Source: a virus (taxonomy: Duplodnaviria; Caudoviricetes). Taken from it: a stretch of DNA of 51,168 bases. A program made the position numbers and the translations under genes. This document shows positions 1-51,168 of the stretch, one piece after another; position 1 is the first letter of the stretch, and each line of letters opens with the position of its first letter. Under the pieces are notes generated by a model. That model was not told the origin of the DNA and did not search any database. It saw only the letters and a program-made list of their open reading frames with translations. The stretch spans positions 1 through 51,168 of the IMG/VR virus record IMGVR_UViG_3300006999_000001; one strand, written 5' to 3'.

Positions 1-99
1 GACGGGTCGTCCCTCGTGTTTAAGCGTGAGAACCAGAACGACCCGCGGGCGATGGAAGGGCAGATTCTCTCCCAGGATATGCTCAACTACGCCTCCCCG
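1..99. repeat. Terminal direct repeat, left copy (99 bp)
   Basis: 1-99 is identical to 51070-51168, and the terminase reading frame runs through the join; most likely an assembly overlap of a circular contig. Confidence 0.95.
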
Positions 100-708
100 G
101 GTGAGGTCCCTGACGAGGGGCTCCGGTTCATCGCCGGCGTCGACGTCGCGGTTGAGGACGACGCCGAAAAGGCGGCCCGCGGGGACTCCGACTGGTGGGC
201 CGTCTCCGTGATCGCCGACCACCCGACCTCCGGGGTCAGCTACCTCGTGGAGCTCGAGCGCAAGCGGGGGATCAGTATGAAGCGGGCCCTCGGCTGGATC
301 AGGACCGTCCTCAACGGCGTCGAACGGACCTGGGGGGAGCCGGTCTCCCGGGTGATCGTTGAGAGTAACCAAGCGCAGCGGTGGCTCGTCCAGGAGGCCC
401 GCGAAGAGGACATCCGGTTCCACCGGAGCTCATCGTCCGGGTCGAAGGAGGAGCGGATTATCTCGATGAGCTCCCGGTTCGAGGCCGGCCGGGTGAAGAT
501 CGTGGACCGCTCCCTCGAGGGCGAGACCGAGCAGAAGGCTGCCCGGGAACGCGCCTCGCAGAAGTGGCAGTCCTTCGCGGATGAGTGGGTGAGCTTCCCG
601 ACCGGGGCTCACGACGACCGGCTGGACTCCGTCGAGATCGCGCTCCGCGGGGTCAGCGGTGAGGAGGTACAGGAGTCCGAGTTCGATATGAGCGACCTGC
701 CGACGTGA
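1..708 (+). CDS. terL: Terminase large subunit, C-terminal nuclease part (continues from 50161)
   Basis: RNase H-like motifs GVDVA, IVESN and FPTGAHDDRLDS; in frame with the ATPase half across the join. Confidence 0.92.
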   Translation, partial: DGSSLVFKRENQNDPRAMEGQILSQDMLNYASPGEVPDEGLRFIAGVDVAVEDDAEKAARGDSDWWAVSVIADHPTSGVSYLVELERKRGISMKRALGWIRTVLNGVERTWGEPVSRVIVESNQAQRWLVQEAREEDIRFHRSSSSGSKEERIISMSSRFEAGRVKIVDRSLEGETEQKAARERASQKWQSFADEWVSFPTGAHDDRLDSVEIALRGVSGEEVQESEFDMSDLPT

Positions 709-715
709 CACAACT

Positions 716-1324
716 ATGACTCAAGAGACACCAGAACGCGAGCCCGACGAGGTACTGTTTAGGTGGACCAAACATCCCGACGCCTACCCGGAGCTATCCC
801 ACTGCCCGAGCTGCGGGGAGCCGGTGACCGTCCCGTGGTACGACCCGTTCGCGGGGAAGCCCGCGGACCCGGTGAGGTGTGAGCAGTGCGAGCGGGACCT
901 CCGGCTTCCGACGTACGCCGTGAAGGACCAGCTGTGCATCCTCTGTAAGATACCGCAGGCCGACGCCGACGAGGGGGTCGCCTACCGCCGGCTCGAGACC
1001 GGGGAGCGTATCTGCTCAAACTGCACCGGTGACCTTCGGGCGTTCAAGTACGAGCTCGCGGCTCAACACTTCGTCGCGGAGTACATCTCCGACGATCACC
1101 GGCAGGCCATAATCGCGGCCCTCTCCCGGGTGGCCGATGAGTACGAGGGCGAGTACACGTTCACCTTCAACGCGAACGCGAAGTACGGCCGGATGGAGCC
1201 CGACCCCGACGAGGACCTCACCGTCCAGGACCTGATCGAGGGCGAGGCCGACCCCGAGGACCTCCCGGATGAGGTCCGTCAGGACGTCACCACCGAGACC
1301 GAGGAGGCCGGCGATGAGGAGTAG
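716..1324 (+). CDS. Multi-CxxC zinc-finger protein
   Basis: Four CxxC pairs (CPSC, CEQC, CILC, CSNC); acidic composition. Confidence 0.75.
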   Translation: MTQETPEREPDEVLFRWTKHPDAYPELSHCPSCGEPVTVPWYDPFAGKPADPVRCEQCERDLRLPTYAVKDQLCILCKIPQADADEGVAYRRLETGERICSNCTGDLRAFKYELAAQHFVAEYISDDHRQAIIAALSRVADEYEGEYTFTFNANAKYGRMEPDPDEDLTVQDLIEGEADPEDLPDEVRQDVTTETEEAGDEE

Positions 1325-1369
1325 CGTCGGCCTTCCGAACGGTCAGGTATGCGTACAAAAAACTCGGGT

Positions 1370-1570
1370 ATGGGAGCTGGTTCTGACCCGCCCGACGGTG
1401 AGGACGTGGTCCGGGATGAGGGGTACTCCGTCGACACCGAGGAGGGCCCGAAGTACGTTATCTTCGACCCGGAGAACCCGCTCGCCTGGATCATATCTGA
1501 CTGGTTCGGGACCCCGCCGGACGCCGATGAGGATGAGGACGCCGTCGACGGCGAGGGGCCGGCGGAGTGA
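1370..1570 (+). CDS. Small acidic protein (haloarchaeal-type 'ENPLAWI' microprotein)
   Basis: ATG at 1370 follows a variant of the late motif; the alternative start is 1349. Confidence 0.6.
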   Translation: MGAGSDPPDGEDVVRDEGYSVDTEEGPKYVIFDPENPLAWIISDWFGTPPDADEDEDAVDGEGPAE

Positions 1571-1577
1571 CCCGGCC

Positions 1578-1592
1578 GGGTATGGGTACAAA
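1578..1592 (+). promoter_or_regulatory. GGGTATGGGTACAAA motif before the portal gene
   Basis: Exact 15-mer with 5 intergenic copies, all before structural genes. Confidence 0.75.
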
Positions 1593-1615
1593 GTTACGCA
1601 CAACGCCTGCCACCT

Positions 1616-4033
1616 ATGAGCTCCGAACCTGAAAGTCCGGTACAGCGGCTCGGGACCGACGCCGACGGTCGGTCGGTCCTGCTCGCGCCGTACAACGAGA
1701 ACCTGGCATCGCAAGCGGTCGGGAAGAGCCTGGCCGATCAGACCGACACCGACCCGGAGACCACGACGCCGGACCCCACCAGCGATGAGGGGAAGGACAA
1801 GCGGGAGGGTGGCCCCATCCGGCGGTTCAACGACGTGTTCACCGACCTGGGGTCAGTCCAGCTCGAGGCCCTGGCCCTGGACGGATACGAGATCGCCCGG
1901 GCGACCGCGAAGTACCGGGACGAGCTTTTCCGTAACGAGTTCCCGCTCCTGGAGCCCCGGTTCGCGGTGAAGTGTGAGACCTGCGGGGCCGAGTACAGCG
2001 AGGAGGTGGAGGCCTGCCTCGAGTGTACGCGGAAGTACCTCATCCAGGAGGGCATCGATGAGAACCCCCCGCGGGACCTGGACGAGATCGACCCGGATCA
2101 CTACCAGGGTCAGACCCGCGGGCCCGACCCGCAGCAGAAGCGGGAGGCCGAGCAGCTCTTCGAGTCGGTGAACAAGGAGGGGCAGTCTCTCCGTGCCCTG
2201 TACAAGCACTGCGAGGACGATCACGCCCGGCTCGGTATCGGGATGCACATCGTCAGGTGGAACTACGCCATCGCCAAGGGCGACTCCTCGGTGTTCGACC
2301 GGGGCGAGATTATCTACCAGGACGTTGAGGAGCTCGTCCGGGCTGACCCAAAGCGGGTGGTCCCGGTGGTCGATGAGAACGGCCGCATCGGGAACTTCTG
2401 GTGGGCCTGCCCGGTTCACCGCCCGCCGAACCCCGAGGCGGTCGTCAGCCAGGAGCCCGGCCGGTGTGGTGAGTGCGGGGCCGAGCTCCAGGAGGTGTAC
2501 TACATCGAAAAGCAGAACGGCTCATCGGCGACCCGGGACCCGGAGAAGTACTACTTCGATCACGAGGTGGTCGACTGGGCCTTCTGGTTCCCGCGCCTCA
2601 ACGGGAAGGACGGCCTCTCGCCGGCTCACCACGTCTGGCTCAAACAGTCCATCCTCCACTGGATGGACGTGTACGGCTCGGCCTTCTACGACCCCTCGAG
2701 CGACCGCTACCCGAACAAGTTTATGGTAGTTCATACCACGAACCCGGACACCTGGGAGCGGAACTTCAAGAAGGCCGAAGAGGACTCGAAGGAGAACCCG
2801 TACAGCCAGCAGATTATGATGAACGAGTACAGCTCGGAAAGTCAGTCGACACCGGAGGTCCAGGTGATCGACCTGATGAACGACGAGCTGCTCGGGCAGG
2901 ATGAGCAGCTGAAAAAGCAGTTCAAGAGCGACATCCGTCAGGCCTGGGACGTTACTGACGTGTTCGACTCGGAGCTCGAGGAAGCCGGCGGGCTCAACAA
3001 CGAGGGGCTGCAGCTCGAGGTGACCGACCGGGGTATCGCCACCCGTCAGCACGACCTGGCGAGCGGGCCCCTGGATGAGCTCACCAAGCTCCTCGGGGTG
3101 ACCGACTACCGGATCACGTTCATCCCGGCCCAGGACGCCTCGGCCGAGGACCAGCAGGCCAAGGTCGACCTGGGTCAGTCCGCGGCCGACGCCGGGCTCG
3201 AAGCCCGGTGGGAGGACGGTGAGGTCGATATCTCCGACGGCGAGTTCGAGGAGAGTTCTGACGACGGCGGGGGCGGCTTCTTCTCGGAGGACGGCGACCG
3301 CGATGAGGCCGGGGGTGATCCGGAGGACCTGCTCGGGGATTTTAGCGAGGGCGAGCTGGCGGACCTCTCCACCAAGCTCGCCGAAGGTCACGAGCATATG
3401 GTGTGGGCCGAGGCCGATCAGAAGGCCGACCCGTTTTGGGAGGACGACGACGTCGTCCCTGACTTCGTGAAGGAGGCCCTCAACCGGGTACTGGATGAGT
3501 TCGACGTTATCTACGACCAGATCGAGGACCTCGGCCCGGGTGACATCGACCAGCTGAAGGAGCTCTTTCGTGAGAACCTGACGCAGCCCGAGGGGTGGTC
3601 TCTCAAGAGCATCCGGGACGACATCCAGGACGCCTTCGACGTCAGCTACGAGAAGGCCGAGACCTGGGCCCGGACCGAGTCCTCGCGGGTGCTCAACAAA
3701 ACCCGGGAGGAAGCGTACAAGGCGCAGACCGATGAGGAGGGAGCGGGCGACAAGGTGTTCAAGTGGACCGGGCCGGGGACCCCCGACGACGGTCACACCA
3801 CCGACGCCTGCGTGTGGATGAAAGAGCAGACCGACCCGGCCTACGGGGGCGAGCCGGTCACCCTCGAGGAGCTCCATCAGCTGGCCCGGGAGGCCGCCGA
3901 CCGGTTCTTCCCGGAGCTCAAGTACAGCGACGACTGGGTGCTTCACCCTCACGAGCGCCACACCTTCGTGGAGTCCTTCAAGGCCGACTTCGGGGCCGAG
4001 CCGTTCCCGGGGACCTTCCAGGAGGCAGCCTGA
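1616..4033 (+). CDS. Portal protein with Zn-binding inserts, fused to a C-terminal MuF (SPP1 gp7-like) domain
   Basis: Follows terL; portal-like GLSP segment; MuF-like ARTESSRVLN...KW...DDGHTTDAC...HPHERH at the C-terminus. Confidence 0.8.
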   Translation: MSSEPESPVQRLGTDADGRSVLLAPYNENLASQAVGKSLADQTDTDPETTTPDPTSDEGKDKREGGPIRRFNDVFTDLGSVQLEALALDGYEIARATAKYRDELFRNEFPLLEPRFAVKCETCGAEYSEEVEACLECTRKYLIQEGIDENPPRDLDEIDPDHYQGQTRGPDPQQKREAEQLFESVNKEGQSLRALYKHCEDDHARLGIGMHIVRWNYAIAKGDSSVFDRGEIIYQDVEELVRADPKRVVPVVDENGRIGNFWWACPVHRPPNPEAVVSQEPGRCGECGAELQEVYYIEKQNGSSATRDPEKYYFDHEVVDWAFWFPRLNGKDGLSPAHHVWLKQSILHWMDVYGSAFYDPSSDRYPNKFMVVHTTNPDTWERNFKKAEEDSKENPYSQQIMMNEYSSESQSTPEVQVIDLMNDELLGQDEQLKKQFKSDIRQAWDVTDVFDSELEEAGGLNNEGLQLEVTDRGIATRQHDLASGPLDELTKLLGVTDYRITFIPAQDASAEDQQAKVDLGQSAADAGLEARWEDGEVDISDGEFEESSDDGGGGFFSEDGDRDEAGGDPEDLLGDFSEGELADLSTKLAEGHEHMVWAEADQKADPFWEDDDVVPDFVKEALNRVLDEFDVIYDQIEDLGPGDIDQLKELFRENLTQPEGWSLKSIRDDIQDAFDVSYEKAETWARTESSRVLNKTREEAYKAQTDEEGAGDKVFKWTGPGTPDDGHTTDACVWMKEQTDPAYGGEPVTLEELHQLAREAADRFFPELKYSDDWVLHPHERHTFVESFKADFGAEPFPGTFQEAA

Positions 4034-4036
4034 CCT

Positions 4037-6100
4037 ATGACAGTAAGCGAGACCTTTTCGGACTGGTACGACCGGATGAAGAGTGCGATCAGCGAGACCG
4101 TCGGGCCGGGTCAGCAAACGGGCGAGCAGCTCAAGAGTTGCGTCCGGCAGGTGATGGCCCAGGGTCACGACCGCGAGGCGGCCTACGCCATCGCCAACGA
4201 GACCCTCAAGGCCGACCTCGAGAAGAGCGAGCGGGATGAGCTCCTGGAGACCGCCCGGGAGATGAGTAAGTACGACGCGCAGGTCCCCCTGACGTACGGG
4301 AACCTCGTGGAGTACGCCGGCGTCGACGTCAAGGGTGAGGATGAGCTCGAGCTCCCGAAGTCGTGCCGTCGGTGTAACACCGAGACCCGGGTGAAGGGCT
4401 CGTTTATGTGCCCTGACTGCGACCCCGCGGTCAACCCCGAGAAGGACGAGTACGAGCTGGTCGGCTCCGGGGTACAGGAAGCGAAGGGTGAAAGTGAAGA
4501 GGAGACCGAGAAGGCCGAGGAGGGGGCCGCGACCGCTTCGCGGAAGGTGTACCTCACGCCGTCGACGGCGGATGAGGCCCCGGGCGATGCCCAGGTGAAG
4601 AGTGACGACCGCGGGCTGTACTACGAGGAGTCCGTCGACGGCGTCGATCAGAAGGCAGACCCGATGGCCAACGGTCACGACCTGGACCCGGCGACCGGTG
4701 AGGGGACCTGCAAGTCGACCGGGGAGACGATCACCGCCGAGACGATGCAGGACCTCACCGAGGACTGCCCTCACTGCGGGGAGGCCCTCTCCGTGATCGA
4801 CGCGAAGGCCGACACCGAAGAGGGCGAGACCGGGGCCGACCTCTTCCTGGTCCGGCCGGGTGAGGGTGAGGGCGATCAGTACAACGCGGACGTCCTGGGG
4901 GTCGGCGTCGACTTCCCGGAGTCCGGGGTGTACATCGACTGGTATCTCGAGGCGTTCCCGGACCCGCTCGATGAGGGTCACGTCTCCGAGTACGGCTCCC
5001 TCGAGGACTTCACCAAGGCCAGCGGGAACCAGGTGGAGCTCGTTGAGACCGTCCGGGTCCCGGTCGCGCAGAAGCTGGCCGAGAAGGCCGTCCCGGACAA
5101 CGCCGTCCCCATCGACTCGCGGGGCGAGGCTCCTGACGGGGCCAAGGTGATCGAGGGCGACCGGGGCGGGCTGTACTACGTCCCGGAAGGTGACGAGGGC
5201 GGGGGTGACGATCAGGACTTCTCGGACGTCGACGTCGATGAGGACGGCGAGGAGTTCTTCATCTACGAGGACCTCCTCTCTCGGGACGTAACGCTGCCGG
5301 GAACGGAAGAAGAGGCCGGTGGAGCCGGCGAAGGTGACGGCGACCCCGGGGGTGGAGACGGGGAGGAGGCCGGTCCAGAATTCCAGGAAGGCCAGGAGAT
5401 CGAGAGCCCGGACGGTGAGCCCGCAACGGTGGCCGCCTACGACGAGGAGACCGACGTGGTTCTGTACGAGACCGAGTCGGGAGAGGAGCTGATGGCCCCC
5501 GGCGACAGCTTCCGGGAGACCGAGGAGCCCGAGGTGAGCGAACGGGAGGAGCGCCTCTCCGAGCTCACGGGCATCCGGAACGTGAACGTGGACGACCTCT
5601 CGGATGAGCAGGTCGACGCGTTCGAGACGGCCTGGGAGGACTTCGATGAGGCGGTCGGCGTTCCCGATCAGGCCGTGTTCAACCTGACCACCGAGCCCCC
5701 GGACGACGTCGGGATGGGGGCCGGGGCGAGTTACACCCTCTCCTCGAGGCGGCTGTACCTCAACCCGGACGGCCTGGACCCCGAGTCCAAGAAGGAGGAC
5801 TTCGAGGAGGGGTACATCGCTACCGAGACGGTGGAGGGGTCGATGTTCCACGAGCTGGCTCACGCCAAGCACTTCTCCGACGCCCTCGGCGGGGACGGCC
5901 CCGGGATGAGCGAGCTCCGGGAGGCCGAGCTCACCGATGAGCAGAAGGAGATCGCGGAGGAGGAGGTGAGCTGGTACGCGAGCACCTCACCGACCGAGTT
6001 GGTCGTGGAGGTGAGCTCCGGGCTGTACGAGGGTCAGGAGTACAGCGATGAGGTGCTCGAGATGTACGAGGAACTTGGCGGTCACGAGGTGAACGCATAA
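4037..6100 (+). CDS. Modular acidic head-associated protein with a C-terminal zincin-like metallopeptidase
   Basis: HELAH motif plus WYASTSPTE; two Zn ribbons; GDRGGLYY motif; lies next to MuF. Confidence 0.7.
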   Translation: MTVSETFSDWYDRMKSAISETVGPGQQTGEQLKSCVRQVMAQGHDREAAYAIANETLKADLEKSERDELLETAREMSKYDAQVPLTYGNLVEYAGVDVKGEDELELPKSCRRCNTETRVKGSFMCPDCDPAVNPEKDEYELVGSGVQEAKGESEEETEKAEEGAATASRKVYLTPSTADEAPGDAQVKSDDRGLYYEESVDGVDQKADPMANGHDLDPATGEGTCKSTGETITAETMQDLTEDCPHCGEALSVIDAKADTEEGETGADLFLVRPGEGEGDQYNADVLGVGVDFPESGVYIDWYLEAFPDPLDEGHVSEYGSLEDFTKASGNQVELVETVRVPVAQKLAEKAVPDNAVPIDSRGEAPDGAKVIEGDRGGLYYVPEGDEGGGDDQDFSDVDVDEDGEEFFIYEDLLSRDVTLPGTEEEAGGAGEGDGDPGGGDGEEAGPEFQEGQEIESPDGEPATVAAYDEETDVVLYETESGEELMAPGDSFRETEEPEVSEREERLSELTGIRNVNVDDLSDEQVDAFETAWEDFDEAVGVPDQAVFNLTTEPPDDVGMGAGASYTLSSRRLYLNPDGLDPESKKEDFEEGYIATETVEGSMFHELAHAKHFSDALGGDGPGMSELREAELTDEQKEIAEEEVSWYASTSPTELVVEVSSGLYEGQEYSDEVLEMYEELGGHEVNA
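5082..5186 (+). repeat. 105-nt coding repeat, copy 1 (KAVPDNAV..EGDRGGLYYVP)
   Basis: Highly similar to 6236-6340; the last 42 nt are identical. Confidence 0.9.
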
Positions 6101-6921
6101 TGGTAGATATGGACCGCGTTGATGAGCTTCCGACGGAGTACAGGGTCGCAGCGAAGAACACCGTAACGTCGGTCGACCGGGTCCGGCTGGCGGGCAAGAA
6201 CATCCAGGAGGCCGCGGGTGAGGGTGAGGCCGAGCAGAAGGCCGTCCCCGACAACGCGGTGAACATCGACTCCCGGGATGAGGCCCCGGAGGACGCCGAG
6301 GTGATCGAGGGCGACCGGGGCGGGCTGTACTACGTCCCGGCCGACGGCGAAGAGGGCGAGGACGATGAGGGCGGTGAGGTGACGACCGAGGAGGTCGGGG
6401 AGACCGCGGCCGCGGTCACCGAGGAGTTTATGGAGAAGGATATGGCCCCGAAGCCGGAGACGCCGGCGGACCTCAACAACGGCTTCTGCAACGCGGTCGC
6501 CGAGGCTATCTTCGAAGAGGCCGGCGGGCCCGAGGGGATGGAGATTCGTGAGGCCCACACGATGGGGGGCCGCCACCAGTGGGTCTCTTACGAGGGTCAG
6601 CACTTCGACGCCGAAGCGACCGAGGGCGTCGACAGTTACGAGGACCTCCCGGTGTGGGACCGGTTCGGGTCTCCGGGTGACGCCGAGGTCGTGAAGGAGG
6701 GCGGTGACGATCAGGAGGAAGAGACCGTGGAGGTCGCCGGCGAAGAGGTGGCCGTCGGTCAGGACGTCACCGTGAGCATCGAGGGCTCCGGGAGCGTCAG
6801 CGGGACGGTGGACGATATCGTGGACGTGAACGGGACCCCCTGGCTGATGGTGGAGGGGGAAGATTCGGGCCGGATCAACCAGTACTCCTCCGAGGACATC
6901 GAGTCCGTCGACGCGGAGTGA
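6100..6921 (+). CDS. Modular head-associated protein with a putative papain/transglutaminase-like Cys-His-Asp domain
   Basis: NNGFCNAVA...HQWVSYEGQHFDAE; shares the GDRGGLYY module with the upstream gene. Confidence 0.65.
   Translation: MVDMDRVDELPTEYRVAAKNTVTSVDRVRLAGKNIQEAAGEGEAEQKAVPDNAVNIDSRDEAPEDAEVIEGDRGGLYYVPADGEEGEDDEGGEVTTEEVGETAAAVTEEFMEKDMAPKPETPADLNNGFCNAVAEAIFEEAGGPEGMEIREAHTMGGRHQWVSYEGQHFDAEATEGVDSYEDLPVWDRFGSPGDAEVVKEGGDDQEEETVEVAGEEVAVGQDVTVSIEGSGSVSGTVDDIVDVNGTPWLMVEGEDSGRINQYSSEDIESVDAE
6236..6340 (+). repeat. 105-nt coding repeat, copy 2
   Basis: Matches 5082-5186. Confidence 0.9.
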
Positions 6922-6931
6922 GGTGCTGGCC

Positions 6932-7038
6932 CTGACCGGTCAGCTGCGGAGACTTACTTCACGGGTACACTCTCGCCGATTACTATACTTATCTGCTTAT
7001 CTGACACTATGGTAAACCGTCCGACCTGACCGGTCAGG
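6932..7038. repeat. Pair of CTGACCGGTCAG palindromes flanking an AT-rich spacer
   Basis: Copies at 6932-6943 and 7026-7037, 94 bp apart, between convergent genes. Confidence 0.7.
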
Positions 7039-7092
7039 GGGACGGGCTCACCGCGACATATCAACCGTATGCTGCTATAAAGAGTCGGCGGG

Positions 7093-7209
7093 TCAGTCCT
7101 CGAGCGGGTCGTACCCGCAGTCCGGACAGCGGTGACCGGTCTCATCGAGCTCCTCGCCGGTGGGCTGATACCCACACTCCGGGCAGGAGCTCGGCTGGTC
7201 CTGGCTCAT
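7093..7209 (-). CDS. 38-aa double CPxCG zinc-finger microprotein (not in ORF track)
   Basis: MSQDQPSSCPECGYQPTGEELDETGHRCPDCGYDPLED; overlaps the stop of the upstream gene. Confidence 0.75.
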   Translation of the reverse strand: MSQDQPSSCPECGYQPTGEELDETGHRCPDCGYDPLED

Positions 7210-7550
7210 CGGCTGACGGTCTCCTTCACCTCACCGCAGCCCTCGCAGCGGTTCTCCCACTCGGCGGGGCCGACCTGCACCTGGTTGATCGCGGTCCCGC
7301 AGTCGTCGCAGAACCCGTCAAGTTGAGCTCGCTCGTCAGCGGTCAGGTCGTCAGGGTCCCAGTCCACTACGAGGCCGTCCTCCCACATCGCCTGCAGGAC
7401 GACCGGGGTGTACTTCCGGCCGTCACCGTACGGCTCCAGCCCGACGCCCTCGCGGGCCGGGCGGAAGTCATAGGGGCGGGAGTTCCCGTAGCGGTCGATG
7501 GTCGTTGCGCGAACGAAGCCCATTGAGAGTCGGTCGATTTGAGTTGCCAT
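7206..7550 (-). CDS. Hypothetical protein with a C-terminal Zn ribbon
   Basis: Starts at the repeat leader GAGGTAACAGGCTATG; CDDC and CEGC. Confidence 0.8.
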   Translation of the reverse strand: MATQIDRLSMGFVRATTIDRYGNSRPYDFRPAREGVGLEPYGDGRKYTPVVLQAMWEDGLVVDWDPDDLTADERAQLDGFCDDCGTAINQVQVGPAEWENRCEGCGEVKETVSR

Positions 7551-7622
7551 AGCCTGTTACCTCCGTGTACACTTCAACGATGGACAGCCGTCACCTTAAC
7601 CGTTGTCCTTCGTGAACAACCG
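7548..7622 (-). promoter_or_regulatory. Repeat promoter/leader P1
   Basis: CACGAAGGACAACGGTTAAG...GAGGTAACAGGCTATG on the minus strand. Confidence 0.85.
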
Positions 7623-7643
7623 CAAAAAGAGCCGCCGGGTCAG

Positions 7644-7823
7644 CTACCGCCGGTCGCCTATCGCCCGCAGGTTGTTCTCCCGGGTCCCGAGGATGCTCAT
7701 ACACTCCGGGCAGTGGGCTACCTGGACGCGCTTCCCGTCCTCCTGACCGAAGCCGTACTCCGGCATCGACGGCCCGTCCGAGTCGGGCCCGCTGGTCCAG
7801 CCGCAGTCGCACTCGTAGCTCAT
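7644..7823 (-). CDS. 59-aa zinc-finger microprotein (not in ORF track)
   Basis: MSYECDCG...HCPECM; coupled to the upstream stop; followed by a T-run terminator. Confidence 0.7.
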   Translation of the reverse strand: MSYECDCGWTSGPDSDGPSMPEYGFGQEDGKRVQVAHCPECMSILGTRENNLRAIGDRR

Positions 7824-8281
7824 CCGAGAATCACCTCAACCTTCTGCGCCTCGCTCCCGTTCCATTCGGCCTCGAGGCCGGCTTCGTGAGCGGCCCCCAT
7901 AATGAGGCCCGCGACTTCCGCGGAGGTCGCCTCCCCGCGGCCGCCGAAGCCGACGTGGATGCTGTCGACGTCGTAGGTAGCGAAGTCCTCCTCGCCCGGG
8001 AGGCTCCCGTAATTCTCGTTGAGGTCCTGCTCGTGGTAGTACGCGGCCCCCTTCACGTCGTGACCCTCATCCTCCAGCTTGTGGCAGTGGTTGTCGGCCG
8101 AGGCTGACGCGCAGCCGGTACAGCAGACCCGGCCCTCGATGGTCACTACGTTGTGCTCGCGGAGGGTCTGGAACATCTCCCGGAGCTCCTCCGGGCCCTC
8201 GTCCTCGATCACGAGGTCGTTGTATTCGGGGTCGCAGCTGTACTTCGCGGTCGTCTCGTCGGTGGTGTCGGTTTCGGTCAT
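7820..8281 (-). CDS. Hypothetical protein (DUF6891-like)
   Basis: CCTGC...YYHEQD...GLEAEWNG pattern; starts at the repeat leader. Confidence 0.7.
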   Translation of the reverse strand: MTETDTTDETTAKYSCDPEYNDLVIEDEGPEELREMFQTLREHNVVTIEGRVCCTGCASASADNHCHKLEDEGHDVKGAAYYHEQDLNENYGSLPGEEDFATYDVDSIHVGFGGRGEATSAEVAGLIMGAAHEAGLEAEWNGSEAQKVEVILG

Positions 8282-8348
8282 AGCCTGTTACCCTCTATCC
8301 TCAACAACGACGGGTGACCCCTTAACCGTTGTCCTTCGTGTTTAACCG
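8279..8348 (-). promoter_or_regulatory. Repeat promoter/leader P2
   Basis: GGTTAAACACGAAGGACAACGGTTAAG...GGTAACAGGCTATG. Confidence 0.85.
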
Positions 8349-8392
8349 GATTCCGTGAGGGGTTTTACCAGACCAGTCAGGGGGGTGTGGCA

Positions 8393-8407
8393 GGGTATGG
8401 GTACAAA
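8393..8407 (+). promoter_or_regulatory. GGGTATGGGTACAAA motif before the protease gene
   Basis: Exact 15-mer, 11 nt before the ATG. Confidence 0.75.
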
Positions 8408-8418
8408 CGTATGAACCG

Positions 8419-9957
8419 ATGAGTGCCGGTGGCTCAACCACCCGTCTCGCAGGTCAGTATGGAGTCGTAGGTCACCGAGCGGGCAGCTCATCCCCGCTCG
8501 GACAGGTGAAGGTGAAGGAGGACGGGACCCGCCGGCGGGAGTTGGTCGACGTCGAAACGTTGGATCAGGAGAGTCGGGAGGCCCTCGAGGCTGACGACTT
8601 CGTGATTTACGGCCGCGCCTCCGTGGAGATGTTTGACGAGGACGAGCCCTCGCAGATGCTCACGATGGAGGCCCTGGCCAAGGCGCTCCCTCAACTGTAC
8701 GAGGACGGGATTATCAGCCGCCGGCACAAGGATATCCCGGTCGGTGAGGTGATCCCCGAGCACGAGCTCGAGGAGCCTACCGACGTACAGGTGGGAGAAA
8801 ACACGCTCACCTTCGAAGCAGGAGATCGCCTCGAGACCCAGGTGGTCGAAGAGGGCGAGGCCCGGCCGGGCGACGGCGGGGGCTCCGCTTCCGAGGATGA
8901 GTTCTGGATTGTTGCCAAGCTGAAAAACGGCAGCGAGATAGCGAAGGAAACCCGACTGCGGGCCCTCGCCGGAGACCTGGACGGCTTCTCGGTCACCATC
9001 TACGCGAAAGAGTGGGAGGAGACCGAGCAGGGTCAGGTGGTCACGGAGCTGGACTGGCACGCCGTGACCATCGGCGAGGAACACAAAATCAAGAACAAGG
9101 AGTCTCGGTTCGGTGTGGCCGAGTTCAAGGCCCGGTTCGAGGACGCCCTGACGGGGGTCCTGCCGGGCAGCGGTGACGCCGGGGGAGCCAGCTCCCTGGC
9201 CGAGCAAGTACACCAGAAGGCTAACACAACAATGAGCGACCACTTCAACGGTCAGCTTTTCACGAAGGCCGGTTCCGACCTCGGCTTCGATGAGTCGCGG
9301 CTCGCAGCTGCCGCGGACCTGATGCAGAAGTCCGAGGGCTCGGACGACGAGGCCCTCCGTGAGAAGGCTGACGAGATCGCGGAACAGCACGAGGTCGACG
9401 TCGACTCCCTGGTGGCCACGGCGAAGGCTATGTTCGGGGCGGAGACGAAGGCCAACGAAGACATTTCAGCCATCCTCGAGCAGGTCGAGGAGCAAATCAA
9501 CCCCGAGGCCCGGGCGGCCCTCGAGATCGCAATGGGTGACGGAGCACCCGACGGCGATGAGGGCGGCTCGGAGGACGCCGAAGAGGCGGCCGAGGGTGAG
9601 ATGAAGGGCGAGGGCGAGGGGCCCCCGTCCGGCGACGGTGAGGAAGAGGAAGAAGAGGAAGAGGACGAGAAGGAGCTCCCCGAGGAGGCCGTCTCCAAGG
9701 AGGAGCTCGATCAGCGGCTCACCGAGCTCCAGGACTCCACGGTCAGCAAGGAGGACCTGGAGGACGTGAAGTCCGACCTCGAAGAGGCGTCGAAGTCCGC
9801 GATCAGCGAGGCCCTCCCGGGCATCGTTGAGGACGTCGGCGAAAAGATGGCCACCGGCGAGACCAGCTCCCCCGCCGGCGGTTCGACCGCGGATTCGGTC
9901 GACTACTCCGAGGACATCGCGGGAGCGTTCTCCCCGAACGGGGAGGGAGGTAACTAA
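8419..9957 (+). CDS. Prohead protease fused to an acidic scaffold domain
   Basis: HK97-type protease pattern IYGRAS..D, H..PVG, GDLDGFSV; acidic coiled C-terminus; directly before the capsid gene. Confidence 0.85.
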   Translation: MSAGGSTTRLAGQYGVVGHRAGSSSPLGQVKVKEDGTRRRELVDVETLDQESREALEADDFVIYGRASVEMFDEDEPSQMLTMEALAKALPQLYEDGIISRRHKDIPVGEVIPEHELEEPTDVQVGENTLTFEAGDRLETQVVEEGEARPGDGGGSASEDEFWIVAKLKNGSEIAKETRLRALAGDLDGFSVTIYAKEWEETEQGQVVTELDWHAVTIGEEHKIKNKESRFGVAEFKARFEDALTGVLPGSGDAGGASSLAEQVHQKANTTMSDHFNGQLFTKAGSDLGFDESRLAAAADLMQKSEGSDDEALREKADEIAEQHEVDVDSLVATAKAMFGAETKANEDISAILEQVEEQINPEARAALEIAMGDGAPDGDEGGSEDAEEAAEGEMKGEGEGPPSGDGEEEEEEEEDEKELPEEAVSKEELDQRLTELQDSTVSKEDLEDVKSDLEEASKSAISEALPGIVEDVGEKMATGETSSPAGGSTADSVDYSEDIAGAFSPNGEGGN

Positions 9958-9959
9958 CA

Positions 9960-11255
9960 ATGAGCATCGCAGAATCTGTCAGTACGGGCCTCGGGAAGTA
10001 CGCGCACGCGCAGAACCGTGTCGCGGACGGCTTCCACTGGGCCGACTCCCTGGCGGGGCTGTACGGCAAGTCCGACAGCCTCTTCCAGAAGGCATCGTTC
10101 ACGAGTTCCGACGCCGGGATCAACAACCAGGCCTTCGGTGAGGTGCTGTGGCAGCAGGCCAACACCAAGACCCCCCTGTGGGGGATGCTCCCGAAGGTCC
10201 CTTCGGACTCCCCGGTCAACTCGATCAGCGACCCGCGGCCGCAGACCTTCCGCCGGGTGTTCAACCCGCCGGCTCACTCCTCCAACTCGGAGGGCTCGGG
10301 CTGGTCGCCCCCGGTCACCTTCGACGTCCGGGAGACGAGCGCCGACCCCCACGAGGGCGAGATGCTCTTCGAGGCGACGGTCCTGCAGCAGCTCCAGGCC
10401 GAAATCCAGGACGGGGTTCCGTTCGAGAACCTCACCCAGATCGGCGAGGAGTACTTCCAGCTGTCCCTCGAGGCCAACGGGGTCGCGGCCGCCAACGAGA
10501 GTTCGACGGGTACGGGCACGCAGTACTCGAACCTGACGGACATCGTCCCGCTGGACAAGGTCGTCTCCTCGGCTGACGAGGAGGCCAACGCGGACGACAC
10601 CGCGGGGACCGCCTACGCCGCCGGCGACACCGACGTTTACGGTATCGACCGGTCGGCGACGGGCGACGGCGGGGCCAACGAGGCCAACCACTTCGACGCG
10701 GTGGTCGACCACAACTCGGCCGGGGGCGACCGCCAGCTGACGAAGGACCTCGTCAACGGGATGATCGAGTCCCTCGAGACGAACGGGACGGACCTCAACA
10801 ACCTCGTGATGTACACGGGGACGGACACGGCCCGGGTCCTCTCGGAGCTGCGGGAGTCGCAGTTCCGGGCGGATATGATGGCCAACGCGGTCGCGCAGTC
10901 TCTCGGTCGCGGGACCGACGAGGCGGAGGCCCGCCAGGGCGTTGAGACAAACGCCCGGATCAGTCACTGGGACGGCATCCCGGTCGTCCAGGGTCAGAAC
11001 GTAGCTTCGGACTCCCTGTCCCGAATCTACTTCCTGGATATGACCAGTATGACCGACCCGGTCACCGGTCAGCAGGTCCCCAAGCTCGGCGTCGAAGTGT
11101 ACCTCCCGATGGTCACGGAGACCGCCGGCCTCGGGCAGGCCACCAACACGCTCGCCATCGACAAGAAGGCCGATCAGGTCGGGGTGCTCACGTACCACGA
11201 ACTGGTCTGCCGTCGGGCGAACCACCAGGGCAAGCTCCGGGACCTCGCGGAGTGA
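9960..11255 (+). CDS. Major capsid protein (HK97 fold inferred)
   Basis: 431 aa, follows protease/scaffold; GIPVV motif and C-terminal GKLRDL. Confidence 0.85.
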   Translation: MSIAESVSTGLGKYAHAQNRVADGFHWADSLAGLYGKSDSLFQKASFTSSDAGINNQAFGEVLWQQANTKTPLWGMLPKVPSDSPVNSISDPRPQTFRRVFNPPAHSSNSEGSGWSPPVTFDVRETSADPHEGEMLFEATVLQQLQAEIQDGVPFENLTQIGEEYFQLSLEANGVAAANESSTGTGTQYSNLTDIVPLDKVVSSADEEANADDTAGTAYAAGDTDVYGIDRSATGDGGANEANHFDAVVDHNSAGGDRQLTKDLVNGMIESLETNGTDLNNLVMYTGTDTARVLSELRESQFRADMMANAVAQSLGRGTDEAEARQGVETNARISHWDGIPVVQGQNVASDSLSRIYFLDMTSMTDPVTGQQVPKLGVEVYLPMVTETAGLGQATNTLAIDKKADQVGVLTYHELVCRRANHQGKLRDLAE

Positions 11256-11348
11256 GGTGACCGGTGGCTTATCCTGATCCCGGAGATGCACGTACCGCCC
11301 GCGAACTACAAGCGGCCGGCCCCGTGAGGGGGCGGGTCTAACAGAAAA

Positions 11349-12026
11349 ATGACGATTGCACATACCGCTTCGAACCAAGAACTGGAGGACGAGGGCGAGG
11401 ACGAGCTCACGGTGGCTGCCCTTCGGTACACCGGCCCGCAGTCGGTGTACAACACGACGGCCCTGCGGAACCAGGGGTACTTCCCGAGCGTCGGGGTACT
11501 CCAGGGCGGCCCGAACGGTGAGCCCGGCCCGTGGGTGGTCGCGCTCATCCCGAGCAAGCGCCTCGGCTTCTACGAGACCCACCGGGACCTCGAGATCGAC
11601 TACTCGAAAGAGGCGGTCGCCGAGGCCCTGGTCGAAAAGAACACGCTGCCGAGCACGGTGTTCGGCCCGAACGAGGACCCGAACGTCCGGGACCGTATCC
11701 TGGACCTCCTCGAGATGGACACCATCCCCCGGACCAACGAGGGCATCCGTGAGCAGCTTGCGGAGATCGCCGGGGAGGAAGTCGACGCGGGTCAGGAGGC
11801 CGAGGAGGAGGGCTTCGACTTCGACCTCACCCGGTCGGAGCTGTGGTCTGTCTGCAAGCCCCTGGACCCCCCGTTCGACTGGAACGGGCTCAAGGTCACC
11901 GAGGCCGAGGAGTTCCTCCAGGAGCAGGACGACGACACGGTCCGCCGGCTGGTCAACCAGCTGAAGCAGGGCGAGGACCCGAGTCTCGAAGAGGACGACG
12001 ACGCCGATAACGGAGGTGACAACTAA
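11349..12026 (+). CDS. Hypothetical protein (head module)
   Basis: Acidic ORF in the structural operon. Confidence 0.7.
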   Translation: MTIAHTASNQELEDEGEDELTVAALRYTGPQSVYNTTALRNQGYFPSVGVLQGGPNGEPGPWVVALIPSKRLGFYETHRDLEIDYSKEAVAEALVEKNTLPSTVFGPNEDPNVRDRILDLLEMDTIPRTNEGIREQLAEIAGEEVDAGQEAEEEGFDFDLTRSELWSVCKPLDPPFDWNGLKVTEAEEFLQEQDDDTVRRLVNQLKQGEDPSLEEDDDADNGGDN

Positions 12027-12028
12027 CA

Positions 12029-12310
12029 ATGGCAGATGAGAACCTGGGGGCCCGGCAGGTGGAAGAGGTGACGCAGGACGTCACCAACCTCACCAACGCC
12101 GACAACGAGCCCCTTTCGACCTGGACTGACGACGCCGGCATCGATCAGGTGGACAACGCGCAGGTAGTGAGTCACGACGACAAGAGCTTCCTGACGAAGG
12201 TCGACCTGGCGAACGAGCAGGTGCTGGTCGTCGCGGTGGCCGACGGGTCTGTCCCCACCGCGGGGACGGACGTCGGCTCGATCACCCTCCGACTCGAAGG
12301 GCGGAGGTGA
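12029..12310 (+). CDS. Small virion protein (possible decoration protein)
   Basis: Beta-rich ORF with a CTAACAATG leader. Confidence 0.6.
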   Translation: MADENLGARQVEEVTQDVTNLTNADNEPLSTWTDDAGIDQVDNAQVVSHDDKSFLTKVDLANEQVLVVAVADGSVPTAGTDVGSITLRLEGRR

Positions 12311-12317
12311 CTGACTG

Positions 12318-12473
12318 ATGCCCTACGAGGTCCTGGACGCGAACGCAAACACCGGGGCGATGAGCACCGCGATCAGCGACTTCGCGGGAACCGTCTCGAG
12401 TGTCGACTCCGTGGAGGACGTCACCAAGCTCGGCCGAGACCGAGTAGCGATCACCGTACAGTACACTGCGTGA
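12318..12473 (+). CDS. 51-aa hypothetical protein (not in ORF track)
   Basis: GGAGGTGA SD; MPYEVLDANANTG...VQYTA; fills the gap between two genes. Confidence 0.65.
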   Translation: MPYEVLDANANTGAMSTAISDFAGTVSSVDSVEDVTKLGRDRVAITVQYTA

Positions 12474-12474
12474 T

Positions 12475-13398
12475 ATGGCTCGGACCATCTACGCACTGCC
12501 CGTCGACGTCCTCCGGAAGTTCGACCCCGGTCTGACCCAGGAGGACCTCGACTCGAATTCACTCTTCGGGAACGAGGACACCGAGCTCGTCCGGTCGTAC
12601 ATCGAAGCCGCCGAGCGGAAGTTCGACTCCCGTACCGGTCACCCGTTCCGGGAGACCCGCGAAGGGGTCAGCGGTGAGCCCCGCACCTACGAGAAGAAGG
12701 ACGCCGACTTCTGGCGCTACCAGGACGGGACGAAGATATGGCTGGATCACTACCCGGCCGTCCCTCTCTCCTCCGTGGAGGGTGACGCCCTCGAGATACG
12801 GACCGGCCGTGACACCTGGAAGGATATCACGGACGACGAGGGGACCCTGTACGAGGCCGACTGGATGGAGGGTACGATCACCATCTACGCGGCCCGGTAC
12901 AGGGGCTCCTGGAGGAACGCCTCCTTTCAGAACAACATCCGGATCAGCTACCGGCACGGGGCCTTCGGGGGTCACCCGGAGCAGGGCGGGCAGACCGAGC
13001 TCACGATTGACACCACCGGGGACGGGACCGACACCACCCTGGACGTTGAGGACGCCAGCCGGCTCCCCCCGCGGGGCATCGTGAACCTCGCCGGGAAGGA
13101 GTACGCCTTCGTGAAGAGCCGGGATGCTGACGCCGACACGATCACCGTCGACCGCGGGGTCAGGTACACCGACGCCTCGAGCTCCACGCTGGTCTCCGGG
13201 GATACCGTTCACTACTGCCCGGAGAACATCCGCGAAGCGGTCGCGGCCCGGGCGGCCCGGGAGCTCATCAAAGTCGACCACATCGGAGACAACCTCCCGA
13301 CCCCGGACGACGACCTCACCTTCTCGGACCTGATCGAGGACCTCGAGCGGGAGTGGTCAGAAGCCATCGCCGAGAACGCGGAGGCCACGCTCCTATGA
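12475..13398 (+). CDS. Head-tail adaptor with an inserted beta domain
   Basis: YIEAAERKFDSRTGHPF, LDHYP, ISYRHG and PENIREAVA are typical of gp6-like adaptors. Confidence 0.75.
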   Translation: MARTIYALPVDVLRKFDPGLTQEDLDSNSLFGNEDTELVRSYIEAAERKFDSRTGHPFRETREGVSGEPRTYEKKDADFWRYQDGTKIWLDHYPAVPLSSVEGDALEIRTGRDTWKDITDDEGTLYEADWMEGTITIYAARYRGSWRNASFQNNIRISYRHGAFGGHPEQGGQTELTIDTTGDGTDTTLDVEDASRLPPRGIVNLAGKEYAFVKSRDADADTITVDRGVRYTDASSSTLVSGDTVHYCPENIREAVAARAARELIKVDHIGDNLPTPDDDLTFSDLIEDLEREWSEAIAENAEATLL

Positions 13399-13925
13399 CA
13401 GTTGAGCTGGAGATGCAGGACTCGAAGATCGAGAGCATCTTCCCGGACCAGGACGTCCGGGTGCAGGTCGGTTTCACCACGGAGTACGCGGCCGCGGTGA
13501 ACTACGGGTCCGACCCTCACTGGCCGCCGATGAGCCCGATGGTCAGATGGACCAACAAACTCGGGTGGGAGAACTACGGCCTGAAAGCGAGCCAGTCCGA
13601 GGACGAGCTTTGGGCCGCGGTCGACCGTCGACGGACCGAGGGTGAGCCGCTTCCCGGGGCCTACTATCTCGCAGCTCACATCGCGGAGAACGGAACCAAG
13701 CCGATGCTGTACGCTTCCGACGCGTTCGTCCAGGCTCAACAGGAGGGCGAGTCCTGGGTGGAGGGTCGGAACTACGACGCCGAGACCCCCATCGTGGAGA
13801 TCGCTCAAGACTTCGGGAACTGGACACTTGAGCTCGCCAACGACAACCTGGTCCAGCGGGTCAGCTCCGCAGCGACCGGGAAGCTCCAACAGTCGGCGTT
13901 CCCGGCGGAGGTGCTGCAGAAGTGA
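13395..13925 (+). CDS. Neck/tail completion protein (HK97 gp10-like)
   Basis: VGFTTEYAAAVNYGSDPHWPP and IAENGTKP; ATG at 13395 overlaps the upstream stop. Confidence 0.7.
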   Translation: MTVELEMQDSKIESIFPDQDVRVQVGFTTEYAAAVNYGSDPHWPPMSPMVRWTNKLGWENYGLKASQSEDELWAAVDRRRTEGEPLPGAYYLAAHIAENGTKPMLYASDAFVQAQQEGESWVEGRNYDAETPIVEIAQDFGNWTLELANDNLVQRVSSAATGKLQQSAFPAEVLQK

Positions 13926-13950
13926 CCCGAGACTGCCGGACTCCGGCCGT

Positions 13951-14210
13951 GTCGTCCCCGATATCGGGCGAACGACAGGGGGGCCACAGTCGCGCACAGT
14001 CGCCTCGTGTGGCCGAGGAGGACCGGTCCGTAGCCTACCCCCTGGAGAAGTTTTCTCGGGATTCGGCCTCGTCGGGGTCTGTACCCCGTGAAAACAGCCG
14101 TCTCGGAGTTTTCGGGGGTTCGTTTCACCGGCTCCGTCGGGTGGTGGCAAGTCGGCTGCCCCCACGTCGGACGACGGGTGACCCCTTAAGGGTTGTCCTA
14201 CGTGTACAAC
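13951..14210 (-). other. 260-nt conserved non-coding element, copy 1 (ncRNA or DNA site), including repeat promoter P3
   Basis: Gap-free alignment with 40102-40361 (199/260 identical by hand count); minus-strand promoter core at about 14184-14212 with no SD/ATG leader. Confidence 0.8.
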
Positions 14211-14226
14211 CGCGGGGTGTTCGGCC

Positions 14227-14745
14227 GTGACCCGGCCGACCTACGACGTCCAGGAGCTCACCATCGAGGGGGCTGACGGGACCTCCGGCTTCGAGGGCGA
14301 GTGGTCGAATCACAACACCGGCCCGGACGGTGACCCGGTACAGCAACCGCGGTTCATCGATATGGAAGCGCCGGGGCCGAGCGAGTCTTCACGGGCCCTC
14401 CCGTCAGACAAGCGGACCACCCCGCTCGTGTACGTTCACGATGAGTCCCCCACCAACATCGAGTGGGGTGACGTGACTCACTCCTCGCAGGACTACGAGT
14501 TCGCGGTGAGGATGGAGATCGTGATCGCCGACGAGATGGACGGCCGCTCCGGGAAGAAGCAGCGGAACGCCGTGGTACACGTCCTCGAGAACATCCGGGA
14601 GGCTCACCGGGCTCCCGTCGACGGTGTGTTCGGCTCGGCGTTCGGCGAGCTCAACCTCGTGAACATCGACAACACGCCGACCCGCTTCTCGAACCAGTGG
14701 CGGGCGTACTACGACATCCAGTACGAGGCCTTCGGTGTTATCTGA
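14227..14745 (+). CDS. Probable tail terminator protein
   Basis: Size, composition and position before the tail tube gene. Confidence 0.6.
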   Translation: MTRPTYDVQELTIEGADGTSGFEGEWSNHNTGPDGDPVQQPRFIDMEAPGPSESSRALPSDKRTTPLVYVHDESPTNIEWGDVTHSSQDYEFAVRMEIVIADEMDGRSGKKQRNAVVHVLENIREAHRAPVDGVFGSAFGELNLVNIDNTPTRFSNQWRAYYDIQYEAFGVI

Positions 14746-14756
14746 CCCGGCTGGAC

Positions 14757-14771
14757 GGGTATGGGTACAAA
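14757..14771 (+). promoter_or_regulatory. GGGTATGGGTACAAA motif before the tail tube operon
   Basis: Exact 15-mer, 9 nt before the ATG at 14781. Confidence 0.75.
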
Positions 14772-14780
14772 GATAGAACT

Positions 14781-15038
14781 ATGCTCCGAGCACTCCGGGC
14801 CGGCCGACTCAACACGGCCCCCCAGGACGACGAGGGGGAAACCCCGTTCCCGGAACACCGCGGCTTCCGGGAGGAGCTCACCTACGACGAGGGTGAGGAG
14901 TTCGACATCCGAGAGAAAGTGACCGCCGACTTCGCGGGCCTCTCTCCGCAGCAGGCCGGGAAGGTAGCGAAGAAGGTGGAGGGCCTGCTCGCGGATCAGA
15001 ACCCGCACTTCGAGATCGCCGATCAGGAGGACGACTAA
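14781..15038 (+). CDS. Hypothetical protein
   Basis: ATG at 14781 follows the motif; acidic. Confidence 0.65.
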   Translation: MLRALRAGRLNTAPQDDEGETPFPEHRGFREELTYDEGEEFDIREKVTADFAGLSPQQAGKVAKKVEGLLADQNPHFEIADQEDD

Positions 15039-15041
15039 CCG

Positions 15042-16064
15042 ATGAGCATCAACATCCCACACCCGTACAAGTCCGAAAAGTCAGAAATAAAGCTCGCCAT
15101 CGAGGCCGCGCAGAAGGGCGAAGTCACCGTCGAACGATACCCGGGCTTCCTGCAAGGTGAGCAGGAGCTGCCCGACCCCGAGATCGACCTCACCGAGGAA
15201 CACTACGTCGGCGGAGGCCGCGACCCCTACGAGCAGACCGAGGGGCAGTGGGGCTTCGACGCCGGCTCCCTCACGATGGTCCCGTACGACGGCTGGCCCA
15301 TCGCCTGGGCTATGGGGGTCGACACCGTCGCGGCCGACACGCCGTCGGCCGGGCTGACGCAGCACACGATCACCCGGAAGCAGGACGGGCCCCCGCCGAC
15401 CGCGACGATGGAGGCCGCCTACCTCGGTCGGGGCGGCTCCCAGGACGACTTCGTGAGGACCTTCCTGGGCTGTTACCCGGGCTCGGCGAGCATCGAGGTC
15501 AGCAACGACGGGAAGCTCACCGTCTCGGCTGACGTCCAGGCCCTGGGGATCACCGACGACACGCCGCACTCCACGGTCACCTCGGTATCGCTGCCGGACC
15601 GCGAGCCCTGGAAGTTCGACAAGGTGAGCTCGAACCTGGACCTCAAGTTCGGCGGGGCGAGTAACCAGTTCGCTCGGGTGACCGACTTCACCTTCGAGAT
15701 CGCCAACAACCCGACCGCCGAGTACTATATGGAGAGCTCCGAGGCTCCCGAGCCGTACGAGATTCTGTACGGGAACGGCGGGTACACCTGGGACGTGACC
15801 ATCGCGGTCAGGGACAACTCCATCTACAACGAGCTGGTCAACTCCGGCGGGACCTTCACGGCGACGATGGAGTTTGCCAAGAACGGCGGGGACGAGACGC
15901 TCAAGTTCGAGGGCGTCGACTGCAAGCTCCCGAACGGGGCCCACCCGGTTCCCGAAGAGGGGAAGGTGGAGACGGAAATCTCGCTCAACCCCCGGCAGAC
16001 CACGATCACCGTGGTCGACGGGACCGAGACCGACTCGTACCTGACCGCGGGGACCGCGGTGTGA
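15042..16064 (+). CDS. Major tail tube protein
   Basis: 340 aa, beta-rich; FLGCYPGSASIEV and FTFEIANN; precedes the chaperone and tape measure genes. Confidence 0.8.
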   Translation: MSINIPHPYKSEKSEIKLAIEAAQKGEVTVERYPGFLQGEQELPDPEIDLTEEHYVGGGRDPYEQTEGQWGFDAGSLTMVPYDGWPIAWAMGVDTVAADTPSAGLTQHTITRKQDGPPPTATMEAAYLGRGGSQDDFVRTFLGCYPGSASIEVSNDGKLTVSADVQALGITDDTPHSTVTSVSLPDREPWKFDKVSSNLDLKFGGASNQFARVTDFTFEIANNPTAEYYMESSEAPEPYEILYGNGGYTWDVTIAVRDNSIYNELVNSGGTFTATMEFAKNGGDETLKFEGVDCKLPNGAHPVPEEGKVETEISLNPRQTTITVVDGTETDSYLTAGTAV

Positions 16065-16075
16065 GGTGACGCTCG

Positions 16076-16315
16076 GTGGGACCGAACCGCTACCAGTGCT
16101 GGTGGTACAGCGAGGTCCTCGGCTGGCGGTGTGACGCCTACCCGACGCCCGGGCAGGCCCAGGGCCGCCTCGAGGACGTCCAGACCCGCGAACACTTTAC
16201 AAGGGGCCTGGTCATAGATATGCAAGAGCACCTGACGGGTCAGGGAGCTATCCCTACTCGTGAGGAGTTCGAAAGACGCCACAAACGGTACACGGAGCAA
16301 CCTAACAATGTCTGA
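16076..16315 (+). CDS. Hypothetical protein
   Basis: GTG start after a GAGGTGA SD; atypical composition. Confidence 0.4.
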   Translation: MGPNRYQCWWYSEVLGWRCDAYPTPGQAQGRLEDVQTREHFTRGLVIDMQEHLTGQGAIPTREEFERRHKRYTEQPNNV

Positions 16316-16799
16316 CATAAGCCGCGGTGAGAAGCCCGAATGGTGGGACGAGCATCGAGACGGAAGCCGAGACGACGCGATGGTCTCCGACGAGACCGAG
16401 CGGGTGTACATCCGGGCCCCGAACCCGGAGGGTGAGGTCGTCCGGTTCTGGTTCGACGTGAAGCAGCTCACCTGGAAGGGCAAGAACAAGTACGTGAGCG
16501 AGGCGCTCAAGATCGGCGAGGACGCGACCGAGCTCCACATCGACTCGTACTACAAGAACTGCCTCGAGGCGATGATCCAGGATACCTCCGTCGACGGGGT
16601 CAGCGGGGACTCCGGTCTCTCCATCTTCCTGGCCGGGATGAGCCCGGAGCTCGGGACGAAGCTCCAGGAGGTGGCCCCGAACCCGGGTAAGGCCCTGACG
16701 GATCAGGAAGAAAAAAACTCCGACGAGCCCTTCGCGGAGGGAGTAGCGGAGGGCGATACGGGAACCCCGCCCGAGCCTACTATCAGCGACGAGCAATAG
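16308..16799 (+). CDS. Tail assembly chaperone (G-like)
   Basis: Between tail tube and tape measure; contains the slippery site A AAA AAC. Confidence 0.75.
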   Translation: MSDISRGEKPEWWDEHRDGSRDDAMVSDETERVYIRAPNPEGEVVRFWFDVKQLTWKGKNKYVSEALKIGEDATELHIDSYYKNCLEAMIQDTSVDGVSGDSGLSIFLAGMSPELGTKLQEVAPNPGKALTDQEEKNSDEPFAEGVAEGDTGTPPEPTISDEQ

Positions 16800-17221
16800 A
16801 GTACAAGCTCGTTGAGGAGTGGGACGGGATCACCCTCGAGGACCTGCGGGGCTCGTACACGAAGGAGGTCCGTCACCGGGAGCGGCTGACCCCGACCGCC
16901 GATCACCTCGGGGCGGCAGCCGCGGCCCTCTCCTTCCTGGCCGCCGGGGTGGCTCACGCCGGGGCCCTGCTGCTCGGGGGGATGTTCCTCGCCACCGCCC
17001 TCGGTCTGTGGTGGAAGGGTGAGGAGCTCGCCGACCGCCTGGACGTCGGGCCGGCCGTCGACGTGATCGAGCACGTCCAGCCGGGGCTCACCGATAAGGA
17101 GGTCGAAGAGTTCTCCGTCCTCCACCGGGAGTACCTGCAGATGAAAGACGAGAAGCGGGAAGAGATGCAGAAGGAGGCCCGTCAGAACAACGGCGGGGGC
17201 CGCCACCTCAACAAGCAGTAG
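16712..17221 (+). CDS. -1 frameshift extension (GT-like) of the tail chaperone
   Basis: Heptamer AAAAAAC at 16712-16718; the -1 frame is open to 17221 and includes ORF 16949-17221. Confidence 0.75.
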   Translation, partial: KKLRRALRGGSSGGRYGNPARAYYQRRAIEYKLVEEWDGITLEDLRGSYTKEVRHRERLTPTADHLGAAAAALSFLAAGVAHAGALLLGGMFLATALGLWWKGEELADRLDVGPAVDVIEHVQPGLTDKEVEEFSVLHREYLQMKDEKREEMQKEARQNNGGGRHLNKQ

Positions 17222-17254
17222 CCTCCCCTTTTCGAGGGCCCGAGTCGGCCGGCC

Positions 17255-17269
17255 GGGTATGGGTACAAA
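17255..17269 (+). promoter_or_regulatory. GGGTATGGGTACAAA motif before the tape measure gene
   Basis: Exact 15-mer. Confidence 0.75.
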
Positions 17270-17293
17270 TCTACCAGTAAGAGTGACCACCCT

Positions 17294-18520
17294 ATGGCCG
17301 AAGTCGGCGAACTAACCTGGATTGCGGAGATAAAGGAGATCGCCAAGTCGAAGAAGTCAGCCGAGGAGATGAGCGACGGCCTCGAGGGGCTCGCCGATCA
17401 GGCCCGCGAGACCGATGAGGCGATGGATCAGGTCGGGGACTCCTCCGGCTCACTAAGTGATAGCTTCGGGAGCCTCGGGACACAATCCGGCTTCGTCTCC
17501 GGGGCCCTCGGGCTGCTCGGGTCGGGGCTGATGCTCCTGGTCGGGCAGTTCACCTCGGCGACCACGGCGACCGGTCTCCTGACCGGGGCGGTGAAAGGAC
17601 TGTACGGATGGCTCGTCGGGGGTGGTCTCACGTCAGCGTTCGGTACGCTGGCTGGTTATGCGAGCTCCTTCATCGGCTGGCTCGCGGCCGGGTCAGCCGG
17701 GGCCCTCGCCTTCGCGGCTGCCATCGGGGCGGTGATCGGCCTCTTCGCGGTCTGGATTCTCAAGATAACCGGGGTCCTGGACTGGATAGGGAGCCTCGGG
17801 ACCGCCCTCGCCGAGTCACTACCGGGGTGGGCCAACGACGCCATCCTCGCGGTTATCAGTATCTTCGCCGGCGGGCTCGCGCTCCTCGGGGCCCTGATAA
17901 TCGGGTTTATGGAGGGCGGTTTACAGGAGGCCATCGAGAGAGGTGAGGAGGTCCTCCAGATATTCGCCGGGGCCTGGACACGGCTCATCGGCGGGATAAT
18001 GGACACCCTCAACGACTGGAAGGACGACGTTATCAGCCTCGCCGAAGGGGTCGCCGAGGACCTCGCCTCCGCGGTCACCACCGGGGTGACCGGGCTCTTC
18101 AACGCGGTCGTCCCGGACTCGATCACGCTCCCCGAATTCAGTATCGGGGGCCAGCGTATCGCGGTCGACATCCCCCACATCGGGGAGGTCGGAGCTAACG
18201 TCCCGGAAATCAGCCTCGGGGGCGACACCCTCAACTTCCCGCAGCTGGCCAGCGGGGGTATGATTGAAGAGGGCGGTGGGGCCGTCCTCCACCAGGGTGA
18301 GATGGTCCTCCCGGCTGACGTGAGCCAGGACGTGATCGCGGCCCTCCGTTCCTCCGGCGGAAGCGGGGGAGCGGGGACGACCCTCAACATCGAGCGCCAG
18401 GTGATCGAGATCGGCGACCAGTCCATCGACCTCTCCGAGCTGACCCGGACGCAGATGGAGACGCTCGCAGACCTGATCGCCGAAAAGCAGGGCGACGAGC
18501 TCACCACACTCATCGGGTGA
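17294..18520 (+). CDS. Tape measure protein (short, 408 aa)
   Basis: MAEVGEL N-terminus, Ala/Gly-rich hydrophobic core, LASGG...LHQGEMVLP C-terminal motif. Confidence 0.85.
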   Translation: MAEVGELTWIAEIKEIAKSKKSAEEMSDGLEGLADQARETDEAMDQVGDSSGSLSDSFGSLGTQSGFVSGALGLLGSGLMLLVGQFTSATTATGLLTGAVKGLYGWLVGGGLTSAFGTLAGYASSFIGWLAAGSAGALAFAAAIGAVIGLFAVWILKITGVLDWIGSLGTALAESLPGWANDAILAVISIFAGGLALLGALIIGFMEGGLQEAIERGEEVLQIFAGAWTRLIGGIMDTLNDWKDDVISLAEGVAEDLASAVTTGVTGLFNAVVPDSITLPEFSIGGQRIAVDIPHIGEVGANVPEISLGGDTLNFPQLASGGMIEEGGGAVLHQGEMVLPADVSQDVIAALRSSGGSGGAGTTLNIERQVIEIGDQSIDLSELTRTQMETLADLIAEKQGDELTTLIG

Positions 18521-18526
18521 TAAAGA

Positions 18527-19009
18527 ATGCCAGACGACACCACCGACCTGGACGTACAGCTGATCCGGAACGACGGGACCGACACGTTCAACCTCAAGGT
18601 GAACAAGTGGGACCGTCAGATCGGGAACAACATCGTGACGAAGGGCATCCTCGGGGTGGCCGGCGACCTCTCCGGTAAGGAGGTGAACATCGGCTTCGAG
18701 AAGTACACCCTGGACGGGAAGCTCAACAACACCCAGGACGGGACGTACCCGACCGGCGGGAACTACCCGGACATCGACACCAACACCTGGGAGCGGGCGA
18801 CCGAGAAGGAGATGGCCCTGGCTCACGCCGCTCGGGTGTGGGGTCCGGACGCTTCTGACGGCTTCGACACCGTGGAGATCGGCCCGCGGACCCTCGGGGT
18901 TATGATAAGCAAACTGTCGACCACCGAGAACCGCTCAAAGACGGGGCCCGAGCAGTACAGCTTCACCGTCGAGCTCACGCACGCCGACGTGTACGTGGGG
19001 GACGACTGA
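18527..19009 (+). CDS. Distal tail-like protein
   Basis: Follows the tape measure; C-terminal YSFTVEL. Confidence 0.6.
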   Translation: MPDDTTDLDVQLIRNDGTDTFNLKVNKWDRQIGNNIVTKGILGVAGDLSGKEVNIGFEKYTLDGKLNNTQDGTYPTGGNYPDIDTNTWERATEKEMALAHAARVWGPDASDGFDTVEIGPRTLGVMISKLSTTENRSKTGPEQYSFTVELTHADVYVGDD

Positions 19010-19010
19010 T

Positions 19011-20435
19011 ATGGTGAGCGTCACCATCGCCGGGCAGGAGCCTGACGCCCTGATCGACGTGGAGACCAGCTCCCAGACCGGGGACCTCGGTCAGACCACT
19101 ATCGTGGTCGGGTCGACCTCGTTCAACAAGCAGACCTTCGGGAGCGGTGACAAGGTGACGATCACCCGGCCGAACGATGAGGACTGGAACGGGTACGTCA
19201 CCGGGAAGCCGACTCGGGCTGATAGCGGAACCCTCGAGATCGAGGCCCTGGACACCCGGTACGAGCTCAAGAACCTGGACGTCTACCGGGTGTTCTACGA
19301 CAAGGACGACGGTGAGATAATTCGGTCCGCGGTGACCGAGCAGGCCGACGGGCTCGGTGAGGTTCGAGTCCACGAAGGAGACGACCTCTCCGGATGGACC
19401 GGCGACACGCCGTACTTCGAGCTCGCCGGGCTCGAAACAAAACAGATTCACGACCGGGGCTCCGACCTCATCTTCCTGGGCATCCCGAGCGGGTCCTCCG
19501 GGAGCTATGAGGCGACCTTCTCGGACGTCCCCGGCTTCGCCATCCCGGGTGACGGTCAGCTCCTCCGGCTGGAGACCCGGCTGCTCGTGAACGACCCCGG
19601 GAACCAGATAACCGGGCAGATCGAGCTCCGAGACAACGCCGGGAACCAGTACGTGTGGGAGGTGGAGTACCGCGGGACTGACTTCAACGAGTACGAGCTC
19701 AAAGCCGAGGATGCTGACCCTGACGGAGAGGTCGGCAGCGACGGAACCCTCGAGTACCGGTTCGAGGTGAGCGGGGAGCTCACCGACAACGTCGGCATCG
19801 TGATCGACTACGCCTCAACGTACCCGTACCAGCTGACGGACCGTTCCGGTTCGAGTATAACCGTGAACAACGTCGGAGACACCGGTCGGTCGATCACCCG
19901 GCGGGTCGATAAGTCGGCCCTCGAGATACTCCAGGACCTCCAGACCGAGAACGGGTACACCAGCTGGATAGATTCGAACGAGGACCTTCACTTCGAGCAG
20001 GCCGGCGGGAGCGGCCCCGGCCTCCAGATCGTCAGGGGGACGACCGCGGTCACGAAGGCCGACTTCAACACGAAGTACGACACCGTGAAGAACAAGGTCA
20101 CCGTCCAGGGGGCCGGGAACGTACAGCGGACGCTCCGTGATCCCGGGTCCATCGCCTTCTACGGGGTGGCCCCGCGCAGCGAGCCCCTGGTCGATGAGAC
20201 TATCCAGACAAACAGCGAGGCCGAGGACCGCGGTCGGGGCTTCCTCGAGGAGAACGCCTGGAACGACACGGTCGCAACTTTTGAGGTGGCCAACACCGAG
20301 TTCCAGCAACTCTCAAAGGGCGACTCGGTGTACGTCAGCTGGCCCCCGCAGAACCTGGACGGGGACTTCGTGGTCAACTCCAAGAGCGTCGACAAGTCCG
20401 GCATCGTCTCCCTGGACCTGGGGGTGAGGGTCTGA
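19011..20435 (+). CDS. Tail tip/baseplate hub (Tal-like) protein with an inserted domain
   Basis: WIDSNEDLHF, NKVTVQG and SIAFYGV are typical hub motifs. Confidence 0.75.
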   Translation: MVSVTIAGQEPDALIDVETSSQTGDLGQTTIVVGSTSFNKQTFGSGDKVTITRPNDEDWNGYVTGKPTRADSGTLEIEALDTRYELKNLDVYRVFYDKDDGEIIRSAVTEQADGLGEVRVHEGDDLSGWTGDTPYFELAGLETKQIHDRGSDLIFLGIPSGSSGSYEATFSDVPGFAIPGDGQLLRLETRLLVNDPGNQITGQIELRDNAGNQYVWEVEYRGTDFNEYELKAEDADPDGEVGSDGTLEYRFEVSGELTDNVGIVIDYASTYPYQLTDRSGSSITVNNVGDTGRSITRRVDKSALEILQDLQTENGYTSWIDSNEDLHFEQAGGSGPGLQIVRGTTAVTKADFNTKYDTVKNKVTVQGAGNVQRTLRDPGSIAFYGVAPRSEPLVDETIQTNSEAEDRGRGFLEENAWNDTVATFEVANTEFQQLSKGDSVYVSWPPQNLDGDFVVNSKSVDKSGIVSLDLGVRV

Positions 20436-21283
20436 TGGCCGACCTCTCATCGGATAAGAAGCTGGTGTGGCTCGGCTTCAAGAACCCGCAGCAGGACGTG
20501 AACCAGGCCGGGACGGACCTCCAGAAGCTCAAAGACAACGTCGGGGACTTCGGGACCTTCCAGGATCAGCTGGACGCCTACGACCTCGACGGCGACGGGA
20601 GCGATGAGGATATCTCGGACTTCACGCAGTTTAAGACCTACCTCGAGGACAACGGCTTCACCTCCCTCGAGGCCGACTCATTCATCCAGAAAATCAAAAA
20701 CAGCTTTGAGGATGCTGACGAGGACGGGTCAAAGTACGGCGACTTCGAGACGTACGTCCAGGACACCGCGACCTCCTACGAGGAGCTGCAGTCGCAGTTC
20801 GGCTCAACGTCAGGTATGACCGGAGAGACCGAAACCGCCGACGGCGAGAAGGTCACCGGGATTATCTTCCACGAGGAGGTCGGGGTCAGCAAGGACGGGG
20901 TGAACGTCCCCCCCGGAACCACCGAGATTATCGGGAACCGAATCGAGTTCTCCCAGACCGATCAGATCGAGACGGGCGAGCCGCTTATGTCGTACAGCAA
21001 CCTCCAGGTGAGCGAAACGACACCGTACACGTACGAGACGATCACGATCAGTGCGGACCTCGAGAACATCGGGGACGTGAGCGGTGACGCCTACCCGCAG
21101 CTGAAAGTCGACGGTGAGGTAGTGAAGGCCCAGGGCCCTATCTTCCTCTTTAACGGCGAGTCGACCACCGTGGAGTTCGAGTACAGCTTCGAGGAGCTGG
21201 TGAGCGTCGAAATGACCATCGACACCCTCGAGTCGCAAACGGTCTCGGTGATCCCGCCGATCCTGGGAGGGTACATCCGATAA
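20435..21283 (+). CDS. Tail tip protein with a C-terminal CARDB/Ig-like domain
   Basis: ITISADLENIGDVSG...VDGEVV...GESTTVEF. Confidence 0.65.
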   Translation: MADLSSDKKLVWLGFKNPQQDVNQAGTDLQKLKDNVGDFGTFQDQLDAYDLDGDGSDEDISDFTQFKTYLEDNGFTSLEADSFIQKIKNSFEDADEDGSKYGDFETYVQDTATSYEELQSQFGSTSGMTGETETADGEKVTGIIFHEEVGVSKDGVNVPPGTTEIIGNRIEFSQTDQIETGEPLMSYSNLQVSETTPYTYETITISADLENIGDVSGDAYPQLKVDGEVVKAQGPIFLFNGESTTVEFEYSFEELVSVEMTIDTLESQTVSVIPPILGGYIR

Positions 21284-22263
21284 TGCCACGAAGAATTGAG
21301 GAGACGGTTGCGGAGAACCGGTCCGGACAGAAGCGCCTCGAGGGGTACGCCATCGAGGTTAGTTCTGACGCCACCCGCGACTACGTGTTCACCGGGAACA
21401 CCGTGGAGGTCGGCGTCGGTGTTGAGGTGTACACCCGCCCGCTCCGGACCTCGCTCATAATGGGCCACCCGGACTCGGCCCAGGGGATGGGGCGGGGAGA
21501 GGTCGGCGATCACCGCGGGGACTGGACCCTCGTCACCGACACCGAGGAGTCCGGTGAGTTCACGACCGGCGGGCGGGGGACCGTGGTCGACGCCCTGGCC
21601 GGTGGGCAGATCGGGCTCGCGGCCCTGGCGGTCGGCTCAAGCTCAACCGCGGCCGGGACCGGGAACACCTCCCTCGGCTCACCGAGCGGGACGAACTTCG
21701 CGTTCGGGACCAAGGACGCCTCGAACGTGACCCGGGCCCAGGCCCCATTCCTCTTCTCGGAGTTCGGTGACGTCGTGACCGAGTACGGAGTTGAGGATCA
21801 GGACGGGACGCTTATGTGCCGGCTGACCACTACCGCGGTCGACCCGGCAGCCGACGAGGAGCTCAAGGCCGAGGTTACCTTCGAGTTTAACGGCGACGGC
21901 ATCGGGGACTCCGTTATCACCGACGCGGGTGAGAAGGGGCTGGCCGACGCCATCCAGATACAAAGCGAGACCGTCGGCCTGTGGGAGGTGGCCCTCGGGA
22001 CCGGAACGACTGACCCGAAGAAGTCGGATACTTCCCTCACCAACGAGCAGGACCGGAAGCGGGCCTCACGGGAGGGCGGTTCGGAGACCGTTCGGGCGTC
22101 CACCAAGTGGTACAAGAGTGAGCCGGCCGGGCAGCCCCTGGACGTGAGCGAGCTCGGGGTGTTCGACTTCGACGGAAACCTGGTGTGGTTCGGGACGTTC
22201 GACCCGTTCGAGAAGAACGAGGCGTTCCCGTTCCAGGGCGGGGCTCAAATCCGTATCATATAG
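21283..22263 (+). CDS. Minor tail protein (two similar fibre-attachment-like domains)
   Basis: ALAVGSS/VALGTG and EYGVED/ELGVFD form an internal duplication. Confidence 0.65.
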   Translation: MPRRIEETVAENRSGQKRLEGYAIEVSSDATRDYVFTGNTVEVGVGVEVYTRPLRTSLIMGHPDSAQGMGRGEVGDHRGDWTLVTDTEESGEFTTGGRGTVVDALAGGQIGLAALAVGSSSTAAGTGNTSLGSPSGTNFAFGTKDASNVTRAQAPFLFSEFGDVVTEYGVEDQDGTLMCRLTTTAVDPAADEELKAEVTFEFNGDGIGDSVITDAGEKGLADAIQIQSETVGLWEVALGTGTTDPKKSDTSLTNEQDRKRASREGGSETVRASTKWYKSEPAGQPLDVSELGVFDFDGNLVWFGTFDPFEKNEAFPFQGGAQIRII

Positions 22264-22281
22264 CGGCCGGGCTCCGCGGCC

Positions 22282-22296
22282 GGGTATGGGTACAAA
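22282..22296 (+). promoter_or_regulatory. GGGTATGGGTACAAA motif before the tail fibre gene
   Basis: Exact 15-mer. Confidence 0.75.
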
Positions 22297-22311
22297 TCTA
22301 CGGAGTAAGAG

Positions 22312-24249
22312 ATGCCATCCGCTCCCAAGCTCGAGGCCCCGCAGGGCCAGCCACTCTTCGACGTACAGTTCCGGGCGATCAGCGAGTCCCTGGCCGGGAA
22401 CGGCGTCCTCACAAACAGCGACCTCGAGGTGACCGACGGGGCTAACGCCCTCGAGATCGACGTCGCGGCCGGGACCGCATACTACGTCGCCACCGAGTAC
22501 AGCTTCGCCGGGGCAGCGCCGGCCGCGACCCTCTCCGCGGGGGACGCGAACTACGACCGGTGGGATACGGTCGCGTTCGATACCGCCGACCAGACGATCA
22601 CGGTCCGCGAAGGGGTCGCCGAGCAGTACCCGACCCCACCTGACATCGCGGGTGGTGAGCTGCTCCTGGCCATCGTGTACGTCCCGGCCGGGGCGACTGA
22701 CATCGGAGCCTCGAATATCCTCAACTGGCGGGCGAAGTTCTCCAACGAGGCCGAGGAGGTTCACTACGACGATACGCCCGGGGTGTACGGCATCGACAAC
22801 GTGGAGGCCGCGCTCGATGAGCTCCAGGAGGCCGCGCAAATCACGGCCTACCCGCTCGATATCGCAACCGACACCGAGGCCAATCAGTACCCGCTCGCCA
22901 ACTCCGACCTGGCAAACTCCACGATCACGGTGACCGCGGGGACCGCCCTGACTACCTCGAACGAGCAGATCGGCCTCGGCGGAAGTGCGACCCTCTCCAT
23001 CTCGGCCGGGGCCATCGGCCTCACCGAGCTCAACTCACCGTTCGCGCTCCCGTCGATCAGCGATATGGACGCCGGCGGAAACGACCTCGAGGATCAGGGA
23101 ACCACCATTTGGGACACTTCCGAGGGCGTCGTCCCGAGGCCCCAGGTGGACGATGAGCGAACCACCTCCGGCCCCCACACCGCGAACGTCACCACCTCCG
23201 GTGAGGAGGTCGTTCTGGTCGACACCTCTGGCGGGGTGGTCACCGTCACCCTCGCCTCGGCTGACGCGAACAACGGGAACTTCGTTTCGGTGGTGGACGT
23301 CGCAGGGGCCGCTTCAACGAAGCCGATCACGGTCGACACCGAGGGCTCCGAGACCATCGACGGGAACGGCTCACAAGAGATGGCCAACAACTACGGGGCC
23401 CTGATCGTCGCCTCGGACGGGGCCAACTGGTTCACGGCCGGCGGGAGTGCGGCTGGGGGCGGAGTCAACGTTGAGGACGACGGGGCGTCGGTTCTGGACG
23501 GGGCCTCCGGCCTGGACTTCGGGACGGACCTCGCCGTGACAGACAACGGCGACGGAACGGTGACCGTCGACTCCGACGCTGCCGGTGTGAACGTCCTGGC
23601 GACCGGGACCTTCACGCATACCGGAGGGTCAGCAACGAGCGAGACCATCGCCGGGGTCACGACCGACCAGACCGCGAACCTGTACGTTGAGGTCGGCGTC
23701 GATGCCGACCCCTCCTTCTCCGCGAACTACGCCTGGGACTATACCTGGGGTGAGGCCTGGGACGACACCAATTCGCAGAAGGACGTCACCATCGACGCGG
23801 CCTGGGATACTGACCCCGGCTCCGGGAACGACGTGGTCCTGGACTACCGGATTTATACGCTCGACGTGAGCATCAGCAAGTCCCGGATACAGAACCTGGT
23901 CGACTCACCGAATGGGCACATCCCCACGGCCCTCCTCGAGGACACCGAGTCGGTCGAAAACAGCGTTCCCGTACCGGACGGCGAGTCCCTGAAAGTGTAC
24001 CGGTGGGGGGCGTACCTGATCGCCGACGGGACCACACCAAGCGGAGTTGAGGTACAGCTCCTGGACGGGGGCGACTCCGTACAGGCCAGCGAAAACACCG
24101 CGAACACCGAGAGCACGAGCACGCCGGTGGCTCAACACGGGAACGCGAGCGGGAGCCTCTCAATCTTCAAACTCCGGATAACGAACCAAAGCGGGGCGAA
24201 CTACGCGACCGACGGCATCGGGGGCTTCTTCGCCTACGTGGTGGAATAA
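22312..24249 (+). CDS. Tail fibre/receptor-binding protein
   Basis: NVEAALDEL and VLVDTSGGVVTVTL..ETIDG modules; rich in Thr, Gly and Asp. Confidence 0.75.
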   Translation: MPSAPKLEAPQGQPLFDVQFRAISESLAGNGVLTNSDLEVTDGANALEIDVAAGTAYYVATEYSFAGAAPAATLSAGDANYDRWDTVAFDTADQTITVREGVAEQYPTPPDIAGGELLLAIVYVPAGATDIGASNILNWRAKFSNEAEEVHYDDTPGVYGIDNVEAALDELQEAAQITAYPLDIATDTEANQYPLANSDLANSTITVTAGTALTTSNEQIGLGGSATLSISAGAIGLTELNSPFALPSISDMDAGGNDLEDQGTTIWDTSEGVVPRPQVDDERTTSGPHTANVTTSGEEVVLVDTSGGVVTVTLASADANNGNFVSVVDVAGAASTKPITVDTEGSETIDGNGSQEMANNYGALIVASDGANWFTAGGSAAGGGVNVEDDGASVLDGASGLDFGTDLAVTDNGDGTVTVDSDAAGVNVLATGTFTHTGGSATSETIAGVTTDQTANLYVEVGVDADPSFSANYAWDYTWGEAWDDTNSQKDVTIDAAWDTDPGSGNDVVLDYRIYTLDVSISKSRIQNLVDSPNGHIPTALLEDTESVENSVPVPDGESLKVYRWGAYLIADGTTPSGVEVQLLDGGDSVQASENTANTESTSTPVAQHGNASGSLSIFKLRITNQSGANYATDGIGGFFAYVVE

Positions 24250-24250
24250 G

Positions 24251-24721
24251 ATGGCCCGAGGAATTGACGTCGACGGCCGCGGGGTGAAGGTCACGGCGGA
24301 AGCGGTGGAGTCGGGTGTGATCGATGAGGGGCTCCCCGTAACGAAGAACTGGGAGACCCCGACCGTAGCGGACGACGGGAGCCGAAGTGGCGATGGCCAT
24401 CTCACCGTTGACGATGACACGGGGACGTACTGCGTCCTGGACTCCGGCGACCCCGGGTATATCACCCACACGCCACCGGGCGAGTACAAGAATATCAGGT
24501 ACGACTTCAACAGTACCTCCGGGAACATCCACGTCGATTTAGTGGATGAGGGGGTCCGGGTGAAGGAGAACTGGAACCCGAACGGCTCGGGTTGGTATGA
24601 AATCAACCTGGAGACGAAGACGGGCGGGAGCATCCTCACGACCACTTCCGATTATAAAGTGACAGTTGACGACTCAACGAACAAGCGAGTCGCGGAGACG
24701 GACGTGGATACTGACGTATAG
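24251..24721 (+). CDS. Hypothetical protein (tail fibre-associated)
   Basis: Directly downstream of the fibre gene. Confidence 0.6.
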   Translation: MARGIDVDGRGVKVTAEAVESGVIDEGLPVTKNWETPTVADDGSRSGDGHLTVDDDTGTYCVLDSGDPGYITHTPPGEYKNIRYDFNSTSGNIHVDLVDEGVRVKENWNPNGSGWYEINLETKTGGSILTTTSDYKVTVDDSTNKRVAETDVDTDV

Positions 24722-24725
24722 GACG

Positions 24726-25430
24726 ATGCCAGGATCAGAATTCGTATATGAGTCGGGAGAAGCCGTGAACGTCGGGAGCCACGGCGAGAACGACTTTGTA
24801 TTCGCCAGCGGTGAACCGGTCTCCGACACCGGGGACAGCGAGCTCGTGTTCGAGTCCGGCGTCGGCCTCGGCGGGGGTCAGGGATGGACGATCACCATCA
24901 GCGACTCGAACGGGAAAGAGTCGGGCAGTCTGCAGGTGATCGAGCGGGACCAGACCGTGGAGGAATTCTACGGGTACGAGACCGGCAGCCCGGTATCGAG
25001 TGCTGGCGGTGAGGCCGGGACCGAATTCGCGCAGGACGGTTACCTGACGTGGATGGTGTACCGGAACACCGGGACCGGGACCCTTAGCCTGGTGGTCGTG
25101 TACGACGAACACGGAGGTAGTTATGAGGGGAGCGGGAGCAGCCCGTTCGACGTATCGTACGACGGTCTCGCCAGCAGTACGAGCATCGCGGTTCGGGACG
25201 ACGACTCGGACTCTTACTCGTTGAACCCACCGAGCGGGTACACGGCTCACACCTGGGGTGGGAATAACACCGACGGCGTGGTGTTCAAGGACGCGTTCGA
25301 CGGCGAATTAACCATCTCTCTTGGCAGCTCCCTCGGTGACTTCTACTCGGCCCGAGGCATCGGTGAGAATAAGGACACCGTGTCGCGGGCGGTGATCGAG
25401 AACGAGACGACGATCACCATCTCGATATAG
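24726..25430 (+). CDS. Putative adhesin/tail fibre tip protein
   Basis: Three N-terminal (F/L)V(Y/F)xSG repeats; Gly/Ser-rich beta protein. Confidence 0.6.
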   Translation: MPGSEFVYESGEAVNVGSHGENDFVFASGEPVSDTGDSELVFESGVGLGGGQGWTITISDSNGKESGSLQVIERDQTVEEFYGYETGSPVSSAGGEAGTEFAQDGYLTWMVYRNTGTGTLSLVVVYDEHGGSYEGSGSSPFDVSYDGLASSTSIAVRDDDSDSYSLNPPSGYTAHTWGGNNTDGVVFKDAFDGELTISLGSSLGDFYSARGIGENKDTVSRAVIENETTITISI

Positions 25431-25537
25431 TAGCCTCCGGAGGGGGTCCCCTGGCTGTACGGTAAAGTAAATATCCCCGACCTTCCTTCTACCGTACAAG
25501 TAATGGATTTTCCCTCACCAATCAGGTGTTCTCCCGT

Positions 25538-26011
25538 ATGGTGACGCCGGAGCTGGTCGTGACCGCAACCCTCGGGGTCGCGGGGCTGCTCGTCACCGGC
25601 GGGGGTTTTCTGTACCGCCGGGACGACAAACACAAGAACGACCTCGAAGAGGAGATCGAGAGTAACGGCGAGGCTATCGAGGAGCTGGATACCGCCTTCG
25701 GGCGGATGGCTCAACGGTTGTTCGGTCACCCGGAGGACGAGACCGACTCCGGGGCCCTCCTAACACGGGAGGAACGGGTGGCGGCTGCGGAAGAGGACAT
25801 CGACTCACTTTCTGACGAAGTACAGCACGCGAAAGAGGCGGCCGAGGAGAACGGTGAGCACATCGAGCACCTGGACGAGCGGGTGACCGAGCACGCTCAC
25901 CAGACCCGGGCCGCGCTCGAGCGTATCGAAGAGCAGCTGGACGAGTCCCTGATCCCGCGAGACGACAGCGACGACTTCCTCCGCGGGGGCGGGGCCGGAG
26001 GGGACGACTGA
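25538..26011 (+). CDS. Single-pass membrane protein with a coiled coil (possible lysis module)
   Basis: N-terminal hydrophobic helix followed by heptad-like acidic helices. Confidence 0.65.
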   Translation: MVTPELVVTATLGVAGLLVTGGGFLYRRDDKHKNDLEEEIESNGEAIEELDTAFGRMAQRLFGHPEDETDSGALLTREERVAAAEEDIDSLSDEVQHAKEAAEENGEHIEHLDERVTEHAHQTRAALERIEEQLDESLIPRDDSDDFLRGGGAGGDD

Positions 26012-26013
26012 CG

Positions 26014-26388
26014 ATGCCCGTCGACGGAGACGACGTCCTGGTCAGCCTTCCGCGGCCGGTCGGGAACCTCACCTACGACGAGTGGCATTCGGCCCTCCTG
26101 GGTATCGTCCCGGGGTGGCTCATCGGTCTCGGGGCCCTTCTCGGTCACCACGAGCTGGTCTTTTACTTCGGCCTCTCCCTGATCGCGGCCGCCGGCGTCC
26201 TCCGGGCGAAGAACGTTCCGAAGATCGGGGAGGCCCTCGCCCGGGCCGGGGTCAGCCTCAAGAAGAAGTGCCCGAACCGAAGCGCGAAGGCCGCCGGGGT
26301 GATCCGCCGGGAGCCCTGGGACTTCCTGACGGTCCTCGCGGTGGCCGGGGCCGCGACCTACGGAGTGGGGTTATGGCCCTGGCTATGA
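26014..26388 (+). CDS. Multi-pass membrane protein (holin-like position)
   Basis: About three hydrophobic segments. Confidence 0.65.
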   Translation: MPVDGDDVLVSLPRPVGNLTYDEWHSALLGIVPGWLIGLGALLGHHELVFYFGLSLIAAAGVLRAKNVPKIGEALARAGVSLKKKCPNRSAKAAGVIRREPWDFLTVLAVAGAATYGVGLWPWL

Positions 26389-26984
26389 GGTCGACCGCCG
26401 GGGAGGGTGGAGAGAACGAGAACTTCCGTCGGTTCGAGGCCCTCTTCGCGGCCGAGCTCGATGAGCTCCAGGACACCGCCCGCGACCGCGGGGTCAGCCT
26501 CGAGGAGGTCGCCGAGGCGTACTTCGTGATCGTCAGCGGTGAGGACCCGATGGTCAAGCACACCGAGCTCCGGGATGCCCTCAACCGGGAGTGGCGGGAC
26601 GCCTGGGAGATCGCCTCGGTCCTGGTCGACTTCGGCGAGGCTCACCTCTCAAAGAAGGACGGCTGGTGGTGGGTGATCGCCAGTCAGTTCCTCGCCGAGA
26701 AGTGCGATCAGCGGAGCATCGGCCTCAAGCAGTATATGGAGATGCGGCCGGACCTGGTCCCGTTCCAGGACGACGTGATCCAGTGGTATCAGACCCGGCA
26801 GATGAACGGGAACCTGCAGCGCCGGACGATGAGGGAAATCAAGGTCAGCCACGGCGAGCGCCTCGCCGAGCAGTACTACCCGGAGAAGCCGCTCGACACC
26901 GAGCACTTCCACGATCACATAATCGCCCGGTACATCAAAACCGCGCAGGACGAGATTGTTGAGGCCCTGGACCTCTCCTACTGA
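26385..26984 (+). CDS. Hypothetical protein
   Basis: ATG at 26385 overlaps the upstream stop; 199 aa. Confidence 0.7.
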   Translation: MRSTAGEGGENENFRRFEALFAAELDELQDTARDRGVSLEEVAEAYFVIVSGEDPMVKHTELRDALNREWRDAWEIASVLVDFGEAHLSKKDGWWWVIASQFLAEKCDQRSIGLKQYMEMRPDLVPFQDDVIQWYQTRQMNGNLQRRTMREIKVSHGERLAEQYYPEKPLDTEHFHDHIIARYIKTAQDEIVEALDLSY

Positions 26985-27268
26985 TCCGGGCCGTCGACGT
27001 CACCGAAGCAGTCGGGGTCAGTACAGACCGGGTGGAAGCCGGGCGGGTACACCGCGGCCGGTTTGGCCTGCCAGGTCGCCTCCTCGGAGGTGAGCGAGGT
27101 CCCGCAGGCCACCTCACACTCCTCCCCGTTCCCGAGATCGCCGGCGTCGGGGTCTCCGTTCACCTTATGGAGCCGCCGGGATGAACCGTGAGCCGTCGAT
27201 ATCGCCACATAGGAGGCCTGCTCCTGGTGATTCACCGCCTCGACCCCGGGGGTTGTGGTCTTACTCAT
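26978..27268 (-). CDS. Small Cys/His-containing protein
   Basis: H...VACG...CTDPDC; coupled start/stop. Confidence 0.6.
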   Translation of the reverse strand: MSKTTTPGVEAVNHQEQASYVAISTAHGSSRRLHKVNGDPDAGDLGNGEECEVACGTSLTSEEATWQAKPAAVYPPGFHPVCTDPDCFGDVDGPDQ

Positions 27269-27707
27269 CGCTCCATCGCCTCCCTGACGCGATCAGGTGG
27301 ACCGTTGAGATGGAGACGCCGAATTCCTCGGCGAGGTCCCCGTGTTTCTCCTCATCGGCCCGGCCGCGAATCTCGAGCGCCTCCAGCTCGGTCAGCTTCG
27401 AGTTGGGGTTTGCCTCTCCGGCCGCCTCTCTTCGGTCCCGGTCCCAAGCATCCTGCAGGTTGTCTGACGGGGAGCCGAGGTACAGGTGGTTTGGGTTTAC
27501 GCAGGTGGGGTTGTCGCAGGTGTGGAGCACCCACTGATCGCCGGGGGCGGAATGCTCGAGGGTGTACGACACCCGGTGGGCCATCCGGACCTCACCGTTC
27601 ACGCTCACCGTCCCGTATCCGTCGGAGTTCGAACCGGCCGTCCAGGGCCAGCACTCCTCCGGGTCACCTTTCTCGACGTCGCTCCAGAACCGGGGCTCAA
27701 ACTTCAT
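27261..27707 (-). CDS. HNH homing endonuclease with a C-terminal HTH
   Basis: RFW..V..CWPW..GYG..AHRVSY..LHTCDNPTCVNPNHL. Confidence 0.9.
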   Translation of the reverse strand: MKFEPRFWSDVEKGDPEECWPWTAGSNSDGYGTVSVNGEVRMAHRVSYTLEHSAPGDQWVLHTCDNPTCVNPNHLYLGSPSDNLQDAWDRDRREAAGEANPNSKLTELEALEIRGRADEEKHGDLAEEFGVSISTVHLIASGRRWSDE

Positions 27708-28185
27708 CGTCACCCTCCTTCCCGAGCTCATCGCGAGCCATCCGGAGCTGCTCGGCGTTCCGGGCTGCGTGACTGTCCTCGTCAGGGGTCTCACCCTCAC
27801 GGAGCTCGGCGGGCTGCGGGTCCCACTCCTCGTCAGTTCCCTCACCCGTGTCGTTGTCTGCCTGACGAGACGCAGACTTTTTAGGTACGTCCGGCGAAGT
27901 ACGACTGCGGTCCGATGGTGGATATATTAACCTGTTACCTCCCATCGAGACCTTTTCCGAGGCCCCTTCGGGGGCCTCGAGGATGAGCCCGTGACCGTCA
28001 GGTCCGTCGCTCACCTCGTACCCGACCTTCCGGGCCCGAGCGATCAGGCCGGACTTCGCGGTCTCCGAGCTCACGCTCACGAGCATCGTTTTGTACACGT
28101 CGCGGGTGAAGTCGTCCAGCTTGAGGAACGGGTCGTCCCTGATGGACGCAGCGAGCTCCTCACGCTCGTCCGGGGTCGGGGTCAC
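27697..28185 (-). CDS. Hypothetical protein
   Basis: Acidic ORF coupled to its neighbours; contains an AT-rich internal patch. Confidence 0.55.
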   Translation of the reverse strand: MTPTPDEREELAASIRDDPFLKLDDFTRDVYKTMLVSVSSETAKSGLIARARKVGYEVSDGPDGHGLILEAPEGASEKVSMGGNRLIYPPSDRSRTSPDVPKKSASRQADNDTGEGTDEEWDPQPAELREGETPDEDSHAARNAEQLRMARDELGKEGDDEV

Positions 28186-28442
28186 GGCTGATCGACCTCC
28201 TCGGGCCGGGGCGGCTCCCGGCGGGCGAGCTCCTCGTCCGGGATCACGGTGGCCCGGGCCCGCTCAACTTCGCGGACCTCCTGCTTGAGCTGCTCGGCCC
28301 GCGCCTCACGGGCGGCCGCCTCACTTCGGCAGCCGGGTGAGCAGAAGTCGGCTCGCAGCGAGGCCGCGGGCCGCGGGCAGTTCTGACAGTACCCGTTCGG
28401 GTGACCGGCAGCTCGCCGGTCGGTCAGGTCGGAGGGGCTCAT
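28182..28442 (-). CDS. Small Zn-finger protein (FCS-type motif)
   Basis: CQNC...FCSPGC. Confidence 0.65.
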   Translation of the reverse strand: MSPSDLTDRRAAGHPNGYCQNCPRPAASLRADFCSPGCRSEAAAREARAEQLKQEVREVERARATVIPDEELARREPPRPEEVDQP

Positions 28443-28924
28443 AGCTCACCGTTGCGGTCCAGTCCCCAGTACTCCTGACGCCCGAGGCTCCGGACCTCGA
28501 GCAGCTTGTTCTCCTGGGACCCCCGGCGTTGGACGAGCCGGGTGATGTTGAGCTCCCCGGCCTCGGCGTCGTACGTCGGTCGCGGGATCACGACGCCGGA
28601 GGTGATCGTTGAGAGGTCGCCGGCGAGCCGGTACACCCGGGACGCCTCGGTCGGGTCCTGGTGGGCCGGGATAGCGAACACGTCACCGGGCTCCTCGTCC
28701 TCGGCGTACTCGGCCTGGATCACCAGGAGCTTCCCGGTGATCGTCTCGACGCCGTGACCGTCAGCGTACGCTTCGAACCAGACCTGCAGCTCCTCTCCTT
28801 CGATGGTGGGCTCGTTCTCCCCGTCCACGATGGTGTTCTCACCAGGGTACAGGGGCTCGCCCGGTCGGCCGTTCCCGTCAGCGACCTCGAGGCCGTCGGG
28901 CGTCGGGAAGTCGGACTCACTCAT
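28439..28924 (-). CDS. Hypothetical protein
   Basis: ATG at 28924 overlaps the upstream stop. Confidence 0.7.
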   Translation of the reverse strand: MSESDFPTPDGLEVADGNGRPGEPLYPGENTIVDGENEPTIEGEELQVWFEAYADGHGVETITGKLLVIQAEYAEDEEPGDVFAIPAHQDPTEASRVYRLAGDLSTITSGVVIPRPTYDAEAGELNITRLVQRRGSQENKLLEVRSLGRQEYWGLDRNGEL

Positions 28925-29351
28925 CGTCCTCACCTTCCCAGTCGCAGGGCTCCCCGTACTCCCACACGCCGGGCTCGGGAATCTCGAAGTCACCGTCCGG
29001 GTACGTCGACATAAACCGGATGGCCGTAGCGTACGCGACGTCCTTTGAGCCGAGCTCGGGTGAGAGGTCGCGCCGGCCCTTCCCGGTCAGGTCGGGCTGG
29101 ACCCGGGCGTTGAAACCCGTGTCGTCCTTCGAGGTCTCCGGGGTGTGCATCTGCGTCGGCCGTCGGTTCGAGTGGACGGTGACGACCTGGCCGGTCTCCT
29201 CGTGAACCCATCCGGCCCGGGCTCCGAAGGTGAGCTCATCGCGGTCGATCAGGTCCCAGGATTCGGGGACGTCAGGGAGTGGTTCGTGGAGCCGCTCGAG
29301 GCGGTCCGTCGGTGCATCTGTCGGCAGGTTAGTGTTGGCTTGCGTACTCAT
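28917..29351 (-). CDS. Hypothetical protein
   Basis: Starts at repeat leader P4. Confidence 0.8.
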   Translation of the reverse strand: MSTQANTNLPTDAPTDRLERLHEPLPDVPESWDLIDRDELTFGARAGWVHEETGQVVTVHSNRRPTQMHTPETSKDDTGFNARVQPDLTGKGRRDLSPELGSKDVAYATAIRFMSTYPDGDFEIPEPGVWEYGEPCDWEGEDDE

Positions 29352-29423
29352 AGCCTGTTACCTCGCGGTACAAGCCAACGTACAGCACGAGGGGTCTTAA
29401 CCGTTGTGTTTTGTGTACAACCG
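29349..29423 (-). promoter_or_regulatory. Repeat promoter/leader P4
   Basis: GGTTGTACACAAAACACAACGGTTAAG...GAGGTAACAGGCTATG. Confidence 0.8.
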
Positions 29424-29436
29424 CAAAAAGAGGGCG

Positions 29437-29538
29437 TTATCCGAGCAGGGCGAGGAACGGGGCGAGGGTCCCGGTGAGGATCACCGCGAGGGCGACCCAA
29501 AACCGAAGCTTCTCGTGAGCGGGCTGCGGGGTCAGCAT
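29437..29538 (-). CDS. 33-aa membrane peptide (not in ORF track)
   Basis: MLTPQPAHEKLRFWVALAVILTGTLAPFLALLG; coupled to the upstream stop and followed by a T-run. Confidence 0.6.
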   Translation of the reverse strand: MLTPQPAHEKLRFWVALAVILTGTLAPFLALLG

Positions 29539-29849
29539 CAGTTCTCACCTCCCAGGTCGCGGGTGACCTTCACGTTCACGCCGGGGTACAGGCCGAGGCC
29601 GCCGGCCTGCCATTCGATCACGGCGTCGACGCCGTACAGGTTGAGCGGTTCCTCGGTCCGGATGGGGGCTCCGTTGAGGGTGACCCCGCCGAGCTTGTAC
29701 GCGGTCTCCTCTCCGTCGGCGTCGATCACGGTCAGCCGGACGCGCTTCCCGTCGGGGCTGACGTTCACGGTCACGTCGACGTCGTTCATCTCGTGGGTCT
29801 CATCCTGGTCCAGATCGTCCGCGTTGAGCGGGTGGGTGTATCGGGTCAT
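29538..29849 (-). CDS. Hypothetical protein
   Basis: Starts at repeat leader P5. Confidence 0.8.
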   Translation of the reverse strand: MTRYTHPLNADDLDQDETHEMNDVDVTVNVSPDGKRVRLTVIDADGEETAYKLGGVTLNGAPIRTEEPLNLYGVDAVIEWQAGGLGLYPGVNVKVTRDLGGEN

Positions 29850-29918
29850 AGCCTGTTACCTCTTACAACTAAGTGTTGGACGGCCCCTAACATAAAGGTT
29901 GTCCTTCGTGTACAACCG
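29847..29918 (-). promoter_or_regulatory. Repeat promoter/leader P5
   Basis: GGTTGTACACGAAGGACAACCTTTATG...GTAAGAGGTAACAGGCTATG. Confidence 0.85.
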
Positions 29919-29972
29919 TCAGAAGTCCGGGTGAGGCCACAACAACAAACGACTGCGCACGCGATGGGGTGC

Positions 29973-30039
29973 GGTTAAACACGAAGGACAACGGTTAAGG
30001 GGTCGGCCGTATATGGTTGAAGTAGGTAACAGGCCTATG
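29973..30039 (+). promoter_or_regulatory. Repeat promoter/leader P6 (divergent from P5)
   Basis: GGTTAAACACGAAGGACAACGGTTAAG...AGGTAACAGGCCTATG. Confidence 0.85.
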
Positions 30040-30369
30040 AAAGCACAAGTGTACTACCTGACCTGGGACGAGGACCGCGAAGAGCGCAACTGGACGAAGC
30101 AGGACATTAAGGACGGCGAGGAGGACCCGGCCGACCTCGAGCACTACCGCCCGGTGCTGACCCTCGAGGACGTTGAGAGTCTCGGCGAGGTGTGGGACCG
30201 CCTCAACCGTGACCCGACCGGGTACGACGAGCAGCTCGATGAGCTCGAGGAGCGCTCGATGTGTAAGGGCGACCTCATCGTGATCGGCGACCAGGCTCAC
30301 ATCGTCAGGGGCATCGGCTTCGAGGAAGTGGCCACCGCCGTCGGCGGGCGGCTCGAACCGGAGGCCTAA
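30037..30369 (+). CDS. YodL-like domain protein
   Basis: RSMCKGDLIVIG..AHIVRGIGFEEV resembles the YodL SxSxSDxV...V..xGF pattern. Confidence 0.65.
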   Translation: MKAQVYYLTWDEDREERNWTKQDIKDGEEDPADLEHYRPVLTLEDVESLGEVWDRLNRDPTGYDEQLDELEERSMCKGDLIVIGDQAHIVRGIGFEEVATAVGGRLEPEA

Positions 30370-30370
30370 G

Positions 30371-30601
30371 ATGAGCCTGGACGACGCCCTGGTGTTCATC
30401 GAGGCGGCCGGCGTGGTGAGGGTCAGCGGAGAGGACCGCCGGCTCGAGTACTTCGGGACCGTCGACGGTGAGCTCCACCGGATGAGGTACGAGGGTGAGC
30501 CCGAGCCCGCGAGTGAGGATGAGCTCGGTCAGGCCGTGACCGAGGCCGACTGGAGTATGATAGTCAGAAGCCGGACGCCGATGCACGACCTGGAAGCCTG
30601 A
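30371..30601 (+). CDS. Hypothetical protein
   Basis: Coupled ORF followed by a terminator. Confidence 0.65.
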   Translation: MSLDDALVFIEAAGVVRVSGEDRRLEYFGTVDGELHRMRYEGEPEPASEDELGQAVTEADWSMIVRSRTPMHDLEA

Positions 30602-30603
30602 CG

Positions 30604-30629
30604 CCGGCCGGCTCTTTTTCTCGTTCGGG
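30604..30629 (+). terminator. Repeated T-run terminator CGGCCGGCTCTTTTTCTCGTTCGGG
   Basis: Near-identical copies at 35296, 42508 and 32140, each after a stop codon. Confidence 0.7.
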
Positions 30630-30635
30630 ACTGAC

Positions 30636-30702
30636 GGTTAAACACGAAGGCCAGCCTTTATAGGGTTGTACACGTAACACAACGGACGAGGTAACAGCTA
30701 TG
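30636..30702 (+). promoter_or_regulatory. Repeat promoter/leader P7 with an extra downstream operator copy
   Basis: GGTTAAACACGAAGG..TTTATA followed by GTTGTACACGTAACACAAC (30665-30683). Confidence 0.8.
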
Positions 30703-31170
30703 ACAGAAGGAGAAGTACGAGGCGGAGTACAGCACGGGAAGGGCGGCAAGTTCGAGGACAAGTACGAGGACGACGACGTCGTCCGGGCCCTCGCCGACGC
30801 CTACCCGGAACCTCTCACCAATCAGGAGGTCGCCGACCGGGTCGGCTGCGCGAAGGCCACGGCTCACAACCGCCTCCACGAGCTCGAAGAGGACGGCATC
30901 GTGTACACCAAGCAGCCCGGGGCCCGCTCCCGGGTCTGGTGGGTCGATATGACCGAGCCGGCTCCCAAGGAGAACGGCTCAACGATCAGGGAGCACCTCG
31001 AGGGCGAGCGTCAGCTGACCATCGCGGTCGCCTCCTCGTTCCAGCCCGACTTCAACCCGACCCGGACCGGGACTGACGATATGATCGACTTCATCCTGGA
31101 GCAGCCGTGGGGTGAGGTGAACCGGGCCCTCGAGGACGCGCTGCGGGGTGAGGCCGATGCCGGGGACTGA
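30700..31170 (+). CDS. Winged helix-turn-helix DNA-binding protein
   Basis: PLTNQEVADRVGCAKATAHNRLHELEEDGIV...RVWW. Confidence 0.85.
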   Translation: MTEGEVRGGVQHGKGGKFEDKYEDDDVVRALADAYPEPLTNQEVADRVGCAKATAHNRLHELEEDGIVYTKQPGARSRVWWVDMTEPAPKENGSTIREHLEGERQLTIAVASSFQPDFNPTRTGTDDMIDFILEQPWGEVNRALEDALRGEADAGD

Positions 31171-31474
31171 CCGCGACGGCGAGTACGTCGAGACCGAGAT
31201 GGATGAGGCCCGCTGCCCCGAGTGCGGGAACGAGGAGGGGAACACCCGGACCCAGGCCGAAGGGAACGTACAGCCGGTCCCGCCATCCCACCAGGCGAGC
31301 TGCGGGGAGTGCGGTCACTCCGGCGACCCGCTCGCGTTCCACCACGAGTACACCTGGGAACGGATGAGCGAGGAGGAGCGCCGGGAGGCCGAGGAGGCCC
31401 AGGCCCGGATGGAGGACCAGATGGCCGACTATCAGTACTCGGCTCACGGTATCTCGATGAGGAGGGAGCCATGA
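31157..31474 (+). CDS. CPxCG zinc-finger protein
   Basis: CPECG and CGECG. Confidence 0.7.
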   Translation: MPGTDRDGEYVETEMDEARCPECGNEEGNTRTQAEGNVQPVPPSHQASCGECGHSGDPLAFHHEYTWERMSEEERREAEEAQARMEDQMADYQYSAHGISMRREP

Positions 31475-32004
31475 GCGCCGAAGTGCAGCTCGGGGACCTG
31501 ACCTTCGACCCGACGGCGGGGACGGACTTCCGCCTCTCCGTTGAGGGGACCTCCGGGGTCGGGAAGAGTAACACCCTCCGGGTGATCCTCGAGGACCTGG
31601 CTGACGTGAACATCCCGACGCTCGTTGTTGAGCGCCTCGGGGCGATCACGCCGGTCCGGACCGAGGATGAGAACATCGTGGTGGTCGGCGGGCGGGATGA
31701 GGAGGGCATCGACCTGACCGTCCCGCTCGAGAGTCTCGACCTCATCGGTGAGCTCGTCCTCGACCGCGGGATGAAGGTCCTCCTCGACGTCAGTACGTAC
31801 GCCGATTATGAGGAGGAAAAGAGCCGGGTCCACCTGGCGACCGCGAAGGCCGTCCGGGCCCTCAACGACCGGGCCCACGAGAAGTACCGCTCCGGTGACC
31901 GGACACCCGCGCTCCTCCTGATCGATGAGGCCCACTGGCTGGCCCCGAAAAACTCGGCCCCGAACCCCGACATCGATGAGTGGGTGAAGCGGGCCCGCGG
32001 GTGA
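31471..32004 (+). pseudogene. HerA/FtsK-like P-loop ATPase, apparently truncated after Walker B
   Basis: GTSGVGKS and LLLIDEAH; the ORF stops about 20 aa later, lacking the usual downstream motifs. Confidence 0.6.
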
Positions 32005-32115
32005 GGTCCCGCGGTACTGCCCGGGCTGCGGTGAGGACCACGTCCGGGTGACGATCACGTACCGAGAAGGAGAGGCGGTGGAGACGCAGCTGCAGTGTTC
32101 GAGTTGTGAGCTCGG

Positions 32116-32577
32116 TCAGCAGTAATCGGTGATCCCGACCGGCCGGCTCTTTTCTTCGGGCTCGGGGTCAGCGGGCTCCGCCCGGCCGCTCACCAAGTCA
32201 CCCAGGAGGACGCCCTTCTCGAGGGGCAGCTGATACCACTCGGTTTTGACGTCCTTCTTCGAGTTCCCGACGCTCACCTCACCGTCCTCGATCACGGTGG
32301 CCGGCTGGAACACGTACGAGTTCCCGAGGGTGGGGTTGTCTCCGAAAAACTCCACGAGGAGGACGCCCTGGTGATCGGCCCGGCGGGCGATGCCCTGCTC
32401 GAACGAGGCCAGCCCGTTGTGAGCCGACTTTTTCGAGACCGCGATGAAGGTCTCCCCGCGGAAGGTGAACCGGAACGCGAAGCTCCCGTGGTCGTCACCG
32501 TAGGACCGCCGAACCGTTCCTCCCCAGGTGGTCACCGCCTTCTTCGCTTCCGTGAGGAGACTATCCTGCTCACTCAT
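32116..32577 (-). CDS. Hypothetical protein
   Basis: 153-aa ORF with its own AT-rich upstream region. Confidence 0.7.
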   Translation of the reverse strand: MSEQDSLLTEAKKAVTTWGGTVRRSYGDDHGSFAFRFTFRGETFIAVSKKSAHNGLASFEQGIARRADHQGVLLVEFFGDNPTLGNSYVFQPATVIEDGEVSVGNSKKDVKTEWYQLPLEKGVLLGDLVSGRAEPADPEPEEKSRPVGITDYC

Positions 32578-32778
32578 CGATTAGCAGTTGTGAACGGGAT
32601 GTTAAATCATTTGTCCCACACATCCCTGACGAGTAACCACACCATACTGACCGTTCCGACAGTTGCGAAAACTTGTGAAGGATTAGTGGACCGCTAAACG
32701 AATGCGTACCGGACATTACGGAGCTTATAACTAAGCTGGTCACGTACTGACATACTGTGCAGGAAGGTGTACCCGGAG

Positions 32779-33186
32779 ATGAGCACAACCACCCAACACG
32801 TCAGGGACGAGTCGATGAGTCGTGTACTACTTGCTAAGAAGGAGCTGTACCAGTCCGGGAATTCTCTCTCGGTGAGCATCCCCCCGGACACCCTGGAGAA
32901 CACTCCGTTCGACGTCGGTGATCCGGCGAACATCTTTAGCGTGATCGAGGACCGCGAGCTCACGATCACCGCGGACACCCGCCGGTGGATGGACCGCGGA
33001 GCCCGGGCCCGCGGCTCGAGGAAGATTCGGGAGAGTTCTCACGGGACGGTGCTCATCACCATCCCGCCCGAGGCGCTCGAGCACGACCTCGGGTACGAGT
33101 CGGTGGAGGCCGCGAAGGGCGTAACCGTCCGGCTGACCATCGACCCGGCGACCGCAGACCTATTCCTCGAGTTCCCTGACGAGTAG
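32779..33186 (+). CDS. Duplicated AbrB/SpoVT-like DNA-binding protein
   Basis: LYQSGNSLSVSIPP and KIRESSHGTVLITIPP. Confidence 0.75.
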   Translation: MSTTTQHVRDESMSRVLLAKKELYQSGNSLSVSIPPDTLENTPFDVGDPANIFSVIEDRELTITADTRRWMDRGARARGSRKIRESSHGTVLITIPPEALEHDLGYESVEAAKGVTVRLTIDPATADLFLEFPDE

Positions 33187-33347
33187 CGCAGCCCTCCTCA
33201 ACGGTCAGGTGAAACAAGTCAGCCTCCTAACAGCCGTAGGTCCGTCACGGTCAGGCATTCGTTTGACGTGTTAGTTAGCTATTTATACCGGCCCGTCCAA
33301 GTTGGTGGACGACCCGTCGCTCGGCGGGTTAGTGAGGTAACAGGCAT

Positions 33348-34055
33348 ATGAGCCAATCCGGTAAAGCCGACGGACTGACGGATAGAGACCGGGACGTACT
33401 CGATCAGCTGGACACCGAAGGGGGGACGGCCCCCTCCGCGCAAGAGCAGATCGAGGCGCTCCGGAAAGAGAACCAAGCGCTCGAGGCCGAGGTACAGGAC
33501 CTCCGGGATGAGCTCACCGCGACGAAGAAAACAGTCTTCTCGAAGCTCAACGAGCTCCAGGACAAGGTCGACGGGCAGGACCCGACTGACCCGCGCTCGA
33601 ACAACTACTACGAGAACCTGACCATCCTCGAGAAGTACAGCCGGATGAGTGAGGGCGAACGGCAGGACCTCCTCTCCGGGTCACCGTCCAAGCGCCGGGC
33701 GGTGCTCATCTTTCAGAACTGGGCCGACTGGTCACGGACCGTCGAAGCCGGCGAGATTATCTCAACGAATCACACCCGCGGGAAGTACGGAAAGACTGCG
33801 ATCAGCGTGGACCTGCAGACCGCGACCGATGAGGACCTGCAGGCCAACGAGGTGTACCGGGCGATGAAGGCCGTCGCCAAGTTGAGCGTCCAGGAGAAGG
33901 ATGAGGTCGAAGCGGTCACGGATCAGTACGGCCGTGAGCACATCTCCGGCGGAGCGTTCGAGTACCACGAGATGGTGAACCCGGACGCGAACGGTCAGAA
34001 GCGGAAGTTCAAGGTACTGAAGCTGGTCGACCCCGACGCGATCACCCTGCCGTAG
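33348..34055 (+). CDS. Coiled-coil protein, candidate replication/origin-binding factor
   Basis: N-terminal coiled coil; GAGGTAACAGG leader; lies directly before the inverted-repeat region; function is inferred only. Confidence 0.65.
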   Translation: MSQSGKADGLTDRDRDVLDQLDTEGGTAPSAQEQIEALRKENQALEAEVQDLRDELTATKKTVFSKLNELQDKVDGQDPTDPRSNNYYENLTILEKYSRMSEGERQDLLSGSPSKRRAVLIFQNWADWSRTVEAGEIISTNHTRGKYGKTAISVDLQTATDEDLQANEVYRAMKAVAKLSVQEKDEVEAVTDQYGREHISGGAFEYHEMVNPDANGQKRKFKVLKLVDPDAITLP

Positions 34056-34064
34056 GGAGGGCAG

Positions 34065-34320
34065 CAACTCTTACACCGTCGTAAGAGCTCCCCCCGCCCG
34101 GCCCGTAAGAGAACACGACGAAACCCCACGAAACCCCACAACACGCAAGAATAAGCCAAGCCGACCATATCACGCCCGGTAATGAGGTCCCGGTTGCATA
34201 TAACCGCGACTGATACTAACTCTTACAGTTAGTGACGGGCCCGGCCCGGCCTTTTGGCCATAAGTGCCGTACGTAAGTACGGTACGGGCCCGTCACCCTC
34301 TTACGACGGTGTAAGAGTTG
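34065..34320. repeat. Non-coding region bounded by perfect 23-bp inverted repeats (candidate origin)
   Basis: CAACTCTTACACCGTCGTAAGAG (34065-34087) and its reverse complement (34298-34320); inner 12-bp inverted repeat at 34232-34243 and 34285-34296. Confidence 0.8.
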
Positions 34321-34533
34321 GTGGGGGTCTGACGCTCGTGTAAGACCCCACGGCTCGTGAGGTGGTCTGGTCTCTCGTGATCGTGGTAGCGTCTCCCGGT
34401 CAGGGTGAAGTTCATATGAGCCCGGTCCCTCGGTTGAGTCGCCGGAGCACCCTTCGGCGTCCCGCCGAGCATCTCCGGGATCAGGTGACCGCTCACCGCG
34501 GCCCACCACCCACCTTTCACACCTTCCTGCCCC

Positions 34534-34604
34534 GGTTAAACACGAAGGACAACCCTTATACTGTCGGCTGTCCATCGATTAGTTGCACGAGGTAACAGGC
34601 TATG
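34534..34604 (+). promoter_or_regulatory. Repeat promoter/leader P8
   Basis: GGTTAAACACGAAGGACAACCCTTATA...GAGGTAACAGGCTATG. Confidence 0.85.
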
Positions 34605-34988
34605 AGCGAAGCAGAACACAACACCGACGAACCTGACGACCAGATCGACGCGCACTTCCCGACCCCCGAGGGGGCGGTGATCCGCCTCCGCGGTGAGGAG
34701 ACCGAGGCCGGCTGGACCGAGAAGGTGGAGATCGTCAAGGCGACGATTATGACCAGCAACGGCCGGGCGAAGAGCGACGACGCGACGGTCACGGTCCTGT
34801 ACGAGGGTCAGGGGCTCCGCCCGACCCAGGTGTACAACCGCACCATCGAACCGTACATCGAGCTGGAGCTCGAGGCCGCGAAGGAGCGGATGGAAGAGGC
34901 CGAGGCCCAGGGCGATACCATCAACTACGTGAGCGCCAAGAAGTACGTCAGCGAGCTCGAAGAGCAGCTGCCGAACGGGGAGGCCTAA
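34602..34988 (+). CDS. Hypothetical protein
   Basis: Starts at P8. Confidence 0.8.
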   Translation: MSEAEHNTDEPDDQIDAHFPTPEGAVIRLRGEETEAGWTEKVEIVKATIMTSNGRAKSDDATVTVLYEGQGLRPTQVYNRTIEPYIELELEAAKERMEEAEAQGDTINYVSAKKYVSELEEQLPNGEA

Positions 34989-34989
34989 G

Positions 34990-35289
34990 ATGAAGGGCCG
35001 ACGCTTCCTCACCCACACCGACGGCCTGCTCGCCGACCGGCGGGAGCAGGACGACCAGGACCTCGTCAGGATGCTCATCCGGGCGACCGAAGAGAACTTC
35101 ACGAGCTGGACGGTCAGCTACCACCTCGAGGAGAACGGGCCCGGGGAGATGCTCGTACACGTACGCGACCCGGAGCACCCGAACCTCACCCGGCTGCTCG
35201 CCGAGGTGTTCGAGGCCCGCTTCGGCGTCGACGCCGAGTACACCGACGACCGGGTCACCGTGAACCGACACGACCTGACCGGCTTCTGA
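34990..35289 (+). CDS. Hypothetical protein
   Basis: Coupled ORF followed by a terminator. Confidence 0.7.
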   Translation: MKGRRFLTHTDGLLADRREQDDQDLVRMLIRATEENFTSWTVSYHLEENGPGEMLVHVRDPEHPNLTRLLAEVFEARFGVDAEYTDDRVTVNRHDLTGF

Positions 35290-35295
35290 CCACCC

Positions 35296-35320
35296 CGGCC
35301 GGCTCTTTTTCTCGTTCGGG
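35296..35320 (+). terminator. Repeated T-run terminator
   Basis: CGGCCGGCTCTTTTTCTCGTTCGGG. Confidence 0.7.
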
Positions 35321-35326
35321 AGTGAG

Positions 35327-35400
35327 GGTTAAACACGAAGGACAACGGTTAAGGTAGGGGCCGTCCAAGTGGTAGTTGTAAGAGGTAGCAGGCTACTATG
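35327..35400 (+). promoter_or_regulatory. Repeat promoter/leader P9
   Basis: GGTTAAACACGAAGGACAACGGTTAAG...GTAAGAGGTAGCAGGCTACTATG. Confidence 0.85.
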
Positions 35401-35688
35401 AACGCAACCAACTACGACGCCATCGAAGAAGAAGAGCTCCTGACCGAAATCGAGAACCTCGCCGGCCCGCGCTTCCGCCGGCTCGAGGAGCGGGCTGACG
35501 GACGCGACCTGATGGACTGGAAGGGCGTCCTGGCCCACGCCGACGAGGACCTGACCGCAGACAACCTCACCGCGGTCGCGGCCTACCTGGTCAGCGAACG
35601 CGCCAGCTGGATCAGCTTCATCGCCCGCGAGGACGGCGAAGAGGACGCCCGGGACTTCGCGGAGTACTACCTGGACGAGGGTCAGTAA
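35398..35688 (+). CDS. Hypothetical protein
   Basis: Starts at P9. Confidence 0.8.
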   Translation: MNATNYDAIEEEELLTEIENLAGPRFRRLEERADGRDLMDWKGVLAHADEDLTADNLTAVAAYLVSERASWISFIAREDGEEDARDFAEYYLDEGQ

Positions 35689-35689
35689 G

Positions 35690-35866
35690 ATGAGCGGGGC
35701 CACCGACGGTGAGACCCTGGACGAGCACTATCAGGACAGCTGGAACGAACACGCCGAGGACCTGACCCGGCTCAAATGGAACCTCCCGCCGGAGCGTCAC
35801 GACGAGGTCGATGAGCTCATCGAAGAGGCCAAGGACCTGATCGCCGACGCGACCGAGAACCGATAA
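35690..35866 (+). CDS. 58-aa acidic protein (not in ORF track)
   Basis: MSGATDGETLDEHY...ATENR; coupled to the upstream stop. Confidence 0.65.
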   Translation: MSGATDGETLDEHYQDSWNEHAEDLTRLKWNLPPERHDEVDELIEEAKDLIADATENR

Positions 35867-35974
35867 CGCCGCGGCCCGTTTTTAGTGAGGACAACGCCGG
35901 ATAGCTGCGCTACTCCCGTCAGGAAACTTTTTAGGGCTGTAAGTCGCTCGTTTGACGTGTATGGAGGACAGGCT

Positions 35975-36673
35975 ATGAAATCCATCAAGCGAGGACAGAT
36001 TTGGGGAATAAACGAGACGTTCGGGGTCGGTGACCTGGACGACATCGCCGGGCAGAATTCGCTCAACGGTGAGCCGAGCCGGGCCCTCAACGTGAGGGAC
36101 CGCGAAACGCTCCGGTCCGGTGAGCGGTGGGCCGCCGGCGAGCTCGCCAAGCGAGAGGAGGACCGGGTACAGGTCCCGACCATCTCTCCTGACGGGGAGA
36201 TCGACCTCACCCACGAGGACCGGGTCGTTGAGTCATACTCGGCCTGGGCCGTGGTCCCGGGCGAATTCGTGATCGTCTGGGAAGAGTGGGCCGGCCGCCA
36301 CCTGTACTTCAACTTCCCGATGGACGAACCGACCGACCAGAACATCTGGTTGAACGGGCTGTACGAGGCGACCTCTTTTCAGAACGTGAGCTCCGTCGGC
36401 TTCAAACACCGCCAGGACTCCGCGGAGAAGGGGACGGTTCACGGCAGCAACGTGACCAGCGACGAGGCGCTCGGGGGTGACCTGGACGGCGACTCCTACC
36501 TCAACGAGCTCCGGTACGAGCACTCCTGGGAAGGCCACATCGTGAAGGCCTACCTGGCCGCCTCGGGGTACGCCGAAGTGTACAACCCGAGCGACTTCAC
36601 GACCGAGCAGTTCCTCGAGTACGTACGCGACGTCGTGTACCCGCACACCGAATCAGCCGACGACGACCTGTAA
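35975..36673 (+). CDS. Hypothetical protein
   Basis: GGAGGACAGGCTATG leader; 232 aa. Confidence 0.75.
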   Translation: MKSIKRGQIWGINETFGVGDLDDIAGQNSLNGEPSRALNVRDRETLRSGERWAAGELAKREEDRVQVPTISPDGEIDLTHEDRVVESYSAWAVVPGEFVIVWEEWAGRHLYFNFPMDEPTDQNIWLNGLYEATSFQNVSSVGFKHRQDSAEKGTVHGSNVTSDEALGGDLDGDSYLNELRYEHSWEGHIVKAYLAASGYAEVYNPSDFTTEQFLEYVRDVVYPHTESADDDL

Positions 36674-36675
36674 AA

Positions 36676-36987
36676 ATGACTGACGACAACCAAGAGCAGC
36701 TGACCGACGGAGAAGAAGAGACCACGAAAGACGCCGACCCCGAGGCCGGGGGCTCCCCGTACGACGCCGGACAGAAGCGGCCGCTCGATCACGGGGTGAA
36801 GATTCGCGGGAAGGTCAAGAGAGGGACCGGGACCCGCGACCAGGATGAGCTCCTGATCGAGGGCCGCGGTGAGAACGCCGAAGAGGCGGCCGTCGACTTC
36901 GAGGCGGCCCTCCGGCACGCCGAAGAGGCCGAGTGGGCTGACCGGCTCCGGGCCCTGCAGCCCGGGGAAGGTGAGGAAGATGAGTGA
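36676..36987 (+). CDS. Conserved-looking haloarchaeal small protein (KRGTGTRDQD motif)
   Basis: GVKIRGKVKRGTGTRDQD. Confidence 0.7.
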   Translation: MTDDNQEQLTDGEEETTKDADPEAGGSPYDAGQKRPLDHGVKIRGKVKRGTGTRDQDELLIEGRGENAEEAAVDFEAALRHAEEAEWADRLRALQPGEGEEDE

Positions 36988-37261
36988 GGGCCCGCTTCTG
37001 AAAGCGGTGGTCCTGGCTCACGAGGGCAAGGTCACCGAGGCGGTGGAGCAGATCGCCAAGGAGCACGAGCGGATGGCCAAACGCTACCTCTCCCTCCTGG
37101 AAGGGAACTCCCTGGCCGTCGACGGGCCGGACTTTCCTACCGGGCCGGAGGCTGACTACTACAAGGGCCGGCTGGATGAGGCCCGGTCGTCAGCTATGAC
37201 TGCCAGCCAGGTGTGGCTCGCGCTCGAGGACCGGGAGACCGGGGAGGCCGACGATGAGTGA
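36980..37261 (+). CDS. Hypothetical protein
   Basis: Overlapping start/stop coupling. Confidence 0.65.
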   Translation: MSEGPLLKAVVLAHEGKVTEAVEQIAKEHERMAKRYLSLLEGNSLAVDGPDFPTGPEADYYKGRLDEARSSAMTASQVWLALEDRETGEADDE

Positions 37262-37586
37262 CGACGACGGGATCACGCTCCGGGGGACCAGCTTCACGGT
37301 CTCCGCTTCGGAGAAGGTGAGCACCGGCGAGTACGAGAATTATAACCCGCACCTGACCCTCGAGGGTGAGATACCGAAGGAGGAGCTCACCGAAGAGAAC
37401 CGCGAGGACGTCAAGCAGCAGCTCCTCTCACTTCACGGCGACCTGCAGGCCGTCCTCAACAAGGCGGCCGGGAACCGTATCGCCGAGCCCGAGTTCGAGG
37501 ACTGGACGTTCGGCGATGAGGGCCCCGCGGTGAAAGAGGCCGAGACCATCGACCACGCGACCGACGGGGGTCAGACCGATGAGTGA
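37254..37586 (+). CDS. Hypothetical protein
   Basis: Overlapping start/stop coupling; SEKVSTGEYEN. Confidence 0.7.
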   Translation: MSDDDGITLRGTSFTVSASEKVSTGEYENYNPHLTLEGEIPKEELTEENREDVKQQLLSLHGDLQAVLNKAAGNRIAEPEFEDWTFGDEGPAVKEAETIDHATDGGQTDE

Positions 37587-37902
37587 GGACACCGACCTGG
37601 TCCTCCCTGACCCTCACGAGGTGGAGGTGACGGTCGTCCTGGCGGGGCTCGCCTCGGTACAGATGCAGGCCCTACCCGCGGGTGACATCGAGAAGGTGGC
37701 CGCGGCCGGGAACGCGATGGGGAAGCTCGCCGAAGAGAACCCCGACCTGGTCCGTGAGGCGTTCCTCCAGAACCGGGAGGCCTTCCACATCGCTGCGATG
37801 CCCGACGAGATGCTCGAGCACCTGGACCTCGAGGAGCGGGACGGGACCCTGTACGAAAAGACCGACGGGGACGAATGGACCGAGGTGGAGATCGATGGCT
37901 GA
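37579..37902 (+). CDS. Hypothetical protein
   Basis: Coupled acidic ORF. Confidence 0.65.
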   Translation: MSEDTDLVLPDPHEVEVTVVLAGLASVQMQALPAGDIEKVAAAGNAMGKLAEENPDLVREAFLQNREAFHIAAMPDEMLEHLDLEERDGTLYEKTDGDEWTEVEIDG

Positions 37903-38302
37903 CTGCCCTCACCGCGACTGCGGTCAGACCCACAAGATTCGGAACTTCACCGAGACCGGGTACATATTCGAGTGCCCGGCCGGTCACAAGTGGGTCCGTG
38001 AGGATGAGGACGCCGAGCCGGTCGGGGCCCTCGAGACGGCTCACCACCAGGACAGTCAGTTCGGCGACTACCTGCGGGCCTCCCGAGTCGACCGCCGGGC
38101 CGCGGCCTTCGTTCACGCCCGCGATGAGGACGGGAACTTCCTCGTCACCATCCCGGACCACCTGACGATCACCGTCGACGGCGAGCTCAACAACGAGCCG
38201 ACGATCACGGTGGAGAGTCAGGACCACCCGACCGCCCTTACGGTTAGGGACCGGAACGGGAGCTTCACCGAGCTGACCTTCGGGGAGGGCGTCGATGAGT
38301 GA
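37895..38302 (+). CDS. Protein with an N-terminal Zn ribbon
   Basis: CPHRDCG...CPAGH. Confidence 0.65.
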   Translation: MADCPHRDCGQTHKIRNFTETGYIFECPAGHKWVREDEDAEPVGALETAHHQDSQFGDYLRASRVDRRAAAFVHARDEDGNFLVTIPDHLTITVDGELNNEPTITVESQDHPTALTVRDRNGSFTELTFGEGVDE

Positions 38303-38612
38303 CGCCGACCTCGAGCCGTCGACGGTCAGCGACCTCCGGGCGGAGACCCGCCGGCTGATCGAGTCCGACGTCAGCGGAGGCTACCACCCGCTCCGGAAGT
38401 ACGAGAAGCATCGAGCGTACTACGCCCTGACCGGGATCAAGCTCGGGGACGCCTCGAACGGGAAGGTCAGCTACGAGCTCCTCGAGCTCCTGGCCGACAC
38501 GTACGACACCGACTTCGAGCTGCGTGACCCGTTCGACGCCGGCGGGCCGTTCACCAAGGACGAGCTCACCGCCCTGGTCGACGCGCTCAAAGAGGAGGCC
38601 GCCGATGAGTGA
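38295..38612 (+). CDS. Hypothetical protein
   Basis: Coupled acidic ORF. Confidence 0.65.
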   Translation: MSDADLEPSTVSDLRAETRRLIESDVSGGYHPLRKYEKHRAYYALTGIKLGDASNGKVSYELLELLADTYDTDFELRDPFDAGGPFTKDELTALVDALKEEAADE

Positions 38613-38901
38613 CGAGCCCGAGCGGTTCGTTGAGCACCCGGCCCCCGACCGGTTCTTAATGCAGATCGAGCCGGCCGAGGTGGAGATGGACGTCCACGAT
38701 CACGACGACGTCACCTTCAAGAGCCAGCTGGTCCCGGGCGGGACCTTCTGCGTGGAGCTCACCGCGAAGTACACGTACGCCGGGCGGGACTGCAGTCAGC
38801 ACCTCTCGCTCACCCGGGCCGGGGCCGAGTCCCTGTACGAGCGCCTCGGGAACATCCTCGAGGCTGACCACCGCGGTGATCGGGGTGGCCGACGTGACTG
38901 A
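38605..38901 (+). CDS. Hypothetical protein
   Basis: Coupled ORF. Confidence 0.6.
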   Translation: MSDEPERFVEHPAPDRFLMQIEPAEVEMDVHDHDDVTFKSQLVPGGTFCVELTAKYTYAGRDCSQHLSLTRAGAESLYERLGNILEADHRGDRGGRRD

Positions 38902-39163
38902 CGAGGACACGGGGTACGCCTTCGAGGAGGACTACGGCGTCCCGAAGGGTGAGGGAACCCCGCCCGGCGAGGCGACCATCTACGACGGCGACCGCCGGGC
39001 CCGGGAGGACCTCTCCTGCCCGAACGGCTGCTTCGAGCTCGAGGTGACCGCTCACCACGAGACCGGCGGGGCCGATCAGCTGATCGACCAGGCCGTACAG
39101 GATGAGCCCGGGCCCTGCCCGAGCTGCGGAGCCAGCCTCACCGACACCGAGGGGGAGCCCTGA
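38894..39163 (+). CDS. CPxCG zinc-finger protein
   Basis: CPNGC and CPSCG. Confidence 0.6.
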   Translation: MTDEDTGYAFEEDYGVPKGEGTPPGEATIYDGDRRAREDLSCPNGCFELEVTAHHETGGADQLIDQAVQDEPGPCPSCGASLTDTEGEP

Positions 39164-39165
39164 CG

Positions 39166-39282
39166 ATGAACCTCTTGGAACCCCGCCCTCACGATGAGTG
39201 GGTGTGGACAATCTGGAAGGCCGCCTTCGCCCTGTACATCGTGTGGTATCTCACCGCCTCGGTTTACCTGGTGGTTCGATGA
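39166..39282 (+). CDS. 38-aa membrane peptide (not in ORF track)
   Basis: WVWTIWKAAFALYIVWYLTASVYLVV; its stop overlaps the HNH start. Confidence 0.55.
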   Translation: MNLLEPRPHDEWVWTIWKAAFALYIVWYLTASVYLVVR

Positions 39283-39731
39283 GCAAAACGATGGAAGAGC
39301 GCTTCTGGGAGAAGGTCGACAAACGAGGTCCCGAAGAGTGCTGGCCCTGGACGGCAGCGAGCCAACCGGAGGGGTACGGCAACTTCTGGGACGGAGAGTC
39401 CCACGTCGGGGCTCACCGAGTCTCCTTCAAACTCGAGCACGGTGACCCTGATGGGGAAGTCGTGAGACACACCTGCGACAACCCTTCCTGCGTGAACCCC
39501 CGACACCTCCTCACCGGCGACCACCAGGACAACGCCCGAGACCGGGAGGAGCGAAACCCGAGAGACAGAAGTGGAGAGAACGCCGGGCGGTCGAAGCTCA
39601 CCGAGGAGGACGTCCAGGAGATAAAGAGCCGTCTCGGAGAGGATACGCAAGAGGAGCTCGCCGAAGAGTTCGAAGTTTCCCGGTCGGCGATCAGTCATAT
39701 CGCGCTCGGCAACAACTGGGGTGGTTTGTGA
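39279..39731 (+). CDS. HNH homing endonuclease with a C-terminal HTH
   Basis: ERFWEKVDK..CWPW..GYG..AHRVS..RHTCDNPSCVNPRHL. Confidence 0.9.
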   Translation: MSKTMEERFWEKVDKRGPEECWPWTAASQPEGYGNFWDGESHVGAHRVSFKLEHGDPDGEVVRHTCDNPSCVNPRHLLTGDHQDNARDREERNPRDRSGENAGRSKLTEEDVQEIKSRLGEDTQEELAEEFEVSRSAISHIALGNNWGGL

Positions 39732-40075
39732 TTCTGTTTAAATCGTACCACATCCCGCAGATTCGCAGCGGGAGTAAGACCGTGACCCGGCGGGAGTGGG
39801 AGCGCCGGCAGGCCGTCCCCGGGAACGTGTACATCGCCTCGACGGAGATGTTCACCTCCCACGAGGAGGCCGACTGTTACATCCGGGCGACCGACGTGTA
39901 CGAGCAGCCGCTCGGGGAGATGAGTGACGCCGACGCCCGGGCCGAGGGCGAGTATGAGGACCTCGAGGACTTCCGGGCCGGGTACGAGAAGGTGTACGGT
40001 GAGGGCTCCTGGGACCCCGAGAAGGTCGTGTGGGTCGTGGAGTTCGAGTACATCGGCCGGGAACGGCCCGAATAG
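39728..40075 (+). CDS. ASCH (PUA-like) domain protein
   Basis: ILFK..I.SGSKTVTRR...DARAEG...VWVVEFE. Confidence 0.85.
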   Translation: MILFKSYHIPQIRSGSKTVTRREWERRQAVPGNVYIASTEMFTSHEEADCYIRATDVYEQPLGEMSDADARAEGEYEDLEDFRAGYEKVYGEGSWDPEKVVWVVEFEYIGRERPE

Positions 40076-40101
40076 CACCGTCGACGCCCTTCTCGCGGCC
40101 T

Positions 40102-40361
40102 GTCCCTCACGAATTCTGCCGAACGACAGCCGGGCCACAGTCGGCCGACGTTGGCTCGTGTGGCCGAGGAGGACCACTCCGTAGCCTACCCCCTGGAGAA
40201 GTTTTCTCGGGAAATGGACTCGTCCGGGTCTGTCCCTTACGAATTCGGCCGACTCGCACTTTTCGGGGGTTCATTTCACCGGAAGCGTGGAGTGGTGGCA
40301 AGTCGCCAGGACCGTGGAACCACGACCGGATGGGGCTTAAGGGTTGTCCTTCGTGTACAGC
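40102..40361 (-). other. 260-nt conserved non-coding element, copy 2, including repeat promoter P10
   Basis: Gap-free match to 13951-14210; minus-strand promoter core at 40336-40363. Confidence 0.8.
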
Positions 40362-40456
40362 CGTCAGGTGATCCCGGTCAGTCGTCCGACGGATACCATC
40401 GCAATCAGTCCTGACGGAGACCAGTCTTTACAGGCTCGTACGCGAGTGGTTGAAGT

Positions 40457-40639
40457 ATGAGCTCACCCGTTGAGGCCTGGGGTCTCGCCTTCGCCCTGAC
40501 CGGCGGGGCGTGGACCCTGGTTATGCTGGTCGGCCTGATCGCAACGCCGAGAGACTTCCTCCAGGCCCGGTTCCTTATGGGGACCTTCACGTTCCTGGGG
40601 CTGGCCCTCACCGCGGTCGGGATGGTGGGTCTCGTATGA
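40457..40639 (+). CDS. Small two-helix membrane protein
   Basis: Two hydrophobic segments. Confidence 0.6.
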   Translation: MSSPVEAWGLAFALTGGAWTLVMLVGLIATPRDFLQARFLMGTFTFLGLALTAVGMVGLV

Positions 40640-40962
40640 GCACCGTCAGTCAGTCCTACCGCAGCGAGTGGGGGCTCGGCTTCGGCCTGATCGTGATCGC
40701 CGACACCGTCCTGACCGCGGCTGCCGTCGACGCCGGCCTCGGTGTTGAGGGGAACCCGCTCATCGCCGGCCTGGTAATGGGGGGCGGATACCTCGAGCTC
40801 GCGGTGCTCAAGCTCCTGGTTATGCTCACGGTGTACGGGGTCTGGAAGTACAGCGAGCCCGGGCGGGCTGACGCCTGGGTCCCGAAGTACGCCGCGGTCG
40901 CCGGCGTCCTCATCGTCACCTGGAACATCCTCAACATCGCGCTGGCCCTGACCCTCGGTTAA
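40636..40962 (+). CDS. Membrane protein (DUF5658-like)
   Basis: ADTVLT....GLGVEGNPL; three hydrophobic segments. Confidence 0.7.
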   Translation: MSTVSQSYRSEWGLGFGLIVIADTVLTAAAVDAGLGVEGNPLIAGLVMGGGYLELAVLKLLVMLTVYGVWKYSEPGRADAWVPKYAAVAGVLIVTWNILNIALALTLG

Positions 40963-41027
40963 CCACGAAGGACAACGGTTAAGGTCTCCCCCGTACAAGA
41001 AGCAGTTGTAAGAGGTAACAGGCTATG
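40957..41027 (+). promoter_or_regulatory. Repeat promoter/leader P11
   Basis: GGTTAACCACGAAGGACAACGGTTAAG...GTAAGAGGTAACAGGCTATG. Confidence 0.85.
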
Positions 41028-41201
41028 ACAGCAAACAAGTTTGAAAGCGGTCACGACACCATCGAAGTGTACGGCATCGAAGAAGGCGACGACAAGGTCA
41101 GCTGCGTCGACGTCAACGAGGGCTTCCTCTTTATGATGGAGCCCGCGGAGCTCGCGAGCTTCCTGACCGACCACGGATACACGTTCACGGGGGCGGCCTG
41201 A
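41025..41201 (+). CDS. 58-aa protein (not in ORF track)
   Basis: Starts exactly at the ATG of P11: MTANKFESGHDTIEV... Confidence 0.75.
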   Translation: MTANKFESGHDTIEVYGIEEGDDKVSCVDVNEGFLFMMEPAELASFLTDHGYTFTGAA

Positions 41202-41203
41202 CG

Positions 41204-41530
41204 ATGAGGGGAGATCGCCCGTTCACCCGGATGGCCTGCCGTCAGCAGGGAACCGACGCCCGCAACTTCGCGGTGATCCACCAGCTGCTCGGTGAGGCCG
41301 ACTGCTACGAGGGCGGCTCGAGCGACCCGGAAGAGTACCACCGGCCGACGGTGGAGGAACTCATCGACGCAACCATCCGGGCGATGCCGCAGACCGAGCT
41401 GGACTGGGACGTCCGTCACCCGGCCGACTGCGGCTGCCGGGTCTGCAGCTACCGGCGGGGCGAGGACTTCTACGTGAGCGAGACCAGCGAGGACTACTGG
41501 AAGCAGGCCCGTCAGAAGGTGGAGGTATGA
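41204..41530 (+). CDS. Hypothetical protein with an HxxxCxCxxC motif
   Basis: HPADCGCRVC. Confidence 0.6.
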   Translation: MRGDRPFTRMACRQQGTDARNFAVIHQLLGEADCYEGGSSDPEEYHRPTVEELIDATIRAMPQTELDWDVRHPADCGCRVCSYRRGEDFYVSETSEDYWKQARQKVEV

Positions 41531-41775
41531 GCCGCGAGGTCACCGCGGAGATGTTCCACGAGCACGACACCGACTGGGTGTTCATCTCCCTCGAGGACGA
41601 CGCCCTCCCGTACGGCGTCCTGGACTCGGCCGAAACGAAGCTGTACGGCCGGGAGGACCTGGACGAGCTCATCGAGGCGGCCGAGGATCAGGGTGACGGG
41701 ACCAGCCGGCTCGAGCTCGGGACGGTCACGGTCACCGAGGACGGCAGCTTCGACGGGCTGACGGTCACGGCCTGA
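41527..41775 (+). CDS. Hypothetical protein
   Basis: GGAGGT SD; coupled. Confidence 0.7.
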   Translation: MSREVTAEMFHEHDTDWVFISLEDDALPYGVLDSAETKLYGREDLDELIEAAEDQGDGTSRLELGTVTVTEDGSFDGLTVTA

Positions 41776-41800
41776 CCGGACGCGACCTCCCTTCTTTCGC

Positions 41801-41871
41801 GGTTAAACACGAAGGACAACCCTTATAGTCACGGCTGTCCAAGCAGTAGTTGTAAGAGGTAACAGGCTATG
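41801..41871 (+). promoter_or_regulatory. Repeat promoter/leader P12
   Basis: GGTTAAACACGAAGGACAACCCTTATA...GTAAGAGGTAACAGGCTATG. Confidence 0.85.
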
Positions 41872-42114
41872 ACGCTACGACTCAACAACGTTCGACACGA
41901 GGTCGACTACGACGGAACGCACCGCTTCCAGCTGACGTACATCCAGGGCCGAGAGGAGGCCCGGGTGACCGCGAAGCTCAACGAGGACGGGACGGCCGAG
42001 GCCGAGTGTGAGACCCTGGACGCCGACTCCCTGATGGACGAGATAGTGCTCGAGGAGCACGCTCACCACTTCGCCGAAGAGCACGGCCGCGCCTTCGGGG
42101 AGGTCGACCTATGA
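41869..42114 (+). CDS. Hypothetical protein
   Basis: Starts at P12. Confidence 0.8.
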   Translation: MTLRLNNVRHEVDYDGTHRFQLTYIQGREEARVTAKLNEDGTAEAECETLDADSLMDEIVLEEHAHHFAEEHGRAFGEVDL

Positions 42115-42503
42115 GCTACTCCGAGGGCGAGCGGCTGATCGTCACCGTCGACGGAGAGGAGCGGGAAGTGACGCTCGAGACCGTGACTGCGGTCGACCGC
42201 CTCCTACTTGTGAACGACGGGGAGCAGCGGTTCACCGCGGGGATGGGTGAGGTGACGGGACGCGAGCTCACCTTCGGGGTGTACCCGGACGGCCCCGAGT
42301 CCGAGTACGACGTGTTCGCGGTGATGAACCAGGAGCGGTCAGACATCCCGGTCGGGACCCTGGCCGAAATCCAGGAGCACGTCAACGACGCCGTCGACGC
42401 CGGCGAGCTCCCGACCGATGAGGAGCTCCCCGAGGCGGGCCGGGCGATGTACGAGCCCGGGAAGGCCAGCGGTGAGGTACTGACCATCGAGCTCACCGAC
42501 TGA
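42111..42503 (+). CDS. Hypothetical protein
   Basis: Coupled ORF followed by a terminator. Confidence 0.7.
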   Translation: MSYSEGERLIVTVDGEEREVTLETVTAVDRLLLVNDGEQRFTAGMGEVTGRELTFGVYPDGPESEYDVFAVMNQERSDIPVGTLAEIQEHVNDAVDAGELPTDEELPEAGRAMYEPGKASGEVLTIELTD

Positions 42504-42507
42504 CGCA

Positions 42508-42531
42508 GGCCGGCTCTTTTTCTCGTTCGGG
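42508..42531 (+). terminator. Repeated T-run terminator
   Basis: GGCCGGCTCTTTTTCTCGTTCGGG. Confidence 0.7.
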
Positions 42532-42532
42532 C

Positions 42533-42606
42533 GGTTGTACACGTACGACAACGGTTAAGACCCCCGGCGTTCTGGTTGCACCTGTACCGAGAGGTAACAG
42601 GCTATG
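42533..42606 (+). promoter_or_regulatory. Repeat promoter/leader P13
   Basis: GGTTGTACACGTACGACAACGGTTAAG...GAGGTAACAGGCTATG. Confidence 0.85.
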
Positions 42607-42915
42607 AGCGAGAAACCATACCGAAACGACGCGCAACGTATAGCTGACCAGGACGACACCGTCCAGGGTCTGGTCGCCGACCGGACCGGGCTCGAGAAGC
42701 CCGTCACCTTCTCCGGGACCGCAAGCCCGACCGACCGCTTCTGCGAGTTGTGTACCTACGCGCAGACCGCCTCCTTCCGCTGCCCGACCTACGGGCCCGG
42801 CGGAGACAACGAGGGGACCGTGGTCTGTACCACGCACGCCCGGGCCCTGGTCACGGGCCAGTGGGATCACGGCGAGAAGTACGAGGTCGTCCCGCTCGAG
42901 GAGCCCGACCGATGA
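42604..42915 (+). CDS. Zn-finger protein
   Basis: CELC...CTTH; starts at P13. Confidence 0.75.
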   Translation: MSEKPYRNDAQRIADQDDTVQGLVADRTGLEKPVTFSGTASPTDRFCELCTYAQTASFRCPTYGPGGDNEGTVVCTTHARALVTGQWDHGEKYEVVPLEEPDR

Positions 42916-43190
42916 GCGTCAGGCTTCACCCGCAGAACGACCGGGTCGGGACCGCCGGCCTGATCGCGCCGGGCCTCGAGCACTTCCGGCATCCCGCGGT
43001 GTACGTCACCGAGCACGGTGAGGTGAAACACGAGACCCCGCTTTGCCCGCACGTCAGGGGCCGGACCCACTACGCGGTCTGCCGCGAGGAGGCCCTGTAC
43101 ATCTACGGCGAGCGGAGGTGCTCCACCTGCGAGATGCACCGGTGGGACTCGGGCGGCTGGACTGACCCGCGCTTCCGGAGGGACCGATGA
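42912..43190 (+). CDS. Small Zn-binding protein
   Basis: H...CPH...RRCSTC. Confidence 0.6.
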   Translation: MSVRLHPQNDRVGTAGLIAPGLEHFRHPAVYVTEHGEVKHETPLCPHVRGRTHYAVCREEALYIYGERRCSTCEMHRWDSGGWTDPRFRRDR

Positions 43191-43438
43191 GCTCCAACGC
43201 CGACGCCGTCGACGTCAGGGTCCCGGCCGGCTCACCCGACGAGTTCCAGGAGGACATCGAGCTCGCCATCCGGTGTGAGTTCTTCCCGGGTGAGCTCCAG
43301 GACATCCGCCGGCGGTTCGACCGCGACGGGAGAGAGGCCATCCGGGACGCGGCCGAGAACTTCATCGCCGAGGAGACGCCGAACCGAGAGGCGTACGTCG
43401 ACGCGATGGCTGACGCCTTCGAAGAGGTGCTCGGCTGA
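43187..43438 (+). CDS. Hypothetical protein
   Basis: Coupled acidic ORF. Confidence 0.65.
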   Translation: MSSNADAVDVRVPAGSPDEFQEDIELAIRCEFFPGELQDIRRRFDRDGREAIRDAAENFIAEETPNREAYVDAMADAFEEVLG

Positions 43439-43740
43439 TGGTCGTCCGTATCGTGAGGCTCGCCCGGCCCCGCCCGAGCGACCGAGTGAACGATGAGCCC
43501 TACGAGGAGGTCCTGATGTTCGAGCGGGCCTACCAGGACGGCGACCGGGTGATCGCGGTGGACCCGAAGAACCAGAACCGGAAGGACGGCCCCCGGCAGT
43601 TCACCCGTGACCACCTGGTGGAGATCGACTTCGAGGGGCTCGCGGTGATCCCGTACGAGAGGATGGTGAGGGAGATCGGCGGGGACGTCGACGCCCTATC
43701 CGCAGCGGCCGTCGACTCCACGGTGGAGCGTCTGGTCTGA
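43438..43740 (+). CDS. Hypothetical protein
   Basis: Coupled ORF. Confidence 0.65.
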   Translation: MVVRIVRLARPRPSDRVNDEPYEEVLMFERAYQDGDRVIAVDPKNQNRKDGPRQFTRDHLVEIDFEGLAVIPYERMVREIGGDVDALSAAAVDSTVERLV

Positions 43741-43789
43741 CGACGCCCTGACCGGTTCCTATTTTTACCTGACGCTCGTCCCCCACGAC

Positions 43790-44524
43790 GTGAACGTTCA
43801 CGACTTCCTGCTCAACAAGAGCGACCCGGAACGGCCGCTCACCGCGATGGCCGAGATCCGGGAGTACGTCGACGGGATGCCCGAGACCGCGGCCTTCTGG
43901 TCACCGGCCGACGCGACTGACGCCTGGCCCCACCGGGTGACTGACGAGATGCTCGAGATGCTCGGGGCCTGGCCCGTCCCCGATGAGCACTCCGGCGGGT
44001 CGCAGACCGGTTCCCGGTACGTGAACCCGGGGTATATTCACGCAAAGGAGTACTCCGACCTGGGCTTTCCGTGTGGCTGCGGGGAGGTGACCTACGGGTA
44101 CGGGACCGGGTCGCAGATGGAGACCGGGGCGATCAAGGCTCACGATGAGGACTGCTCGGAGGTCAGTCAGAAGCGAGCGAAGCTCCAGCTGTACTTCGCC
44201 CGGGTCAGCTGGCTCAAGCGGGCCGCGATGTTCTGGATCAGGCAGCCGGTGGCCCGCAAGCGTCTCGGCTTCACCGCCGACCACTCCGCAACGCGGCTCG
44301 TGAAACCTCTCGGTGAGGGATACCACGACTGGTACGGCCGGGGGAAGGACCTCGCTGCTAACACGATGACCATCCTCCGCGGGTGGGACGTCGACGCGCA
44401 GCTGATCGCCGACGCCTACGGGACCTCGAGGCAGACCGTGTACACGTACAAGGCTCACGCCGACCCGGACGTCGTTGAGCCCCGAGCTCCCCGGGCGTTC
44501 GAGGACCACCGAACGAAGGCCTGA
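43790..44524 (+). CDS. Zn-binding protein with a C-terminal HTH-like motif (start uncertain)
   Basis: CGCG...HDEDC; AQLIADAYGTSRQTVYTY. Confidence 0.65.
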   Translation: MNVHDFLLNKSDPERPLTAMAEIREYVDGMPETAAFWSPADATDAWPHRVTDEMLEMLGAWPVPDEHSGGSQTGSRYVNPGYIHAKEYSDLGFPCGCGEVTYGYGTGSQMETGAIKAHDEDCSEVSQKRAKLQLYFARVSWLKRAAMFWIRQPVARKRLGFTADHSATRLVKPLGEGYHDWYGRGKDLAANTMTILRGWDVDAQLIADAYGTSRQTVYTYKAHADPDVVEPRAPRAFEDHRTKA

Positions 44525-44573
44525 CGCACACCCGGAACCTTTTTAGTGACTGTCAGACAATCCCCTGACGGGT

Positions 44574-44939
44574 ATGATGATTGACCTAACCGCGTTCCAG
44601 CAGCTCATCCTCCTGGACGTCAGCATCCGCGAGCGACAGAACGGCGAGTCGCCTCACGGCCTGGCGATCAAGAGCGACCTCGAGGAGATGTACGGCGAAG
44701 AGGTGAACCACGGTCGGCTGTACCCGAACCTGGACGACCTGGTCGACGCCGGGCTCCTCAACAAGAGCGAGCGGGACAAGCGAACGAACGAGTACAGCCT
44801 CACCGAGCAGGGGGCCTCCGCGATCAGCGACCTCGCCGGCCTCATCCACGTCGCGCAGGGAAAGGACGGGGCGAACCCCTACGTCGACGCCGGGTCAGTC
44901 GTCAGCGGTCTCACCAAGCAGACCGTCGACGCCGACTGA
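44574..44939 (+). CDS. PadR-family winged-helix regulator
   Basis: DLTAFQ...PHGLAIK..LE..YGEEVNHGRLYPNLDDLV..G...DKRTNEY. Confidence 0.9.
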   Translation: MMIDLTAFQQLILLDVSIRERQNGESPHGLAIKSDLEEMYGEEVNHGRLYPNLDDLVDAGLLNKSERDKRTNEYSLTEQGASAISDLAGLIHVAQGKDGANPYVDAGSVVSGLTKQTVDAD

Positions 44940-44966
44940 TCCTCTCTCGGGGAGCCGCAACACCGC

Positions 44967-45000
44967 GGGCCGGACACCGGTTCAACTCCGGGACGGCCCT
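44967..45000 (+). ncRNA. tRNA minihelix-like element (acceptor-type stem plus T-arm only)
   Basis: GGGCCG...CCGG TTCAACT CCGG..CGGCCC. Confidence 0.45.
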
Positions 45001-45021
45001 CCCCACACGCTCCCCCCTTTC

Positions 45022-45143
45022 GGGCCGATAGCTTAGTGGTGAAGCCGACGGCGGGTGTTGAGCCGACAGGACAGTCGGGGTATCCCGCTCGCGGTATCGC
45101 AAGCACTACCGCGGGAACGCCGGTTCGAATCCGGCTCGGCCCA
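45022..45143 (+). ncRNA. 122-nt tRNA-like RNA with a non-canonical central region
   Basis: Acceptor GGGCCGA/TCGGCCC+A, D arm GCTT-AGTGGTG-AAGC, T arm GCCGG-TTCGAAT-CCGGC; about 73 central nt form two hairpins and no canonical anticodon loop. Confidence 0.75.
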
Positions 45144-45337
45144 CTCCTCATTCTCTCACCAGTGACTGTCCGGACAGGGGCAACCTTCTTAGTGTGAGGA
45201 CACAGACCTGTAAGGTGTGCGTCCTAACCCGTCAGGGAGAACAACTTACGCTCGGCGGGAGGTCTCACCCAAACCACACGACGGCGTCGGGGTGGGTGGG
45301 ACTTCACGGGCGTACGCGCACGCAAGCCGACCGACAT

Positions 45338-45670
45338 ATGCCCGATACTGACACCATCCCCGGCCTCGCCGGGAACGTACGCGCAGCGGAGGACCGAATC
45401 CGAGACCGCTTCAAGGCTACCAGCGTCGACGTCGATACTGACGCCGACGGGGTGACCGCCCGGCTCCAGTTCCGGGGCTTCACCGACCTGGACGACGCGC
45501 TCACCCGAGTCGATGAGGTGGCCCGGGAGCTCAACGAGCTGGAGGAGACCACCGAGGTCCACGCCGGGATCAACACCAGCGGGGGGTACGACCCTCACAC
45601 CGAGGAGACCGACGACCGCCCGATGGGGTGGGTGAACGCCACGCTCGAGACCGAGGGGGCTGACCCGTGA
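45338..45670 (+). CDS. Hypothetical protein
   Basis: ATG at 45338; acidic. Confidence 0.7.
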   Translation: MPDTDTIPGLAGNVRAAEDRIRDRFKATSVDVDTDADGVTARLQFRGFTDLDDALTRVDEVARELNELEETTEVHAGINTSGGYDPHTEETDDRPMGWVNATLETEGADP

Positions 45671-45969
45671 GCTCCGAGCCCGCGGACGTCGACGTCAGCG
45701 ATGAACGCCGGCCCCGGGTGTTCCGGTGTATCGAGTGCAAGGCCGCCATCGATGAGCTGGTGATCGCCTCGGGCTGCCCTGACTGCGGGGCCCCCATCGG
45801 CGACGACCGCTACCTCATCGATAAGGTGAGCCAGGACCTCCTCGAGGAGCTGCGGGAGGGCCGGGAGGGCTGCCTCAACTGCGAGGCCCCGACCGATCAG
45901 GTGTTCTGCACGACCGGGTGCAGCGCCGAGTGGTTCCGAGCGTACACGGATATGGAGCTGATACGATGA
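45667..45969 (+). CDS. Double zinc-finger protein
   Basis: CIEC, CPDC, CLNC and FCTTGC. Confidence 0.7.
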   Translation: MSSEPADVDVSDERRPRVFRCIECKAAIDELVIASGCPDCGAPIGDDRYLIDKVSQDLLEELREGREGCLNCEAPTDQVFCTTGCSAEWFRAYTDMELIR

Positions 45970-46436
45970 GGGAAGAACTACGCGAGCGCCGGGAGCGGAC
46001 CTGGGAGCTCCTGGTCGTTATGGGAGTGTCGTACAGTAACACGGTCACCCGTATCGCCGAGCAGTTCGACTGCGCGGAGTCGACGGTAAAGACCGACATC
46101 TCCAGGATGGAGAGTTGGGTCGGGGACCTGGACGTCAGCTACTACTCCGGGGTGAGCCGTCTCCGGGAGCTGCGGCAGGCCCGCCAGCGTCTCCGTCAGT
46201 ACGAGATGCAGGCCCAACAGGATGAGGACCCGGACCTCGCCTCACGGATCAACGACAAGATCGCCAAGAACCTGAAGGCCGACCTCCGGATCAGTCAGAA
46301 GCTCGGCCTCACCAACGAGACGCCGACGCAGGTGGAGGTCAGCGGTCTCGACCCCGAGGACGAAGAGCTCCTGGACGAGTGGTGTGGCCTCGAGGCTGAC
46401 GACGCGGCCGTCCAGGACCTGGAGGAGATGAGATGA
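45966..46436 (+). CDS. Candidate terminase small subunit (HTH plus helical hairpin)
   Basis: RIAEQFDCAESTVKTDI HTH, coiled helices, KLGL...TQVEVSG tail. Confidence 0.55.
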   Translation: MREELRERRERTWELLVVMGVSYSNTVTRIAEQFDCAESTVKTDISRMESWVGDLDVSYYSGVSRLRELRQARQRLRQYEMQAQQDEDPDLASRINDKIAKNLKADLRISQKLGLTNETPTQVEVSGLDPEDEELLDEWCGLEADDAAVQDLEEMR

Positions 46437-46678
46437 GCGAGCACGACCCCTTCGAGGCTGACCGGGGGCCGACCCTCCGGGGGCAGCTCAAGAAGAGCAT
46501 CCGGGCCCTCAACAAAGAGGAGACCCGGAAGGGGGCCGACGTCGATCAGGTGGTCGCGGACGCCGTCGGGGCGACCGAGTACACCGAGGCCGACGCCCGG
46601 GAGACGCTCAAGCAGATGCTCCTGGAGGTAGAGGTGTACCCGCCGACCGAGGGGCGGGTGAAGGTGACCCCGAGATGA
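46433..46678 (+). CDS. Small winged-helix protein (MCM C-terminal-like)
   Basis: GADVDQVV...TLKQML..EVYPPTEGRVK. Confidence 0.55.
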   Translation: MSEHDPFEADRGPTLRGQLKKSIRALNKEETRKGADVDQVVADAVGATEYTEADARETLKQMLLEVEVYPPTEGRVKVTPR

Positions 46679-47058
46679 GCGACCCCCCGGAGACGTACCC
46701 GGCGGACGTCAGGGAAGCGTTCGAGTACTGCCACGACTGCGACTCGCTGGTGGTGAGCGTCGATCAGCACACCTGCTCACCCGACGGGCGGGGCGGGGGC
46801 CGGCCGTCCGCAGCGAAGCGGGCGGAGCTCGCGGCCGCCGACCAACGCCCGCTCGAGGAGGACGTCCTGATCCCCGAGGGCCGCAGTCAGCACAACGCCT
46901 GGGCCTACCACGAGCTCGGTGAGGACGGGGAGCCCCTTCACGAGCTCAACCATCAGGCCGGGGCGGAGACCGGCCCGCGGGAGGACGCGATCAACTCCGG
47001 CTGCTACCCGTGTGGGAAGTGCCGGCTCATCCAGGAGCGGAGGTCCGACGATGAGTGA
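46675..47058 (+). CDS. Zn-finger protein
   Basis: CHDC...HTC; PCGKC. Confidence 0.65.
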   Translation: MSDPPETYPADVREAFEYCHDCDSLVVSVDQHTCSPDGRGGGRPSAAKRAELAAADQRPLEEDVLIPEGRSQHNAWAYHELGEDGEPLHELNHQAGAETGPREDAINSGCYPCGKCRLIQERRSDDE

Positions 47059-47620
47059 GACCGACCCCGAGGTGTTCGACCCGGCCGCGCTCCCGCCGGC
47101 ATCCTACCGGGTGCTCCGGTCGGTGGAGAAGCGCCTCACCGACGAGGAGGTGACCGACCTCAAGAGCCGGCTCGCAGCGGCCCTCGATCACTTCCCGGCC
47201 CTCGCGGGTCAGACCGTGACCGTCGCCTGCCGTCACAACCCGGACCGGGAGAAGCACTCCCGGTGGAACCCGTACGCCTCGGCCGACCCCGTCAACCGGC
47301 TGATCCGGGTCCCGACTCACGAGCGGACGACGAACGTGACCCTCTTTCACGAGCTCGCTCACCTGGCCATCGAGATCGAGGGCGAACGCGGGCAGGACGT
47401 CCCGACCTCGAGTGAGGAGTTCTGCTCCCTGTACGCCATCGCCCGGCAGCCCCCGGCCCTGATCGATGAGGCCCGGATACCGTACCTGGGCCATCCCGAT
47501 CAGCCGAAAGAGGAGTGGCCCCGGCTCGCCCGGAAGGCCCTCGAGTACCGAGAGAACCACCACGCCTACATCCAGAAGGCCCGGCAGTGGCTCGGGACCA
47601 CGGGTGAGGACGATGGGTGA
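47051..47620 (+). CDS. Zincin-like metallopeptidase
   Basis: TLFHELAHL...SEEFC. Confidence 0.75.
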   Translation: MSETDPEVFDPAALPPASYRVLRSVEKRLTDEEVTDLKSRLAAALDHFPALAGQTVTVACRHNPDREKHSRWNPYASADPVNRLIRVPTHERTTNVTLFHELAHLAIEIEGERGQDVPTSSEEFCSLYAIARQPPALIDEARIPYLGHPDQPKEEWPRLARKALEYRENHHAYIQKARQWLGTTGEDDG

Positions 47621-47765
47621 CGCCGAGCTGCGGAAGCGGGCCGCCGACGAGGCCGGCCGGTGTTAAGAGGTCGGCCGCGATCACGTCCCCGGCGACTTCC
47701 GGGTCAGGTCCATCCGCGGGAACGCCCGGTGTACCTGGTGTGGTGAGGTGTTCCTCGATGAGTGA
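47613..47765 (+). pseudogene. Zn-finger microprotein interrupted by an in-frame TAA
   Basis: MGDAELRKRAADEAGRC*EVGRDH...CTWCGEVFLDE; coupled to neighbours at both ends. Confidence 0.6.
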
Positions 47766-47901
47766 TCCGCTCGAGGAGCACGGCCCGGGCTGGACCGCCC
47801 GGCCGGCTCACCCGACGAACGAGTACTACGGCCGGCTGGTCAGGGAGACGCTTCGACGCCAGGCCCCGCTCATCCTCCCGCGAGGTGAGGACGATGGGTG
47901 A
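47758..47901 (+). CDS. 47-aa hypothetical protein
   Basis: Coupled at both ends. Confidence 0.5.
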   Translation: MSDPLEEHGPGWTARPAHPTNEYYGRLVRETLRRQAPLILPRGEDDG

Positions 47902-48433
47902 CCGCAGCGAGCGGACCTTCGTCCGGATGTTCGGGGACACCGAGCACTGGTGGGCTCAACGAGCCGCGGCCTCCGGGGCCGCGACTGACGCCGACCTCCC
48001 GGACGTCACCTTCGCGCACGACGGGGTCGGCTTCGCGGGTGAGGAGAAAACCACCTCGGAGCCGTACATCTACCTCGAGCCTGACGAGGTGAAGCATCTC
48101 CAGGCCTACGCCGCGGCCTACGGGATGCGGGCGGTGGCCATCGGCCGGTTCAAGCGGGGGAGTGACGGGCTCCCGACCGGGGCCTCCTCTCGCGCCTTCT
48201 ACCTGTGGAACCCGAACGATATGGAGAGGACTGACGCCGGGACCTACCGGGGCTCGCCGACCGACGGAAAGTGGGCAGCGAAGATCGCCGAACCCGACGG
48301 GACCGCCGACGGTATCTACCCGGCCGACCTCTCGAGCTTCCACCTCACCCACGGCCTCGCCGGCAAGCTCGGGAAGGGCATCGTGAGTCCACCAGAAAAC
48401 TCATCCCTACCAACAGGTGAGGACGATGAGTGA
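47894..48433 (+). CDS. hjc: Archaeal Holliday junction resolvase (Hjc-like PD-(D/E)XK nuclease)
   Basis: GDRSER...RAAASGAAT..DLPDV...EEKTTS...IYL...EV..L. Confidence 0.85.
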   Translation: MGDRSERTFVRMFGDTEHWWAQRAAASGAATDADLPDVTFAHDGVGFAGEEKTTSEPYIYLEPDEVKHLQAYAAAYGMRAVAIGRFKRGSDGLPTGASSRAFYLWNPNDMERTDAGTYRGSPTDGKWAAKIAEPDGTADGIYPADLSSFHLTHGLAGKLGKGIVSPPENSSLPTGEDDE

Positions 48434-48674
48434 CGGGGACGACGGGGTGAGCTACGAGACCCGAGAGGTCGACGCCGAGGTGAAGCCGCAGCTGACGATG
48501 TACGATGAGCAGGTGATCGACCACCTCGAGGGTCAGGCCGAGATGGCCGGCCGGCCGCGGACCATCGAGTACGCCTGCGGTCACGCCCTGGTACAGTCCG
48601 ACCGGAAGGTGACGCCGGCGACCTGCCCGGAGTGCGGAGCCCGGCTCACGTCAGGGGGTGAGGACGATGGATGA
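48426..48674 (+). CDS. CPxCG zinc-finger protein
   Basis: ACGH...CPECG. Confidence 0.65.
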   Translation: MSDGDDGVSYETREVDAEVKPQLTMYDEQVIDHLEGQAEMAGRPRTIEYACGHALVQSDRKVTPATCPECGARLTSGGEDDG

Positions 48675-49065
48675 GGGAGCTCCCGAAGAGCCCTGGCCGT
48701 CGACGCCGGAGAACGCCCGCCGGGAGTTCGGGCCCGGCGACCTCGTCGCGGTCGACTTCGACGGGACGCTCACGAAGGGCGAGGCGAAGTACTGGGCCGG
48801 CGATGTTGAGCAGCCCCGCGAGGAGCTCGTTGAGTGGGTGAAGGAGCAGTACTACTCGGGGGCTCACGTCGTGGTCTGGACCGCCCGGCCCTGGTCGCAG
48901 GCCAACGTGATCGCGGCCCGCCTCACCGAGTGGGGCGTTCCCTACCACGGCATCCGGTGTGAGAAGGGCGGCTCCGACGGGTACGTGGACGACAAGGCGG
49001 CCCGGCCGAGCGAGGTCACGGGGTACGCCTACGAGGACGACGAGGTGACCGATGCCGACGACTGA
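48667..49065 (+). CDS. HAD-superfamily phosphatase
   Basis: VDFDGTL, VWTAR and YVDDKA. Confidence 0.85.
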   Translation: MDEGAPEEPWPSTPENARREFGPGDLVAVDFDGTLTKGEAKYWAGDVEQPREELVEWVKEQYYSGAHVVVWTARPWSQANVIAARLTEWGVPYHGIRCEKGGSDGYVDDKAARPSEVTGYAYEDDEVTDADD

Positions 49066-49150
49066 CCTGGACGCGATCACCGCGCTCCAGATTCTGCTAC
49101 TGCTGACCATCGGGAGCGGGGCGGCCGTCCTGCTCCTGGAGGTGTTCTAA
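49052..49150 (+). CDS. 32-aa membrane peptide (not in ORF track)
   Basis: GAGGTGA SD; AITALQILLLLTIGSGAAVLLLEVF. Confidence 0.5.
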   Translation: MPTTDLDAITALQILLLLTIGSGAAVLLLEVF

Positions 49151-49153
49151 GAG

Positions 49154-49624
49154 ATGGATAAACACGAAGCCCAACGGAAGAAGCGAGAAGGTGACCAGAT
49201 ACTCGAGGCCCTCGGTGACGTCCCCGTCGCCTACGGCTTCACCTGCGAGCTGCCCGCGGCTCACGATGAGCCGCTTCACGAGCTGGACCGGTTGTGGTAC
49301 GATCACTTCGACGCCGGCGACCGGAACTGGATGTTCATCCTCAACGGCGACGACGACGTCAGGGAGATCGAGTCCCTCGGGCTGCTCCTCGAGGCGGGGG
49401 CCGGCTTCGTTATCTGCGACAACACCCTGCTCGCCAAGGTCACGCCGCTCGGAGTGACCTGGTTCTTCGACCCGGACACCGGCGACTCCCTCACCGCGGA
49501 CGTCGACGGCGATCAGGAGGTGAGGTACTGGGACGACCAGGTGATCGAGGTGCTGCACACCCGGCTGACAGAAAAAGGGAAAGACCTGCCACCCTTACAA
49601 GAGATTGTCAGCAACGACAACTGA
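49154..49624 (+). CDS. Hypothetical protein
   Basis: 156-aa acidic ORF. Confidence 0.7.
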   Translation: MDKHEAQRKKREGDQILEALGDVPVAYGFTCELPAAHDEPLHELDRLWYDHFDAGDRNWMFILNGDDDVREIESLGLLLEAGAGFVICDNTLLAKVTPLGVTWFFDPDTGDSLTADVDGDQEVRYWDDQVIEVLHTRLTEKGKDLPPLQEIVSNDN

Positions 49625-49634
49625 CCAATCAGGT

Positions 49635-50012
49635 ATGGCAGGAGACGACTACCGCAGCAAGGCCATCCGCCTCTTCGGTGAGCGATGCCTCCACTGCGGG
49701 TCAGGTGAGGAGGTGAAGGTTCACCATATGGACGGCGATCACGCTCACTCCCGGCGGGACAACCTCGTCCCGCTTTGCCAGGAGTGTCACGTACAGCTGC
49801 ACCGCGGGGCTCCCCCGTACACGGTCTGGTTCTCTCTCGGTCAGCCGGTGATCCAGGCCCTCGATGAGCTCCGGGAGGCCCGCGGGCTCCGGTCGCGCAG
49901 CGAGGTGATCGCCCGGCTCATCCAGGAGGGTGAGGACGGTGACCTGGACCGAGACACCTGGTCGCTCCTGTCGACGTACACCGACTCGATGTACCGTAAC
50001 GATGAGATATGA
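49635..50012 (+). CDS. HNH endonuclease upstream of the terminase gene
   Basis: CLHCG...VHHMDGD...NLVPLCQECH..LH. Confidence 0.85.
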   Translation: MAGDDYRSKAIRLFGERCLHCGSGEEVKVHHMDGDHAHSRRDNLVPLCQECHVQLHRGAPPYTVWFSLGQPVIQALDELREARGLRSRSEVIARLIQEGEDGDLDRDTWSLLSTYTDSMYRNDEI

Positions 50013-50160
50013 CCTGCTTCCCGCCGGAGGTGTACCGACGCCCGCACGACCCCCGGGGTTCGCGGCCGATGGATGCCTATCCAGGCCCGTCGACAGCGGG
50101 GTATCGCGGGCCCGACCGGATGGCCGTCCCGCGGTTTCAGTCCTGGAGGTGGCTTGATTC

Positions 50161-51168
50161 GTGAGCTCCGCCGACGTCCCGGGTAAGACGCGCCGGCTCG
50201 TTGAGCTCGCCGAGGAGAACCCGCTCCGCCACCCGGCCCTCTCATCGCTCGCGCTTCACGACTACGAGTACCGGGCCCCGCCCTTCCTCCGGGAGATAAT
50301 GGGCTCGGTGTACAAGGCGCTCGAGCATCCCGATGAGTACCCGCGCCGGCTGGCCCGGCTGTACCCTCGTGAGCACGGGAAGTCCGAGACCGGCTCGCAC
50401 GTTATCCCGGCCTGGGCCGCGCTCCGTGATCCGAACATCCGGGTGCTGATCCTGATGGAGTCGGAGACGAAGGCCAAGGAGAAGCTCCGGCAGTGCGCTA
50501 AGACGATCAGGCAACACGGGGGGAAGTTCGGCCGGCAGATCGATGAGGACAACGCGACGAACCTCACCCTCGAGCGGACGGCGAATCACGCCGAGCCGAC
50601 CATCGCGGCCCGCGGGATGGACTCCAAAATCACGGGGGGCCACTACGACGTCCTGATTTTTGACGACATCGTGAGCTGGCCGACGCAGCGGACCGAGACG
50701 CAGCGGGAAAAGCGGTGGTCGCAGTTCCAGGACTACCAACAGAACCTGGGGTCAGCCGGCGAGTCCGTGTACCTCGTCCTCGGGACCCGGAAGCACAACG
50801 AGGACCTGTACAGTCAGTTGATGGACACCGCCCTGTGGGACGTTGAGGTCCGCAAGGCGATCAGCGACTACTCGATTATCGAGAACGGGGAGTTCACGGT
50901 CACGACTGACGCCGGGAACACCTACCGGGGCGACAACATCTCCGCCATCGACACCCGGAACGAAACCATCCTGGATATCGACCCCGACCGTGAGGTGGAG
51001 ACGCTTTGGCCCGAGCGGTGGCCCCTGGACGCCCTGATCGAGAAGCTCCTCTCCGAGCTCCAAAGTGAGGACGGGTCGTCCCTCGTGTTTAAGCGTGAGA
51101 ACCAGAACGACCCGCGGGCGATGGAAGGGCAGATTCTCTCCCAGGATATGCTCAACTACGCCTCCCCG
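50161..51168 (+). CDS. terL: Terminase large subunit, N-terminal ATPase part (runs off the end into position 100; about 538 aa in total)
   Basis: PREHGKS Walker A, ITGGHYDVLIFDD Walker B, LGTR motif C, LWPERW; missing from the ORF track because no stop occurs before the window end. Confidence 0.92.
   Translation, partial: MSSADVPGKTRRLVELAEENPLRHPALSSLALHDYEYRAPPFLREIMGSVYKALEHPDEYPRRLARLYPREHGKSETGSHVIPAWAALRDPNIRVLILMESETKAKEKLRQCAKTIRQHGGKFGRQIDEDNATNLTLERTANHAEPTIAARGMDSKITGGHYDVLIFDDIVSWPTQRTETQREKRWSQFQDYQQNLGSAGESVYLVLGTRKHNEDLYSQLMDTALWDVEVRKAISDYSIIENGEFTVTTDAGNTYRGDNISAIDTRNETILDIDPDREVETLWPERWPLDALIEKLLSELQSEDGSSLVFKRENQNDPRAMEGQILSQDMLNYASP
51070..51168. repeat. Terminal direct repeat, right copy (99 bp)
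   Basis: Identical to 1-99. Confidence 0.95.

Follow-up and report, generated by a model that had tools for sequence, protein, structure and literature searches.

To our knowledge, hardly any work has addressed the non-coding RNAs of archaeal viruses. ColE1 RNA II is an RNA-based replication origin. In extrachromosomal mycobacteriophage prophages of the non-RepA kind, prophage maintenance is described as requiring a region of about 400-500 bp for a non-coding RNA in reverse orientation (PMC7157519). For the haloarchaeal siphovirus HFTV1, 23 antisense transcription start sites have been mapped, 12 of them within or at the end of structural operons, with a second hotspot in replication operons, and termination-reinitiation coupling is stated as a rule; in the parts of that report used here, the transcriptome points to widespread antisense control of late genes without defined RNA genes (PMC12542753). 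Antisense RNA is also mentioned for phiH (PMC6210493). Repeated promoters form a second point of reference: the PeSLs of T4-type phages are described as mobile promoter cassettes, short promoter/terminator motifs that drive the shuffling of neighbouring genes by recombination (PMC2839356), and the halovirus HGTV-1 has a repeated TATA-plus-inverted-repeat motif (PMC3950731).

The window analysed here, a stretch of 51,168 nt from a tailed virus, holds two copies of a cassette that recalls these systems in part. As with the antisense RNAs of HFTV1 and phiH, its promoter lies opposite the gene array, inside structural and early operons or at their ends, and its expected product would be complementary to the sense mRNA. 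Unlike those RNAs as far as the sections consulted describe them, the cassette carries its own conserved, length-fixed non-coding segment downstream of the promoter, is found in two paralogous copies and has moved as a unit, and has a transcript that is a prediction; blastn against a phage collection found no sequence similarity to HFTV1 or phiH. Copy 1 occupies 13930-14226 on the minus strand, a 297-nt segment with homology to copy 2, to the copies in the viral contigs L010 and L011 and to a copy in a plasmid-prophage of Natronosalvus rutilus. Copy 2 (40081-40377, minus strand) directly follows a gene for an ASCH-domain protein (39728-40075, plus strand; PF04266, 2e-11), whose stop codon abuts it.

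A repeat search of the window returned a single two-copy family, 13941-14222 and 40092-40373 (282 nt, 76% identity, spacing 26151). The original prediction had aligned 13951-14210 to 40102-40361 without a gap at 199 of 260 positions, had counted about 36 of the 61 differences as complement swaps and had named invariant blocks, among them ones of 35 and 21 nt; the recount agrees on all of these, with identical blocks of 35, 21 and 14 nt. By type, the differences are CG 23, AT 13, AG 8, CT 7, AC 8 and GT 2, so that G<->C or A<->T swaps make up 36/61 over 260 nt and 42/69 over 282 nt, where our own arithmetic gives a share of about 37% for randomised sequence of the same composition. A 58-nt block at 14004-14061 is the same as 40155-40212 of copy 2 at 56/58 positions. 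Its right 41 nt differ in the L010, L011 and N. rutilus copies, and the 35-nt block, identical in copies 1 and 2, differs in all three of the others; the 58-nt block is taken to be a tract exchanged between copies 1 and 2 by gene conversion. The 99-nt terminal repeat of the window (1-99 = 51070-51168) implies a unit length of 51,069 and thus a second arc of 24,918 between the copies, in agreement with the circle and the arcs of 26,151 and 24,918 bp proposed before. The near-opposite placement that had drawn attention is without visible meaning, as copy 1 is a secondary insertion and the cumulative GC skew turns at neither copy 1 nor copy 2.

The history of the two copies can be read from their flanks. 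Copy 1 interrupts the neck/tail operon, as had been recognised: the genes on either side, 13353-13925 (plus strand; 71% amino acid identity to its N. rutilus orthologue up to the C-terminus) and 14227-14745 (plus strand; 23 homologues, two genes ahead of the tail tube gene at 15042-16064), have orthologues that overlap by 4 nt, without the element, in HHTV-2 and N. rutilus, the empty-site junction in the latter reading AATGACCCGGCC. One metagenome contig joins 13921 directly to 14227, and the 8 letters at the joint fit either side. In the window these 8 nt stand twice, as a left direct repeat GTGACCCG at 13922-13929, in which the upstream gene has its TGA stop and the open frame described below has its GTG, and as a right direct repeat GTGACCCG at 14227-14234, which contains the GTG start of the downstream gene and the TGA of that frame; a repeat of 8 nt was reached in 47/500 shuffles of the 60-nt flanks. 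On this evidence, copy 1 came later, when 297 nt entered a stop/start overlap and 8 nt of the target were duplicated; the duplication rests on one insertion event. No flanking repeat of at least 6 nt was found around copy 2, and the sole copy of N. rutilus directly follows the orthologous ASCH gene (81% amino acid identity), which marks the site after the ASCH gene as evidently the ancestral one.

An insertion of this kind invites comparison with MITEs, and a selfish, non-autonomous element with a captured promoter, useless to the virus and conserved for the needs of its own mobilisation, is an unlikely account. Like MITEs, the cassette is small (297 nt), non-coding and present in more than one copy in the window (one in N. 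rutilus), with a single target-site duplication and documented empty sites, both at copy 1, and its distribution is patchy: it is present in relatives with a flanking protein at least 77% identical and absent from that site at 71%. Terminal inverted repeats are lacking, however, the longest inverted end-to-end match being 6-7 nt for copy 1 and 6 nt for copy 2, there are two copies per genome only, and searches of phage, plasmid, IMG/VR, metagenome and genome collections found none beyond this small clade of viruses. It also differs from MITEs in that its interior blocks, and not just its ends, are invariant at a fixed length, that the ASCH-linked copy has stayed in position between viruses with 81% identical ASCH proteins, and that no partner transposase was identified among the 29 ORFs scanned.

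Five copies are known, from three viral contigs (two in the window, one each in L010 and L011) and from N. rutilus WLHS1, whose plasmid unnamed3, a free 58-kb circular replicon, holds one copy at 22221-22487. A five-copy nhmmer profile, run over the window, L012, L013, positions 1-40000 and 48619-55134 of the N. rutilus record and the HHTV-2 locus, recovered these five copies only. With copy 1 and the N. rutilus copy as queries, blastn gave 0 matches in the phage collection and nothing in the plasmid collection but the N. rutilus record itself. IMG/VR yielded 0 matches to a 35-mer, 2 contigs with a hairpin pattern, and with a second pattern 19 stretches, of which 2 were known contigs and 17, at 42-46% GC, had no blastn match to the element; in a profile-based viral scan 2/35 stretches were confirmed, in the same two contigs as before. 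The 24 stretches of a metagenome scan are all attributable to chance (4 weak matches of 21-43 nt on 3/24 loci, E 0.034), and the genome collection gave 0 by DNA pattern and 0/15 confirmed stretches by protein patterns. Contigs encoding the proteins P0002-P0015 and P0017-P0023 probably hold further copies of the cassette.

The alignment of the five copies spans 282 columns with a single 1-nt gap, at 64-80% identity and with 123/282 columns invariant; copy 1 and L011 differ at 73/282 sites, compared with a dS of 0.50-0.59 in flanking genes. Sequence comparison thus establishes that the element is under nucleotide-level constraint at near-fixed length. Constraint of this form could reflect a DNA-level site, in which protein-binding blocks at fixed spacing build a nucleoprotein complex (a regulator array, an insulator or terminator, a partition or packaging site) and the promoter motif is one of the bound blocks, a possibility to which we assign a small probability. 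It would account for invariant blocks that alternate with freely varying, fixed-length spacers unpaired with each other, for a palindromic hexamer at the same column in all five copies (GATATC in three, GAATTC in two) and for the excess of swaps that keep the weak/strong pattern between copies 1 and 2. Against it, the weak/strong class is kept in just 54/129 variable columns when four copies are compared, no periodicity of conservation was found at 3 or at 10-11 nt (peak power 1.29 at 11.1 nt, under the 95% null of 1.88), no iteron-like word longer than a 5-mer is repeated, and a scan for terminator-like sites of bacterial type, run for promoters as well, gave nothing in copy 2 and, in copy 1, a single weak site on the plus strand.

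The element does hold a long open frame. Across copy 1 a stop-free plus-strand frame runs from 13922 to 14230 (102 codons), its GTG overlapping the upstream stop and its TGA the downstream start. The plus frame is open in four of the five copies (both window copies, L010 and L011); in copy 1, L010 and L011 it is bounded on either side by GTGA/ATGA overlaps, and the indels of L011 preserve it (one of +3, and a +1 with a +2 twelve nucleotides apart). One minus frame has 0, 1, 0 and 0 stops in copy 1, copy 2, L010 and L011, with candidate starts at a leaderless GTG (14165) or a TTG (14150). Stop-free frames of this kind were reached by 0.2-0.6% of shuffles, a figure that overstates the case since the sequences were assumed independent. 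P0010 has an N-terminal extension similar to the translation of the plus frame, and the minus candidate frame has a dN/dS of 0.68-0.89, slightly under the 0.91-1.57 of the other two minus frames.

A protein-coding gene on either strand is nevertheless very improbable. Composition shows no codon periodicity, GC by codon phase in the element being 0.72/0.62/0.64 against a GC3 of 0.82-0.92 in the genes of this virus, and neither does substitution, with 37/47/45 variable columns by phase; dN/dS in the plus frame is 0.87-1.03, compared with 0.28-0.40 for flanking genes. The products would be Arg-rich and basic (K+R 14-17 to D+E 8-10 of 93), in a virus whose real proteins have the GC3 just given. 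Neither frame survives in N. rutilus: an in-frame TGA and a frameshift interrupt the plus one, and the minus one, read from its conserved start, stops after 14 codons; in copy 2 the minus frame ends after 64 amino acids, and the TTG start is missing from two of the five copies. Candidate translations had no match in Pfam or PHROG, and no relative of either frame was found among about 5.8 billion predicted proteins. Readthrough of the ASCH stop codon was also considered and dropped, as the frame continues in copy 2 and N. rutilus but meets a stop after 36 codons in the latter. The comparison establishes that the element is non-coding and not an ordinary gene, as had been predicted from the letters of one genome; neither codon-type conservation nor free indels appeared in the homologues. 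The frame at 13922-14230 is instead read as a translated linker that preserves translational coupling, and not as a protein in its own right.

What the element does possess is a promoter. The promoter of copy 1 (14185-14214, minus strand) combines a TATA-like TTAAGG with an upstream ACACG.AGGACAAC motif, and that of copy 2 (40336-40365, minus strand) has the same repeated viral motif; both read towards lower coordinates, opposite in strand to the flanking genes. The motif proper lies at 14185-14208 and 40336-40359, and a motif scan of the window gave 5 matches where 0 were expected. Of 13 copies of the viral promoter in the window, 11 are followed about 62-66 nt downstream by a GAGGTAACAGGCTATG-type leader and then by a gene in matching orientation, an arrangement from which the two inside the elements depart. 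The prior description of each copy as ending in an inward-facing repeat promoter without leader or start codon was accordingly borne out, on the minus strand. In copy 1 the 19 nt downstream of the TATA are common with the promoter at 8341 (minus strand). The motif is kept in all five element copies at the level of sequence, where the promoter is the best-conserved stretch of the element.

The likeness to PeSLs and to the HGTV-1 motif, as far as the accounts used here describe them, lies in a repeated viral promoter that is scattered over the genome and tied to insertions or replacements between close relatives; copy 1 is itself an indel between relatives. PeSLs differ in that the present unit spans 297 nt with about 250 nt of conserved non-promoter sequence, has a target duplication and entered a site without a promoter in relatives, and no conserved terminator stem-loop was found in it.

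As a genuine viral promoter copy points into the element, a minus-strand RNA of at least about 220 nt is naturally expected. For copy 1 the predicted transcript would cover 14164-13941 on the minus strand, its 5' end falling at about 14164 +/- 3 if it keeps the distance from the TATA seen at the other promoters, and its 3' end possibly lying further into the antisense of gene 13353-13925; that of copy 2 would, by the same reckoning, span 40315-40092 (minus strand). No oligo-T run of 5 or more that could end the RNA was seen on the minus strand of the element in the sequences and their alignment. We infer the firing of the promoter and the ends of the transcript from these features, and the antisense and translated-linker roles likewise.

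Such an RNA could prime or open the DNA at a transcription-primed replication origin, although this is slightly less probable again than the mobile-element and DNA-site accounts. As at ColE1 RNA II and, in the portion of the report used, the mycobacteriophage origins (PMC7157519), a promoter would drive a conserved non-coding RNA against its neighbours in an ORF-free region, and one relative is a free circular replicon of 58 kb with a single copy. A G-run (G4-G6) stands at the predicted 5' end of the RNA in four of the five copies, and neither the 29 window ORFs scanned nor the N. rutilus annotation consulted showed a recognisable replication initiator, helicase or polymerase; the missing Rep gene means little, as most ORFs are unannotated. 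The cassette departs from those origins in having two copies in one genome, no sequence similarity to them and no AT-rich unwinding stretch. Copy 2 of the window has no G-run, the GC skew speaks for an origin at neither copy, and a second origin inside a late operon would be an odd design.

As one of its two options, besides a DNA site, the original prediction envisaged a structured RNA with possibly guide-like variable segments, and neither property finds support here. Over five sequences the covariation terms of RNAalifold are penalties on both strands (+6.56 kcal/mol on the minus and +9.04 kcal/mol on the plus strand). The minus-strand consensus has 9 double-change pairs against 4.7 in shuffles (8/500), with 80.8% of cells paired, which is weakly above the shuffles and can arise among related sequences without structure. 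A search for Watson-Crick helices of at least 4 bp with two covarying pairs found at most a single weak one, of 4 bp and with 2 cells unpaired, and single-sequence folds gave z-scores of -1.75, -1.23, -1.05 and +0.61. Of the two stems held to be conserved, GGCCACA/TGTGGCC is intact in three of the five copies, yet has one mismatch in L011 and 4/7 pairs broken without compensation in N. rutilus, and GAGAA/TTCTC exists in the two window copies only. The variable segments fare no better as guides: the longest exact matches of the element elsewhere in its own genomes are 13-14 nt, at chance level (shuffled mean 12.5, max 15). That no known family had been recognised agrees with Rfam, which at gathering thresholds matched only a tRNA at 45022-45143 in the whole window, and whose E-value scans of both copies stayed at chance level (10-17 bits, compared with gathering scores of 49-80). 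Several other candidates were dropped, namely a CRISPR-like solitary repeat, which we take to be similar over a mere 8 nt, a template/variable repeat pair of a diversity-generating retroelement (DGR), as the differences are not adenine-specific, a TnpB/IscB guide RNA, as no such gene occurs among the ORFs scanned, and hammerhead or other ribozymes, in view of the lack of an Rfam match.

A different kind of RNA gene is doubtful, though worth setting out: a mobile gene for a trans-acting viral RNA, in which a constant scaffold (about 120 invariant positions whose spacing is fixed) is combined with segments open to exchange, or for an RNA that primes replication of the episome, which would spread by copying its own promoter-plus-RNA unit, even into the middle of an operon. 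Partner specificity could come from the GAUAUC or GAAUUC apex, which is self-complementary within each type of copy and not between types, or from the 41-nt tract, which the two copies of one genome share exactly and other copies do not; the mid-operon copy would survive because it can be translated through.

The best reading, which we hold tentatively and at somewhat under an even chance, is that of a duplicative promoter and non-coding RNA cassette that gives an antisense or regulatory RNA. Two promoter-bearing copies, one of them a later insertion into an operon, suggest that the cassette is probably a gene for a small RNA, antisense or regulatory, and can copy itself to new places. The cassette of about 300 nt would have two parts, the repeated 'early-type' archaeal promoter and 220-250 nt read from it on the minus strand, against the direction of all neighbouring genes, and its product would most likely be a small RNA. 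The RNA of copy 2 would be the antisense of the 3' end of the operon before it, after ASCH, and that of copy 1 the antisense of the late neck/tail mRNA, and each would help to set the timing or level of the genes in the neighbouring operon. The ASCH-linked copy came first, and copy 1 arose when the 297 nt were inserted precisely into the GTGA where a pair of coupled genes overlap, stop on start; gene conversion would since have exchanged the 58-nt tract between the copies. Inside the operon, copy 1 would have kept its plus strand as a 102-codon stop-free frame coupled at both ends, through which ribosomes can continue to the tail genes. A plain antisense role leaves the conserved blocks and the fixed length of the 220-250 nt unexplained, and it counts against this reading that copy 2, which lies outside any operon, has the open frame as well. 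The insertion with its target duplication, the ASCH-linked ancestral site, the gene conversion and the stop-free coupled plus frame all go beyond what had been predicted.

Copy 1 offers a clear case from nature of a regulatory cassette that has entered a stop/start overlap and is tolerated, apparently because the stop-free frame preserves termination-reinitiation coupling. The cassette also poses a puzzle as to the force that holds 282 nt at a fixed length and 64-80% identity without a protein frame or visible RNA pairing. As it is present in a cultured strain, on plasmid unnamed3 of N. rutilus WLHS1, the cassette is directly testable, and if the favoured reading is true, it would represent a defined, conserved, promoter-equipped antisense or non-coding RNA unit of a haloarchaeal tailed virus.

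A repeat search of the window returned one two-copy family of 282 nt, at 13941-14222 and 40092-40373, with 76% identity and a spacing of 26,151 nt. The window itself is a complete IMG/VR virus record (51,168 nt, terminal repeat 99 nt) of about 65% GC with nearly all genes on its plus strand, and its tail tube protein shares 36-41% identity with the counterparts in the haloarchaeal siphoviruses HHTV-2, HCTV-5, HVTV-1 and HCTV-2. Two related IMG/VR fragments carry the element at the copy-1 position, L010/L012 (84% to copy 1) and L011/L013 (75%), and one copy is present in the Natronosalvus rutilus WLHS1 plasmid unnamed3 (NZ_CP100358.1, circular, 58,468 bp). This plasmid holds head/tail orthologues and numerous occurrences of the window's promoter motif, and looks like an extrachromosomal provirus of the same virus group; a tail tube gene and orthologous neck genes are present, and no replication gene is named within 40 kb of annotation. 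The remaining homologue searches, which were empty or gave chance matches, confirmed no further element copies. A public assembly encodes P0010, a 225-aa version of the protein downstream of copy 1, with extra N-terminal sequence that resembles the element's plus-frame translation; at least one further copy, with indels, therefore exists.

The original prediction described gap-free twins that differ mainly by complement swaps and share three identical blocks, and this description is borne out: 13951-14210 and 40102-40361 (260 nt) align without a gap and differ at 61 positions, 36 of them swaps (23 C/G and 13 A/T), and all three blocks are present. The swap excess is marked only for this pair (42/69, vs 26/55 to 44/94 in the other pairs). 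On the plus strand A/C differences outnumber G/T differences in every pair (8 vs 2 in the 260-nt span, 141 vs 54 summed over ten pairs), in excess of the ratio of about 1.6 predicted from the composition of the variable columns. The tract at 14004-14061 is identical at 56/58 positions between the window's two copies, and the 41 nt on its right side are different in the other three copies (L010, L011 and N. rutilus), although L010 equals copy 1 over the preceding 95 nt. The tract appears to be a gene conversion between the two copies (concerted evolution), which would account for the long stretches first taken as invariant blocks. A palindromic hexamer occupies one fixed position in 5/5 copies (13958-13969 in copy 1), reading GATATC in copy 1 and in both IMG/VR fragments, and GAATTC in copy 2 and in the N. 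rutilus element, such that a paired A/T swap preserves the palindrome. Within copy 2, a direct repeat of about 22 nt centered on GAATTC occurs at 40101-40125 and 40228-40250, 127 nt apart; in the other copies the matching patches do not resemble each other.

The five copies share 64-80% identity over 282 aligned columns, with 123 columns invariant and a single 1-nt gap. Within metagenome contigs over the element, the single-base indels listed are paired as +1/-1 within 2-4 nt, except for a lone deletion at 14166 in 2/4 runs. As copy 1 and L011 differ at 73/282 sites, against a synonymous divergence of 0.50-0.59 for the flanking genes, the element overall evolves at roughly half the neutral rate, its blocks being frozen and its patches nearly free. 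A DNA-level binding array is one rival reading of an element so constrained in length.

At the copy-1 site, HHTV-2 genes 43 and 44, homologous to the flanks, overlap by 4 nt, as do the N. rutilus orthologues (71% aa identity each, junction AATGACCCGGCC). In the window the same word, GTGACCCG, is found on both sides of copy 1, at 13922-13929, where it is the source of the upstream stop, and at 14227-14234, where it is the source of the downstream start. One contig in metagenome run X4 joins 13921 straight to 14227 with 8 letters fitting either side, and two in run X1 join 13861 or 13865 to 14227/8; these alignments were made at 80% likeness or above and allow for intervening letters. Copy 1 is thus read, from one event, as a probable 297-nt insertion with an 8-nt target duplication, which a selfish MITE-like element, a rival explanation, might also produce; an 8-nt repeat was reached in such flanks in 47/500 shuffles, and its left copy is degenerate in L011. 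Beyond the downstream gene, 14746-15041 (296 nt, before the tail tube gene) has no high-GC3 ORF; its counterpart is only 58 nt in N. rutilus and a 103-aa gene in HHTV-2.

In N. rutilus the only copy follows immediately on an ASCH gene with 81% identity to its counterpart in front of copy 2, and the element homology begins within a few bases of the ASCH stop codon. On the right, this copy is followed by AT-rich spacer DNA, then by a forward promoter with the leader of the next gene; with the ASCH gene on its left, the element therefore separates two transcription units and points back into the first of them. This ASCH-linked site is the ancestral one. An HNH endonuclease gene (PF13392; 39198-39731, +), one of two in the window (the other at 27261-27845, -), adjoins the upstream side of the window's ASCH gene. 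N. rutilus lacks it at this position, and a gene for a DNA cytosine methyltransferase is located three genes upstream of its ASCH gene.

A protein-coding gene is a further rival, as copy 1, L010 and L011 share an open frame of 102-104 codons whose GTG overlaps the upstream TGA and whose TGA overlaps the downstream GTG or ATG. When variable columns were shuffled, 0.2-0.3% of trials kept a given frame free of stops in all four copies, a statistic that presumes independent sequences and is therefore overstated. The element has a flat GC profile across codon phases (0.72/0.62/0.64, vs GC3 of 0.82-0.92 in neighboring genes), and third-phase A and T are at 15-22% vs 4-6%. In 6/6 pairwise comparisons among the first four copies, differences are spread evenly over the three phases (variable columns 37/47/45), and dN/dS is 0.87-1.03 in the open plus frame, 0.75-1.18 in the two other plus frames and 0.68-0.89 in the minus frame beginning at the predicted TSS, vs 0.28-0.40 in the flanking genes. 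The N. rutilus copy breaks the plus frame with an in-frame TGA and a frameshift, and its minus frame, read from the conserved GTG, stops after 14 codons; neither translation matched a Pfam or PHROG family or any predicted protein searched. The element is not a gene, in line with its original description as non-coding. L011 carries length changes of +3 nt at the left end of the frame and, at the right end, of +1 and +2 nt separated by twelve bases. Because dN/dS is near 1 in the open frame, the simplest reading is a translated linker: ribosomes would translate through the copy-1 insert, and termination-reinitiation coupling to the tail genes, which PMC12542753 gives as the rule for unidirectional genes in HFTV1, would survive.

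The structured RNA once proposed was not borne out among the five sequences, which are too few to exclude a fold. Rfam has no match to the element, single-sequence folding was unremarkable, the RNAalifold covariation term was a penalty on both strands, and the consensus structure changed when the fifth sequence was added. On the minus strand 80.8% of cells were paired, with 9 double-change pairs vs 4.7 shuffled (8/500), which is weak by the tool's own warning. The GGCCACA/TGTGGCC stem, held to be conserved, loses 4/7 pairs in N. rutilus with no compensation. Elsewhere in the window, an Rfam tRNA match (45022-45143, +; 42.5 bits) spans 122 nt over the full model 1-71, and the gene is thus probably intron-bearing and of archaeal type; no tRNA was called in the window by ARAGORN.

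The window contains 13 occurrences of the promoter motif, and in 11/13 cases a conserved leader (Shine-Dalgarno-like GAGGT and ATG) follows 62-66 nt from the motif start, with a high-GC3 ORF in matching orientation. The other two, as the prediction held, are at the ends of copies 1 and 2, facing into each on the minus strand with no leader; past its TATA box, the copy-1 promoter matches the one at 8341(-) for another 19 nt downstream, and by analogy with the other promoters transcripts are predicted to start near 14164 and 40315. A second motif, GGGTATGGGTACAAA..., at 1560-1598, 8375-8413, 17237-17275 and 22264-22302 (+), ends 6-19 nt ahead of long plus-strand ORF starts at 1616, 8419, 17294 and 22312, and may represent a class of late promoters serving leaderless structural mRNAs; the unit starting at 8419 contains copy 1. 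A direct repeat of 135 nt (81% identity) lies at 5082-5216 and 6236-6370, its two units falling within the neighboring long ORFs 4037-6100 and 6100-6921.

As the conserved promoter has only the conserved non-coding stretch to express, the favored reading is that the element specifies a small minus-strand RNA. An RNA-primed origin is another rival, with a precedent in PMC7157519, and the antisense reading does not explain the element's fixed length. Such a minus-strand RNA would be antisense to the final part of the ASCH operon and, from copy 1, to the late neck/tail mRNA, in keeping with HFTV1, in which 12/23 antisense TSSs map inside structural operons or to their ends (PMC12542753).
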